Assembly (NCBI GenBank): GCA_963741205.1
Contig: CAVUHW010000020.1
Coordinates: 96,001 to 160,000 of the forward strand
Length of the DNA: 64,000 bases
Source of the DNA: Nitrospirota bacterium
Lineage (GTDB): Bacteria; Nitrospirota; UBA9217
Direction: 5' to 3'
Shown piece by piece: positions 1 through 64,000 of the stretch (its first letter is position 1; each line of letters begins with the position of its first letter). Under the pieces are notes generated by a model that saw only the letters and a list, made by a program, of their open reading frames with translations, made no database searches and was not told where the DNA came from. Position numbers and translations under genes: made by a program.

Positions 1-845
1 CCATGATCGTATCGCCGATCTTGGCGTCCGACACCCGCTTGATGCCGGCGATGATGCACCCCACATCGCCCTGCGACAGTTCCGACGTCGGCTGCATCTT
101 GGGAGTGAACACGCCCGACGGACTGCACTTCATAGACGGCGGAGTTCGAGTACAGCCTGATCTTCTGCTTCGGCCGCACGGTCCCGTCCACCACCCGTAC
201 GAGAATGACAACGCCCTGATAGGTGTCGTACCAGGAATCGAACAGGAGCGCCCGAAGCGGCGCATCGGCGTTTCCCGCGGGCGAAGGAATGTGTTTCACC
301 ACCGCTTCGAGGATCTCTTTCGTGCCGATGCCTTCCTTGGCGGAGGCAGGGATGGCCCCTGAAGCATCCAGCCCGACCACTTCCTCGATCTGCCTCTTCA
401 CCTCTTCGATGTTCGCGCTCGGCAGGTCGATCTTGTTGATCACCGGGATGATCTCGAGATTATGGTCGATCGCCAGGTAGGCGTTGGCCAGCGTCTGCGC
501 TTCCACCCCCTGCGAAGCGTCCACCACGAGGAGCGCGCCTTCGCAGGCTGCCATGCTGCGGGAGACCTCATAGGTAAAATCGACATGTCCAGGCGTATCG
601 ATCAGATTCAGGATATAATCCTGGCCGTCCGACGCCTTGTACCGGAGACGAACGGCGTGGGCCTTGATGGTAATGCCCCGCTCCCGCTCGAGGTCCATGT
701 CGTCCAGGACCTGGTCGGTGCCTGCTGCGGCCATTTCCCGGTCGGAAAGCGCTCCCGTGTATTCGAGAATCCTGTCGGCGAGTGTCGATTTGCCGTGATC
801 GATATGGGCAATAATGCAGAAGTTTCTGATATTCGCGCTTGCCAT
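1..845 (-). CDS. lepA: Elongation factor 4 (LepA), N-terminal part, runs off window
   Basis: Manual minus-strand translation from ATG 845 gives [25 protein letters not shown]...[13 protein letters not shown]...[17 protein letters not shown]...VINKIDLP. Absent from the ORF track because it is truncated by the window edge. Confidence 0.97.
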
Positions 846-854
846 ACTGTCCTG

Positions 855-1000
855 AGATACCACAATTCCAAATCACCAAATCACAGATAAATTCCCAATT
901 CAAAAAATCAGTGTCCAAAATGTTCTGGAATTTCGAATTCTGATGCCTGGAGCTTATTCGTTATTCTGTTGCTTGAATCTCCGGTGCTGATTTTCACTCC
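855..1000. repeat. Degenerate short-unit (about 7-mer, CCAAAT/ATTTGG-like) repeat tract
   Basis: aattccaaatcaccaaatcacagataaattcccaattcaaaaaatc followed by loosely complementary units; similar tract at 47588-47722. Confidence 0.5.
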
Positions 1001-1944
1001 TCTCATTCCGATATTCTGCAGCGCAGCCGCCGCTGCGCCTACCGTTCCTGCATCGTCTCCAAGACGGGATGGGACGATCTCCGTCCGCGCCGCAGGGACT
1101 TCGAAGGCCCGCTTCCTGATTTCATCGCGTGTGGCGTCAATAAACAGCGGCCAGGCATCCTTTACTCCGCCGCCGATCACGATCATTTCGGGATTAAAAA
1201 TATTGATCAGGTTCGCGATGCCGATGCCGAGCATGCGCCCCATGCCCTGCATGACCTCCACCGCGTCGGCCTCGCCTTTTCGCGCGGCTTCATAGATCTG
1301 CTCTGACGTAATCTCTTTGAGAGAAGTCGAGGCGTGCGCCCTGCGATTCCCGGTAGCTCTGCACGATGCCTCGCGCAGAAGCGTACATTTCCAGGCAGCC
1401 GGTGTTGCCGCACCCGCAACGCCTGCCGTCAGGGATGATCGTCATGTGGCCGATCTCTCCCGCCATCCCGTCAGCGCCCTGCCATATTTGATTATTCAGT
1501 ACAATCCCTCCGCCCACGCCGGTTCCGAGCGTCAATCAGGATCATGCTCCTGATGCCGTGCCCTGCGCCTCGCCACTGCTCTCCCAGCGCCGCGGCATTG
1601 GCGTCGTTTTCAATAGTGACCGGCAGGTTAAGCGCCTTCTCCAGCTCATCCTTGATCGGCAAGTTGTTCCAGTCCGGGAAATTGGGCGACTTCACCACGA
1701 TTCCGCGGTCTCCCTGAATGACGCCGGGGGCGCCGACTCCGACGGCCGTTACGGTCAATCCCTTCCTGCCTGCGAATTCCTGCTGACCTTTGATATTCTC
1801 GATAAGCCGCGCGACCACTTTTTTCCAACCGTCGGCCGCGTGTGTGGGTTCTTTGTGCTTGTTCAGGATGTCGCCATCGGGACTCAAAAGAGCCGTCCTC
1901 AAGTTTGTCCCGCCGAGGTCCACCCCGATAACAACACAACCCAC
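908..1944 (-). CDS. ROK-family glucokinase/sugar kinase (2 frameshifts)
   Basis: IGVDLGGT, ENDANAAALGE, TLGTGVGGG, GEIGH and CGCGNTGCLE motifs across three ORF pieces; AGGAGG SD before GTG 1944. Confidence 0.92.
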
Positions 1945-2103
1945 GCCTGGCCTCCTAACTACCGAAAATATATAGATTATACGAAAGATGAATATACTAT
2001 CATACTGATGATGAAATGTAAATATTTTTATTAACAATCAAGGTGTCCATTATTGTCTTGCTAGGCGGGGCGACCCCGTAGTGGCTGGTCAAAAAGCACG
2101 GGA

Positions 2104-2168
2104 ACACCCTGCATTCGCGCAAGCACACCCTGCATTCGCGCAAGCACTCATAACCGCTGGGTGCAGGC
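2104..2168 (+). repeat. Dispersed hairpin repeat, family B, copy 1 (first 21 bp tandemly duplicated)
   Basis: (ACACCCTGCATTCGCGCAAGC)x2 ACTCATAACCGCTGGGTGCAGGC; matches copies at 25260-25307 (inverted) and 26047-26091. Confidence 0.8.
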
Positions 2169-2261
2169 ATGGTTCTAGTGTGGTTTGTGAGTGGTGGGGG
2201 GGGGGCGGGGGGGGGGGGGGGGAGGTTGGGGGGTGGGGGAGATTCGTTCTCGCTCCAAATT

Positions 2262-2290
2262 TTGCTTTTTGTCATGCCGGGATGTATAAT
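2262..2290 (+). promoter_or_regulatory. sigma70 promoter of PBP1A gene, probably leaderless
   Basis: TTGCTT-17 bp-TATAAT, with ATG 7 nt later at 2298 and no SD. Confidence 0.65.
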
Positions 2291-2297
2291 GGACCCC

Positions 2298-4298
2298 ATG
2301 CAAAAAAAAGGCGTGCCCATCCTGTTCTCCCTTTTCCTTATAGTGACGGCGGTGCTCATCGGCGGGGCAGCGGGGTACCTTATATTTTCAGTCGTGGACC
2401 TGCCGCAGGTGCGCAGCCTTGAAGAATATCAGCCGAGCATCATCTCACGCGTCTATTCCGACAATAACAAGCTCCTTGCAGAGTTTTTTCTCGAGAACCG
2501 GACGCCGGTCTCGCTCGAGGACGTTCCCGAAAACCTCGTCAAGGCGCTCATCGCAACGGAGGATGCGAGATTTTACAGCCACGCGGGGATCGATTACCGC
2601 GGGATGTCGCGGGCGCTGTACCGGAACCTCCGCGCGGGGAAAGTTCTCGAAGGCGGCAGCACGCTGACTCAGCAGCTCGCCAAGGTGCTCTTCCTCACTC
2701 CGGAGCGGAGCTATACGCGGAAGCTGAAGGAAATCGTCGTCGCTCTCAGGATCGAACAGCGCTACACGAAGCGAGAAATTCTTTCATTCTACCTCAATCA
2801 GGTCTATTTCGGCAGCGGCGCCTACGGCGTGGAGGCGGCTTCACGGATCTACTTCGGGAAATCGGCCAAGGACCTGAACGTCGCCGAATGCGCGCTACTC
2901 GCCGGGTTGCCCCGCTCACCCAAATACTACTCCCCTTTCAAGTCTCCCCAAAATGCCCGCAACCGGCGCGCCTATGTGCTGAACCGCATGGTCTCTGCGG
3001 GCATTCTTACCACCCTGCAGGCGGAAGATGCGAAGAAAACCCCGCTGCCGGTCCAGACCGCGATCAAGGCCGTCGGCCAGGCCCCCTATTTCGTCGAATA
3101 TGTCCGGCAACAGGTGGAGGAGCGTTTCGGATCGAGCATCCTCTACTCAGGCGGACTGAACATCTATACGAGCATCAACAACGAACTTCAGGGGTATGCC
3201 GAGGAGGCGGTTTCCGCAGGCCTTGCCAGGACCGAGGCGCGTCTCGGCACGAAAAGAAGGTCCCAGTTGCAGGCGGCCCTCATCGCCATGGAACCGACTA
3301 CCGGACGCATTCGCGCGATGGTGGGCGGCCGGGATTTCGCCAAAAGCCAGTTCAACCGGGCCTGGCAGGCGTTCCGGCAGCCCGGCTCCGCCTTCAAGCC
3401 TATCATCTACGCCGCCGCCATCGAGCACGGCTTCGGCGCATCGGATCTCCTGGATGATTCACCGTTGACGATCAAAATGGACCGGAATAAAAATTGGGAG
3501 CCTGAAAATTTCACGCGCACCTACCAGGGTTCCGTCACCCTTCGGAGGGCGCTTGGCCAGTCTCTTAATGTGCCGACGATCAGACTCCTGGAAAAAGTCG
3601 GAATCGATGAGACCATCCGGTACGCCAGAAAACTCGGCATACGAAGCCCGCTTGCCCCTTATCTTTCCCTGGCGCTCGGCAGCTCCGACGTAACGCTCGC
3701 CGAGCTCACCTCGGCCTATGCCGTTTTCGCCAACCATGGGACTAAAATCGGACCCGTCTCGATCCTCATGATCACCGATCGCAACGGCCGGGTCCTCTAC
3801 ACGAACGATGCCATGCCTGAACAGGCCATGAATCCGGAGACCGCGTATTTGACCACCTACCTCCTCAAGGGCGTAATCGAGAACGGCACAGGATGGAAAG
3901 CGCGAGAACTCGGCAGGCCCGCAGCGGGCAAAACGGGCACCACAAACGATTTCCGAGACGCCTGGTTCATTGGATATACTCCGAGTCTCGTTGCGGGCGT
4001 CTGGGTCGGCCGCGACAACCAGGAGAGCATCGGACCGAAGGAAACAGGCGCGCGGGCGGCGCTCCCAGTCTGGCTCGAGTTCATGAAAAAGGCGCATGCC
4101 GAACTGCCGTCCGAAGACTTCGCGGTTCCCAACGACATCGTCTTTAAACAGATCGATCCCAGGACCGGCCTGCTCAGTACGGACCAGTGCAGATCATCCA
4201 TCCGCGAGGCCTATCTGCCAGGAACGGAACCGCATCGATACTGCGACGAGGCCGCTGCCGGCTCCGAAGAGACTCAGATCCAGGACGAGGCGATATAA
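2298..4298 (+). CDS. mrcA: Penicillin-binding protein 1A (transglycosylase/transpeptidase)
   Basis: EDARFYSH, GGSTLTQQL, RKLKE transglycosylase motifs; SAFK, SLN and KTG transpeptidase motifs; N-terminal TM helix. The ORF-track extension to 2169 runs through a poly-G tract. Confidence 0.95.
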   Translation: MQKKGVPILFSLFLIVTAVLIGGAAGYLIFSVVDLPQVRSLEEYQPSIISRVYSDNNKLLAEFFLENRTPVSLEDVPENLVKALIATEDARFYSHAGIDYRGMSRALYRNLRAGKVLEGGSTLTQQLAKVLFLTPERSYTRKLKEIVVALRIEQRYTKREILSFYLNQVYFGSGAYGVEAASRIYFGKSAKDLNVAECALLAGLPRSPKYYSPFKSPQNARNRRAYVLNRMVSAGILTTLQAEDAKKTPLPVQTAIKAVGQAPYFVEYVRQQVEERFGSSILYSGGLNIYTSINNELQGYAEEAVSAGLARTEARLGTKRRSQLQAALIAMEPTTGRIRAMVGGRDFAKSQFNRAWQAFRQPGSAFKPIIYAAAIEHGFGASDLLDDSPLTIKMDRNKNWEPENFTRTYQGSVTLRRALGQSLNVPTIRLLEKVGIDETIRYARKLGIRSPLAPYLSLALGSSDVTLAELTSAYAVFANHGTKIGPVSILMITDRNGRVLYTNDAMPEQAMNPETAYLTTYLLKGVIENGTGWKARELGRPAAGKTGTTNDFRDAWFIGYTPSLVAGVWVGRDNQESIGPKETGARAALPVWLEFMKKAHAELPSEDFAVPNDIVFKQIDPRTGLLSTDQCRSSIREAYLPGTEPHRYCDEAAAGSEETQIQDEAI

Positions 4299-4311
4299 AC
4301 CCGTAAAATTA

Positions 4312-4340
4312 TTGACAAGGCCACTCATGTTTGTTACTCT
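4312..4340 (+). promoter_or_regulatory. sigma70 promoter of GGDEF operon, leaderless
   Basis: TTGACA-17 bp-(TGn)TACTCT, with GTG start 6 nt later at 4347. Confidence 0.65.
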
Positions 4341-4346
4341 TTAGCG

Positions 4347-5751
4347 GTGAGTCTTCGTTTATCAAAAAGATATCATCCATTCACTTCCCGTGTCCTGGAG
4401 TGGCTCGTTCCTGCCTCGCTTTTTGCGCGCATGGATATCGCGAGCAAAATGCTTCTCGGGTACATGACGCTCGTCGCGCTCACCGTCATCGTGGTCGCAT
4501 ATGCCCTCTTCAGCCTGCAGCGCATCAACAGCCTGAACCAGAGCATCGTCAAGGTCGATGTCATCGTTGAAGAAGCTTCGGACAAGATGCTCGATGCCCT
4601 GCTCGCCCAGGACACCTATGAAAAGCGGTTCTTGATCCTCAAGAGCCGCGACATGCAGGACCTCTTTTTGCAGCGGGGGCGGGAATTCCGGACCTGGCTC
4701 GACGAGATCAAGAAACTGCCCGACGGGACAGACCTGCCCGTGGGCTCGATCGAATCGCTGTACGCCAGGTATACGGACCTCTTTTCCCGGGAGATCAAGC
4801 TCGTCCGGTCGAAAGACATGGAAAAGGCATCTGCCGTCTCGAATCATGAGATCAAAACAGTTCTGGACAAACTCCTCGACACGCTCAGGAAGCTGTCTGC
4901 GCGAGCCAGGCAAGAACAGGACTTAAAGATGAGCCGGATCAGCTCCATCGGGGGCACGGCATTCTTACACAACGGCGCTTCTTTGCCTCTTCAGCGTCAT
5001 AGCGGGGGCACTTGCCGTCCTGGTGGTGACGCACCACATTTCTTCGTCTCTCAACAAGCTCAAGGAGGCGACCGAGCATATCGCCAGCGGCAACTTCGAC
5101 TACGATCCGCAGATCAAGACCGAGGACGAGATCGGAAGCCTCTCGGAGTCCTTCCTGGACATGGGGAAACGGCTGCGAAAACTGGAAGAGATGTATCTCG
5201 ACGCCAGTCCCCTGACCCGGTTGCCGGGGGGGATCGCCATCGAAAACGTGCTCAAAAAAAGGCTTGAGTCCGGACAGCCGATCGCCTTTTGCGTCCTCGA
5301 CCTCGATAATTTCAAAGCCTTCAACGACCGGTATGGCTATGCGAACGGCAGCGAGGTGCTCAAGGAATCGGCGCGGATCATCGAGAGCGCCGTCAAGACC
5401 AAGGGCACAGCCGATGACTTTATCGGCCACGTGGGCGGCGACGACTTCGTCGTCATTACCACACCCGACCATATGCGTGAAGTCGCCGCCGAAATCATCA
5501 ATCAGTTCGACGCCCGGATCCCGGCCTTTTATGAACCCGAAGACCAGAAACGAGGATACATCATGGGCAAAACCCGGCAGGGCGTCGAGATGCAGTTTCC
5601 GCTCATGACCATTTCCATAGCAATCGTTACGAACGGCCTCCGCAAACTTACCGACCCTCTGGAAGCGTCGGAAATCGCGGCAGAACTCAAGGAATACGCC
5701 AAAACAATCCCCCGGAGCATCTTTGTCGTGGACAAGAGGAGAAACGCGTGA
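4347..5751 (+). CDS. Membrane sensor-HAMP-GGDEF cyclic dinucleotide synthase (frameshift near 4965)
   Basis: TM, periplasmic helical domain, TM, HAMP (DEIGSLSESF), then PLTRLPG, DLDNFKAFNDRYG and GGDDF. Confidence 0.9.
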
Positions 5752-6198
5752 GGAGTTTCCTCGCACTGATCTTGCTGGCAGCGATCACGGCATGCGTGCC
5801 GTCTCCCCCGCCTACCAGCTGTGGCCATCGGGGCCGGAACTGGCCTACCAAAACGCCCGCGCTTCCGCAAAAGAAAAAAAATACGCCAAGGCCATCGCGG
5901 CGTACCGCAAGATCACGGCCGACTCGCCCCAATCGCCCTTAGCCGCGGATTCTCTTTTGAAGTCGCCTATCTCCAGGCCTTTTATGACAACCCTCAAAAA
6001 GACTATGAGCTGGCTTTAGCCGGATTCGATGAATTTCTAAAGCGGTTTCCGCACCACGAAAAAGCGCCGGAAGCGAAAAACTGGCGTGTGATCCTGAAGA
6101 CGATCCTGGATATGAAGAAAGAGAATGAACGATTACACGAGAGCATCGAGGAGTTGAATAAGCTCGACATCAGGCATGAGGAGAGGAGAAGCAAGTAG
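5748..6198 (+). CDS. TPR/BamD-like lipoprotein (frameshifted)
   Basis: Lipobox-like LAAITAC; TPR-like segments AIAAYRKI...SP and ALAGFDEFLKRFPHHEKAPEA; start overlaps the GGDEF stop (GTGA). Confidence 0.65.
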
Positions 6199-6206
6199 GC
6201 ATGTGA

Positions 6207-7058
6207 TTATTGGAAGATCGTAAGCTCGCTTGTGCTTTTGATCTCTCCCTGCAGATCGAGATAATATGTACCGCCGGCAGGATCATGCGGTAATTCTCTG
6301 ATGATGTCATTCGCAACCAGTTCGTAAAGTGACGAGGGTTTCCTATGGAACTTTTTTTCATACACAGATATCGCTTCATTGAGTAAAACGACATTTTCCA
6401 TAGATTTAATTCTCTGTCTCGTATTGGTTCCTTAAGATTCTCGTCTTTTGTGTCTTTCACTATCTCTTCCAAAAAAAGAATTGCGGTCCCCGTTTTTTTC
6501 TCTTTAAATGCAAATCTCGATGCAAGGCTGCCGATGGTTGGGCTTGCTCCAGGCCTTTGTACAGCATCCATGAGAGATCTTGCCGTCATTGTCATTATCA
6601 TGTAAAAAAAAGAAATAATTGAACCCGATGAAAAAGGGCGGAACCCAATCCCAATTGCGGAAACGCATTCCCTTCTCCAGAAGACTATTGGCCTCACTTG
6701 CCATACCCGCGTACCAAGTAAGGAATGCATTCCCGAAATAATAAGGGTCAAAAAAATAGGGGTCCAGATCAGTAACCGCCTGCAGTAGGGCGGCGAACCC
6801 CTCCCATTCCCATTTCTTAAGCTTGAGATGAGCATCTTTTTCAATATTTTTACCGATAAAGACAAGCGCCCTGAGCAGCATGAAATCCGAAACAACGCCG
6901 GAGTATTCCAGGCACGATATCTTTAAAAAGGGCGAAGGCAGTGATGATAGCACTCTTCTCCCCTTGGAAGGGATCGCTCTCCTGCCGCTTTTCCGAGTGT
7001 CATAATATGAGCAAGGAGCAGCGGTCGACAGAAATATGACGAATAGTATTCGCTGCAT
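6207..7058 (-). CDS. Pilus-island accessory protein of the type found downstream of deltaproteobacterial pilA (frameshifted)
   Basis: LDPYFFDPYY...W, GFNYFFFL and LPHDPAGGTYY segments; last gene of the pilA-ABC cluster. Confidence 0.65.
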
Positions 7059-7866
7059 CAAGGAAATTCCTTTTCCTGAAGATCAATGCGGCAAGGCTCA
7101 CAGCCAGGCAGATATAGACTACACCGTACGCAACGGTCCAGAAAATGAAGGATGACGAGACAGGAAGTCCATGTGCCGCTTGAATCTTAATATCAAACAG
7201 CGAGAGGTTGGGAAAACAGATAGTACGCCATTTTCACGGCTTTGATGGTAACAGGGGAAACTTTATGCCGACTGCGGTGGGATTTTCAACGAGGGCTTTC
7301 ACTTCAGTGAGAGAATGGCCGATGATGTAGGAAATGACCGTCAGAACGAGCGTAATGAAGGACGTGGAGGCAAATGCGAGAACAGAAAGCTGAGGGAAGC
7401 AAGAAGCAGAAGCGCCAGGAAAATGAGAACCAGCGCCAAAAGCATCAAGGAGAATGAGAATTGAGGGAAATAAGCGGGGTATATGTTCTTGAGCAAAAAA
7501 ACAGAGAGATGGCAGCAAGCTTAAAAAAAGAACAGCCGCAAGAATAAGCAGTGCCATCCCGATAAATTTACCTACGATGTACTGTGACCGGGAGATAGGC
7601 CGTGACAAAACCATGTAGATCGTCCTCTTATCCAAGTCCTTGGCTATCAGGTTGATTCCTACAAAGAGGACGAGAAGGAGGCCGGTAAACGATACCGTCG
7701 AAAGGGCGATGTCTACCGCCACTTTCCCGATATCTCGGGGGATCATGCTGGAAATAAAGAAGTTCACACCCAGAAGCAGAACTGCGAAAATAGATATTCC
7801 GTAGAACGCCCTGTTTCTGATGCCTTCCTTAAAGGTTATTGCTGCGACGGGCCAGAGTACCGTCAT
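7058..7866 (-). CDS. ABC-2 type permease of the pilin island (frameshifted)
   Basis: TFKEGIRNR and KDLDKRTIYMVLSRPISRSQYIVGKFIG; multiple TM segments. Confidence 0.85.
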
Positions 7867-8611
7867 GCCCCGATTCCTCCTCCTGCTGATTTTACTTCCC
7901 TCACAAAGAATCCTCCAGTGTTGCTCCTCCGGACATAAGATTACCGAGCGTATCGACAAGCCTGAGTCTGCCGCTTACGATAATACCCGCCCTGTCACAG
8001 AACCGCTCGATGTCCGTAAGGATGTGAGAGGAAAAAAAAACCGTTTTCCCCTGGGATTTTAGATCAAGGATCAAGTCGCCTACCATTTTTCTTCCGATTG
8101 GGTCGAGGCCGCTCATGGGCTCATCCAGGATAACTACATCCGGATCATGAATCAATGCGAGGGCTAAGCCCGCCCGTTGCATCATACCTTTCGAATATGT
8201 CCTCAGTTGTCTTTTTTTTGCGTCTAAGAGGTCCATTTTATCGAGGAGTTCTTCAGACTTTTTTTCGATAACTTTTTTCTCTAAACCTGAGGACCGTCCC
8301 CCGAACCAGAGGAGCTCCTCTACCGTGAGATAGTCATAAAAATATGGATTTTCGGGGAGATATCCTACATACCGTCTCGCTTCGGTTTCCTTGACATCCA
8401 TACCCCGGATAGCAGCGCTCCCTTTTTCCGGATAGATAAGATTCATGAGAATTTTGATGGTCGTAGACTTACCGGCGCCATTCGGACCAAGGAAACCGAA
8501 AATCTCTCCCTTCGGGACCATGAGCGTGAGATTGTCCAATGCTCTTACTCGCTTCGCGCGAATCCCCACTTTAAATTCTTTTGTCAGTCTGTCAAGTGTA
8601 ATCATAGTCAT
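7863..8611 (-). CDS. ABC transporter ATP-binding protein of the pilin island
   Basis: GPNGAGKS, YSKGMMQR, ILDEP; a C-terminal frameshift probably extends it to 7863. Confidence 0.92.
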
Positions 8612-8718
8612 TTCTTTAATACATTCCCGACTCTGTTGTCAATAAATTTATTCGATCAAAGCACCGGAATCATGGCCCCCTGCCCATTCCTTATTTTTTT
8701 GTAAAAGCAATAAAATCA

Positions 8719-8745
8719 AAAAAAGGCCGGGTTGCCCCGGCCTTC
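8719..8745 (-). terminator. Intrinsic terminator after pilA
   Basis: Minus strand AAGGCCGGG-GCAA-CCCGGCCTT followed by a T-run. Confidence 0.8.
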
Positions 8746-8775
8746 AAAAAAAACTTATTTTAGCCATTACACCTA

Positions 8776-9381
8776 TTACATTGCCGCATAGTTACCGGTA
8801 CAAACTCCACCGCCTGCCTGACCGACTAAATCATCATTAGTTGCCGTGATAGCGGAAACAACAGATGCGACCGTAAGCAAAGTAGCGGCCGAAGACGTTG
8901 CTCTGTACATACCGGTGCTGTTCGAGTCTCTCGCATAGCACGTATCACCGCTCAGGTGCTTTGCAATAATGAGGTAATCAGGGGTTAAACCGCCTGTGGC
9001 ATCGCTTGCCGCTGTAAATATGCTCACGTTATTGCTGACAGACATTCCGACTGTCCCCTTAGCATTTCTTATCTGCGCTCCTGTCACAGATGCTGTGGCT
9101 CCATTAAGTGGTCCTGTTAGCAGCGTACCCGGTGAACAGCAGTTTGCCGCAGCTAATACAGCTGAGGCAGTGCTTCCATAGTTTTGAGTATCCGCATAGA
9201 GGGCCTCTTCCGATGTCGCAGTATTCCTCGAATCTGAGTTTGCTGACGCATTATAAGCCTTAATACGGTACGCGGAGAACTGCGGGATGGCGATGGCCGC
9301 CAGAATGGCGATGATGGCCACGACGATCAGGAGTTCGATAAGGGTAAAACCTTTATTATTCTTTTTCGCTGACTTTTTCAT
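8776..9381 (-). CDS. pilA: Type IVa major pilin (long form, about 190 aa mature)
   Basis: G|FTLIELLIVVAIIAILAAIAIPQFSAYR prepilin cleavage/methylation motif; AGGAGG SD. Confidence 0.95.
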   Translation of the reverse strand: MKKSAKKNNKGFTLIELLIVVAIIAILAAIAIPQFSAYRIKAYNASANSDSRNTATSEEALYADTQNYGSTASAVLAAANCCSPGTLLTGPLNGATASVTGAQIRNAKGTVGMSVSNNVSIFTAASDATGGLTPDYLIIAKHLSGDTCYARDSNSTGMYRATSSAATLLTVASVVSAITATNDDLVGQAGGGVCTGNYAAM

Positions 9382-9520
9382 GTTTCCTCCTAATAAATGG
9401 AGTAAGTTCAATTTTGTTCTTGTTGTTCGTTTCATCGTTTTGCTCAAAGCCTCTTGCGAATGTCCACCTCCTTTCGCTCAAAGGACCTCAAGCAATTATG
9501 ATCAAATTTCGTCTGTTTAT

Positions 9521-9536
9521 TGCAGATTGCATGCCA
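9521..9536 (-). promoter_or_regulatory. sigma54 promoter of pilA
   Basis: Minus strand TGGCATGCAATCTGCA with correct -24 GG / -12 GC spacing. Confidence 0.8.
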
Positions 9537-9598
9537 TATAACATGACTATTTATTCAATATGTTATATTTATATGAGGCATTATAAATAGACTATAAA

Positions 9599-9625
9599 TG
9601 TCATACTCGGTGACAAAATATGTCA
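9599..9625. promoter_or_regulatory. Putative enhancer-binding protein (PilR-type) sites
   Basis: TGTCA-N7-TGACA-N5-TGTCA, about 65-90 bp upstream of the sigma54 site, beyond an AT-rich spacer. Confidence 0.55.
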
Positions 9626-9637
9626 GATATTGTGGTC

Positions 9638-9666
9638 TTGACAATAGTGTACTCGGATGGTAGCAT
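9638..9666 (+). promoter_or_regulatory. sigma70 promoter of the deaminase-mqnE-mqnC operon
   Basis: TTGACA-17 bp-(TGn)TAGCAT; ATG at 9681. Confidence 0.65.
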
Positions 9667-9680
9667 CAGGGCGCCCTCTC

Positions 9681-11059
9681 ATGATAATAACCTCAAAAAA
9701 GATGATCTTTGCCAGGCAAGGCGCTGAGGTTATCAATAAAGGCGCTGTGGCGATTAGAAAGGGATCATTCTCTCAATTGGGACCGCGGACAGCATAATCA
9801 ACAAATACCACGGACATCGTGTATACCATTTGGATAATGCGGTCCTCATGCCCGGGCTTGTCAACCTTCATACGCATCTAGAACTCCCTCCCCTCTTCGG
9901 CACTATTAAAGCAAGAACTTTTCCCGATTGGGTGTTGAACCTCATAAGAGCAAAGAAGGACTTGGTCGAGGACGATTATAAGGCTGCCGCAAAAAAGAAT
10001 ATAGAAACCCTGATTCGCACCGGGACAACGACTACCGGAGAAATATGTACCCATGGTGTCAGTCCTGTTTTACTCAAGCAACAAGGCCTCAGGGCCGTCG
10101 TGTACAAAGAAATCATCTCAATGTCAGGTCCGGGGGCAAATCCCGCCTTGCCCCATTTAGTCAGATTCCCCTCGTTCCCCCCATTTTCAAAAGGGGGATT
10201 AGTTCAAACCGGATTTTCTCCTCATACGCCTTATACGGTCTCCGAACCAGCATTGCGGGCAATCAATCAGCTCTCGAAGAACAAGAACATTCGCCTTGCC
10301 ATGCACATTGCGGAGTCGAAAGACGAGTTAAAACTCTTGCAAGGAAAAGAGACCGGCCTTGAGAGGCTTTATCAGTTTGCACAGTGGGACCTTTCGTGGG
10401 CGCCAACGGGGACCTCACCGTTCGAATATTTAAATTGCATCGGTTTTCTCTCCCCTAACCTTTTGGCAGTCCATGCCGTCCAGGTGACTGGAGAAGACAT
10501 CAGACTGATCAAAAAATCAAAAATATCCGTCGCGCATTGTCCGCGAAGCAACAAGGAACTCGGTGTCGGCAGGATGCCGCTAAAAAAATTCCTTGATGCA
10601 GGTATTACCGTCGGACTTGGCACCGACAGTCTGGCAAGTGTGCCAACCCTGAACATGTGGGACGAGATGCGGTACGCTTACCGCATACATCGAAGAGACG
10701 GGATTTCAGCGAAAGATATCTTCGAACTGGCGACCATTGGAGGAGCAAAAGCCCTCGGTCTGGATAAAGAGATCGGCACGCTCGAACCGGGGAAAAAAGC
10801 GGACATCATCGCCGTGCCTCTTCCGAAAAAAAATACCGGCGACCTCTATTCCGACTTGCTCAGGGAAACGAAATCCTGTATTATGAGCATGGTTAACGGG
10901 AAAATATTATTCAAAGAGGGTGCAAGGGCAAGGGTCAAGGCTAAGGATTTCTTATTCCGCAATCCGATTCCGCATTCCTTACTCAAACAGCATGTCCATC
11001 GAAAAAATCAAAGAAAAAGTCATATCCAACAAGCGTCTTACCCGAAAAGACGGGCTTGA
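9681..11059 (+). CDS. Amidohydrolase, probable aminodeoxyfutalosine deaminase
   Basis: HTH, PHTPY, HIAES, HCPRSN and GTDS metal motifs; directly upstream of mqnE-mqnC. Frameshift near 9765; 3' end uncertain because it runs into a short-repeat tract. Confidence 0.75.
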
Positions 11060-12066
11060 GCTTTTCAAGTCCAACGATCTCCTCGCGCTCGGGCGCATGG
11101 CCTCCCATGTCGCGCAGAAAAAGAACGGGAACCGCGTCTATTTCGTCCGGAACATGCACATCAATCCGACGAACATCTGCGTGAACCGATGCAAGTTCTG
11201 CGCGTTCAGCAGGAGCAAGGGCGAGCCCGGCGCGTACGAGATGAGCATCGAGGATATCCTGAACAAGGCGCGCAGCGCCGGAAAAGGCGTGCGGGAACTC
11301 CATATCGTCTCCGGTCTCCATCCCGGACCTGCCCTTTTCATGGTATATCGATATGCTGAGGGCGCTCAAAAAAGAATTCCCGAAGATGCATCTCAAGGCC
11401 TTTACCGCAGTCGAGATCGACTACCTTGCAAAGCTGTCCGGCCTGAACATTACCGATACGCTAATCAAACTCAAAGAAGCCGGGCTCGGTTCTCTCCCGG
11501 GCGGCGGCGCCGAGATCTTCAATACGGCGGTCAGAAACACCCTGTGCGCCGAGAAGATCAGCGGCGACCGCTGGCTCGAGGTGATCGAGGCCGCTCACAA
11601 GGTCGGGCTCAAATCGAACGCGACCATGCTTTACGGGCATATCGAAACCGCCGAGCACCGGGTCGATCATCTCATCAGGCTCCGCGACCTGCAGGATAAG
11701 ACAGGCGGTTTCCAGGCCTTCATTCCGCTCAGTTTCCATTCACAGAACACGGAGATCAAAAAATCCGCGTATACCACGGGGTTCGATGACCTCAAGACCC
11801 TCGCGATTTCCCGGCTCATGCTCGATAACTTCGATCACATCAAGGCCTACTGGGTCATGCTCGGGGAGAAGATCGCACAGGTATCGCTCAGCTTCGGCGT
11901 CGATGATCTGGACGGCACCGTGGTCGAGGAGCGGATTACAAAAGCGGCCGGCGGGACCACCGACGGCAGCATGACAAAAAATGACATCGTGCATCTCATT
12001 AAGCAGGCGGGACGATTCCTGTGGAACGAGATACCGTTATATAACGTTGTGAAGGTGTGGAAATAA
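10992..12066 (+). CDS. mqnE: Aminofutalosine synthase (radical SAM), frameshifted
   Basis: NPTNICVNRCKFCAF, GGGAEIF, NATMLYGH, HIKAYWV, DDLDGTV. Confidence 0.92.
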
Positions 12067-12074
12067 GCATGGTT

Positions 12075-12137
12075 GTCATTCCCGACGAAAGCGGGATCAG
12101 CGTTCTAAAGACACGGATTCCAGTAACCCGGAATGAC
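12075..12137. repeat. GTCATTCC...GGAATGAC double-hairpin REP-like element, family A
   Basis: gtcattcccgacgaaagcggga...ggattcc...cggaatgac; relatives at 14816, 21787, 28550 and 36201. Confidence 0.75.
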
Positions 12138-12166
12138 GTCCTATAGGGCTAGCGTTATCGTAAGAC

Positions 12167-13300
12167 ATGAACACAATTAAAAAAAATAATCACCAAGGTA
12201 TCAAAGGCCAAACGCATTGATGCCGACGAAGGCCTTGCCCTTGTTCAGACAGGCCGACCTCCTCACCTTCGGGGAACTCGCGAACAGCGTGCGGAAGAGG
12301 CTCCACCCCGAGCGGCTCGTGACCTTCGTCGTGGACCGCAATATCAATTACACCAATATCTGCGTGAATAAATGCGCCTTCTGCGCCTTCTACCGCGATG
12401 CGGACAGCCCCGAGGCCTATATCCTGACCAAGGAAGAAATATTCAAAAAGATCGAAGAGACGATTGCCCAGGGCGGCACGCAGATACTCATGCAGGGCGG
12501 CGTGCATCCCGATCTCGGGATAGAATATTTCGAAGATCTCTTTTCCTCCATTAAATCCCGATTCACCATCCAGATCCATTCGCTTTCTCCGGCGGAAATC
12601 ACCTTTCTGGCGGAAAAAAGCGAATATCAGCCTCATGGATACGCTCAAACGCCTGAGAGCGTCGGGGCTCGATTCCATTCCCGGCGGCGGCGCGGAGATC
12701 CTCGTCGACCGGGTGAGAAAAAAGGTCAGCCCGAACAAGATACGCTGGCGGCAGTGGGCCGACGTGATGAAGGCGGCGCACCAACTCGGCATGCCGTCTA
12801 CCGCGACCATGATGTTCGGAAGCGTCGAGACGGACAAGGAGATTGTCGAGCATCTCGTCAGGCTCAGGGACATCCAGGATGAGACCGGAGGTTTTACCGC
12901 TTTCATCCCCTGGACCTATCAACCGGGCAATACGAAGCTCGGAGGCAGATCGGCAACTGCCGTCGAATATCTAAAGGTCCTTGCCCTTTCACGCATCATG
13001 CTCGACAATTTTGAAAATATTCAGGCATCATGGGTGACACAGGGAGCGAAAATCGCCCAGGTTGCTCTCGAATTCGGAGCAAACGACTTCGGCAGCACGA
13101 TGATAGAAGAAAATGTCGTCGCCGCAGCGGGAGTGACATTCAGAATGACGAAGCAGGAGATCATTAATTTGATAAAAGATGCAGGTTACTGCCCGGCCCA
13201 GCGGGATACAACGTATCATATTCTGAAGAAAGAAGACCTAAAGTTAGAAAATGCGTTTGGAAAAAATGTGACTATCGGGAAAATGACTAGAGCAGAATGA
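12167..13300 (+). CDS. mqnC: Cyclic dehypoxanthine futalosine synthase (radical SAM), frameshifted
   Basis: DRNINYTNICVNKCAFCAF, QGGVHP, TATMMFG, NIQASWVTQG, GANDFGSTMIEENVV. Confidence 0.93.
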
Positions 13301-13309
13301 ACTGGTAGA

Positions 13310-13519
13310 GATTACAATTGAGAATGATTTTATTTTCGAAAACAATAAAAAAATGGTGAATAACTTTTAATAACTAGGGCTTATCTGAACTTTTCACAAA
13401 AGCTGTGGACAAGATGTTATTAACTCTGTGAATATCTTTTTTTTAATCGCTTCCTTCGCATAAAATGTGTAAATTGCCTAATAAATAGGCATTTTTATTC
13501 CAATTAAATCAATTAGTTA
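13310..13519. other. AT-rich DnaA-box/IHF cluster (oriC-, datA- or DARS-like)
   Basis: Five one-mismatch TTWTNCACA boxes (13355, 13390, 13404, 13427, 13466); palindrome TGCCTA-N5-TAGGCA at 13475; IHF consensus AATCAATTAGTTA at 13507. Confidence 0.55.
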
Positions 13520-14785
13520 TAATTGCATGGCAAAATTTACGTCTTTTTTCACGTCGGTAATCCTTATTGTAATTTTCTCCCCAATCTGATCCTTTCCACC
13601 ATTGTTTATCTGCACTCTAATGTAATTATCCGTGAGTCCTGAAAGCATGCCCGTTTGTGGATCTACCTTATCTTCGACCACCACTTGAAGATTAACACCT
13701 TGCTGTTTTTTTCTGAATGCATAGTTTTTTTCTTTCCCCAAACTTCGAAGCGCTTCACTCCGTTCTTTTTTAGTTGTTTCGGGAACCTGTTCCTTCATTG
13801 AAGCTGCAGCAGTTCCTGGACGCGGTGAATAGCTGAACACGTGGAGATGAGTCAGCGGGGCTGATTCCACGAGACGCATGGTATTTCTAAATTCAGATTC
13901 ACCTTCTCCGGGGTATCCGACCATCACATCCGCGCCGAGAGCGACTCCGGGAACCTCCTGGGCGATTTGTTCAAGCAGCTTATGATAGAAGGCGGCAGTA
14001 TAATTTCTCTTCATCGACGACAATATTGCATCATCTCCACTCTGGAGCGGTATGTGCAGATGCCTGCAAACGCCGTTGCCGAGCAAACGAATGATCCCTT
14101 CTGTGATTTCGCGCGGCTCAATTGAACTCAGACGGATCCTCGAGCAAACTCTCCTCTCGGATAGCGTCGTGAGCATGTCCGTTAAGCTGATACGCTCGGC
14201 AAGCTCGTCGCCATAGGTCCCAATATGAATACCGGTGAGTACGATCTCGGGGCAACCGTCCTTCACGAGGCTGTCGAATTCCTTTGTCACCGCCGAAGGC
14301 GAGACGCTGCGCGACCCGCCGCGGGCCAGGGGAACGATGCAATAGGAACAGCGGTTATTGCATCCGTCCTGTATCTTAAGAAACGCCCTCGTTCTTCCCC
14401 GCACTGCCCTTGCCGGAACAAAATCCCGATACTGCTCCCGCGCCGCAGTTGCCGGTAGCATGAGGTGATGAACGATATTCGACTTTTCGCGATTTCCGAT
14501 AACGAGGTTCACGCCGGGAATGTTCCGGATGTCATCAGGCCTGGTCTCTGCGTAACAGCCGGTCACCACGACCTTTGCCCCCTGCCCTCTGCGGACCGCG
14601 GACCTGATCGTCTGACGGCATTGCATATCACTTTTTGCGGTAACTGAACAGGTATTGATAATGTAGACATCCGCCTCTTGGTCAAAGGCGACGACGGTGT
14701 TCCCCCGGGCAGTCAGGTCCTGTCTCAGGAGGTCCGTTTCATACTGGTTGATTTTGCATCCGAGGGTCGCAAAGGCTATTCGCAA
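13517..14785 (-). CDS. mtaB: tRNA t6A37 methylthiotransferase
   Basis: TLGCKINQYE, INTCSVT, KIQDGCNNRCSYC, RLSSIEP, HLHVFSYS. Confidence 0.93.
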   Translation of the reverse strand: MRIAFATLGCKINQYETDLLRQDLTARGNTVVAFDQEADVYIINTCSVTAKSDMQCRQTIRSAVRRGQGAKVVVTGCYAETRPDDIRNIPGVNLVIGNREKSNIVHHLMLPATAAREQYRDFVPARAVRGRTRAFLKIQDGCNNRCSYCIVPLARGGSRSVSPSAVTKEFDSLVKDGCPEIVLTGIHIGTYGDELAERISLTDMLTTLSERRVCSRIRLSSIEPREITEGIIRLLGNGVCRHLHIPLQSGDDAILSSMKRNYTAAFYHKLLEQIAQEVPGVALGADVMVGYPGEGESEFRNTMRLVESAPLTHLHVFSYSPRPGTAAASMKEQVPETTKKERSEALRSLGKEKNYAFRKKQQGVNLQVVVEDKVDPQTGMLSGLTDNYIRVQINNGGKDQIGEKITIRITDVKKDVNFAMQL

Positions 14786-14815
14786 GGTCGCTATGCTCCA
14801 GGGGAATTTTTAATT

Positions 14816-14910
14816 GTCCTTCCGGCACGGTTCTAGCCGGAATCCAGCGACTTTGATTATCATGTTATTTGGCGAAACCTGGATTCCCGATAGATGCATT
14901 CGGGAATGAC
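14816..14910. repeat. Family A REP-like element
   Basis: gtccttccggc...gccggaatccag...ctggattcccga...tcgggaatgac. Confidence 0.8.
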
Positions 14911-14940
14911 AAAAAAGTGCGCTGTTGCGATACGGACTCG

Positions 14941-16250
14941 TCAAATGATAATTCCCGTGAGAGAGTTCACCCCTGCGGAAGCGATCTTCACGGTGACGGT
15001 CGAGCCGATAAGGGACGGGGAAGCCGTGACGTTCACCGCCTTGTTGCCCCTGGTCCTCCCGGTGATCATTCCGCCTTTCTTGCTGGAACCGTCGAGGAGG
15101 ACCTCCTGGATGGTGCCTATCAAGTCGCGGTTCTTTTGAACGGAAATCTTCTTCTGGAGCGCCAGGACCTGCTCCAGCCTCTTTTCCTTGATATCTTCAG
15201 GCAGATGACCGGAAAGCTTAAGGGCAGCGGTCCCCGGTCTCTTTGAATATTTAAACGCAAAGATACCGTCATAACGCACCTGGTCAAGGAGCTGCACCGT
15301 CAGCTCGAAATCCTTGTCCGATTCTCCGGGAAAGCCGACGATGATGTCGGTGGTGAGCGTAATATCGGGAACGGCCTCTCGAAGCCTCTCCACCTTTTCG
15401 AGATAGTCCTGACGGCTGTATCTCCTGTTCATGGACGCGAGGACCCGGTCGGAACCGCTCTGGACCGGCAGGTGGAGCGACTCGCAGACTTTCGGGAGCT
15501 CGCGGACCGCCGTGATCAGCCTGTCGGAGAGGTCCCGGGGATGGGACGTCACGAACCGGATTCGATCGATTCCTTGGAACATCGTTCACCCTCGCCGAGG
15601 AGCGCGGGAAAATCCACACCGTCCGTTCGTCCTTTACCGTATGAGTTGACGTTCTGTCCCAAAAGGGTCACTTCCTTATACCCAAGTCCTGCCAGATCAC
15701 GGACCTCTTGAACGATGTCCTCCGGCCTGCGTGAACGCTCCCTGCCCCTCAGGTACGGCACGACGCAGTAGGTGCAGAAATTGTCGCAGCCGTACATGAT
15801 GGAGACCCAGGCCTTGAGCTTGTCTGTGCGGGCAGCGGGAAGCTGTTTTTGATGATAGTCGGGATCGCCCGCGGTGTCGACGAGAGGCGCGCGGAGGGAT
15901 TTCTTCTTCTCTATCAGAGCTGGAATACGCCCGAGGTCCGAAGGCCCGAAGATCATATCGACGTAGGGCGCACGGGAGAGGATAGCCGCGCCTTCCTGCT
16001 GGGCAATGCACCCGGCAACGGCTATGATCAGGCCCGGATTCTTCACCTTGAGGTCCTTCAATCTGCCCAGTTCGCTGAAAAACTTCTGTTCGGCCTTTTC
16101 CCGGATGCTGCACGTATTCAGAATGACCATGTCCGCCCCCTCGGCGCCGGCCGAAGGCGCGCAGCCGCCTGCGTCAAGAATGCCTGCCATGCGCTCGGAA
16201 TCGTGCTCGTTCATCTGGCAGCCGAAGGTAATGATATGATACGATTTCAA
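14941..16250 (-). CDS. miaB: tRNA i6A37 methylthiotransferase (frameshift near 15590)
   Basis: TFGCQMNEHDSE, NTCSIREKAE, GCDNFCTYCVVP, FVTSHPRD; TRAM domain. Confidence 0.95.
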
Positions 16251-16272
16251 CTGAAAACGCCTTTCTCCAAAA

Positions 16273-16314
16273 CTCCTCCCCCTCGATGGGGGAGGAATTC
16301 AAAGGTGGGGGTGA
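16273..16314. repeat. CCCTCCCC-loop-GGGGGAGG...GGTGGGGGTGA hairpin element, family C
   Basis: ctcctccccctcgatgggggaggaattcaaaggtgggggtga; related to the in-frame insert in recG. Confidence 0.65.
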
Positions 16315-16469
16315 TGGTTGAGAGGCCGACAAACGTCGATGTTCATTTCCCGTGGTAAACGCAGTTCATAGACGATTCACGGAAGGAATATTATAATACG
16401 CAGGGGATTTTGAAACAAGGGATATATTTCGAAAAGAAAAGGGGGCGCAGGTAGCGCTGCGCGGAGGTG

Positions 16470-17273
16470 TTATCGGGCGACACTCAGCCGGACGACTTCT
16501 CCACGTTTCACGGACAGGGCGGTTCGGGCGTTCTGTTTGAACAGGAATATTTCAAGGGCACCGGAGCTGTTGAAAATCGCTCCCGGCTCGCCGGGGGTCG
16601 CCTCGGCATAGTATTTTTTGAAGCCCTTTATCTCCCTCCCGGCGATCGTAACGCTGGCGGAACCCGCATCGGTCCCTCCGGCGAGGAGCGGCTGAACGTC
16701 CTTGTACAGAATATCCGTAATGATATTCCCAAAGCGGTCGATGTGGATGACACGTCCTTCAATGCCGCCCGCCGTCACTTTCAGGACGGGCACATTGAGC
16801 TTCGCGAAGTCCGTAATTTCCTCTCCGAAATGGCCCGAGGGAATGCCCTTGGCAATCCATCCCGCGACGGGAGCGAAGATGTCCCTGCCGTGGAACGTGG
16901 GGCCCGGGTTGGGAAGAAAGTAATGGGTCGAGGTGATATGATGCACCCGCAGGCGCTCGGCATCGTTGTAGACGAGACTGAAGATCCCGTTGTCGGGACC
17001 GACGAAATAATAACTTTCCGTCACGGCAATAATCGGTCTCCTGCCGCTTCCGACGCCGGGATCGACGACGGCGAGGTGAATCGTCCCCTTCGGGAAATGA
17101 CTATAGGCGGACTTTAAAACATATGCGGCTTCCCATACGTCCTGCGGAGTGATTTCATTGGATATGTCGATGATTTGAGCTTGCGGATTGATCTTGAGGA
17201 TTACCCCTTTGACGCTTGCGGTAAATGAATCTTTCGCCCCGTAATCGGTTGTCAGCGTTATAATGACGGGCAT
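16470..17273 (-). CDS. SAM hydrolase / SAM-dependent halogenase family (DUF62)
   Basis: TLTTDYG, VVDPGVGSGRR, GPDNG, TFHGRDIFAP, IDRFGN. Confidence 0.92.
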   Translation of the reverse strand: MPVIITLTTDYGAKDSFTASVKGVILKINPQAQIIDISNEITPQDVWEAAYVLKSAYSHFPKGTIHLAVVDPGVGSGRRPIIAVTESYYFVGPDNGIFSLVYNDAERLRVHHITSTHYFLPNPGPTFHGRDIFAPVAGWIAKGIPSGHFGEEITDFAKLNVPVLKVTAGGIEGRVIHIDRFGNIITDILYKDVQPLLAGGTDAGSASVTIAGREIKGFKKYYAEATPGEPGAIFNSSGALEIFLFKQNARTALSVKRGEVVRLSVAR

Positions 17274-17415
17274 CCATCCCCCAGAATGACTTACATGGTA
17301 AAAACTGCAGGAATAATATCAGCCCCTGTCCGCTTTGTCAACTTATTAAGGGTTTCGATGCACAAACGACAGAGCGCCTCGAGCATCGGGATCCATGGCA
17401 GGCATTCATCCCTTC

Positions 17416-18728
17416 TCAATATGAATACGCCGTCGAGATCGTGATCATCCACCCCCGGATATCGGCGGTCTGAATCGAAGTGTTGTCGCGGATGATCTGG
17501 GCTTGGCCCTTCCCATAGGTCAGACCGCCGCCAAGGGTCACGGACGTGTTCCTCGTAAAGTGGCTTAAGCTCGCCGTAAGACCGTAAATGTCAATGTGTT
17601 CAGGCTGATTGACGCCGCCCTCGATGAGTTTCGGCGTGTTGGAAAAATCCGTATAGAAGCCTGCCCTCGTGGCCCAGTATTTGTTTAAATAGTACTCGGC
17701 GCCGAGAGCTATGTTCAGGACGTCTGCGAAGGGTTCAGACTTTTTTTTGAACATTACGATGTCACTGGCGCTGTTTGTCGGTGAAGTACTTGAAGTCGGC
17801 GGACAGCAAGAGACTCGATGACGGGAACCATGCAACCCCCAGGCTGATCTGCTTCGGCATCGTGCGCTTGGCGTTCGAGGTGGACGGTCCGTCAGGCAAG
17901 TCTCGGACCAAGGCGCCTGTGGGGTTATCTTTATCAGCTATGTTTACCCGCGTGTCGCTCGAATGGAAACTGGTATCGGACTGAATAATAAAAACCTTCG
18001 AAAGCGCAAGACCGATCGAAACATTGTCTTCCGGCGACCACATGAACCCCAGAATAGGCCGTACGCCCCATTCCGTGGAGTGGAAATAATCCGTCGTTTG
18101 TTCAGAGCCGCCAGTTGCTCGTCTTGATGATCTGGTTCAGAATGCGCAGGGTCTTCCGCTCGTAATAGTACAGCGTGAGTCCTGCGGAGATCTTGTCAGT
18201 CAGTTCCTTCGCCATTGACGGCCCGATGTTGTAGGTATTGTTCTCGTCGTTAAAATTGATAAGATACGAAGTGATCGTGACGCCGGGGTTGAACGGCTGC
18301 AGGGCGGAGCTCAGTTGCAGATTATGGAATGTCTGTTCCTGGTCCGTCGTGGTTGAATCGGGCAAGGCATAGGAAAATCCGACCTTGTAGTCTCCCAGGG
18401 GCATGATCACACCGAAATAGTTCGGTAGTACGGCTGACGATCTTCGTATCCAACCGTTGCCGCCGATTACGTCCCGGTAAGTTTTTTTTGAGTAATTGTA
18501 CCCGTTGACGCTCGCCGACAGGTTCCTTTCGGCCGTATAGGCGATTCCCGCGGGGTTGTAGGCGAGCCCCGTTGCATCATCGGAAACGGCGGTATAGGCG
18601 CCTCCCATACCCGATGCCCGGTCTCCGACGAGAATATTTGTGTAGTGAAAATCATCGGCCAGGGCGGCTGTAGCGCTGAATGCGCCCATACCCAGAAGCA
18701 GAACCAAACCCCATGCTCTTCGAACCAT
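17416..18728 (-). CDS. Outer-membrane beta-barrel, FadL/OMPP1-like (2 frameshifts)
   Basis: Signal peptide; GDRASGMGGAYTAVSDDATGLAYNPAG hatch motif; terminal aromatic strand (TAYSY). Confidence 0.8.
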
Positions 18729-18758
18729 GCTCTCCCCCTGCCGGCATCGCCCACGCGG

Positions 18759-19610
18759 TTATTGTGTCATGGCTTTCATGTTTTCGGTAAACCGGTTCTC
18801 GTACATCCTGTAATCGCCCGAGTCAAGCCCTTCCCGAACAATGGCGGCCTTGAGCCAGTCGATTCTGTCCTCCGCCGCGGGATGCGTTTTGTCGAACGTT
18901 TCAGTCTGTTTGCCCTTGAGTTCGCCGACCCGCTTAACGAACCGCATCAGCCCGTCCGGGTCGTATCCGGCCATAGCGCAGAAAAGGAGCGCGTCCTTGT
19001 CGGCCCGTATCTCGTCCTGCCGTTTGTAGCCGTCCTTGAGGAGAATATTCATCGCCTTGTCCACGGCCTTTCTAAAGGCGACCCGCGCGGGATCAGAACC
19101 ACCGCCGATGACCTCATGCAGACTGGAGGCAGCCGCGCTTTCGATACCGTGGATCTTGAGTTCCGTGACCGCATGTTTCTCGGAGATATGCCCCAATTCA
19201 TGAGCGAGTACTCCGGCAAGTTCGGCCTCATCCCGCATCGCCCGCAGGGCCCCCTGCGTTATAAAAACATAGCCGCCGGGAGCGGCAAAGGCGTTGATCT
19301 CATCGCTTTTTAAAACCGCAAAGTAGAATTCAAGCTCCGGTCGATTGGTGACTTGTGCGAGCGCGTGGCCGACGAGATTAACGTATTCCATGATCTGAAG
19401 GTTGTCGTACAACCCATACCGGCCGATGACCCTTGCCGCAACTTCCCTCCCGAACTGGATCTCTTCGGTAAGGTCCGACATTGCCACGGTATCGTACTCG
19501 GACGATATCCTCTTGTGCCGAGTCTCTTCCGAGTGAAAAGCTGGCACGGTCGCGGGGCAGGCAATGAAGAGCGCGAGCAAGACACCAGTCGTAATGGCCG
19601 TCGATTTCAT
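18759..19610 (-). CDS. Secreted M48 zinc metalloprotease
   Basis: INAFAAPGG, LAHELGH (HExxH), EIRAD, THP. Confidence 0.9.
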   Translation of the reverse strand: MKSTAITTGVLLALFIACPATVPAFHSEETRHKRISSEYDTVAMSDLTEEIQFGREVAARVIGRYGLYDNLQIMEYVNLVGHALAQVTNRPELEFYFAVLKSDEINAFAAPGGYVFITQGALRAMRDEAELAGVLAHELGHISEKHAVTELKIHGIESAAASSLHEVIGGGSDPARVAFRKAVDKAMNILLKDGYKRQDEIRADKDALLFCAMAGYDPDGLMRFVKRVGELKGKQTETFDKTHPAAEDRIDWLKAAIVREGLDSGDYRMYENRFTENMKAMTQ

Positions 19611-19612
19611 GA

Positions 19613-20077
19613 CTACCTTCCCTCCATGAACCGCTTGACCTCACGGGAGCTCATCGTGAACAACTCGATCTTTTCCAGGGATTCATAGTCAGCCTGTTTA
19701 TCGCGGTCCGGCCCTTTCCGGCTATCTGTGGACAGAGCGGATATTTCTGAGGCGCGTCGGCGAAAGCCGGTCCTCATTTCCTGCGCGTCACCCGTGAAGA
19801 CCGTTGCCTCATTGAGCGGCGGATGCGTTAAAAGCACGAGGGAAGGAACATAGCCATCCTGATTGTTATACGTTACTTTCGTCCATTCGCCGTCATTCCC
19901 CGATGAGAGGAATTTATAACCTCTGCCGACCTCTCCTAGAACCGTGGACTTGAACGTGGCCCCGGACATCACCTTTACCGTGGCGCTCTGGACGTAGTAC
20001 GCAGTCTCGGCATACACGGTTTGTGGAGGGGAAATTACAGCCAGGATAAATGCCAGCAACACAATCGTCTTTTGCAT
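19613..20077 (-). CDS. Secreted bacterial SH3-domain protein
   Basis: Signal peptide; SH3b-like pattern (GEWTKVTYNNQDGYVP); RRRAS segment. Confidence 0.7.
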   Translation of the reverse strand: MQKTIVLLAFILAVISPPQTVYAETAYYVQSATVKVMSGATFKSTVLGEVGRGYKFLSSGNDGEWTKVTYNNQDGYVPSLVLLTHPPLNEATVFTGDAQEMRTGFRRRASEISALSTDSRKGPDRDKQADYESLEKIELFTMSSREVKRFMEGR

Positions 20078-20325
20078 AGAACACCTCCCGATTGAACACG
20101 CCGGGCAAGGATTGAAATAACGATTTCCCTGGTCATGGCGCTATCTTTCGGTACTCACAAATTCTACTCGAAACCGTCATATCTGTAAAGGGGATAGCGC
20201 CGCAGCACCACGACGACGGGCCGTCTCCGTTCGTATTCAAAGCAACCGGCCATCATTTCGGTGTATCGCATCGTCCGCCCGCAGCTGTCATACAGCTTGA
20301 GTTGACATCTTCCCGTCGAATGGGG

Positions 20326-21750
20326 TTATCGTGAGGGATCATCGTCGCCGGGCTCGACAATGACGGTCCGGCGTCGGGTCAGGTGAACGAGTCCCGGTTT
20401 TGCCCCTTTCGGTTTCCTGACGAATCGGGCAAGGGTATAGGTGATCGGCACCTTGCCCGCTGTCTTCCCTTTGCTGTGCAAAGCCGCCAGCGCCGCGGCT
20501 TTCAGGAGTATGTCGGACGGGATGTCCCTCTTCAAAGGGTTCCTGACCAGGACGTGAGAGCCGGGCAGCCCCTCCGCGTGCAGCCAGAGGTCGTCGGGCC
20601 GGGCAAGCTTCGTGGTGAGTTCGTCATTGGCGGCGGCGTTACCGCCTATGAGGATTTCCCATCCGCTAAAAAGTATTTTTCTGATTCTGGAATCTCCGGC
20701 AACAGGTTTCCGGCGCTTTTCTTTTCTACCCTGCTTGTACGGTGTACCGCGGCGGGTCTCCTGCAATAAGCGGCGGAGCGCATCATCATCCTCGATTGCC
20801 TCGAGTTCGGCGAGCCGCGATTGTATAAGAGATATTTCCTCATCCGTTCGGCGCAGTCGCGCTTCGATGAGCGGAAGGCCCGCCTTGGCCTTTTTGTATT
20901 TTCTGAAATACGCTTCTGCATTTTCCTTCGGAGTGCGCCCTGGGTCCAGCGTGAGCGCGACAGGAACGCCGTCATACCCAGGCAGTTCGACGGATTCCAT
21001 GCCCGTCTTTAACTGCCGCAGGTTGGCCAGGATCAAGTCGCCCTTTTGACGGTAGGTCTCCGACAGTTGCGCGGAGCGCATGTCCGTTGCCACGGCCTCG
21101 CGCCTGCGCAAAGTCCTTCTCAATGTTTGATTGAGAGAAGAACGGACCTCTGCTCTTAAAGCCGCGGTATGCTCCCGGTCGGTGAGGCGCTGGTAATAGT
21201 TTTCCGCAGCCTCGTTCGGAGACGAGGAGTGAGCGATGGACGCGGCGGCCGTAAGCGGTGCGGATTGGTTCTTTTTCTGAGGCGGGATGTATTGTACGCC
21301 GGGCATGAGCAATCGCGACGCCTGTGCGGAGGCCGGCGCCGGATGATACGAGGCAAGAATTCGAAGATCGGCATCGGTGAAAAAAAGGTTCGTCGATGAG
21401 CCGGTCAACTCGAAGAAAAGGTGATGTTCGATATCGTCTTTTATAAAACGAAATTCGACGATCCTGTCGTTGTTCAGCAAAACAATATCCGCCAACCGGC
21501 TTCCAGGGAGACGACTTCTCAAATTGAGCACAAGGGGATGAGGATCGGAGGCTGACCGGGGTTTTTTGCTCACAAGGTGCGTGCGCGGCAGGGAACGATC
21601 GGGAGAAACCAGGAGCGTGAAATTCTTCCGGTCTTTTCTGAACAACAGGTACAGCCCGCCGTCTTCTCCTTGCAGCACCCGCTCCACTCGCGCACCGGTG
21701 AGCAGAGATGAAAGCTCTTCAACGACCGGCGTGAGTATGTCAAAGTGCAT
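20326..21750 (-). CDS. rqcH: NFACT / RqcH (FbpA-like) ribosome quality control protein
   Basis: NDRIVEF, FELTG, ENAEAYFRKYKKAK, DLWLHAEGLPGSHV, VRKPKGAKPG. Confidence 0.88.
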   Translation of the reverse strand: MHFDILTPVVEELSSLLTGARVERVLQGEDGGLYLLFRKDRKNFTLLVSPDRSLPRTHLVSKKPRSASDPHPLVLNLRSRLPGSRLADIVLLNNDRIVEFRFIKDDIEHHLFFELTGSSTNLFFTDADLRILASYHPAPASAQASRLLMPGVQYIPPQKKNQSAPLTAAASIAHSSSPNEAAENYYQRLTDREHTAALRAEVRSSLNQTLRRTLRRREAVATDMRSAQLSETYRQKGDLILANLRQLKTGMESVELPGYDGVPVALTLDPGRTPKENAEAYFRKYKKAKAGLPLIEARLRRTDEEISLIQSRLAELEAIEDDDALRRLLQETRRGTPYKQGRKEKRRKPVAGDSRIRKILFSGWEILIGGNAAANDELTTKLARPDDLWLHAEGLPGSHVLVRNPLKRDIPSDILLKAAALAALHSKGKTAGKVPITYTLARFVRKPKGAKPGLVHLTRRRTVIVEPGDDDPSR

Positions 21751-21786
21751 GAAGAATGCTCCTCTCCGTGCTACGACCCTTTTCCC

Positions 21787-21922
21787 GTCATTTCCCGCAA
21801 CGCGGGACTCTGCCGGCCTGCTCCGATTTTATCGGAGCATGGTTTAAGCCGGAATCCAGTTGTTTTCTTTTGTTTTTTTACCTACAAAACTCAGACTCCC
21901 GAGAGAGGTGTTCGGGAATGAC
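21787..21922. repeat. Family A REP-like element with nested hairpins
   Basis: gtcatttcccgc...gccggaatccag...ctcccga...tcgggaatgac. Confidence 0.7.
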
Positions 21923-21982
21923 AACAAGGTGTTGCCGTAGTATTCGGGAGTGGGATGTTTTATTCCGCATTTACGCCATTCA

Positions 21983-22741
21983 TCATGGCACATTCAGCAT
22001 CTTATGGGCCTGCGGGATGACCCGCACATCCCGGATGATCCCGAGAGCGGCGTCCTGAAAATCTATCAGTGTCTTTGCGTCAGGCGCCAGCGGACCGCCC
22101 GCAGGCTGGAGAACAAGTGGTATGGATGTGTCACGCTTCGCGATGAGGCGCGCCGAAAAAAGGATGTCGGCCATCTGCGTGTCCCGGGTCACCACAGCTT
22201 TGACAAAAAGCAGGGTATGGGTTGCCGCCGCTAAAAACCGCTCATGTTCTTCCCAATACGGACGAAGACCGGTGGCTGAGGGGAGCTTGAAGTCCATGCT
22301 CACGATATCGACCATGGTTCCGAGGGAGTCCATGGCATCATAATGAATGCCGTTTGTTTCAAGATAGACGCGATAGTCCCGCTTCAGCGCCGGAAGCCAC
22401 TGGGTCAGGAATGCATGCTGCAACAACGGCTCACCTCCAGTCAGGCTGATCGTGGACCGAGACGGGCCGGGGATGGACAGACGCGCGCACAATTCAGTAA
22501 GTTGGGCGGCTGACACAGGGTTCGGGACCCTCTCGTATACAGCCGGCATACGCGGTGCGGTCTGGACCCTGCAGAATTCCCGGACGCCGTCGCCCTCAGG
22601 TTCCGTTATGGCCGCGGGAGTATCACAATAACGGCAACGCATATCGCAGCCCTGGAACCTGACAAAAATGTGACGTTCCCCTATCCAAGGGCCCTCTCCT
22701 TGAATGGAAACAAATACTTCGCTGAGGCGGGCATGGGTCAT
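21983..22741 (-). CDS. queE: 7-carboxy-7-deazaguanine synthase
   Basis: EVFVSIQGEG, FVRFQGCDMRCRYCDT, TGGEPLL, ETNG, VIPQAHK; start ATG 22741. Confidence 0.9.
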   Translation of the reverse strand: MTHARLSEVFVSIQGEGPWIGERHIFVRFQGCDMRCRYCDTPAAITEPEGDGVREFCRVQTAPRMPAVYERVPNPVSAAQLTELCARLSIPGPSRSTISLTGGEPLLQHAFLTQWLPALKRDYRVYLETNGIHYDAMDSLGTMVDIVSMDFKLPSATGLRPYWEEHERFLAAATHTLLFVKAVVTRDTQMADILFSARLIAKRDTSIPLVLQPAGGPLAPDAKTLIDFQDAALGIIRDVRVIPQAHKMLNVP

Positions 22742-22747
22742 GGTGCA

Positions 22748-22776
22748 ATAATACAGAACTGCGATCTGAATTACAA
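22748..22776 (-). promoter_or_regulatory. sigma70 promoter of queE, leaderless
   Basis: Minus strand TTGTAA-17 bp-TATTAT, 6 nt, then ATG. Confidence 0.65.
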
Positions 22777-23025
22777 GGGTTGACGCGGGCCGGTAGTGGT
22801 CGGTTTGACCTGCCAGCGGATTCAGTGTGAAGAAATATGGTCTTTCTGCCATGCTAAAGAGAAAAACATTCCTGCCGATAAGAAAGGCACTATGGGTATG
22901 GGGATGTTTATATGGGGACGGGCGATCAGCACGTATAAATTGAAACTGACCCACAACCCGCTGGCCATTATTTCTTGACAAACAAGTGTGAAAGATGTAA
23001 CTTTAGAACTAAATGAGGAGACCTG

Positions 23026-24366
23026 ATGAACCCTAAAATTACCTTTATTTTACTGATTATTATCACTGCAATTGCGATCCCCTTCATACCGGCGTATGCC
23101 GATCAGCTCGCGCCACTGAACGAGGACCAGTCCGCTATCGTCCCTCCCCAGTTAAAGCCACCGACTGAAGATGTGGCGCAGCTCGATGAATCCGAAGATC
23201 TCGGGGTTGAAAAGCTCTACGACATACCCATGGTTTTGAATGACAGTGTTGAGACCCATCTGGAATATTTCACCAACCGGGGAAGGGACAAATTCCAACT
23301 GTATCTGGATCGCTCCGCACGTTTTATGCCAATGATGAAAGACATCTTCCGCGAGAAGAACATGCCCGAGGACCTGGTCTATGTGGCCCTGATCGAAAGC
23401 GGGTTCAATCCCTACGCTGTCTCCTGGTGCAAGGCGGTCGGCGCATGGCAGTTCATGCCTGGCACGGCCAAGCTCTACGGCCTCAAGATCGACTGGTGGA
23501 TCGACGAACGTAAAGACCCGATCAAATCGACGAAGGCCGCCGCCGAACTCCTGAAGGATCTGCACGACCAATTCGGTTCCTGGCCGCTCGCGCTCGCCTC
23601 TTATAATGCAGGGGCGGGCAAAGTGCAGCGGGCGGTGCTAAGGACCCGCTCCGAGGACTTCTGGGACCTCAAGGCCTCACGCTTCATCAAGCCGGAAACG
23701 AAGAACTACATTCCCAAGTACATGGCAGCGACCATCATCGCCAAAAACCCTGAAGGATATGGCTTTACCGCAGGCAGCCGCGCACCCTTCAAATACGATG
23801 AAGTGACGCTTGAGGAAAGCGCGGACCTCCGCCTCATTGCACGCTGCGCGGAATGCTCGTATGAGGAAATCAAGGAGTTGAACCCCGAACTCAAGCGCTG
23901 GGTCACCCCCCCTCACTTCGATAAATATGTCCTGCGGATCCCGCCGGGAAAGAAAGACGTATTTGTGGCGAACTTCACCGCCGTTCCACCAGAGCAGAAG
24001 ATCAAATGGGAACGGCATGAAGTGAAGAAGGGTGAGACCCTCGCCAGTCTTGCCAAGAAATACAACACGACCTCAGAAGCCATCCGGGACGTTAACGGGA
24101 TTCGCAAAAACCGGCTCTCGCCCGGCAAGCACATCCTCATCCCTGTCGATATGAACGGGACGGCGGATGTGACATATTTGAACCCCGGTCAGGACGTCAG
24201 GCAGCAAGAAATATTCTACCGCGTTCGGCGCGGCGAGACCCTCGTCAAGATCGCTAAAAAACATAATATCAGCGTGGCGGACATCAGGGAATGGAATAAG
24301 GGGATAGGGAAATCGGTACGGGCAGGACAGCAGATCAAACTGATCGTCGATGTGAATCAGATATAA
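23026..24366 (+). CDS. mltD: Lytic transglycosylase with two LysM domains
   Basis: LIESG, AVGAWQFM, ASYNAG, ETKNY; two LysM repeats; upstream TTGACA-17-TAACTT and GAGGAG SD. Confidence 0.92.
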   Translation: MNPKITFILLIIITAIAIPFIPAYADQLAPLNEDQSAIVPPQLKPPTEDVAQLDESEDLGVEKLYDIPMVLNDSVETHLEYFTNRGRDKFQLYLDRSARFMPMMKDIFREKNMPEDLVYVALIESGFNPYAVSWCKAVGAWQFMPGTAKLYGLKIDWWIDERKDPIKSTKAAAELLKDLHDQFGSWPLALASYNAGAGKVQRAVLRTRSEDFWDLKASRFIKPETKNYIPKYMAATIIAKNPEGYGFTAGSRAPFKYDEVTLEESADLRLIARCAECSYEEIKELNPELKRWVTPPHFDKYVLRIPPGKKDVFVANFTAVPPEQKIKWERHEVKKGETLASLAKKYNTTSEAIRDVNGIRKNRLSPGKHILIPVDMNGTADVTYLNPGQDVRQQEIFYRVRRGETLVKIAKKHNISVADIREWNKGIGKSVRAGQQIKLIVDVNQI

Positions 24367-24380
24367 TCGCGTGTCGAATC

Positions 24381-24417
24381 AAAAAGGGTCAGGGAAATAT
24401 CCCTGACCCTTTTTTTT
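24381..24417. terminator. Bidirectional intrinsic terminator
   Basis: AAAAAGGGTCAGGGA-AATA-TCCCTGACCCTTTTTTTT between convergent genes. Confidence 0.9.
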
Positions 24418-24505
24418 GCTATTGAACGGAAGCATCGTTTTGTTTGAACCCGGCGGCGGCAAATTCGATTCATTTCTGTTCCGGACACCGCCGGCACGGC
24501 AGTTC

Positions 24506-25219
24506 TTAGTTGCTCTGCGTTCCCCCAACGGATTGAGGAAGCGGGGAAATCACTTGCACCTTGCCTTTCGCCTCCATGCCCCAGGTCGTACCGATAAGTT
24601 TGTCGGCAACCTCTTTATACTTCTTATCGGCCGCGGACTTATTTCCCGCAGCTTCATAGAGACGGGCGAGTTCCACTGTAGAAACGCCCGGCCCGAGCAA
24701 GGCCTCCGCTTGTTCGAACGACTTCCGCGCGTCATCCTGCCGTCCCATCCCCTGATATGCATAGGCCATGCGCTGATATACGAGGCCGAGGAGTAATTTG
24801 TCGCCCGAGTATTTGCTTACGAAGGCCTGATATTCCTTGATCGCTTCTTCCGGCCGGCCGAGATTCACGAGGCAGTTTCCGACATAGTACTGAGCTATTG
24901 CGGCGCTCCTGGTGCCGGAATACTTTTTTTGAATATCACGGTACAGATCGAGAGCCTTGCCGTAATCTCCGGGAGCGCCGTTCGACGGGCTGTAGACCTC
25001 GTATGCGGCCGCAACAAGCGGCTCGGCCTTCTGCTCCTGCTGGGCGCGCACGAGCGCATATCCACCCGCAAGCACGACGACGGCGGCAATGGCCGTTCCG
25101 GCGATCGTAAACTGTCTCTTGTATTTCGCGAGAAAGGCTGAAATGATATGCGCAATCGTCACAATCTCCTGCTCAGGCTGTCTGGGTGCTGCATATCCTC
25201 TCTTCTTGATCGTCGGCAT
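24506..25219 (-). CDS. YfgM-like TPR membrane protein
   Basis: Single N-terminal TM followed by TPR repeats (AQYYVGNCLVNLGRPEEAIKEYQ). Confidence 0.75.
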   Translation of the reverse strand: MPTIKKRGYAAPRQPEQEIVTIAHIISAFLAKYKRQFTIAGTAIAAVVVLAGGYALVRAQQEQKAEPLVAAAYEVYSPSNGAPGDYGKALDLYRDIQKKYSGTRSAAIAQYYVGNCLVNLGRPEEAIKEYQAFVSKYSGDKLLLGLVYQRMAYAYQGMGRQDDARKSFEQAEALLGPGVSTVELARLYEAAGNKSAADKKYKEVADKLIGTTWGMEAKGKVQVISPLPQSVGGTQSN

Positions 25220-25259
25220 TGGTACAACCTCCCCTTAGGAAAAGAAATGTCGGAATGCG

Positions 25260-25307
25260 GAGCCTGCGCCCAGCGGTTACGAGTGCGGTAGCGCGAGTGC
25301 AGGGTGT
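25260..25307 (-). repeat. Family B hairpin repeat, copy 2
   Basis: Reverse complement reads ACACCCTGCACTCGCGCTACCGCACTCGTAACCGCTGGGCGCAGGCTC. Confidence 0.8.
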
Positions 25308-25340
25308 GCGGATTGGAACGTCCACACTTCGATAATTCAC

Positions 25341-26003
25341 TCACTTGTTCAGCGTTGCTCTCGCCTTGGAAGCCAGCTCCCGGGAGTTTCGGAGAACCTC
25401 ATCGATCTGCCCCCTGTTGAGCCCTGCGCCGAGCAGTACGCCCGTCGCGAATTCATCGGTGATCAGATCGCCGGGTTCGTGGGTGTCGGTATCGATCACA
25501 AGTTTTGCTCCCGTTTCAACGGCGATTCTGGCCACGTGTCCGTTGGAGAGGCTGTGGCCCTTTCGCGAAGAGATCTCCAGATATACACCGTTCCGCGCTG
25601 CGAGATCAGCTTCATCCCTTGAAATAAGCCCCGGGTGGGCCAGGATGTCGACGCGCGCCTCGATGGCTGCGCGGTTCGTCCCCGGATGGACGGGCTCCAC
25701 AAGGGTTTCACCGTGTGCAACGACAATTGCGGCGCCCAGGGAACGCGCCCGGTCGGTAAGCTCGGCGAACGTTTCGGGGGGTATGTGCGTCAGTTCGATG
25801 CCCGGCAGCGCTGTTATTTTCCACCGTCTGTTCAGCTCCCGGCATGCGGCGGAAACACGCGGAATGGCGAAATCGAGGTTCGACGAGTCCGCATGGTCGG
25901 TGATTGCGATTACCTCGTAGCCTTTCATGACTGCGCGGCGTACCAGCTCCGACGGCACGAGCACCCCGTCACTGAACAACGAATGAGTGTGGAGATCGAT
26001 CAT
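25341..26003 (-). CDS. PHP-domain phosphoesterase (histidinol-phosphatase-like)
   Basis: IDLHTHS..SDG, ITDH, GIELTH, AHGET, LAHP, TDTH. Confidence 0.9.
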   Translation of the reverse strand: MIDLHTHSLFSDGVLVPSELVRRAVMKGYEVIAITDHADSSNLDFAIPRVSAACRELNRRWKITALPGIELTHIPPETFAELTDRARSLGAAIVVAHGETLVEPVHPGTNRAAIEARVDILAHPGLISRDEADLAARNGVYLEISSRKGHSLSNGHVARIAVETGAKLVIDTDTHEPGDLITDEFATGVLLGAGLNRGQIDEVLRNSRELASKARATLNK

Positions 26004-26046
26004 GAAACCTCCCAATTGACGAACGATGGACGACCGTTTGCTCCGT

Positions 26047-26091
26047 ACCCTGCACTCGCGCTATGCACTCGTAAGCGCTGGGCACAGGCTC
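26047..26091 (+). repeat. Family B hairpin repeat, copy 3
   Basis: ACCCTGCACTCGCGCTATGCACTCGTAAGCGCTGGGCACAGGCTC. Confidence 0.8.
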
Positions 26092-26143
26092 ACGAGGACT
26101 ACGGACGCAGAGGCTTTTCGACTTTCGTCCCTCGTCCTCCGTT

Positions 26144-27094
26144 CTACGCAAACTTGCATTTCATACCCTGCCGGCTTCCCCGTTTTTCAAGACAGGCATC
26201 GAGATCGATCAGAAACTCGCTGCGCGTTTTGTTCCAGACCGGCGCAATCAATATCTCGTCCGGCGCCGCGGCGAAAAGCCTTTGGAGAACGATCCGTGGA
26301 GACAAACGGTCCAGAAAGTCGGCGAGCATCGTCAGATACTCTTCATAGCCGAATGTCGGAAACGGCTTTGTCAGGTACAGATCGGCCAGGGCCGTGTCTT
26401 TCACGACCTGAAGCTGGTGGATCTTGAGGAACTCGACCGGCATCCGGGAAAGCTCCTCTGCCATGCCGAGCATATCTTCTCGCGTTTCCGTGGGAAAGCC
26501 CAGGATGAGGTGAGCGCCGACCCTGATGCCGCGGCCGGCAGTCAGCGTGACGGCATGTTGAAAACAGGCGTAATCGTGCCCCCGGTTGATGAACTCGAGC
26601 GTCCTGTCGTAGATCGATTGGAGGCCGTATTCTACAAGGACGAAATAGTCCCGGGCAAGGGATTCGAGAAGCTCGATTTTTTCTTCATCGACGCAGTCCG
26701 GCCGCGTGCCAATGGCAAGCCCCACGACGCCCGGATTGTCGAGCGCCTCGCGGTAGAGACGCTCCAGCGTCTCGACAGGGGCATAGGTATTCGTATAGGG
26801 CTGGAAATAAACGATGAACTTATCCGCGCCGTACCGGGACCGCAGGTAAGGGATGCCTTTCGCGATCTGCTCGCGCAAGGATGAAGAGCTCGTGCACGCC
26901 GAAGGTCTGAAGCTGTCGTTATTGCAGTAAATGCATCCCCCGGTCGCAATGCTTCCGTCGCGGTTTGGGCAGGTGAACCCCGCGTCCACATTCACCTTAT
27001 AAACCGGCTGACCGAACAACTCCTTCATATACTGACCGAAAGCGTTGTATCGCCGGGACATCATCTTTTTATGTGAGAGTTCGGCAACTTTCAT
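26144..27094 (-). CDS. YhcC / TIGR01212-type radical SAM protein
   Basis: DAGFTCPNRDG, GGCIYC, YFQPYTNTY, IGTRPDC, LKIHQL. Confidence 0.9.
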   Translation of the reverse strand: MKVAELSHKKMMSRRYNAFGQYMKELFGQPVYKVNVDAGFTCPNRDGSIATGGCIYCNNDSFRPSACTSSSSLREQIAKGIPYLRSRYGADKFIVYFQPYTNTYAPVETLERLYREALDNPGVVGLAIGTRPDCVDEEKIELLESLARDYFVLVEYGLQSIYDRTLEFINRGHDYACFQHAVTLTAGRGIRVGAHLILGFPTETREDMLGMAEELSRMPVEFLKIHQLQVVKDTALADLYLTKPFPTFGYEEYLTMLADFLDRLSPRIVLQRLFAAAPDEILIAPVWNKTRSEFLIDLDACLEKRGSRQGMKCKFA

Positions 27095-27197
27095 GACAAA
27101 AATACGTTTCCGCGGGACAACTGCATGCCGAACGGAAAAGTGATGGTAATATACCAGACGTGGGCAAAAAAATCCAGAGAGGAATTCCTGACTCTCT

Positions 27198-27665
27198 TTA
27201 TCTCGTCCACGACGTGGTCCTGCCAAAGAGGGAAATGCCGATGAACCCCCGCAGTTTCAGTTGGTTGGGAGAGACAAGTGTTATTTTGCCGCGGTATTTA
27301 TTGCCGTTCTTCGGGTCATATACCGTACCGCCGCTCCAGGTGTTATCTCCTGCGAACGCGAAGTCACGCATGATCACGAGCCCGATGATCGGCGTTTTTC
27401 TGAGCGCCGGGTCCGGGTTGTTGTGGTCGAGCCTCGGTGTTCCGGGGGGGCCTTCCTTCGAACCTTCGGGATAATTCGGTTCCTTGGCCCAGACGACCTT
27501 GCCGCAATACCGATCGCCGCACTGGTAGATCTCGATCTTTCCGTCCTTCTCCTCATTGTTCCAGACGCCGAGGATCGCGTCTCCGCCGGAAGCCGATGGC
27601 GGATACGGCTGATGACCAGTAATAAAGCCAGCATCAAGATGATCTTTATTCATGATGGCCCTCAT
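27198..27665 (-). CDS. DUF2147 family secreted protein
   Basis: ILGVW, YCGKVVW, DHNNPDPALR, GTVYDPKNG, LRGFIGISLFGRTTSWTR. Confidence 0.88.
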   Translation of the reverse strand: MRAIMNKDHLDAGFITGHQPYPPSASGGDAILGVWNNEEKDGKIEIYQCGDRYCGKVVWAKEPNYPEGSKEGPPGTPRLDHNNPDPALRKTPIIGLVIMRDFAFAGDNTWSGGTVYDPKNGNKYRGKITLVSPNQLKLRGFIGISLFGRTTSWTR

Positions 27666-28501
27666 TTCAATAGTGATTTCACGGTCCGCATGTTCCGCGG
27701 ATCGTCCTCTTCCGTTTCCTTCGGCGTCTCCATGATTTTCGGAATTTCCCTGAACGCGGGGTGATGGAGCAGCACCTTGAAGCCGTCAAGACCTACCTTC
27801 CCTTCCCCGATATGCCAGTGGCGGTCGACACGGGAACCAAAGTCGCGAAGGCAGTCGTTCAGATGCATGCCTTTCAGACGTTCCAGTCCGACGGTTGAAT
27901 CTATCTTCTTTGCGAGGGCTGCCACGTCTTTTTTGGTGCGTATATCGTATCCCGCCGCAAACCCGTGACAGGTATCGTAACAGAGACCAACCGGCGCTGC
28001 ATCATCGAGTAGTGCCATGACCTCCCGGACCTGTTCGAGCGTATACCCGACGTCTCCGGCCTCGCCCGCCGTGTTCTCGAGCAGTATGGTCGCTTTCGGC
28101 TCGTGAACCTTCATCGCCGCATTCAGTGCGTCCGCCACCCGCCCGATCATCCATTCCGCGTCCTTGCCGCTCGCGGAACCGAGATGGGTCACCAGATATT
28201 CGGCGCCGAGGCGCTCCGTTCGTTCAAGATCGATCACGAACTGCTCGATGGAGCGTTCGTAGAGGTCGGGCCGGGGAGAGGCGAGGTTGATGAGATAGTT
28301 CGTATGGACGAACACCGGCCCGATGTCCCACTGTTCGCGCAGTTTTTTAAAGCGCGCGATATCGTCCCGGTCCAGGGGTTTCACCGTCCAGCCGCGCGGG
28401 TTCCTGCTGAAGATCTGCATGCAGGTGCAGCCGAGCTCGAAGGCGCGCTGGACGGCAAGGGAGAAGCCGCCGGATATGGAGACGTGGAAGCCGATTCGCA
28501 T
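27662..28501 (-). CDS. nfo: Endonuclease IV
   Basis: IGFHVSI, QIFSRNP, HTNYLINL, LENTAG, DTCH, HLND, DRH, ETP. Confidence 0.95.
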   Translation of the reverse strand: MRIGFHVSISGGFSLAVQRAFELGCTCMQIFSRNPRGWTVKPLDRDDIARFKKLREQWDIGPVFVHTNYLINLASPRPDLYERSIEQFVIDLERTERLGAEYLVTHLGSASGKDAEWMIGRVADALNAAMKVHEPKATILLENTAGEAGDVGYTLEQVREVMALLDDAAPVGLCYDTCHGFAAGYDIRTKKDVAALAKKIDSTVGLERLKGMHLNDCLRDFGSRVDRHWHIGEGKVGLDGFKVLLHHPAFREIPKIMETPKETEEDDPRNMRTVKSLLK

Positions 28502-28549
28502 AGAATCCTTTTTTGCCACAGAGGACACAGAGATCACAGAGAAAGTATC

Positions 28550-28654
28550 GTCATCTCCGGCATGATTCTAGCCGGGATCAGGGTCTTGAGTTTTCACATA
28601 GTTTAAAAATGTTTAAAGAAACTGGATTCCCGATTAAAGGCGTTCGGGAATGAC
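28550..28654. repeat. Family A REP-like element, preceded by CACAGAG short repeats (28516-28546)
   Basis: gtcatctccggc...gccggga...ctggattcccga...tcgggaatgac. Confidence 0.75.
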
Positions 28655-28674
28655 AAATAAGGTTCGCCGTCGTC

Positions 28675-31879
<3,205 letters not shown>

Positions 31880-31883
<4 letters not shown>

Positions 31884-32302
31884 TCCTTGACTCCGGTGGC
31901 GGCCTCGACTGCGCGTTTGGCCCGGTTCTTTGCCGAGCGCTTGCCGTATAGTCTTGCACATAGGGAAACGATGACTTCATGAAGATCGCGCACGATATCG
32001 TCCTTCATCTCATCAGGTTCGATGACCATGAGTTTTCTACCCTGTGCGGCGAGAGCGGCCTCGACGTATTCGATGCCGAACCTCATTAACCTGTCCCTAT
32101 GCTCTACGATGACGGTGCTTACACCGGGATTTCTCAGTATGCGAAGCATGGCGCGGCGATGTCCGTTCAGGCCGGAACCTACCTCTTTGACCACCTCGAC
32201 AACGCGCAGTTGCCGGCTTGCCGCATACTCGCTGAGCCTGGCTATCTGACGGTCCAAATCGGCCTTCTGATCGGCGCCAGACACCCGGGCATAGAGTGCT
32301 TT
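31880..32302 (-). pseudogene. tnpA: IS607 serine recombinase TnpA lacking the N-terminal HTH
   Basis: ALYARVSGADQKADLDRQ, EVGSGLN, EHRDRLMRFG, CARLYGKRS; begins right after the regulator stop codon with no start or HTH. Confidence 0.85.
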
Positions 32303-32307
32303 GAACG

Positions 32308-33690
32308 CTAACCCTCCCCCTTGTCCTCCAGCTGATAGTCCTTGATCTTCGTGAGGAGCGTCTTGTAGCTTACCTGGAGGACCTCGGCCGCCCGGGTCTT
32401 GTTTCCGCCGGTCTGTTTGAGCGCCTGCCTGATGCGTCGCGATTCGGCGATGCGCGTGGCCGCCGCGGCAACGTCCTGAAGGGGGCCGTCCATGGGCACG
32501 TGTTCGCATAGCGCGTCGATGATGCTCGACTCGCTGATGCCCAGGTCCTGGGCGCGGATGGCCCCGCCGTCCGCGTAGATCACGGCGCGCTCGATCACGT
32601 TCTCCAGCTCGCGGACGTTGCCCTTCCAGGGTGATTTCATCAGGATTTCCATTGCTTCGTCGGAGATCGCAAGCGGGCCTTTCCGTACCTCGGCCGAATA
32701 CTTGTTCAAAAAGTTCTGGGCCAGCGCCGGGATGTCCTCCCGCCGCTCCCTGAGCGGAGGGATCGTGATGGGAAACACATTCAGGCGGTAGAACAGGTCC
32801 TCCCGGAACATCTTGACGCTGACCGCCTTCTCGATATCCTTGTTCGTGGCGGCCACGACCCGTACGTCAATCTTGATCGGCTTGCCGCCGCCTACGCGCT
32901 CGATCACCTGCTCCTGCAGCACGCGCAGCATCTTTGCCTGCAGAGACATGTCCATATCGCCGATCTCGTCAAGGAAAACCGTGCCCTTGTCCGCAAGTTC
33001 GAGTTTGCCGAGTTTCCGCGCGTCCGCTCCCGTGAACGCGCCGCGCTCGTAGCCGAAGAGCTCGCTTTCCAAGAGTTCCCGGGGGATCGCCGCGGAATTT
33101 ATCGCGATAAACGGTGCGTCCTTGCGCTGAGAGAGGTAGTGGATGGCTCGGGCGAAAAGCTCCTTGCCCGTCCCGCTCTCGCCGTGGATCATTACGGTGG
33201 CGTTCGTCGGCGCGACCTTCTGGATCTTCGAGGTGATCTCCTGCATCTGTGAGCTCTTGCCGATGATCTTGGGCATGCCCAGTTTCTCGGCAAACTCTTC
33301 CCTGAGCAGGATGTTCTCGGCCGCGAGACGCGTCGCGTCGAGCGACCTCTTGATGAGCACCAGCAGATGGTCGGTGTCGAAAGGTTTGGTCAGAAAATCG
33401 TAGGCCCCGTCCTTCACGGCTTTTACCGCGGTCTCGATGGTGCCGAATGCGGTCATGACGATCACCGGCAGAAGGGGGTTATCCTGTTTCACCGCCCTGA
33501 GAACCTCGAAGCCGTCCTTCTTTGGCAGCTTCAGGTCCGTCAGCACCACTCCGATGCGCTCGTCCGCGAGTTTCTTGATGCCCTCGGCGCCGTCCCTGGC
33601 CGGAATCACCCGATAGCCCTCGCCTTCCAGGGTCTGCTTGAGCATGTCCAGCATGCTTTCTTTATCTTCGACGACTAAGATGGTATCCAT
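32308..33690 (-). CDS. sigma54-dependent response regulator (NtrC family)
   Basis: Receiver domain, GESGTGKE, GAFTGA, FLDEIG, WKGNVREL, Fis-type HTH. Confidence 0.95.
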   Translation of the reverse strand: MDTILVVEDKESMLDMLKQTLEGEGYRVIPARDGAEGIKKLADERIGVVLTDLKLPKKDGFEVLRAVKQDNPLLPVIVMTAFGTIETAVKAVKDGAYDFLTKPFDTDHLLVLIKRSLDATRLAAENILLREEFAEKLGMPKIIGKSSQMQEITSKIQKVAPTNATVMIHGESGTGKELFARAIHYLSQRKDAPFIAINSAAIPRELLESELFGYERGAFTGADARKLGKLELADKGTVFLDEIGDMDMSLQAKMLRVLQEQVIERVGGGKPIKIDVRVVAATNKDIEKAVSVKMFREDLFYRLNVFPITIPPLRERREDIPALAQNFLNKYSAEVRKGPLAISDEAMEILMKSPWKGNVRELENVIERAVIYADGGAIRAQDLGISESSIIDALCEHVPMDGPLQDVAAAATRIAESRRIRQALKQTGGNKTRAAEVLQVSYKTLLTKIKDYQLEDKGEG

Positions 33691-33720
33691 TTTCAAATAT
33701 CCCCATTATACCGTAAATAC

Positions 33721-34984
33721 TCATCCTCCCGGCACAATCACCGTAAACGTCGTCCCTTGTCCTACTTTACTCTCGACTTCTATCCTTCCCCCGTGGGAAG
33801 TAATGACTTTATGCGCCAGAGCCAGGCCCATGCCGACGCCTTTGTCCTTGGTCGTATAAAAAGGGAGAAATATCTTTTTAACAATATCCGGGGGAATGCC
33901 CGTCCCGGTATCCCTGATCACGACGAACAGGTCATGATTCCTTCTCCCGGCCTCCAGAAAAACGCTTCCTCCGTCGGGCATGGACTCGAGAGCGTTCTGG
34001 ATGAGGTTGGTAAATGCCTGTCTCATCAGCACTTCGTCGAGGGAGGCCTCGAAATCATCGATCTTTACCGTCGTCTCAATCGGCTTGTCCGACGTCGCCG
34101 CTTGCAGGGCGCTCGCCAGACAGCCTTCCAGCAGTTCTTTGACCTTCACCGCCCCGCGGTTCAGCGACGTAGGACGGGCAAAGGTCAGAAGGTCGCCGAT
34201 GATGCGGTTCATGCCGTTGATTTCGTCCGCAATTTTCCGCGCCACATCCTGGCCCGAAGAATCGGTCTTTTTGGCGAGCAGGCTGAGATATCCGGATATG
34301 ACCGCCATCGGGTTCCGCAGCTCATGGGCTATGCCGGCGGACATCTCGCCCAGAGCCGTGAGGCGTTCCCTGAGTTCCATCTGTTCCTGCAGCCGCTTCA
34401 CTTCCGTAAGGTCGGTAAACGAGAGGATGACGCCGATCGCCGCATCGTGCCGGTCGGTGAGAACGGCCGTGTTGTAGCCGAGCCACAGGCCGCCGCCGCT
34501 GCGCTCGAGCATTGCCTCCATGCGGGCCGACGGGATATGTCCTTCGAGCGTGTTGCGGACCGCACCGGCAGATCTCACCGTCGCCGAACAGGTCCTTACA
34601 GGTCTTGCCTACGACCTCGTCCTTGTTCATGCATAATGTTTCCTCGGCGGCGCGATTGATCGTCGTCAGCCTGAACCCCACGTCAAAGGTCATCACCCCG
34701 CTGGTGGCGCATTGAAGGATGTTCTCGTTGTAGCTCTCGACGTTTTCCGCCCGCTGTTCCGCGAGCGCCTTGAGCCGCTCGAGTTCTTTTTCCTTTTCTT
34801 TGAGCTCTTTGGTGACTTCGTGAAAGGCGTTGATGATGAATGATGCGTCCGTTGTTTTCTCACGCTCCTCTTTTGCCACGCCGAGTTCACGGCGGTAGCG
34901 CCGCGCGAAGCCCCAGAGCAGAAAGACCGCGATGACAACAGTCAGTAGCCCGGGCGCCAGTATGAGCAGGGTATGGCCGGTCAT
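33721..34984 (-). CDS. PAS sensor histidine kinase (frameshift near 34560)
   Basis: N-terminal TM, PAS, AHELRNP H-box, NLIQNA, DTGTG, GMGL. Confidence 0.92.
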
Positions 34985-35809
34985 AAGCGGATCAGGCCAA
35001 GATACCACGAGATGATATCGGACCCGTAGAACGCGGTCATCAATGGTGCCGGCGGCGAGAAAAGGTCCAAAGGGGATCACCTTCTCCATTTTGTGGCGTT
35101 TCACGGTGATGAGCAGAATGCCGACGAGGGACCCGGAGAGTGCGCCGAGCATGATCGTGAGGAGGGCGCCCTTCCATCCGAGGAAACTGCCGACCATGCC
35201 CATCAACTTGACGTCGCCGCCGCCCATGGCTTCGACGTGACGGAGCTTCTCCCATATCCATCCGATCGAGAGGAGCGGGGCGCCGCCGAGGAAGAGCCCG
35301 ATACAGGAATTGAGAAACCCCGTAAGGTACGGCCCTGCATGGGGCAAGAGACTCCCGAGATGAAACGGCAGCGGGTCGGAGAGGGGATGCATAAAAAACG
35401 GAGCAAGGGTCAACCCGAGAAGCATCCCCGGAAGGGTTATGACATCGGGGATGATCTGATGATCCAGGTCGATAAACGTGATTACGATGAGCGACGAGCA
35501 AAACGCCATCATGAGGAACGCTTCCCCCCCGGTCTGGAATTCACGCACGATCCAGACATACAGGAGGCCGTTCATGAGCTCGACGAGCGGATAGCGCCAC
35601 GAAATCGGTTCGCCGCAGCTCCGGCATTTGCCCCGAAGCAGGAGAAAGCTGATGATCGGGATATTGTCGTAAAATCGAATGGGGGCCCTGCAGCCCGGGC
35701 AGTGAGAGGGCGGCTTGACTATGGAGCGGCCGCGTGGCAGGCGCGCGATGCAGACGTTCAAAAAACTTCCGATGACAAGACCGAACGCAAAAGCAGCGGC
35801 GGTGATCAT
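34981..35809 (-). CDS. pilD: Prepilin peptidase / N-methyltransferase
   Basis: GSFLNV, SHCPGC, GKCRSC, FIDL, MGGGDVKL, IPFGPFL. The apparent fusion to the kinase is a frameshift near 35040. Confidence 0.95.
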
Positions 35810-36175
35810 GGGAGGGTGTCCTCCGTCTGCTTAGCCGCGGTCTTGAAATCGGCGCGGATGTTTTTCAATTCCGCCATCAGTCCCTCGAGCTCTTCCTCCC
35901 GGTCCGCGAGGTCGGTCAGAGCAAAGCCGATGACCTCATCCTTCAGCAGTTGTTCCGTGGCTTTCGGCAGCTGCATCCTGTTTTTTGAGGTCCATGACTT
36001 TCCGGCCGATCTGGCGATGCAGTTCGTCGATTCCGGCCTGCACCTCGTCGATCCTGATTCGCAGCCGGACAATGGCGAGTTCCGCCTTTGCCCATTCAGA
36101 AAAAATGGCGGCCGCGACAGCGAGCTTCCTGGTCCCCTTTTCCATGTTCAGGACGGCTTTTTCCCAGATGGTCAT
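35806..36175 (-). CDS. Small coiled-coil hypothetical protein (frameshifted)
   Basis: Two ORF pieces in the operon, overlapping the pilD start. Confidence 0.55.
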
Positions 36176-36200
36176 GAATAATCATCCTCATTCGTGAGCT

Positions 36201-36264
36201 GTCTTCCCCGCGGGAGCGGGAATCCCTTGAGGGAAAATGGATTCGGGGCTAAGCCCGGCATGAC
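36201..36264. repeat. Family A REP-like element
   Basis: gtcttccccgcgggagcgggaatcc...ggattcggggctaagcccggcatgac. Confidence 0.7.
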
Positions 36265-36327
36265 ATCAATCGGCGCAACTCTGCGGTTTCAAACTCGCCC
36301 CTACTCTATCAGAATACCTGAAAAATA

Positions 36328-38845
36328 TCAACCGACGCTGATCAGCCCCAGCCTGCCCTCCCACTTCCTGCGCAGCAGTTCTCGAAGCTGCGGATGAAGG
36401 GCGAGTTGGGGGTCCCGTTCCAGGAGCTCGAAGGCCTCCTCCCGGGCCTGTTCGAGCAGTTCCGCGTCGCGGATGATATTTGCCGCGCGAAGGTCCGGCA
36501 GGCCGGACTGGCGTGTGCCGAAAAACTCGCCGGGACCGCGCAGGCGCAGGTCCTCTTCGGCGATCTTGAACCCATCGGTGGTGCGGGCGAAGGCGGAGAG
36601 CCGTTCCCTGGCCTCCTCCGCGAACATCCGGGGTCCCATGAGGATGCAGTACGATTGATGGCTTCCCCTGCCCACCCGGCCGCGCAGCTGGTGGAGCTGG
36701 GCGAGCCCAAAACGCTCCGGATGCTCGATGACCATGACCGTTGCGTTCGGTACATCGACACCGACTTCGATCACCGTGGTTGAAACCAGAAGGTGCGTCG
36801 CGCCCGCTTTAAAGGCGGCCATGACCGCCTCTTTCTCGTCGGCCTTCATCCTGCCGTGTAAGAGCCCGATCTTCCAGTCCGGGAAGATGTCCCTTTGCAG
36901 ATGAGATGCCATTTCGGTCGCAGCCTTCAGATCGCTCTTCTCCGTCTCTTCCACGAGGGGATAGACCACGAAGACCTGGCGTCCCTTCTTGAGCTCGCTC
37001 TCGAGGAACTGGTACGCTTCCCCTCGCTTGCTCTCGAAAAAGAGCCGGGTGATAACCGGCGTGCGGCCCTTCGGCATTTCGTCGATCACCGAGACATCGA
37101 GGTCGCCGTAAACCGTAAGGGCAAGGGTGCGGGGAATGGGCGTCGCGGTCATTACCAGCACATCGGGTTCATAGCCTTTGGAGGTAAGGGTGGAGCGCTG
37201 CATGACGCCGAAGCGATGCTGTTCGTCGATCACGGCGAGGCCGAGCCGTTTGAATTTCACCTGTTCTTCGATGAGCGCATGGGTGCCGACCACGAGCAGA
37301 AGCGTCGCCGGACGCGATCTCGGCGACCACGGCCTCCTTGTCCTTTTTTTTGCGGCCGCCGGTGAGAGACCGCACGGCGACGCCCAGCGGCTGGGCCATG
37401 CTGCCCATGTTTTTATAATGCTGCTCGGCGAGGATCTCCGTCGGCGCCATAACGCAGACCTGATAACCGTTTTCGACGGCCAGGAGTGCAGCGAAGAGGG
37501 CGACGACGGTCTTGCCGCTTCCCACGTCCCCCTGGACCAGCCGGTTCATCGGCCTCTCCCTGGTCATGTCTCGCTTGATTTCGGCAATTACGCGTTCCTG
37601 TGCGGCGGTCAATTGGTAGGGCAGGTTTTTTCTCAACTCCGAATCGAGCCTGTTCATCGGCTTGAACCGTATCCCCTTCTTTTCCGTTGACAGTCCCCTC
37701 TTTCTGAGCGCGAGCCCCAGTTCCAGCACGAAGAGCTCTTCAAAGCTTAAGCGCCGGTGCGCAGCGCTCGTTCCGCGGTTCAATATTGCAAGGTCTTTTT
37801 CCTTCGTAGGGAAATGGGCTTCGAAAAAAGCTTCCGGAAGGGGCATGAGGGAATATTTTTTCACGATAGGGCCGGGCAGCATATCCTGCGCAGCGGCCCC
37901 GAACGTATCGAGGACGGTCTTGATCATGCTGCGAAGGTAACGCACGGAAAGTCCCGCCGTGGTTCGGTAAATCGGGACGGTCCTTCCGGTGTGGATCAGG
38001 TTGTCCGCCTCGTTGTCCTCCATGATCTCGTAGTCGGGGTTGTCGATCTGCGGCAATCCCCCCTTGTAGGGATTGGCCTTTACGATCCCCGATAGGATGA
38101 CCTTCTGGCCGGGCTTGAACATCTTCTTCATGAAGGGCTGGTTGAACCAGGAGCCCACCAGCATGCCGCTCCTGTCCGTGATGAGAAGCTCGAAGATTTT
38201 CACCCGCTGCCGTTTCGTCTGGACGACCTCGGCGGACACGACCTCTCCGGAGACCGTCTCGTAGGAGCCGTAAGCAAGTCTGCCGATCTTCTTCAGGTTT
38301 CCCCGGTCTTCGTAGCGCCAGGGAAGATAGGTGAGCGCATCTTCAACGGTGGAGATGCCGAGCTTCCCGAACAGTTCCGCGCGCTTCGGTCCGACGCCCT
38401 TGCAGTATTGGATGGGAGTATCGAGGTGAAGAAAGCCCCTGTCACTCTCCCCTTGCTCCCCTCCTATCGAGGGACGGGAAACGTCTTGCACCCTCTCCCC
38501 TTGGGGGAGAGGGCTGGGGTGAGGGGGATTTCCCGGCGATGAAGTCAATTCGCTGTGGTCGGCCGAAGGGATTAGAGCATATTCCAGCGCGTCAATCACT
38601 GCCGACGCCTTGAGGATGCGGTCTTTTTTCTTTTCCGGTGTGAGGCTGTCGAACCCGGAGAACAGCTCCTCAATTTCCGAAACCTCGGGACGCTCTTTCG
38701 CGACGCGCTTGAGTTCCTCCGCCTGCACCTGCATGAACGGTTCAAGGGCAGCAAGGCTCTTCAGGTGCGCAAAGTTGTCCCGGCTTGCAAAAGCCAGCGG
38801 TTTTTTCATCCTGTCGAGGATGATTTTGAGCTCGTCCATTGACAT
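36328..38845 (-). CDS. recG: ATP-dependent DNA helicase RecG with N-terminal extension (frameshift near 37300)
   Basis: [47 protein letters not shown]. Confidence 0.97.
38440..38530. repeat. Family C hairpin element inserted in frame in recG
   Basis: ccctctccccttgggggagagggctggggtgagggg, translated as [13 protein letters not shown], plus a degenerate second arm. Confidence 0.8.
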
Positions 38846-38966
38846 CGCCACGGACAATATTAGATTATTTTGAGGGATTTGTCGAGGGAAAGAAGGTCGT
38901 ATCTCCCGCTCACCTTCTCCCCTCGGGAAGAAGATAGAGAGCCCGTCACCGAATACTTTTATCGTA

Positions 38967-39810
38967 TTGGAAGCACTTTGGCAGTCATACAAGTCATGGT
39001 TCGCTCTCCGTAAGAAAGGCGACCTGAACGCCAAACCGCCAGGGTTCAGACGAAAAACGGATCTATCGGCGGTCACCTTCAAGCAAAACGCCGTTAAATG
39101 GAACCCGCGGACTAAAACAGCACGTTTCAGCATCCCGAAGGACGTTTACGACAAGCAGTTTCTGTATCTCAAAATCCTGCTGCCTGAAGGCATCCGGCTC
39201 ACCGAAGATAACATCCAGATTGCCCGTCTAATCCATCACAATGGTAGTTGGACGGTCCATTTCGTATACAATATCACGCTCCCCGCACTGAAAGGAGCCG
39301 GGGAGACAATGGCCATTGACCTTGGCATGAAGCATCTTGCCGCGTCAGCCTGCACAGACAAGACCACAGCGCTTTGGTCAGGCGGCGTAATGGCGTCTCT
39401 TGAGAGGCATTTTGACAAACAGAAGTCAAAGACCGCCAGAGTAGGTCAAGAAAGACGGGCTCTGAACAGAAAGCGCTCCGTCAGCGCACACCTGCCACAG
39501 ACAAACCGTCGCGAGCAGACGCTCGCGGGTCCACGACACGTGGGGGACAAGGAATAGAGAGGAAAAACGGGGAGAAGCGGGAAAGAAGCACAAAGGCGTT
39601 GAAGAGAACAAGATGTCACGAAAGGAGAGGGGGGGAAGAGAGGAGGCAAGAGAGAGAGGCGAGAGGGCGAGCACAGGCGGACCGAGGGCCGTTGCAAGCA
39701 GTGCGGATCCGTGATCAAGCGGTGCGGCGCGACGACTCAAAGGTCCCGGGCGGCCGGGGGGCGCGGCCGCCGCGCGTGGGGGGGGTGATGGAGGGAGCGT
39801 AGGATTGACA
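38967..39810 (+). mobile_element. tnpB: IS200/IS605-type tnpB remnant (5'-truncated, 3' half garbled)
   Basis: QSYKSWFALRK..AKPPGFRRK, RuvC-I AIDLGM; residual CKQCG near 39690; right-end-like GAGCGTAGGATTGAC near 39795-39809. Confidence 0.75.
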
Positions 39811-39815
39811 GGTAG

Positions 39816-41069
39816 CTACTTGTTTTTCACCGCTGGTCCTGAACCAGTCGTAGCGGCAAGATAGTTTGCGGTAAAAATGTAATCGTCCAGATAGTCCCGT
39901 TTCCCATCCTTATTCAGGTCGAATTTCGGGGCCGTGGCAGTGCCGCGCTCCTTGAGGAAGAGGATAAAATCAGCTTCAGTCACGGTCCCTGACTTACCGA
40001 GGTCGATATCCACCTTCGGCGCGACCGTGAGCGGATATACGATAACGATATCGGCCTGCGGTATCGTGATGCTGGCGGCATACGCGCCTTTCTCCGGCAT
40101 GAGTTCTGCGACCCAGGTGTTGGTATAATCAGGATCGCTCTTCAGGTTGAGGAGCCGCGCGCCCATGATGGCCATATCGGACGAAGACTTGCTCCCGGGC
40201 GTGGTTATGAATATCGCCTTGACGGGGTTTGTGCCTGTTGAAAGAACAACCGGAGGCTCCTGCCGGATGCCGATCACGCCATCCTGATCAAAGAGCGAAA
40301 TAAGGGCCTTGACGGTCTTCTCTCCCTTATACTCGCGGAAACGTTCGAGGACGCTCTTGGGGGCGTAGACCTTCTTCTGCCGCGTCATGGCGCCTTGCTC
40401 CGAAGTGCCCTCGAACTTCTTCGCCACATCAGTCGGTTCTTTTCGCTGTTCGCGATCTCCTTCTGGTGATGCGGTCTGCTGTGGATTTTCAGAACCCACA
40501 GAAGTGTTCGGTGTCGCGGCGCCTTCAACCGCTCCTCCGGGTGGTGGGATTATGAGCGGGACCACGACGGGGGAGGTCGGCGATTGAGGGGCGCCTGCCT
40601 GAGCGCCCGAGCTCTGGAGGGCGCCGGAAGTATCCCCTGCCGTTTCAGGCGGATTCGTGACCTGGCCCGTAGCGGGTAGCGGTTTCCCGTCAACGTTTGA
40701 AACGCGGACATTTAGAGAATTGATCTTTCCCGCGCCGCTCCCTCTCCGGTCAAAGGATATGGTGGCAATGACGCCGGACCCCTGAATCGGCGTGATGCGG
40801 ATGATGGCCGCGCGCACAATTCCCGGCGTATTGGGGTTTACGGCCACCATCGCGCCGGAAACAAGGCTTCCCAGCACGACTCGGGGATTGGCAAGCGATG
40901 ATGTGTCATAGGCTATGGTGACGTCGATGGCACCCGCGCCTTCCAAATCGATGCCCTGAAGCAGAAACACGCCGTTTCCCGAAGGAGACAGCGCGAAGGT
41001 GGAGGCGAACGCCGGGAATGTGCAGGTCACCAGCAGAAAAAAGGAAACAATAATTATTCTCGTTTTCAT
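39816..41069 (-). CDS. Secreted cohesin-domain protein with C-terminal dockerin/EF-hand-like repeats
   Basis: Signal peptide; cohesin-like IDVTIAYD...GSGVIATISF; Pro/Ser/Thr linker; DLGKSGTVTEAD and DLNKDGKRDYLD. Confidence 0.7.
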   Translation of the reverse strand: MKTRIIIVSFFLLVTCTFPAFASTFALSPSGNGVFLLQGIDLEGAGAIDVTIAYDTSSLANPRVVLGSLVSGAMVAVNPNTPGIVRAAIIRITPIQGSGVIATISFDRRGSGAGKINSLNVRVSNVDGKPLPATGQVTNPPETAGDTSGALQSSGAQAGAPQSPTSPVVVPLIIPPPGGAVEGAATPNTSVGSENPQQTASPEGDREQRKEPTDVAKKFEGTSEQGAMTRQKKVYAPKSVLERFREYKGEKTVKALISLFDQDGVIGIRQEPPVVLSTGTNPVKAIFITTPGSKSSSDMAIMGARLLNLKSDPDYTNTWVAELMPEKGAYAASITIPQADIVIVYPLTVAPKVDIDLGKSGTVTEADFILFLKERGTATAPKFDLNKDGKRDYLDDYIFTANYLAATTGSGPAVKNK

Positions 41070-41224
41070 AATCCCTCTTACGGCGATTGATCCGAAGACT
41101 CGACGGGAACATGCCGATTTTTTAAAGTATAATCAGCGGGTCATAAAGAAAATTTACCTCAAAGAAGCCCGGAAAGCAAGGGAAGCTTGCCTCGTGGCAC
41201 ATAATCATGTCCCCCATCTTATTT

Positions 41225-42454
41225 TTACTCGTACCGCAGAGCATCGATGGGATTTAAGAGCGACGCCTTGTAGGCGGGATAGAAGCCGAAGAAGATGCCG
41301 ATGAAACCCGAAAAGCCGAATGCCAGGAGGACAGAAAGGAACGACACGACGGTGGGCCAGCCCGACATGGAGGAAAGAATCATGGCGGTGGACACGCCGA
41401 CAATGATGCCGATGACGCCCCCGATCAGAGACAGGGTAAGCGCCTCGATGATGAACTGGAGCCGGATGTCCCAGGTCTTTGCGCCTATGGCCATGCGGAT
41501 TCCGATCTCCCGGGTGCGCTCGGTCACGGATACGAGCATGATGTTCATGATCCCGATCCCGCCGACCAGAAGCGATACCGACGCGATGGCCCCGAGCAGG
41601 AGGGTCATGACCTTCGTGGACTGCTCCGCCGCCTGCATGATCTGGGTCAGGTTACGCACCGTAAAATCGTTGTCCTGTTTCTGGCCGATGTGGTGCCGCT
41701 GCCTGAGCAGCTCGTTGATCTGTCTCTCGGCTGCCGGCAAGGTCCTCGGCGCTCTTTGCCTTGACCATGATGATCCGGACCATGCCGGGAAACTGGGTCC
41801 CGAAGAGTTTCTTCTGCGCCGTGGTCACGGGGATGAGAATCGTATCGTCCTGGTCCTGGCCCTGTGCGGACTGCCCTTTTCTCGCGAGCACGCCGATCAC
41901 GGTAAAGGGAACGTTCTTGATCCTGATCGTCTGGCCGACGGGATTCTGATCGCCGAAAAGATTGTCCACCACGGTCTGGCCCAGAAGGGCCACTTTGGTT
42001 GCGCTCTTCACATCCTGCGTAGTAAAAGGCCGGCCGGAAGTCAGATCCCAGTCCCGAACGGCCATGACGCCCGGCGACGTACCGACGACGCCCGTTGACC
42101 AGTTCAGATGGCCGTACACGACCTGGGCCACGCCATTGTGGATCGGCGCTACGTCGGATACCGCGGGGCATTCCTTCTGGATCGCCTCCGCATCGCCCAT
42201 GGAGAGCGTGGGTTGCGTTCCCGCCCCCATTCTCGCGCCGCCGGAGGTCGTGGCCCCGGGCAGAATAATCAGGAGGTTGCTTCCCATGGTCGAGATCTGT
42301 TCGGCGATCTTTTGGCTGGCCCCGGTGCCCACGGCGACCATGGCGATCACGGCGCCGACGCCGATGATGATGCCGAGCATGGTAAGGGCCGAACGCATCT
42401 TGTTCACCCGCAGGGCGCGAAAGGAATCTTGAAAGTTGAAGGGATGTTGATCAT
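41225..42454 (-). CDS. macB: MacB-type ABC permease (frameshifted)
   Basis: RSALTMLGIIIGV, GGIGIMNIMLVSVTERTREIGIR, NPIDALRYE. Confidence 0.92.
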
Positions 42455-43143
42455 TTTTTCACCGCTTCGTCGCTCACGATATGTCCGTCCAGGAACCGTA
42501 TGATCCGCTTGCTGAACGCCGCGATATCGGGCTCATGCGTCACCAGAATAACCGTGATATGGGATTCCCGGTTCAGCCTCACAAAAAGCTCCATGATCTC
42601 GACGCTCGTCTTGGTATCGAGATTGCCCGTGGGCTCGTCGGCAAGGATGATCGGCGCATCGTTCACGAGCGCCCGCGCGATCGCGACCCGCTGCTGCTGC
42701 CCGCCGGAGAGCTGGTTCGGGTGGTGGCCTTCCCTGCCCTCGAGCCCCACGCTCTTGAGGGCCGCCCGGGCGCGATCGCGCCGTTCCCGCGCGCGAAAGC
42801 CCGTTGTAGAGCATGGGAAGCTCCACGTTTTCGAGGGCCGATGTCCGGGACAGGAGATTGAATCCCTGGAACACGAAGCCGAGCTTTTTGTTCCTGATCT
42901 CGGCAAGCTCGTCCCGGGAAAGCGCGTGCCCGTATCGACACCGTCGAGCAGATAGTTGCCCTCGGTCGGCGTATCGAGGCACCCGAGCACGTTCATGAAC
43001 GTCGATTTACCCGACCCCGACTGCCCCATGATGGCCACGAACTCCCCTTTCTCGATGGTCGTCGAAATCCCGTCAAGGGCCCGGACCTCGATGTCGCCGA
43101 GCTGATACACCTTACTGAGCTTCCGTGCTTCGATGAGCGCCAT
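42451..43143 (-). CDS. MacB-type ABC ATP-binding subunit
   Basis: [26 protein letters not shown]; internal compensating frameshifts. Confidence 0.92.
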
Positions 43144-43144
43144 G

Positions 43145-44317
43145 CTAGAACATCCTCGGTCCCGACGGGGCCTGCTGCCTGCTGCCCTTCTTCAGCATCT
43201 CGACGATAAGCTGCTGGCCTTCCTTCAGGTCGCCGGACACGATCTCGGTATAGGCGCCGTCGCTGATGCCGGGGGTGATGTTGACCCGTTTCGGTTTTCC
43301 GTTCTCGAGCACCCAGACCGCGGGCCCTTTCTTTTCACCGGCGCTGGCTGCCGCGCCGGCGGGACGCTCGGAGAACCGGAACCGAAGCGCCGCATTCGTG
43401 ACCCTGAGACATCATTTCGCGTCATGATGATGATCGACACATTGGCGGTCATGCCGGGCATGAGTCTGAGGTCGCGGTTGTTCACCTGGATCACGACATC
43501 GTAGGTGACCACGTTCTGAACTGTGATGGGGGCCTGCCTGATCTGCCAGACCTTTCCCTTGAAAACGTGAATCAGGATAGGCATCCACGCTGAACTCCAC
43601 GTCCTGGCCGACCTTTACAACGCCGATGTCCGATTCGGCCACGTTCGTGTCGATCTGCATTTTCGTAAGGTCCTGGGCGATCGTAAACAGCGTAGGCGTC
43701 TGGAAACTCGCGGCAACCGTCTGGCCCACGTCCACGTTCCTTGAGATGACCACTCCGTCTACGGGAGAAACGATCTTCGTATAAGCGAGGTTCTGCTTCG
43801 CCAAATCAAGGGAGGCCTTTGCCTGTTCGATCTGCGCCTTGGCCAAATTCACCTGGGCCTTCGCGGACTCGTAATTCGTCTCGGCTGTATCCAAGTCGCT
43901 CCTCGGAACGAGGTTCTTGGAATACAGCTCTTTGTTCCGGTCGAAGGTCCTCTTCGCGTCCACGAGGGCGGTGTCGGACTTGTCCAGGTTGGCCTGCGCC
44001 GAGTGCAGGTTTGCCTCGGCCTGCTGCACCTGGGCCTCGAACGTGGAAGGATCGATCTGCGCGATGAGCTGCCCTTTCTTCACACGGGAGTTGAAATCGA
44101 CATACAGGGTCTTGATCGTACCCGATACCTGGGTGCCGACGAGCACAGTCGTTACCGCATTGACGGTCCCCGTCGCCGTCACGGCCGCCTGGATGTCGCC
44201 GCGCGTGACCGGTTCGGTCCGATAGGACGGCGTATCACCTTTGCATCCGGCAATGAGGACTGCGAGGATGGTTGCGATGATTACGCTTCGTTTAGTGGTC
44301 CCTGTACGTCTCGTCAT
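43145..44317 (-). CDS. macA: MacA-type membrane fusion protein (frameshifted)
   Basis: VGTQVSG, VDFNSRVKKGQ, SPVDGVV, GQTVAASFQTP. Confidence 0.9.
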
Positions 44318-44450
44318 AATAACGTCCTTTGTCTGCTTTTAATTTCACGAACCCGTGCAAGAAACACCGACGCCCCATGGCCAATACTGAATAAAAGCAA
44401 TAATTAAAATTCGACGCAGCTCGAAAAATCAATAACGACGCAACCATGAA

Positions 44451-47400
44451 TTATTTTCCCGGATCTGGAGCTGCCTCCCTGGTCCTGAAGATCGCGAGCT
44501 TGCCGAAACGCCGCTGGAACGTGTCCAGGTACGTGTAGATGACCGGCGTGATGTACAGGGTCAAAAGCTGCGAAAACACAAGGCCGCCGACCACGGCGAG
44601 CCCGAGGGGCCTGCGCGCCTCTGCGCCCGCGCCCAGCCCCAGCGCGATCGGGAGCGTGCCCATGAGGGCGGCCATCGTGGTCATCATGATGGGACGGAAC
44701 CTGACGAGAGCGCCCTCAAAGATCGCCTCCGCCGGGCCTTTCCCTTCCTTTCGCTCCGCTTCGAGCGCGAAATCGATCATCATGATGGCGTTCTTTTTCA
44801 CGATGCCGATGAGCATGATGACGCCCACGTACCCGTAGATGTTCAGCTCCTTGCCGAAGAGCATAAGGGTCAGAAGCGCTCCGACGCCGGCGGCGGGCAG
44901 TCCGGAGAGGATCGTGAGAGGATGGATAAAGCTCTCGTACAGGATGCCCAGCACGATGTAGATGACCAGGACCGCCATGATCAAGAGGAGAAACAGGTTC
45001 TGCGTGGACGACTGGAACGCCTGCGCGGTCCCCTGAAAACTCGTCGTGACCGAGGCCGGCAGCGTGTCCCGGGCGGCCTTGTCCACGAGGGAAACAGCCT
45101 CGCTCAAGGAAACGCCCGGCCTCAGGTTGAAGGAGAGGGTCACGGCCGGGAGCTGGCCCAGGTGATTGACGAGGAGCGGTCCCGTGCCCACCGTCGGCTT
45201 GGTGACCACATTGAGCGGCACCAGTTTGCCGGAGGATGAACGCACGTACAGCATGGTCAAGCGAGGCCGGATCCGTCTGATACTCCGGCAGGAGTTCCAT
45301 GATGACCTGGTACTGGTTGGTCGGAGCGAGGATCGTGGATATCTGCGGCGCGCTGTAGGCCGTGCTCAAGGCGATTTCGATCTGTTCCGCCGTGACGCCG
45401 AGCGCGGACGCCTTGTCGCGGTCTATCTCGAGGTTCACCTGCGGATTTTTTATCTGCAGGTCGCTGTTCACGTCCTGGAGCTGCGGGATCGTCCGAAGCT
45501 TTGCTTCGAGGACAGGGGCGACGTCTGTAGAGCTCGTCCGTGTCCGGGCTCTGGAGCGTGTACTGGTACTGGCTCTTGGTGAGCGTGCCGCCGATTCTGG
45601 ATCGGCGGCAGGTTCTGCAGGAAAATCCTGATGCCGATGACGCCTGCCGTCTTTTTCCGGAGCGACTGGATGATCTCGTCAGCGGAAATTTTCCGCTCGG
45701 AACGGGGTTTCAGCCTCATGAAGATCCGGCCGGTGTTTCCGGCGGCGTTCGGACCGCCGGCGCCGATCGCTCGACATGAACGCCTCGACATTCGGGTCCT
45801 GGGCGATGATGTCGACGAGCTGCTGCTGGTGCTTCGCCATGTCGGGAAAGGATATCCCCTGCTGCGCCTCGGTAAAGGCGAATATCTGGCCCGTGTCTTC
45901 CGTCGGAAGAAACCCCTTCGGCATGATGATGAACAGGAATATCGTCGCGACGAAGAGCGCCACGGTCACGGCCAGGGTCACCCTGCGATGCTTGAGCACC
46001 CAGGTGAGGCTCGTCTTGTACCCGTTCCGCATGCCGTCGAAGAACCGCTCCAGGGCCATGTAGAGCCGGCCGTGCCGCTCCTCGACCGTGAGGACGCAGA
46101 AACCGGCTCGCCAGCATGGGCGTGAGTGTCAAGGACACGACGCCGGAGACGAGAATGGACTACGCTGATCACGACGGCGAATTCGTGGAGGAGTCGGCCG
46201 AGGATGCCTCCCATGAAGAGCACGGGGATGAAGACCGCGACCAGGGAGACGGTCATGGACAGGATGGTAAAGCCGATCTCCTTCGACCCGTAAAGCGCAG
46301 CCTGAAGCACGGGCTCTCCGTGCTCCATGTGGCGGACGATGTTCTCGAGCATCACGATGGCGTCGTCGACCACAAACCCCACGGCGAGGATCATCGCCAT
46401 GAGCGAAAGGTTGTCAACGCTGTATCCAAGCACGTACATGGCCGTGAACGTGCCGATGATCGACATGGGGAGCGCCAGGCTCGGGATGATCGTTGCCGAG
46501 AGGTTGCGCAGAAACAGGAAGATGACCATGACCACGAGCACAATGGCCAGGAGCAGCGTAAGCTTGACATCATCTGACTGATTCCCGTATGGACACGGAC
46601 CGGTCAAGAGAACATCGAGATTCACCGACGCCGGCAATTGTGCGCGGAAGACGGGCAGGAGCGCCTTGATGGAGTTCACCACCTCGACCGTGTTCGTGCC
46701 GGGCTGGCGCTGGATCGCCAATATGATCGCACGAGGGTTTGACTTTGCGGTAACGTACCAGCTTGCGATCTTGTCGTTTTCCACACTGTCGACCACCATG
46801 CCGAGTTCCCGGAGCCGCACGGGGTTGCCGCTGCGGTAGGCTACGATAAGAGGGCGATATGCGGCCGCGTCCATGAGCTGGCCGCTTGCCTCGATGGTGA
46901 ACGACTTGGTAGCCCCCTGAAGGGTCCCGGTCGGCAGGTTCACGTTCGCCTCGGGAAACCGCAATCGCCACTTCATCGATCCCTATCCCCCGCGAGGCCA
47001 GGGCCCGGGGATCGAGCCGGGCGCGGACGGCGTACTTCTGCGAGCCGAACACCTGCACCTGTGCCACGCCGCTGATCATGGAAATGCGCTGGGCCATCGC
47101 GGTCTCCGCGTATTCATCGACCGCGGAGAGCGGGAGCGTGGGAGAACTGAGCGCGACGATAGATGATCGGCTGGTCAGCGGGATTGACCTTCTGGTAGCT
47201 GGGCGGCGTGGGCATGGACGGCGGGAGCAGTTTCGCGGACTTGGCGATCATGGCGGACACGTCCTCGGCCGCCGCGTCGATGTTCCTGCTCAGGTTGAAC
47301 TGGAGCGTGATCTGCGCGACGCCTTGTCCGCTCACGGAGGTCATGTTGTCGAGTCCCGCGATAGTCGAGAACTGACGCTCCAGCGGCGTAGCCACGGCAG

Positions 47401-47582
47401 AGGCCATGGTCTCCGGGCTCGCCCCGGGAAGACTGGCGTTCACCAGCACGGTCGGGAAATCCACGTTCGGGAGGTCGCTGACCGGCAGCATCCGGTATGC
47501 CATGATGCCGAAGAGCAGAATTGCGGACATGACCAAGGTCGTCATGACCGGCCTGTTTTATGAAGGGTTCCGAGATATGCAT
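44451..47582 (-). CDS. RND efflux permease, MdtB/MdtC-like (multiple frameshifts)
   Basis: LPNVDFPT, PGASPETMA, GFVVDDAIVMLENI, GIVKKNAIMMID, RFRPIMMTT. Confidence 0.93.
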
Positions 47583-47587
47583 AGATT

Positions 47588-47722
47588 ACTTCAAGCTCCA
47601 AATCTCAGGCGACAAAACCCGACAAATACCAAGCATCGATGACCAAGATGTCAAAGCAATCGGAATTTATTATTTGGAACTGGCGCTTATTTGGTATTTG
47701 TCATCTGTGATTTAGTATTTCC
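47588..47722. repeat. Degenerate short-unit inverted repeat tract
   Basis: ctccaaatctcagg..caaataccaag ... tttggaac..tttggtatttg..gtgatttagtattt; resembles 855-1000. Confidence 0.5.
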
Positions 47723-48858
47723 CTCGCCGGGTTTCGGATTTCCCCCGTTTTCCCCTTTCACTTCAACCGTGCCCCGGGAATCAAATTCAGTTGTCCGTCA
47801 ACAACCACTTTTTCTCCCGCCGATACCCCCTGGCTGACCACGGCGAGGTCGCCGAACGAACGCGAGACGGTCACCTGACGCGATTCAACCGTGAAGTCCG
47901 GTTTTACCACGAAGACATACTGCCCCTGCTGGCCTGTCTGAAGCGCCGCGGACGGCATGACCACGGCGTTCCGCTGCGTGGTGAGCATAAGAAGCACGTT
48001 CACAAACTGGCCGGGCCAGAGCCGTTTGTCCCTGTTCTCGAAGGTGCCCTTGAGCTGAATCGTCCCGGTCGAAGTATCCACGGAATTATTGATGAACGTA
48101 AGCACTCCCGTGGCCGGGCGTTTTTCATCGCCCGGGATAACCGCCTCCACCTGCAAGGATCCCTCTGCATTGTATTTCTTGATGTCCGCGAGGTTCTGTT
48201 CAGGCACGGAAAAAGTAATATATATGGGGACGACCTTATTGATGGTCACCATCACGAGGTCATTCGCTTTAATAATATTGCCCTTGTTGACCAGGACGCT
48301 CCCGACGCGGCCGTCGATGGGAGACTTAATCGTGCAGAAGGAATATTGAAGTTTTAAGCCCTCCACATTAGCCTTGTCCGCAAGGACCGCGGCCGCCAGG
48401 GCATCGGCGTTTGCGTGGAACTGGTCGTATTGATCTTTGGAAACGTAGTCTTTTTGAGACCAGAATTGCATATCTCTTGGCTTGCTCTTCCGCGTTTATT
48501 GCCTGGGCCACGTCCCGCGCGAGCTGGGCCTCAGCCTGCTTGATGGCCATCTCGTAGGGACGAGGATCTATTTGAAAGAGCAGGTCGCCCTGCTTTACAT
48601 CCTGGCCTTCCCTGAAATGAACATCGATCACCTCCCCGCCAACCTGGGCCTTCACCGATACGGTGTTGAATGCCTCGACATTGCCGATGGCATTGATCTG
48701 GACCGGGACGTTCATCTGAATCACGTCGCCCGTTTTTACCGGCACTACTGCGCTGCGGAGTCTGCTTCGCCTTGCCGTCGGAACAGCCGCCGATGAACGT
48801 CGAATATCAGGAATATAACGATGAATGTCCTTTTACCGGCCAATGATCCGTATTTCAT
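47712..48858 (-). CDS. RND membrane fusion protein, MdtA-like (frameshifted)
   Basis: LFQIDPRPY, SPIDGRVG, VDTSTGTI, LWPGQFV. Confidence 0.9.
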
Positions 48859-48974
48859 ATCACTCCTGCTGCCTTTCTTTTTCTTGATATCTTCCGCGCG
48901 CATTCATGATGCTCCCTTGCCTTCATGTCCGCATCGACATGCGGCACCGGTCCTCCATCGGACACCGTTCCCCA

Positions 48975-50370
48975 TTACCGCGCTCCCATCGCCTTCTCGA
49001 TGGTTGCCTGGGCGATCTTGTAATTGGACAGGGCGGTGGTATAGTTCGCCTCGGCCGTAACATAGGTGGCGAATGCATCGGAGACCTCAATCGGGCTTCC
49101 CACGCCAGCCGCGTATCTGCCGTTCGAAAGATCCAGGTTCTCTTTGGACTGCTCAGCCGCGAGTTTAGCCGTTGAAATGCTGGCCCACGCTGCCTGCCAG
49201 ATTCAGATAGGCCTGTCGGACGTCGAACATGATCTGCTGTCGTAAAGACTCTTCATTAGCTTTCAGAATGTAAAGATTTGCTTTTGCCTCGGCCACTTGA
49301 TGGCTGGTCAGGAATCCGTTGAACAACGGCACGGTCAGGAGCACACCAGCGCTCCAACTGCGTTCCAGCGATGAGGCGGACTCTCCGGTCCAGTTATAGT
49401 TTGCGTTTCCCGACAGGACCGGGTAATAATCCGACCTTGCAAGACTGATATTCATCTCTGCTGCCTGCCTTTTTGCGGTGATAGATTTGTAGTCAGGCCT
49501 GTTTTCGAGGGCGCGCTGTGCAGCTTCTTCCACGGTTATCGTATATTTCTCGAAGGTCAGTTGATCCTCTATGGTGTAAGTACCCAACGGCGCATCAGGT
49601 ACCCCCATGGCATTTTTCAGGGTAACCCACGCGATTTTAAAGGCATTCTCGGCATTGATGAGGCTTAGCTGCGCATTGCTCAGGTCCACTTCCGCCTTGA
49701 TGACGTCGATTCTCGCCTTCGTTCCGACATCGTAAAAGCCCTGCGCCTGGTCAAGGTGCAGTTGAAACTGTTTTATGACGTCCGCCGCGACGTCGCGGTT
49801 CCTCCTGGCCTGGAGGACGCCGTAGTAGGCCTGCTTTACGCTCAGGATGACCGTATCCTGCGTCGAATCCAGATCCGAGCGGGAAGCCTCGAGATTATAC
49901 TTCGAAACATCGACCTGTGAGGAAGTCTTTCCGAAGTCGAGGATTTTCTGGTTGAGCGTCACACTGCCTGAATACTGATCGAATGACTGGGAAGTACTGG
50001 AAGTTGCCGGCGCGATCGGGAAGGGATTGATCCTGCTATAGCCCGCCGAGGCGCTGAGCTGCGGGTAATAGCTGGAGCGCGCTTCACCCACCCTGTTCGA
50101 GTTGACATCAACCCCGTATCGTGCGGCGAGAATGACCGGGTTCTTCTGGAGCGCGATTTCGATGCACCGGTTGAGCGTCAATTTCTCGACCGCTGTGACG
50201 GCTCCGCCTCCGGAGCCATCATTTTTTTCGGCCTGTCCCGGCTCGGGAGTTGATACGTGAGTCTGCGCCGGCTCTTCCGCGTAGAGGTGATGAAGTGGAG
50301 CGGCCCCGAGCAACAGGATGGACAAGGCTGCCGCCTGTCCCCATTTTTTCGATCGATCAATTGCCTGCAT
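48975..50370 (-). CDS. TolC-family outer membrane factor (frameshift near 49190)
   Basis: Signal peptide, ALQKNP, YYPQL, YYPVL, VPLFNG; ends IEKAMGAR. Confidence 0.92.
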
Positions 50371-50402
50371 ACCGGTCTCCCTTGAACTGCGTTTACTGTC
50401 TG

Positions 50403-50993
50403 CTATTTAATAGTGCCATGTATAAAGATGCTAATCACTTCCTGAACATACTTTTCCATGTTTTGTTTTTTCATACCGCCCGTCCGCATGATCTCTTCCT
50501 GTCTGAAATAGGAAATGAAAATCGCTAAATAGACGCGCGCGACTATTTCCGGAGAGATGTCTTTTCTTAGATTTCCCCGCTCCTGCAATGTTCTGATAAA
50601 GTTAGCCAGTATTGCCCGGACTTCTTCAGTGAACTTATTATAGACTTCCCTGATTTTCACGGGATAACTGGTCACCTCCTGGTACATGATCTTGATCATG
50701 GCCTTTCGTTCTTTCAAGGTCAGAAGAAGCCGCGTAGCAATCAATGTCAGCGCTTCTTCGATGGGAAGCCCTTCCAACTCCGGCAGGAGTTCCTTCAGCT
50801 TCGGTAAAAAAGTATAAGTCTTCAAGACTTCTTCAAATAATAACTCCTTGGACCCGAAGTTCCTGAAAAGAGTGATCTCGGTTACACCGGCCTCCTTGGC
50901 TATTTCTCTCGTAGTGGTGCCGAGATACCCTTTCTCGGAGATGAGCTTAAGGGTCGCCTGCAACAGTAATTCTTTGGTATTCGAAGTTCTCAT
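50403..50993 (-). CDS. TetR/AcrR family repressor
   Basis: TTTREIAKEAGVTEITLFRNFGSKE helix-turn-helix. Confidence 0.95.
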   Translation of the reverse strand: MRTSNTKELLLQATLKLISEKGYLGTTTREIAKEAGVTEITLFRNFGSKELLFEEVLKTYTFLPKLKELLPELEGLPIEEALTLIATRLLLTLKERKAMIKIMYQEVTSYPVKIREVYNKFTEEVRAILANFIRTLQERGNLRKDISPEIVARVYLAIFISYFRQEEIMRTGGMKKQNMEKYVQEVISIFIHGTIK

Positions 50994-51004
50994 CGTTTTC
51001 AGAT

Positions 51005-51048
51005 TGTAAGTATGTACTTACATTACAGGAAGCGCTGAGGCATGTCAA
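51005..51048 (-). promoter_or_regulatory. Efflux operon promoter with overlapping TetR operator
   Basis: Minus strand TTGACA-17-TAATGT; palindrome TGTAAGTA-TG-TACTTACA (51005-51022) covers the -10 and start site. Confidence 0.8.
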
Positions 51049-51160
51049 GAGATTTCACCGCCGATGGTGTATTTTCCCCTTGCGCGGGCCGGCCGCTTGT
51101 GGTATGGTAGCGCCTGCATTTCACCTAATATAATTTACTCACATAACGGAGGATATCACT

Positions 51161-51355
51161 GTGGCAGGCACATGTCAGATATGCGGCAAAGGCAAGCTCA
51201 GCGGCAACCAGGTTAGCCATTCGAACAACAAGACCAAAAAGATGTCAAAACCGAACCTGCAGTTCGTGAAGGCCGTAGGACCCCACGGTTCTCATATACG
51301 CATGCACGTATGCACCCGCTGCATACGCTCGGGCAAGGTAAAAAAAGTCAGCTGA
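51161..51355 (+). CDS. rpmB: 50S ribosomal protein L28 (zinc-binding type)
   Basis: [31 protein letters not shown]; GGAGG SD. Confidence 0.96.
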
Positions 51356-51380
51356 CGGTCTCATCAGGAACCATCATTCC

Positions 51381-51413
51381 ATCCCCTGCCGTTTCAAACG
51401 GCGGGGATTTTTT
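51381..51413 (+). terminator. Intrinsic terminator after rpmB
   Basis: ATCCCCTGCCGTTT-C-AAACGGCGGGGATTTTTT. Confidence 0.85.
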
Positions 51414-51614
51414 CCCTCCATCGTCATCCTATCGTGAAACATCAAGGCCCGGTCCAATTTCAGTTCGAAGAATATTCTAAAAGGCGTCGACGGAATGAAA
51501 ACTTACGGTCAACAAAACAGACGTGCGGTTTTCTGGTCCTCGCGACAGAACGAAAGTCCTCAACAATACACTAAATTACAGAATAAGAAGTAATGTAAAA
51601 TTAGAATTTGAAGT

Positions 51615-51643
51615 TGACACGATGGAACGAGTGGACTATCATT
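51615..51643 (+). promoter_or_regulatory. sigma70 promoter of beta-propeller gene (about 180-nt leader)
   Basis: TTGACA-17 bp-TATCAT. Confidence 0.7.
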
Positions 51644-51830
51644 ATTTTGGTCAAACAATAACTGATTTAACATGTCATCGCGCTGATTCTAATTCCCCTG
51701 CTTTGCAGAGAAGGAGGTGGACCGCAATATCAGCATTAGTAACAATTAGTGAGAGTGACCCATCAGGTCAAGGAACGACGCATCATCCGGGGACGTTGTG
51801 TTTTTCAACTTTAAACATTTGGGAGGAGCT

Positions 51831-52977
51831 ATGAGTTTTCTGAAAAAAAGTGTCGTAGTCGGTTTGATTGTTCTGGGTATTGTCGCCCTGCTCGTGGGCG
51901 TATCCGTCCGCGCAACGGTTGATGCTGCGGATGTAGCTGTTATCAACGTGAAGGAAGTGCCTGCGGCAAAGCTGCCGACGTTCGACGCAACGGCATACAT
52001 CGCCGGCCACGGCGGCCACCTGGCGATCCTTGACATGAGGACGATGAAGTCTCCGACTGACATTGAAAAAGACCGGATCGTTCTCACGGAGGCCGGCTCC
52101 GAGATGGAAGGCAAGGTTGCCGGGATAAGCTTCGAGGAAACCAAGAAGGCGGGCGGTTCTCACGGCCAGGAACTCCTCACGGAAAAGGGACAGAAGGTTC
52201 TCGTTGCCGGCACCCTGTCCGGCAATGTCTATAAAGTCGAGCTCGACAAGAACGGCAGAGCGGCGAAAAAGGAAGGTCCGTTCAAGGTCGGCGAGAAGTT
52301 CTGCGGCGCCATCGCCGGTCCGGACGGCAATATTTACTTTGAAGACATGACGAACGGCAGCGTCTATGTTTGGGATGCCAAGACGCTGAAGACCGTGGAA
52401 AAAATGCCCGTCGGCATGGCCGTCTGCGGCATTCAGTGGACCAAGAACAACAAGAAGGCTTACATAACCGATATGCCGACCGGCATCGTCTATGTCTACG
52501 ACTGGTCAGGCAAGGAAAAGAAGAAAATCGCCGAGATCAAGGACCCGACGATGACCTTCATCCATCAGGCAAGGATGACGAATGATGGCAAGCAGCTCTG
52601 GGTGAGCTCGCCGAATGAATTTGAACTCGATCCCGAGTCCAGCAAGGAAGGCCATGGGCCGCTTCGCGGAGGGAGCCATCCGAGCCAGGTCGTCATCATC
52701 GACACTGCCACGGACAAGATCGTGAAACGCCTCGTTTTGCCCGACTACGGTCAGCCCTCACGATTTTGCGTTCAGCAAGGACGGGAAATATGCATTCTTG
52801 TCCTCCCGTTCTTACGGTTCGGATGACAGCACCCTGAACATCCTGGACATGAAGACCGACAATCTCATCGGCAAGGTCTCTCTTTGCGCCAGCTGCCACA
52901 AACCGGCGGGTGTTGAAGTCAAGATTGACAAGGGCTCTCCGCTGCTCTGCGGCATTACCTTAGATTGGCATAAGTAG
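51831..52977 (+). CDS. Secreted YncE/YVTN-like beta-propeller with His/Cys blade motifs and C-terminal CxxCH (frameshift near 52750)
   Basis: Signal peptide; blade repeats (VYVWDAKTLKTV, VVIIDTATDKIV); reconstructed tail VSPHDFAFSKDGKY...SLCASCHK...LLCGITLDWHK. Confidence 0.8.
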
Positions 52978-53004
52978 TCCGCATTCACTACATTCGATTT
53001 CCTT

Positions 53005-53040
53005 AAGAGGGCAGGGTTCTCCCCTGCCCTCTCTTGTTTC
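53005..53040 (+). terminator. Hairpin/terminator after propeller gene
   Basis: AGAGGGCAGGG-TTCTC-CCCTGCCCTCT followed by a T-rich tail. Confidence 0.7.
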
Positions 53041-53102
53041 TTTACTTGCCCGCATCATTTCTGGTATAATCCATCATCCATTAAGGATTTATCGCGAAAC
53101 GT

Positions 53103-54299
53103 ATGAACATCCCCTTTGTGGCCCTCAGAAATCTCAAAAGAAAATTGACGCGGACGTGGCTTTTATTCGCCATCGTCGCGGTTGTATCGTGCACGCTGTT
53201 CTCCGCAACGCTCTTCCTGAAAAGCATCAACAACGCGCTCAGAATCGGCACCTACCGTCTGGGCGCCGACATCCTGGTCGTCCCCGAAGGCGCGGAAGCC
53301 AAGGCAAAATCGGCGCTGCTCTCCGGCGAACCGACCCATTTCCTGATGGACCGCAAGGTTCTCGACCTCGTCAAAGCGGTAAGCGGCGTCAAGAATGCGA
53401 CCCCGCAGCTTTTCATCAAGCCAACCAGCTTCACCTGCTGCTTCAACGTCGATGTTTTTCTCGTCGCCTTCGATCCGGACTCCGACTTTACGGTAAAGCC
53501 CTGGCTCGAAAAACATTTGAACCGGCGGCTCGGCGTCAACGAGATCATCACCGGCCGCACGGTCCCGGTCATCGCGGGAGACCGTATACCTTTTTTCGGC
53601 ACGACGTTCACCATCGCGGGGACCATGGAACCGACGGGAATGGACTTTTTCGACCGCGCCGTTTTCATGAGTCTGGACGCAGCGTATCGGATGGCGGAGG
53701 ATTCCAAGACCAGGGCGATCCAGCCTCTTGACATAGGCAAAGACCAGATATCGACCGTGCTGGTCCAGGTCAACGATGACATTACCCCCGACCGGGTCGC
53801 CATCCGCATCGAACACGATATCGCCGGGGTAAAGGCCCTCGTCTCGGACACCGTCATCAGCACGGTGCGGAAGCAGCTCGCGGGCCTGATCAAGGCGATC
53901 CTGGCCATCAGCGTCATCCTGTGGTTCATCGTCCTCCTCATCATGGCATTCGCTTTTTATATGATCGTGAATGAACGTCGCCGGGAAATCGGCCTTCTGC
54001 GCGCGATGGGCGCGAACAGGGGCCATATCGCCTCCATCTTCCTGGTCGAAGCGAGCCTGCTTTCGGCCGCGGGCGGCGTGGCCGGCGTCGCCCTCGGATA
54101 CGGGCTGTTGTTCAGTTTCAAGAACCTCATGCTCCACTATCTCAAACTGCCTTATCTTTTCCCCAGCACGCCGGAACTGATGATCCTGACGATCGGCGCC
54201 CTCATCATTTCCCTGGCTACCGGCCTCGTCGCTGCCTTGCTGCCGTCGCTTGCCGTTTTGACCGTTGAACCCTACGATGCCATACGGAGCGCCGAATGA
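53103..54299 (+). CDS. FtsX/MacB-like ABC permease with periplasmic Cys-Cys
   Basis: RLGADILVVP, FTCCF, NERRREIGLLRAMGA, EPYDAIR. Confidence 0.9.
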   Translation: MNIPFVALRNLKRKLTRTWLLFAIVAVVSCTLFSATLFLKSINNALRIGTYRLGADILVVPEGAEAKAKSALLSGEPTHFLMDRKVLDLVKAVSGVKNATPQLFIKPTSFTCCFNVDVFLVAFDPDSDFTVKPWLEKHLNRRLGVNEIITGRTVPVIAGDRIPFFGTTFTIAGTMEPTGMDFFDRAVFMSLDAAYRMAEDSKTRAIQPLDIGKDQISTVLVQVNDDITPDRVAIRIEHDIAGVKALVSDTVISTVRKQLAGLIKAILAISVILWFIVLLIMAFAFYMIVNERRREIGLLRAMGANRGHIASIFLVEASLLSAAGGVAGVALGYGLLFSFKNLMLHYLKLPYLFPSTPELMILTIGALIISLATGLVAALLPSLAVLTVEPYDAIRSAE

Positions 54300-54889
54300 A
54301 TTTTCTTCTGACGGTCGTTATGACGACGCTGTTGCTTCTTTCATGCACCCAGAAAAAAGAGGAGCCGCCCGCCCAGCAGACGGTTTCCCCAGAGCGGATC
54401 CAGTTGGACGAGCTTAAAGAGCGAACCGTAAAAAATCCGAAGGATGTGGACGCCTGGAGCCGTCTGGCGAGCATCTACGAGAGCGCCCAGATGTACAAGG
54501 AGGCCGTGAACGCCCTGAAGAATGTTATCGAACTCGATCCCAAGCGGGGCTACACCTACCTGAGGCTGGGGAGCGCCTACAACAGACTCGCGCAATATGA
54601 GGACGCGATAAAAATTTTACGCGCCGGGGAAAAATATTCTCCGCAGAATCCGGTCCTGTATAATAATCTGGGAGTGACGTACGGCATGGTCGGGAAAACA
54701 AAGGAAGAAATCGCCGCCCTCGAAAAGGCCATCTCCCTGCGACCTCACTACTCAACGGCCCGCATAAACCTCGGCCTGGTATTCCTGAAACAGGGAAAGC
54801 GCCAGGAAGCACTGAACCAATATAACGAAATCAAGAAGTACGACGAGGGCGGGGCTGAAACCCTTAAAAAGGAAATCGACAAAAGGTAG
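54296..54889 (+). CDS. TPR lipoprotein
   Basis: Lipobox LLLSC; TPR repeats (AWSRLA, YLRLGSAY, YNNLG, INLG). Confidence 0.85.
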   Translation: MNFLLTVVMTTLLLLSCTQKKEEPPAQQTVSPERIQLDELKERTVKNPKDVDAWSRLASIYESAQMYKEAVNALKNVIELDPKRGYTYLRLGSAYNRLAQYEDAIKILRAGEKYSPQNPVLYNNLGVTYGMVGKTKEEIAALEKAISLRPHYSTARINLGLVFLKQGKRQEALNQYNEIKKYDEGGAETLKKEIDKR

Positions 54890-54899
54890 GGACCGCTTT

Positions 54900-55304
54900 A
54901 TGAAATTGAGAAGCTTGTTCTTCATTTACGCGATGTTCTGTTTCGCCCTGATGATTTCCACGGCTTCTGCGGCTGACATCAACTGCGCCCAGTGCGGAAT
55001 GACCGTGGACCTGGACTCGAAGTTCACCTCAAGGATCGTGGTCAAGGACACGACCCTGTACTTCTGCGATATCGGCGACTTTTTCACCTACCTGAACCGG
55101 AAAAAACCGGCTGCGGTCAAAACCGAGGTCAGGGATTACCCGAGCGGTGAATGGATCGATGCGAAAGCCGCCAGCTACGTCCATTCCGAAAAGAAATTCA
55201 AGACGCCCATGGGTTGGGGCATTGCGGCATTCAGGGAAAAGTCACGGGCAGCGGAATTCGGGGATGTTATGGCGTTCGATGCCGCGGCGAAGAAGGTGCA
55301 CTGA
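54900..55304 (+). CDS. nosL: NosL-family copper chaperone
   Basis: Signal peptide, CAQCGM, YFCDIGD, WIDAKAASYV, TPMGWGIAAF. Confidence 0.88.
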   Translation: MKLRSLFFIYAMFCFALMISTASAADINCAQCGMTVDLDSKFTSRIVVKDTTLYFCDIGDFFTYLNRKKPAAVKTEVRDYPSGEWIDAKAASYVHSEKKFKTPMGWGIAAFREKSRAAEFGDVMAFDAAAKKVH

Positions 55305-55373
55305 GCCGACGGTCATCCGTGCCAGGGAATTCGTCCGGGGCACAGGGGTATTTTTGGAGAGAGACACGTTCTC

Positions 55374-55778
55374 ATGAAAAAGCTGGTCGCCTTCTCGTCG
55401 CTTGCCTGCGGTCTACTCTTGATCCTCATTCCGCGTTTCATCCTGCCCACGTGTGAATACGAAGGTTACCCACGCATGCATTGTTCGGACGCGGCCCATG
55501 CGGAATTTATTGCCGGCGCGCTGCTCATGCTGATGGGGTGCGGGACGCTCTTCCTGAAAACGGAAACGACGACCATGCTCGCCTCTCTGGCTGCCGGTTT
55601 GCTTTTTGTCGTCGCCTACTGGATTCCCGATATGACCGGGTATTGTCAAAGCCCGCGCATGCCGTGTAACTACGGGACGGTCCCGGGGGTGCGCTTCGTC
55701 TCGGTTACCGGCTTCATGATAATGGCCGTCGCACTGGCCGGCCTCGCAAGATCCCGCGGAAGGAAAAAGAACGCATGA
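55374..55778 (+). CDS. DUF4418-like membrane protein
   Basis: Four hydrophobic segments with two periplasmic C-x(n)-MxC motifs (CEYEGYPRMHC, YCQSPRMPC). Confidence 0.75.
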   Translation: MKKLVAFSSLACGLLLILIPRFILPTCEYEGYPRMHCSDAAHAEFIAGALLMLMGCGTLFLKTETTTMLASLAAGLLFVVAYWIPDMTGYCQSPRMPCNYGTVPGVRFVSVTGFMIMAVALAGLARSRGRKKNA

Positions 55779-56437
55779 TCGAACTTAAGGGACTATCGAA
55801 GACATACACCATATCGGGAAAAACCATCAAGGCGGTGCAAAGCGTCGATTTGACCGTTGCGCAGGGAGAATTTGTATCGATCGTCGGCCACTCGGGAAGC
55901 GGCAAGAGCACTTTCCTGAGCCTCATCGGCGGCATTGCGCGGCCCGACACCGGGACGGTCACCGTGGATGGTGTGAACATCTGGGGATACGACGACAAAA
56001 CCCTGTCGAGGCTCCGGAACGAAAAGTACGGCTTCGTCTACCAGTTCGCCAGCCTCATTCCGACGCTGACCGCGTGCGAAAACGTCCTTCTGCCCACCGT
56101 GTTCGGCGGAAAGAAGACACGTGCGGACGCGGAAAACCTGCTCCAGCTTGTTGGACTCGGCGACAAGATGGGTCGCTACCCCGCCGAACTTTCGGGCGGC
56201 GAACAGCAGCGCGTTGCCATCGCCCGCGCCTTTATCAACGATCCCGAAATCATCCTTGCCGACGAACCCACCGGAGACCTTGATGAGGAGACGGAAGCGG
56301 AAATCATGGCATTCTTCGAGAAGATCAACCGGGAGAAAAACGTTACGATGGTCATGGTGACCCACAGCTCGGAGCTCGCCCTCCGCGCCCCGTCCCGGCT
56401 CAGGATGAAGCAGGGAGTCCTTGAAAAGCTGAACTGA
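55775..56437 (+). CDS. ABC ATP-binding protein (LolD/MacB type)
   Basis: GHSGSGKS, LSGGEQQR, LADEPTGDLD. Confidence 0.93.
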   Translation: MIELKGLSKTYTISGKTIKAVQSVDLTVAQGEFVSIVGHSGSGKSTFLSLIGGIARPDTGTVTVDGVNIWGYDDKTLSRLRNEKYGFVYQFASLIPTLTACENVLLPTVFGGKKTRADAENLLQLVGLGDKMGRYPAELSGGEQQRVAIARAFINDPEIILADEPTGDLDEETEAEIMAFFEKINREKNVTMVMVTHSSELALRAPSRLRMKQGVLEKLN

Positions 56438-56485
56438 CCTGACGTTCCCCGCGGACGGGCGAGCGCTTTCATACGCGCACAAAAT

Positions 56486-56516
56486 AAAAACGGCGGCCTT
56501 TCCGGCCGCCGTTTTT
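56486..56516. terminator. Bidirectional intrinsic terminator
   Basis: AAAAACGGCGGCC-TTTCC-GGCCGCCGTTTTT between convergent operons. Confidence 0.88.
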
Positions 56517-56551
56517 CTGTTACCCGATCGATGAGGTTGCTCCCCCTTCGC

Positions 56552-57258
56552 CTACTTTTTCTTTTTATCCCCGTAGAGATAGTCATATTCCGCCGGATGA
56601 TGATGTTTGAGCTGATCGATCGACATCTTGCCGGTGAGCCACATCCAGTTCATGGGGAACACCTCGGACCGGAGGTGCTCGTTATAGAAGTGGAAGATGA
56701 GGATGAATACGATGGCTAGCAGCGCCTCGTCGCTGTGCATGGCGAACAGGACATCCCAGATCCACTGGACCGTCGACATCGGGAAGAGCGCTGATACCGT
56801 CACCGGGAAGGCGAGGAAAAAACCGGACGCTCCGATGATGAACATGCCCCAATACACCGCCCAGTAGTCGAACTTCTGCATGTAGTTGAACTTTCCGAAG
56901 TACGGCTTCTCTTTCCGAAGGCCGAAAAAGTACATGAAAATTATGAACCACGTCCACAACGTCCTTGGGCATGGGAACGAGGCTCAGCCGGAACCCGCCC
57001 TTGCGCGCCTGGTTGATGAGATAGAACTGGTGGTAGATGAAGTCGAGCAGCATGGTAATGCCCGCGATGCGGTGAATGAGCCCCGCGCTCTTTGCGCCGC
57101 CCCAGAAACGGATCCAGGCGCTGGCCGGGATCCTGGTAGGCATACTTGAGCCCCCAGCCCGTGAACGACAGGAGCAGAAAAGTCGTAAACATGATGACGT
57201 GCTGAATCCTCGCGGAGAGGTCGAATCTCTCGATTTCCTTCGGGATAGTATTATTCAT
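56552..57258 (-). CDS. Di-heme cytochrome b (FdnI/HydC-like; 2 frameshifts)
   Basis: ERFDLSARIQH, LIHRIAG, IYH, KFNYMQKFDYWAVYWG, MHSDEALLA, FHFYNEH. Confidence 0.85.
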
Positions 57259-58147
57259 GCTTGTCCCCCTTTCTGAAAAGCCGGTCGCGAATGTCCGCGA
57301 TGATATCTAAAAGAACATGGATGCAGATAAATGCGAACACGCTCATGGTGAGAACGATAAGCGCAATCTCGGTAAAGTGAGCGATCGGATGGAGCGGTTT
57401 ATGCGTGATTGCAGCGACGAACTTGGCCGTCGCTCCGCTGTGGCATTTTCCGCAGGTCGCTATCTTATTCTCGCCGACGACCGGCGAGGCAGGGTCCTTG
57501 TCGCTCTTGATATCATGAGCGCCGTGGCAGTTCACGCAGGACGGAGCGTTGGTGTGGCCGACCTTCAGCTTCCTTCCGTGGAAGCTCTCAAGATAGCGCT
57601 CCATGACGAGCGGCGAGAACCCGTATTTTTCGGCCATGTGCTTCTCTTCATGGCAGGTCCCGCAGGTCTTGACGACATTGAAATGATTGACTGCCGACTC
57701 CTTGCTCGTCTTCGGCTGGATGTAATGAGGCGAACCGTGACAGCTCGTACAGACCGGGCCATCGGTTGATTTTTTCACGATGACGTTCTTTCCATGCACG
57801 CTGCCCTTGTAGGCCTCATAGAGGTCCGGATGGCATTGGGCGCATGCCGCCTGCGCTATGGGGTCGATTTTGCTCTTCGAAGAAATTAACGCCGCGAGTT
57901 CCTGCGTGGCCTTATCGGCCTTGCCCGAAAGGTCCTGGTGCTGCGCCCCTTTCAAGGTCATGTGGCATTGGACGCAATCAAACGCGCCGTGGACCGACTT
58001 GGTGTACTTCTCCTGGTTCACATTGACGGACCCTTCCATCGATCCGTGGCATCCGAGACAAGTCGCCGCGTCGGGCGCTGCGCCTGCTGCAGGGACCAGA
58101 ACAAGCGTGAGCAACAACAACAGTGCTGTGTTAAGCCATTTCCTCAT
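57251..58147 (-). CDS. Periplasmic heptaheme cytochrome c with C-terminal membrane anchor
   Basis: Signal peptide; 7 CxxCH (CLGCH, CVQCH, CAQCH, CTSCH, CGTCH, CVNCH, CGKCH); C-terminal TM containing a His. Confidence 0.92.
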   Translation of the reverse strand: MRKWLNTALLLLLTLVLVPAAGAAPDAATCLGCHGSMEGSVNVNQEKYTKSVHGAFDCVQCHMTLKGAQHQDLSGKADKATQELAALISSKSKIDPIAQAACAQCHPDLYEAYKGSVHGKNVIVKKSTDGPVCTSCHGSPHYIQPKTSKESAVNHFNVVKTCGTCHEEKHMAEKYGFSPLVMERYLESFHGRKLKVGHTNAPSCVNCHGAHDIKSDKDPASPVVGENKIATCGKCHSGATAKFVAAITHKPLHPIAHFTEIALIVLTMSVFAFICIHVLLDIIADIRDRLFRKGDKHE

Positions 58148-58406
58148 ACCTTCTCCTTTCAGTCTATCGTGTGTAAAAAAATGTGTAGGGACAAACTGGT
58201 TTGCTTCGGTGCATCTGACCCCGTCCAGCCCCGCGAGCGGGACAAAACCGAGCGAAAATCCCGGACAGGATAGCAGGATTAAATTGAGATCACAAGCATT
58301 AATTTTAGGTATGTGCGGGATAAATCCTGTGCACTGTTCGTTGTTAAGCGAATCCCCAGGAACGGTGCATTATAGGCAACTATCCGATAATCCGGTGCTT
58401 ATTCAA

Positions 58407-58422
58407 TGCACGTTATATGCCA
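58407..58422 (-). promoter_or_regulatory. sigma54 promoter of cytochrome c/b pair
   Basis: Minus strand TGGCATATAACGTGCA with correct GG/GC spacing; about 250-nt leader. Confidence 0.65.
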
Positions 58423-58528
58423 CGGATAAGACATTGATTTTTTAATATACAAAGCCCTCCTTTTTTCGCATAATTGAGAATTTCTCCGTATTTCTGTCAC
58501 CTTTGCGAAGAAACAGCGGTTGATTTCA

Positions 58529-59273
58529 TCAGGGATATGAAACCCCTACAAGGTAAAGTCCTTGCGGCGGCGCGGTCCTGCCTGCTTTGGTCCGGTCACA
58601 GGACGCGAGCATGCGCTCAACATCTTTGGGACTGAACCTGCCCAGACCGACCTCTACAAGGGTTCCCGTAATATTTCGTACCATATACTGCAAAAAAGCG
58701 TCAGCCTCGATCGATAGGTCGATGAAATCACCTGTTTTTCTAACGGCCGCCGACTTGATTGTTCGGACCGGCGTTCTGGCGCCGCAGCCCGATCCGCGAA
58801 AGGCCGAGAAATCATGTTTCCCCACGAGAAAGGCGACCGCCCTTTTCATGCGCGCGACGTTCAACGGACGATTCACGTGCCACGCATGATTTCGATAGAG
58901 TGCCGTCGGCTCCCTTCTGTTCAAAATACGGTATCGGTATGTCTTGGAGACGGCGCTGTAGCGGGCGTGAAAATCCGGAGGGACTTCCCGGGACTCCAGC
59001 ACCCGGATGTCGTGTGGAAGAAGGTGGTTCAACGCCGGCGCCCATGCCTGCAGGGGGTATTTCGCTGAAAGTCCGGAAATTTGCCGCGTGTCCGAACGCA
59101 TGCACGCCGGCATCAGTTCTCCCCGATGAATAGGTCTTGGTGTCCTCCCGGGAAAGAGTTCGCAAGGCCTCTTCAAGCGTGTCCTGGACCGTGGGTGTTC
59201 CGCTCGCGGCCTGCGACTGCCAGCCGTGGTAATTCGTGCCGTCGTATTCGAGGATGAGCTTGATGTTTTTCAT
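58529..59273 (-). CDS. truA: tRNA pseudouridine(38-40) synthase (frameshift near 59055)
   Basis: EYDGTNYHGWQ, GRTDAGVHA, FHARY, HDFSAF, FLQYMVRN, APPQGLYL. Confidence 0.96.
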
Positions 59274-59280
59274 GCGACGA

Positions 59281-59364
59281 AGTCAGGAGTCAGGAGCCAG
59301 GAGTCAGGAGAAATGCAGATTGATAATTACCGCTCCTGAATTCTGACTTCTGACTCCTGGCTAC
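59281..59364. repeat. Heptamer tandem repeats in inverted arrangement
   Basis: (AGTCAGG/AGCCAGG)x4, spacer, then (TCCTGAA/TTCTGAC/TCCTGGC)x4. Confidence 0.8.
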
Positions 59365-60061
59365 TCTCCTAGGTACGCCTTCTTGATTCCCGGGTCTTGC
59401 GCCAGTTGCGATGCCTGCCCCTGCATCACGATCCTACCGGTTTCCAGCACATAGGCGCGATGCGCAAGCCGGAGGGCCGCCTTTGCGTTTTGTTCGACCA
59501 GGAGCACGGTTGTGCCCCGTTCGTTGATTTCCCTGATAATGGTAAATATCCTGCTCACGATGATCGGGGCCAGGCCAAGAGACGGTTCGTCGAGCAGCAG
59601 CAGGTTCGGCCTCGACATAAGGGCCCTGGCGATGGCGAGCATCTGCTGTTCCCCTCCCGAGAGAGTGCCGCCAAGCTGTCCGGCCCTCCCGGCGAGAACA
59701 GGGAACATGGTAAATGCCCGCCCCATGTCCTCGTCCAACTCCTTCCTGTCCCGGGAAAAACCGCCCATTTCCAGATTTTCCCGCACAGTCATACGAGGAA
59801 AGATCCGTCTTCCTTCGGGCGCCTGGGAGATCCCTCTCCTGACGATCTCGTGCGCGGGTCTGCCTGAAATCCGGGCTCCCTCATAATCAATCGTCCCGGC
59901 CCGGAGTCGCGCTATGCCTGATACGGACATCAGGGTCGTAGACTTGCCGGCGCCGTTCGCCCCGATCAGAGCGACGATCTCCCCCTTTTTACGGACAGGG
60001 TTATCCCCTTGACCGCGTCGATCATGCCGTATGACACGGTCACGTCCCGGAGCTCAAGCAT
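59361..60061 (-). CDS. livF: Branched-chain amino acid ABC ATP-binding protein (frameshift near 59975)
   Basis: GANGAGKS, APEGRRIF, LSGGEQQMLA, DEPSLGLAP, AYLGE. Confidence 0.93.
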
Positions 60062-60823
60062 GAGCGCTCTCCTTGCCGAGATAGGCCTCGATGACGGCAG
60101 GTTGTTCTGGATATCTTTGGGCAGCCCTTCAGCGATCTTGACGCCGTGGTCTATCACCAGCACCCGGTCCGAGATGCCCATGACGACCTTCATGTCATGC
60201 TCGATCAGCAGGATCGCCACCCCGTTGTCCCGGATCTTGCGGATCAGCGCCATCAACTCCTGTGTTTCCTGGGGATTCATTCCCGCAGCCGGCTCATCGA
60301 GGAGGAGCAGGTGGGGCTCCGTGCCCAGGGCGCGGGCAATTTCCAGCCGCCTCTGATCCCCGTACGAAAGGTTCGCCGCCAAGACGCCGGACTTGTCCTC
60401 AAGACCGACGAATTTAAGAATATCCATGGCACGGAATCCCATGTCGCGTTCTTCCCGCTTAACCTTCTCCGGCCTGAATATGGCGCCGAACACGCCGGCG
60501 CTGGTGCGACAGTGGGCGGCCACCATGACGTTCTCCATGCTGCTCATTCCGCCGAACAGGCGTATATTCTGAAAAGTGCGTGCGATTCCCAAGGCGGTAA
60601 TGTCGTGGGGCATCATGCCGGTAATGTCCCTGTCATGAAATATGGCGGCTCCCTTCGTGGGCTGATACATTCCGGTGATGCAGTTAAAAAAAGTGGTCTT
60701 GCCCGCGCCGTTCGGGCCGATGATGCTCACGATCCTCTCGCGCTCGACCCGCATATCGATGCCGTCGAGCGCAGTGAGCCCGCCGAAGTGTTTGGACAGG
60801 TTTTTCGTTTCTAGCAGCAACAT
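60058..60823 (-). CDS. livG: Branched-chain amino acid ABC ATP-binding protein
   Basis: GPNGAGKT, RTFQNIRLF, LSYGDQRRLE, DEPAAGMN, IEHDM. Confidence 0.93.
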
Positions 60824-60931
60824 CGAAGAATCTTTCCGGACGCAGATTTACACAGACGGACGCGGATTTGAGTTTCATCATTCCAAATCCGATATTTCAG
60901 CGTCAGTCTGCGTCCAATTTCTTGCTTTTGA

Positions 60932-62089
60932 TCACTTTGGACTTGTCTTGAGCGCTCCCAGCAGCCCCTGCGGCTTGAATACCATCATGAGAACAAGGGC
61001 CGCACCGAAGGCCAGCATCCGGTAGTCCTGGAATTCCCGGAATACCTCCGGGAGCGTGATCAACAGGAACGCGCCCAGAATGATGCCCGGGATGCTGCCC
61101 ATCCCGCCGAGGACGACCATGCAAAGGATCAGGACCGATTCGGAAAAAGTAAAGCTTTCGGGCGATACAAAGGCCATCTTTGCGGCAAAGAAAACTCCGG
61201 TTGCGCCCGCCCAGGCCGAACCGATGACAAAGGCCATCAGTTTGAGCCGGAACGTATTGATCCCCATCGCTTCCGCGGCAATCTCGTCCTCGCGGATCGC
61301 GATCCAGGCCCGTCCGATGCGCGACGCCATCAGCCGGTGCATGGCAAAAACGGTAACAGCAGCCATGAAGAGGATCAGGTAATAAAAGTCGAGCGTGCTG
61401 TTCATCGTATAGCCGGCAAGCGCCGGCCTGCCGATCTTTGATATGCCGTTCGGCCCTCCGGTCACGCTGTCCCAGTTGTTGAAGACGATGCGGGTGATTT
61501 CTCCGAGCCCGAGGGTGACAATGGCAAAGTAATCACCGCGGAGCCGCAAGGTCGGCAATCCGACGACCACGGAAAAGAAGGCCGCCGTCAGGGCGCCGGC
61601 GAGAATGCCGGGCCAGAAGGAAACCCCGAAGACCGTCGAGAGGATAGCATAGGTATACGCCCCGATCGCGTAAAATGCAACGTATCCGAGATTGAGAAGC
61701 CCCGCCTGCCCGACCACGATATTCAGGCCCAGTGCGAGAACGACATACATGCACGTAAGCGTCATGATGTCCCGGTAGTAATTGTTGAGAAAAAGGGGCA
61801 GCAGAATCAGGAAAAGGAGCGCAACGGCGAGACCGGCGGCGGATTGAACGAGGGAAGCAAATGAGGTAGCAGTGACAGGCAGGCGGGAAAGCCGGTTAAA
61901 CAGGGCTTTGCGGACATTCGCGACAGGTTCTGTTTTAGCAAGGCGCCACAGCGCAACAAAGAGACCGGCGACCGCGGCGATTCGGAGCGCGTTTCCCGCC
62001 CCGGTAAGCGGAAGCGCGAGCAGTCCCGCCCAGACGGGGAGCCAAAGCATCCCGGAATTTTTTTTTATCGCCGACAGAAAATCGCCCAT
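60932..62089 (-). CDS. livM: Branched-chain amino acid ABC permease
   Basis: GLNIVVG.AGLLNLGY, LRLRGDYFAIVTLG, GRAWIAIREDE, VVLGGMGS. Confidence 0.93.
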   Translation of the reverse strand: MGDFLSAIKKNSGMLWLPVWAGLLALPLTGAGNALRIAAVAGLFVALWRLAKTEPVANVRKALFNRLSRLPVTATSFASLVQSAAGLAVALLFLILLPLFLNNYYRDIMTLTCMYVVLALGLNIVVGQAGLLNLGYVAFYAIGAYTYAILSTVFGVSFWPGILAGALTAAFFSVVVGLPTLRLRGDYFAIVTLGLGEITRIVFNNWDSVTGGPNGISKIGRPALAGYTMNSTLDFYYLILFMAAVTVFAMHRLMASRIGRAWIAIREDEIAAEAMGINTFRLKLMAFVIGSAWAGATGVFFAAKMAFVSPESFTFSESVLILCMVVLGGMGSIPGIILGAFLLITLPEVFREFQDYRMLAFGAALVLMMVFKPQGLLGALKTSPK

Positions 62090-62176
62090 GATGGGCAGTG
62101 ATTATCTCACAAAAAAAATATTAATTCAAGGCGGCATTGCAGGCCTGTCAGGCCGGCGGGATCTGATGTTCTTCAA

Positions 62177-63649
62177 TTATGATATCCCGGCGCGAGCGCG
62201 ACGGCGCTCCTCGCCAAGGTTCCTGTAGCGGTCCGGCCAAAACGGCGACAGATACTCCGAAAAGAAATTGCCGGTCCGCCTTCTGGGCAGTCCCATGTCG
62301 CCGAGGAGATCGTCGAGGTAATGCGCCACGAACGGTCCGATGTAATACCCCTCACCTCTACCCGGAAAAGCCTCAGAAGCCCATCGAAGGACCTTTGAAA
62401 TCTCACGCTCCATGTCGGCGGCGCTGCAAAGGGCCAACTCGCCCCGGAAGCATTGGGAGAGCCAATGGGCTGCGACCTCCGAGGTCAACTGACACGCCGT
62501 GGATGAGGCGTAGCCGACAAACCCGAGATTGCGCTGCCGCGGGGGAAGGATGTGCCGGTAGAGGCGAAGCTGACCGTTCTTCTGGATCTGACCGAGCAGA
62601 CCGGGATCGAGAAAGGAAAGGTTCAGACGCCAGCCGGTCGCGAAAACGACCACATCCGCTTGGACGGTCTCCCCGGTGTCGAGTTCGATCTCGTCCGCGT
62701 CCGTGAAGCGCGAGATACCCGCCCGCTTGAGGACCAGTTTTCCCGGGTCCAGAACTCCGTACAACTCGCCCCCTACGCCGAGGTATTCGAACCCTTCGGG
62801 GAGCCGTGTATCCGGCGTAAGCACGGGGGGCATCTTGAGCAGTCTGCGGAGGAGACGACCATACCCTCGCCACCAGGCGCTGACCAGCGCCCTTGCCGGT
62901 CCGTGCAGGACCGCCTCGCAGCGGCTCAAACGGTGATAGCGGAGGAAGGACTCCGCGAGACGGGTCATGACCATCCGATCGAAACGGATGCGTCCGAAAA
63001 AATAACGCGGGGCCATCCAGTGCGGCGCTCTGAATACCAGCGTGCACGAGCGGCCATGCCCCGCGGCCCACGTTGCGCAATCCAGTGCCGACTTGCCCGC
63101 GCCGACTATTACCACGCGCTTTCCCGCCACCAACGCCGGATCGACAAGCCGGCTCGAATGAAGCACAGCCCCTTCAAAAAGCTCCCGGCCGGTTATCTGC
63201 GGAATCTTCGGCTCCGAAAAGACCCCGTTGCAGACCACGACAAAGTCGAAATGAAGCGTTTCCGCGGTTGCGCCTCCGACTGTCCGGATTATGACTTCGA
63301 ACATCCGCGCAGAGACGCTCGTGACCGATACGACCTCGGTGGAAAAACGAACGAGGGACCGCAGTCCGAAATGGTCTGCGTATGATCCCAGGTACGAGCG
63401 AACCTGCTCGGCTGCCGGAAAATCATCTGCCGTTTCCGGGTAGGGATAGTCCGAGAACGCGTAGGTCTCGCGCGGGTTATTGGCGCGCAGCCCGGGATAC
63501 GTGCGGGACGCTGCCCAGACCCCCCCAAGCTCAGCCTGCTTTTCGAACACGACGACCTCGAACCCGTCTTCCTTCAGGACCTTGGATGTCACGAGTCCCG
63601 CGATACCCGCACCAATCACGCACACGCGCCTGCCGGAATCCCTGTCCAT
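62177..63649 (-). CDS. Flavin-containing monooxygenase (class B)
   Basis: GAGIAG, LGGVW, FEGAVLHSS fingerprint variant, GAGKSA, FATGW; GAAGGAG SD before ATG 63649. Confidence 0.9.
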   Translation of the reverse strand: MDRDSGRRVCVIGAGIAGLVTSKVLKEDGFEVVVFEKQAELGGVWAASRTYPGLRANNPRETYAFSDYPYPETADDFPAAEQVRSYLGSYADHFGLRSLVRFSTEVVSVTSVSARMFEVIIRTVGGATAETLHFDFVVVCNGVFSEPKIPQITGRELFEGAVLHSSRLVDPALVAGKRVVIVGAGKSALDCATWAAGHGRSCTLVFRAPHWMAPRYFFGRIRFDRMVMTRLAESFLRYHRLSRCEAVLHGPARALVSAWWRGYGRLLRRLLKMPPVLTPDTRLPEGFEYLGVGGELYGVLDPGKLVLKRAGISRFTDADEIELDTGETVQADVVVFATGWRLNLSFLDPGLLGQIQKNGQLRLYRHILPPRQRNLGFVGYASSTACQLTSEVAAHWLSQCFRGELALCSAADMEREISKVLRWASEAFPGRGEGYYIGPFVAHYLDDLLGDMGLPRRRTGNFFSEYLSPFWPDRYRNLGEERRRARAGIS

Positions 63650-63840
63650 GGATAACGCTCCTTCGCTCCGTTCACGACTGCATGCTTCGCCTGGTATCAA
63701 TTATAGAATATGCGAGTCCCCTTTTTTGGGGAAGCGCCGCATTCCAGAATCCTGTTTGACAACACCACCCTTTGCGGTTAACATGTCACAAGACTCATAA
63801 ATACAAGGGATCTCATAACGATGCGAAAATTGTCAACATC

Positions 63841-64000
63841 ATGCTGAAAAAAATCACCACCACCCTCATCCTCCTCTTCTGGTTCGCCATGATGGGCCTC
63901 CTCCTTGAGCGAACGTACTTCCGTCCCTCCGCGGTCATCGCCCTTGATGCGGTCACGGAAGAAGGGGTCCGCGCGACGGACGAGTGGTTCGGCATCTACC
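63841..64000 (+). CDS. N-terminus of a membrane-anchored/secreted protein, runs off window
   Basis: MLKKITTTLILLFWFAMMGLLLERTYFRP...DEWFGIY; upstream TTGACA-17-TAACAT at 63756-63784. Confidence 0.65.
   Translation, partial: MLKKITTTLILLFWFAMMGLLLERTYFRPSAVIALDAVTEEGVRATDEWFGIY

Follow-up and report, generated by a model that had tools for sequence, protein, structure and literature searches.

The window, a stretch of 64,000 nucleotides, carries on the forward strand a gene for a propeller protein (51831..52977) followed by genes for an ABC permease, a TPR lipoprotein, a NosL-family copper chaperone, a DUF4418 membrane protein, and an ABC ATPase. In the ORF list the propeller gene is spread over two overlapping ORFs: 51798-52826 (342 aa), and 52798-52977 (59 aa), which lies one frame on. 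Read through, the gene gives a protein of 381 aa. The start is likely ATG 51831, with GGGAGGAG just upstream at 51821-51828. Residues 1-32 resemble a signal peptide whose cleavage motif would be VDA/AD, and export by the Sec pathway is suggested by the N-terminal helix, a conserved A-x-A motif, and lipoboxes in remote relatives.

Three-frame translation showed that frame 0 reaches '...VLPDYGQPS' and that frame +1 picks up '...SPHDFAFSKDGKY...CASCH...LLCGITLDWHK*', placing a +1 frameshift at 52740..52758, where two CCC runs (52740-42 and 52754-56) are candidate indel sites; reading through at either yields a protein of homologue-like length. The single frameshift proposed in the first-pass annotation is thus real in the deposited sequence, because all 17 full-length homologues aligned (360-380 aa, 66-85% identical) run unbroken across this point. 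Each half, at 73-85% identity to intact homologues, is otherwise undamaged, and the truncated product of 331 aa is itself a database entry (P0001). At least five other gene families are split in the same 64 kb (ROK, MiaB-like, AcrB, HlyD, and cytochrome b), as are genes in some relatives with long contigs (loci L009 and L075), which indicates indel errors; the break in the propeller gene most likely stems from the assembly and is not biology.

A promoter-like site (TTGACA-17-TATCAT, 51614..51642, forward strand), which matches the consensus at 11 of 12 positions and is a consensus match only, lies about 190 nt 5' of the propeller start, and its -35 block with some 20 nt upstream is kept in 11 of the 12 upstream regions that were aligned from close relatives. 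The gap between the propeller gene and the permease gene holds a terminator-like hairpin (53006..53032, forward strand; 11 pairs, 8 of them G-C, T-rich tail) and, after it, a second promoter-like site (53041-53070, forward strand), both likewise consensus matches only. The long leader (about 190 nt) and the terminator reported earlier both have a predicted counterpart here.

The permease (53103..54299, forward strand) is of the FtsX/MacB type (Pfam FtsX, E=3.4e-19; MacB_PCD, E=1.9e-7). The MacB periplasmic core domain contains a vicinal Cys112-Cys113 pair (53436-53441), which is kept in 65/65 sequences and 60/60 loci; several Met residues of the permease are conserved as well. The TPR lipoprotein gene (54296..54889, forward strand) shares its first 4 nt with the end of the permease gene and is found in 60 of 66 loci; its lipobox cysteine, Cys17, is conserved in 62/62 sequences. 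The LolD/FtsE/MacB-like ATPase (55775..56437, forward strand; ABC_tran, E=2.1e-33) starts 4 nt inside the end of the DUF4418 gene, is also present in 60/66 loci, and scores 232 bits against the LolD model, under its cutoff of 307.75. All of the downstream genes were found as first described, including the periplasmic Cys-Cys. The ABC pair is FtsX/MacB-type and not NosFY-type: profile searches of the window ORFs found neither homology to NosFY nor a NosD. As the first-pass annotation stated, no match to nosZ was found among the scanned window ORFs, nor any to a cupredoxin.

By a scripted count, 59 of 66 loci combine propeller, permease, TPR lipoprotein, and ATPase, with L068 as a 60th. The other six have orphan propellers lacking the ABC genes, and their neighbours are uninformative. 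Locus L019 holds a divergent second propeller followed by a permease bearing the Cys-Cys pair and an ATPase.

The NosL-family protein (54900..55304, forward strand; PF05573, 44.1 bits, cutoff 24) has a signal peptide and no lipobox. Its C29, C32, M34, C56, D60, and M104 correspond to C59, C62, M64, C88, D92, and M145, the full set of six Zn/Cu ligands in the Shewanella NosL structure. The DUF4418 protein (55374..55778, forward strand; PF14387, 64.1 bits, cutoff 27) is a four-helix membrane protein (AlphaFold2 model, pLDDT 83.6) with no significant match in a fold search of the PDB. Its loops C27-x7-M-x-C37 and C91-x4-M-x-C98 carry four Cys and M96, invariant in 48/48 sequences, and both probably face outward, judging by the charge distribution.

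NosL and DUF4418 had been taken as the propeller's own kit. Both are indeed in the window operon, yet across the family NosL is in 17 of 66 propeller operons (absent from 49) and DUF4418 in 16, so that the synteny which extends to homologues is that of propeller, permease, TPR lipoprotein, and ATPase. Elsewhere their place is filled by a YtkA-like protein, which in L051 sits in the very operon slot used by NosL/DUF4418, or by NosL genes outside the operon. Thirty-five NosL or YtkA ORFs were found, spread over 30 of the 80 loci. The 884 kb examined within 6 kb of the propeller hold all of them, and the 395 kb lying farther away hold none; Pfam confirmed 7/7 YtkA ORFs and 7/7 extra NosL ORFs. 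In the DNA sampled around the propeller, 50 of 80 loci have no known copper chaperone. Copper-chaperone genes accompany the propeller far beyond expectation from position alone. In L039, L040, and L053, a ResA/TlpA-like thiol reductase adjoins YtkA.

Past the operon, a terminator formed by a strong hairpin with flanking A and T runs (56486..56516, reverse strand; 13 pairs, 8 of them G-C) marks the end both of the operon and of two convergent genes on the reverse strand, a cytochrome b (56552-57258), itself broken by frameshifts, and a seven-CxxCH cytochrome c (57251-58147). This pair is intact in 16/80 loci, all in the nearest clade of the window, and its products are possible electron donors. 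On the other side, a divergent TetR-family regulator (50403..50993, reverse strand) heads an RND/OEP efflux operon (42454-50370); it lies beside the propeller in 15 loci, exclusively of the nearest clade, and is probably unrelated to it.

The propeller belongs to an uncharacterised, strongly conserved family of anaerobic Nitrospirota, which has 545 homologues in the database, is called 'YncE family protein' by database sources, and shows 64-86% identity across 60 genome loci. Read through, the window protein has H60 and H63 (GHGGH, 52005..52019), H111 (SHG, 52161-63), C158 (FCG, 52302-04), C199 (VCG, 52425-27), H245 (IHQ, 52563-65), H310 (PHD, 52759-61), C352, C355, and H356 (CASCH, 52885..52899, a predicted haem c attachment motif), and C373 (LCG, 52948..52950), all on the forward strand. 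All eleven residues are invariant in 54/54 database homologues and 60/60 orthologous loci, including GHGGH and the CASCH that the ORF track had missed; both appear on read-through as first proposed. The mature protein has exactly five Cys in 58 of 60 sequences, none of them outside the motif columns.

Blade register was read from an AlphaFold2 model of an 84%-identical homologue (pLDDT 83.4), in which four-strand blades open at residues 109, 156, 197, 246, and 307 (homologue numbering). Five residues (H111 to H310, within 52161..52761) lie within two residues of these strand starts, as does a sixth, C373, where the C-terminal closing strand begins, so His or Cys does recur at one position of successive blades. 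This register suggests that the ring residues converge at one mouth of the channel. GHGGH occupies an inter-strand turn of the blade that the C-terminal strand closes. The CxxCH is in a helix (350-356) that follows the last complete blade and precedes the closing strand; it shares the face of the ring and belongs to a less confidently modelled segment (block pLDDT 77 and 62).

Among relatives at 28-41% identity, C198, H244, and the CxxCH are invariant, and H62, C157, H308, and C370 nearly so, in the numbering of that comparison, where H62 and C370 stand for H63 and C373 of the window protein. The CxxCH is in 13/13 alignment rows, once as CxxxCH, and one relative (P0126) has an inserted cytochrome c domain. 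Invariance does not extend at this distance to H60 and H111 (also numbered H59 and H110), which vary. In generic YVTN propellers, by alignment to 1l0q, the same positions are variable.

The best PDB match of the propeller was 1l0q by both profile (E=1.6e-12) and Foldseek (E=2.6e-12), and neither profile nor fold searches matched a copper-enzyme family or a solved structure past the generic propeller. PF02239 (cutoff 25.5) was passed by 3/3 full-length homologues at 28-40 bits in the C-terminal blades, a partial match that covers 228-361 of the 368 profile positions. Haem d1 genes were not seen. NosZ and clade III L-NosZ were considered as identities for the propeller and rejected, since it scores 22-54 bits against the L-NosZ cutoff of 700 and has no match to NosZ models, in keeping with the earlier claim that it differs from NosZ.

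Discussion

The invariant Cys/His ring, the haem motif, and the operon of ABC and copper-chaperone genes suggest a new kind of copper/haem enzyme. We give a probability of roughly 0.45 to the reading that the propeller is a periplasmic redox protein or enzyme that depends on copper and haem and is matured by a MacB-type counterpart of NosDFY. It would carry one covalent haem c at the C-terminal CxxCH and, at one mouth of the central channel, a copper site built from the Cys/His ring that opens the successive blades, and it may catalyse a redox reaction. The downstream genes would be its partner or assembly machinery: cytoplasmic ATP hydrolysis by the FtsX/MacB-type pair would drive the periplasmic domain bearing the Cys-Cys, with the TPR lipoprotein as a putative scaffold. 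In the window genome, soluble NosL would deliver Cu(I), and the small Cys/Met-rich DUF4418 protein may feed NosL. If the relay resembles that of NosL-NosDFY-NosZ, the route of Cu(I) would run from the chaperone via the permease periplasmic domain to the apo-propeller.

NosDFY is an ABC complex that hands Cu(I) from NosL to N2OR, and clade III nosZ clusters lack nosDFYL, with a MacB-type transporter suggested in that role, according to PMC13685413. The likeness to the NosZ, NosL, and NosDFY system lies in a periplasmic propeller with hub metal ligands (here putative), a NosL with the identical ligand set, and an ABC complex that spends its ATP cycle in the periplasm and not for transport (here proposed). 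Here, however, the propeller family is unrelated in sequence to NosZ and has a CxxCH where NosZ has its CuA cupredoxin domain, NosD is absent, the permease is FtsX/MacB-type and not NosY, and NosL is not lipid-anchored and occurs in only part of the family. With the type VII ABC mechanotransducers MacB, LolCDE, and FtsEX, the pair shares FtsX and MacB core domains and a separate LolD/FtsE-like ATPase, but it falls under every equivalog cutoff (LolCE 40 vs 362 bits; LolD 232 vs 308) and differs in its invariant periplasmic Cys-Cys, its propeller and TPR lipoprotein partners, and the absence of a MacA-type adaptor gene. MacB-type systems are known above all for export and extraction, and a MacB-type ABC suits a transport role equally well.

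A transport role would fit copper or soft-metal homeostasis, in which the MacB-type ABC and TPR lipoprotein remove or relocate periplasmic Cu(I) and the propeller is a non-enzymatic hand-off or storage protein. The model for this is AztD, a metal-binding periplasmic propeller and zinc metallochaperone that works with an ABC transporter encoded in its operon (metal in our propeller being putative); AztABC, though, is an importer with a solute-binding protein and not MacB-type, and the AztD model did not match our propeller family. The MacB/FtsX membership of the permease and ATPase, the Cys-Cys and Met residues of the permease, the copper chaperones in 30/80 loci, the efflux operon adjoining in the window, and metal or stress regulators near some loci (ArsR/SmtB in L020; Rrf2 in L031, L039, L040, and L053) all agree with it. 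We nevertheless consider it unlikely, since the invariant CxxCH and the cytochrome c insertion in P0126 indicate electron transfer, the operon itself has no gene for a membrane-fusion adaptor or outer-membrane channel, and 64-86% identity over 60 loci is more uniform than our bare expectation for a chaperone.

More doubtful is a copper-free haem/thiol sulfur enzyme acting on thiosulfate, polysulfide, or sulfite, with the ring Cys as haem ligands or persulfide-carrying catalytic residues and the permease Cys-Cys in thiol or sulfur transfer. His/Cys-ligated sulfur cytochromes provide a precedent, and the hosts, as named in the records (Thermodesulfovibrionales, Ca. Sulfobium, Dissulfurispiraceae, and Desulfobacterota MAGs), the five invariant Cys with CxxCH, the ResA/TlpA-like reductase near some loci, and the Rrf2 regulator, nearest to CymR/IscR models and immediately upstream in four loci, are consistent with it. 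It leaves unexplained the recurring NosL/YtkA genes and the complete NosL Zn/Cu site, and the sampled flanks showed no genes of sulfur metabolism.

We regard as quite improbable a divergent nitrous-oxide reductase, that is, a shortened relative of the clade III lactonase-type NosZ with haem c in place of CuA. L-NosZ is the top NCBIfam match for 4/4 full-length members tested (39-54 bits), and the gene neighbourhood resembles the brief description of clade III clusters, in which a MacB-type ABC transporter accompanies a b-type cytochrome. The propeller is lactonase/YVTN-like in both cases, and clade III too is reported from Nitrospirota and Desulfobacterota, here anaerobes. These scores are far under the cutoff and reflect repeat content, because six of 21 other propellers scanned, all YVTN-repeat-rich, score higher (89-134 bits). 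Moreover, clade III is reportedly detected by NosZ HMMs, whereas our propeller matches none of them, is about 100 residues shorter, has no cupredoxin domain, and has a ring of Cys3His3 against the seven His of CuZ.

A dead pseudogene in the window organism, with Cys/His purely structural (disulfides or structural zinc) in a binding propeller, is very improbable: the deposited frame is broken, the database product is truncated, and fold searches return generic propellers alone, but the split neighbouring genes point to indel errors, both halves are otherwise undamaged, and an odd number of Cys with a CxxCH is ill-suited to a disulfide-only role.

Two known propeller groups help to place the family. 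YVTN/YncE-type propellers (1l0q, 3vgz) have the same fold and repeat, but are variable at the invariant Cys/His sites and lack both the CxxCH and such a dedicated ABC operon. Cytochrome cd1 nitrite reductase and NirN/NirF (PF02239) likewise combine c-type haem entry with a propeller active site (here predicted), but have eight blades against an apparent six or seven, and a cytochrome c domain where our family has a haem motif in a short C-terminal loop. If the copper- and haem-dependent reading is true, this so far uncharacterised family would be a kind of copper/haem enzyme new to science.

Results

The propeller gene is listed as two plus-strand ORFs in successive frames, 51798-52826 and 52798-52977, which three-frame translation and an alignment (A1) of 17 full-length homologues (360-380 aa, 66-85% identical) identify as the halves of one gene. 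Its likely start is the ATG at 51831, preceded by a GGGAGGAG ribosome-binding site. The frame changes between 52740 and 52758, and all 17 aligned homologues continue uninterrupted across this point, as the single frameshift proposed in the first-pass annotation implied. Two CCC runs lie within the interval, and reading through at either one yields a protein of homologue length. Genes for a ROK kinase, a MiaB-like radical SAM enzyme, AcrB, HlyD and cytochrome b are also split into adjacent ORFs (911-2037, 14944-16298, 44719-48832 and 56552-57258), a pattern characteristic of an indel-rich assembly, and similar fragmentation is found in some related long-contig assemblies (those holding the propeller loci L009 and L075). 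On these grounds the propeller frameshift is most likely an assembly indel rather than the mark of a pseudogene.

A word-indexed search returned 545 propeller homologues, mostly of 360-380 aa and either unnamed or titled 'YncE family protein' from Nitrospirota. When 1.84 billion cluster representatives were scanned in full with an HMM, only 25 clusters reached E <= 1e-30, which points to a family that is narrow yet internally very conserved, and an ESM Atlas search matched the family's own unnamed Nitrospirota clusters. The expected conservation of His and Cys was borne out by eleven residues (H59, H62, H110, C157, C198, H244, H308, C349, C352, H353 and C370 in homologue numbering; H60, H63, H111, C158, C199, H245, H310, C352, C355, H356 and C373 in the window read-through) that are invariant in 54/54 sequences and at 60/60 genome loci. 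The mature protein has exactly the five conserved Cys, and none besides, in 58 of 60 cases. In relatives at 28-41% identity, C198, H244 and the CxxCH motif are still invariant, H62, C157, H308 and C370 are nearly so, and H59 and H110 vary. One remote relative has CxxxCH instead of CxxCH, the first blade of homologue P0126 carries an inserted cytochrome c domain (CAGCH), and in homologue P0127 the propeller is a single domain of a 2470-aa protein and the last ring Cys is missing. Among nine remote relatives, four (P0122, P0123, P0131 and P0142) have a short C-terminal tail whose Gly-Cys is the last or nearly the last pair of residues, and three further ones have a lipobox at the N-terminus.

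A homologue of 84% identity was modelled with AlphaFold2 from 54 aligned sequences (mean pLDDT 83.4), and the model contains five four-strand blades starting at residues 109, 156, 197, 246 and 307, and a last strand (372-376) that appears to close a further blade with the N-terminal strands. His or Cys had been noted at the same position of successive blades, and in the model H110, C157, C198, H244, H308 and C370 all lie no more than two residues from the first residue of a blade-opening strand. The first strand of a propeller blade is the innermost, so by this register argument the six residues should ring one mouth of the central channel. In the model CxxCH falls in a helix (350-356) of the loop that precedes the closing strand, on the same side of the propeller as the ring residues, and in the C-terminally closed blade GHGGH occupies the turn that joins strands two and three. 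In the window propeller the C-terminal CASCH motif, which the ORF track had missed, is indeed present once the frameshift is read through (residues 352-356, with the protein ending 25 residues past CxxCH) and is invariant among homologues. A signal-like N-terminal helix suggests that the propeller is exported, and CxxCH in an exported protein, the criterion for a c-type cytochrome, predicts haem attachment. Within residues 84-108 (window about 52080-52154) an acidic stretch that includes Met, EAGSEMEGK, is invariant and is modelled at pLDDT < 50; it might act as a mobile lid or as a loop that binds a partner.

Searches for a specific Pfam, NCBIfam or PDB family found none for the propeller, only generic propellers and a partial match to PF02239. 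The best PDB match by fold and by sequence was 1l0q, an archaeal YVTN protein, and all PDB matches were generic propellers. PF02239 (cytochrome d1 propeller) was the sole Pfam model matched above its cutoff, in part, by 3/3 full-length homologues. The YVTN repeat model TIGR02276 (cutoff 27.85 bits) gave 25.6 bits for the window and 19.7, 25.4, 38.6 and 31.3 bits for four homologues, two of the five being above the cutoff. The NosZ models TIGR04244 and TIGR04246 had no match at E <= 0.1 in four full-length homologues or in the window fragments. In NosZ, as described in the accessible portion of PMC8457098, seven His of the propeller hub ligate CuZ and a cupredoxin domain at the C-terminus holds CuA, whereas the ring here reads H, C, C, H, H, C and Pfam scans of the propeller gave no cupredoxin match. 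NosZ systems also include NosD, NosF and NosY; here NosD was found neither in the window scans at E <= 1e-5 nor in the operon scan, and the ABC genes are of FtsX/MacB type. The propeller is thus distinct from NosZ in its model matches, its ring residues and its lack of a cupredoxin domain, as first proposed.

The top NCBIfam match was NF052460, the model of the clade III lactonase-type enzyme L-NosZ, at 21.8 bits for the window fragment and 38.7-54.3 bits for four homologues against a cutoff of 700 bits. Six of 21 other scanned propeller proteins, all rich in YVTN repeats, scored higher (89-134 bits), so the match reflects the repeat, and membership in L-NosZ was rejected. Clade III nosZ clusters, in the part of PMC13685413 that was accessible, are described as being without nosDFYL and as encoding b-type cytochromes and a MacB-type transporter that is maybe analogous to NosDFY. 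Both gene types, MacB-type ABC and b-type cytochrome, occur here too, and the neighbourhood may resemble the clade III clusters as that review describes them.

The accessory genes follow the propeller on the plus strand at 53103-56437, with the content given in the first-pass annotation: profile searches identify an FtsX/MacB-type permease (53103-54299), a TPR lipoprotein (54296-54889), NosL (54900-55304), DUF4418 (55374-55778) and a LolD/FtsE-like ATPase (55775-56437). Two gene junctions of the operon overlap by 4 nt. Between the propeller and permease genes lie a terminator-like hairpin and a second promoter-like site, and the propeller may therefore be produced in excess over the other operon products. 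With matches above Pfam cutoffs (PF02687, 69.5 bits; PF12704, 32 bits; ABC_tran, 116 bits), the permease and ATPase would by domain content form a type VII ABC transporter of the MacB/FtsX kind, while scoring below the equivalog cutoffs for LolCE (40.2 vs 362), MacB (28.9 vs 966), FtsX (28-34 vs 225-255) and LolD (232 vs 308). The periplasmic CC of the permease is real and conserved, with Cys112-Cys113 kept in 65/65 sequences and in 60/60 of a second set. The permease relatives listed, at least 120, are all Nitrospirota proteins at least 82% identical to it.

Upstream, the propeller leader (window 51648-51833, and the upstream regions of the propeller loci L002, L003, L008, L010, L011, L014 and L018) carries a AAGGAGGTG box that is conserved and lies some 130 nt ahead of the start. 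RNAalifold pairs a T/C-rich stretch of the leader with the true ribosome-binding site, in a fold of 16 predicted pairs, five of them with compensatory changes, for which the covariation term is weak at -1.03; the leader is a possible translational control element. A riboswitch was rejected, as an Rfam search of 50900-53200 gave no score near a gathering score. A small ORF at 51161-51355, with CxxC...CxxC and a further 12-residue motif, resembles ribosomal protein L28 (rpmB) and is followed by a terminator-like hairpin (51384-51406); the TetR/efflux operon lies on one side of it and the promoter of the propeller gene on the other. This TetR-regulated efflux cluster (42454-50993, minus strand; OEP, HlyD-type adaptors, AcrB fragments and an ABC ATPase) is divergent from the propeller, and the nearest clade alone keeps the two side by side. 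The minus-strand genes at 7237-9477, 44 kb from the operon and with no NosD nearby, encode an ABC-2 permease (PF12679), an ABC ATPase and a prepilin-type N-methylation protein.

A propeller relative was present in 127 of the 185,579 species genomes scanned, and the best 80 loci were kept, which by record titles comprise 72 from Nitrospirota and eight from Deltaproteobacteria, delta proteobacterium, Proteobacteria or Desulfobulbia. Operon genes were counted at the 66 of these loci with at least 3.8 kb downstream. Permease, TPR protein and ATPase were found together by script at 59/66 loci, and a 60th, L068, has a permease ORF that begins before the script's cut. None of the three was found at 6/66 loci, five of which are, by record titles, second copies in genomes with a full operon; the neighbourhoods of the six orphan propellers held nothing informative. 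NosL is present at 17/66 loci, DUF4418 at 16/66 and both at 14/66. The accessory kit is, by these counts, a three-gene core with an optional NosL/DUF4418 pair, so the linkage first proposed for nosL, DUF4418 and ABC genes holds for the ABC core and only in a minority of loci for the other two. In locus L019, right behind the first operon, there is a second, divergent module (13936-17045) of propeller, CC-permease and ATPase, without a TPR gene, and this propeller retains GHGGH, CxxCH and LCG. The repeated pairing in L019 and the conservation of CC argue that the association of propeller and CC-permease is old and specific.

The window NosL scores 44.1 bits against PF05573 (cutoff 24). Zn/Cu ligands in the Shewanella NosL crystal structure are given as Cys59, Cys62, Met64, Cys88, Asp92 and Met145 (PMC8457098, accessible portion), and C29-x2-C32-x-M34, C56-x3-D60 and M104 of the window protein agree with their spacing; with all six ligand positions matched, this agrees with its first assignment as NosL. 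Across 20 NosL sequences (19 loci and the window), C29, C32, M34, C56 and M104 occur in 95-100% and D60 in at least 90%. Whereas canonical NosL has a lipobox, the window NosL has no lipobox Cys, its sole N-terminal Cys (C14) being conserved in 5% of the 20 sequences, and its leader ends ASA/AD. When all ORFs of the best 80 loci were searched, NosL-family ORFs were found at 24 loci and YtkA-like ORFs at seven, and Pfam confirmed 7/7 YtkA ORFs and 7/7 extra NosL ORFs. Divergent upstream NosL pairs occur at L015, L033 and L045. Together the two families account for 35 ORFs at 30/80 loci; the 884 kb lying no more than 6 kb from a propeller hold all of them, and the 395 kb beyond hold none. Within the DNA fetched, 50/80 loci have no known copper chaperone.

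In locus L051, YtkA lies between permease and TPR genes, in the slot taken by NosL/DUF4418 in other loci. In four further loci (L031, L039, L040 and L053) the propeller is directly preceded (about 0.1-1.5 kb, same orientation) by a gene for an Rrf2 regulator, most similar to the models of CymR and IscR at scores under their cutoffs, with a divergent YtkA-like gene beside it, and in L039, L040 and L053 a ResA/TlpA-like thiol reductase is found beside YtkA. The accessible text of the sources describes YtkA paralogues that function in metal loading of Bacillus cytochrome c oxidase (PMC12362106) and a YtkA-domain protein in place of NosL in a Geobacillus nos cluster (PMC13068155).

The DUF4418 protein (PF14387, 64.1 bits vs cutoff 27) is modelled as a four-helix bundle (pLDDT 83.6) with two short loops, C-x7-M-x-C and C-x4-M-x-C, matching the two C..MxC motifs noted earlier, and its four Cys and M96 are invariant in 48/48 sequences. 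Foldseek found no resembling solved structure in the PDB at E <= 0.001, and a DsbB/VKOR-type thiol oxidoreductase was rejected, human VKOR ranking tenth (E 0.32, TM 0.35). The sole mention of DUF4418 among the papers searched is as a gene adjoining an ABC permease gene in Bifidobacterium. From its Cys/Met loops we would guess that DUF4418 hands over or takes up Cu(I) at the membrane.

Discussion

We rate this locus as a Nos-like system of propeller, ABC transporter and chaperones built from different parts. NosDFY is described, in the accessible part of PMC13685413, as an ABC complex in which an ATP-driven cycle passes Cu(I) from NosL to nitrous-oxide reductase, and since the same ingredients surround a different propeller here, a comparable maturation scheme can be proposed. 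The apo-propeller would be exported by Sec and haem c attached to it at CxxCH. The CC-bearing periplasmic domain of the ATPase-driven MacB-type permease would then load copper into the Cys/His ring, with NosL or YtkA as copper donor and the TPR lipoprotein as scaffold. A convergent cytochrome b and a cytochrome c with seven CxxCH motifs could supply electrons; 16 loci have these two genes beside the operon, all of them from the nearest clade.

The strongest competing explanation makes the propeller itself a chaperone within a system for copper handling or export, a role with which both the ABC class and the presence of copper chaperones are consistent, but which leaves the invariant haem motif unexplained. 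A copper-free haem/thiol sulfur enzyme would suit the hosts, but not account for the chaperones.

A bolder reading, to which we give roughly a three in ten chance, is that the propeller represents a hitherto unrecognised class of haem-copper (possibly copper-sulfur) enzymes of the periplasm. An ATP-driven copper relay of MacB type, a counterpart of NosDFY without homology to it, would assemble the enzyme, which anaerobic Nitrospirota and Desulfobacterota would use as terminal oxidoreductase for an oxide of nitrogen or sulfur; the same relay may also mature clade III nitrous-oxide reductases. A published description of the propeller family or of this gene arrangement was not found in the literature searched, and the supplements of the primary L-NosZ paper might mention related clusters.

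Few propeller-based periplasmic copper enzymes, such as nitrous-oxide reductase, are known; they are relevant to greenhouse-gas and sulfur cycling, and the assembly of their metal sites is understood only partly. The propeller family is abundant in metagenomes from anoxic habitats, with 545 protein clusters, and 127 species-level genomes encode a relative. Should the propeller prove to be a haem-copper enzyme, anaerobic Nitrospirota would gain a new catalyst, and if the CC-bearing MacB-type ABC transporter is a copper relay, it would offer a testable answer to how clade III nitrous-oxide reductases, which lack NosDFYL, are matured.
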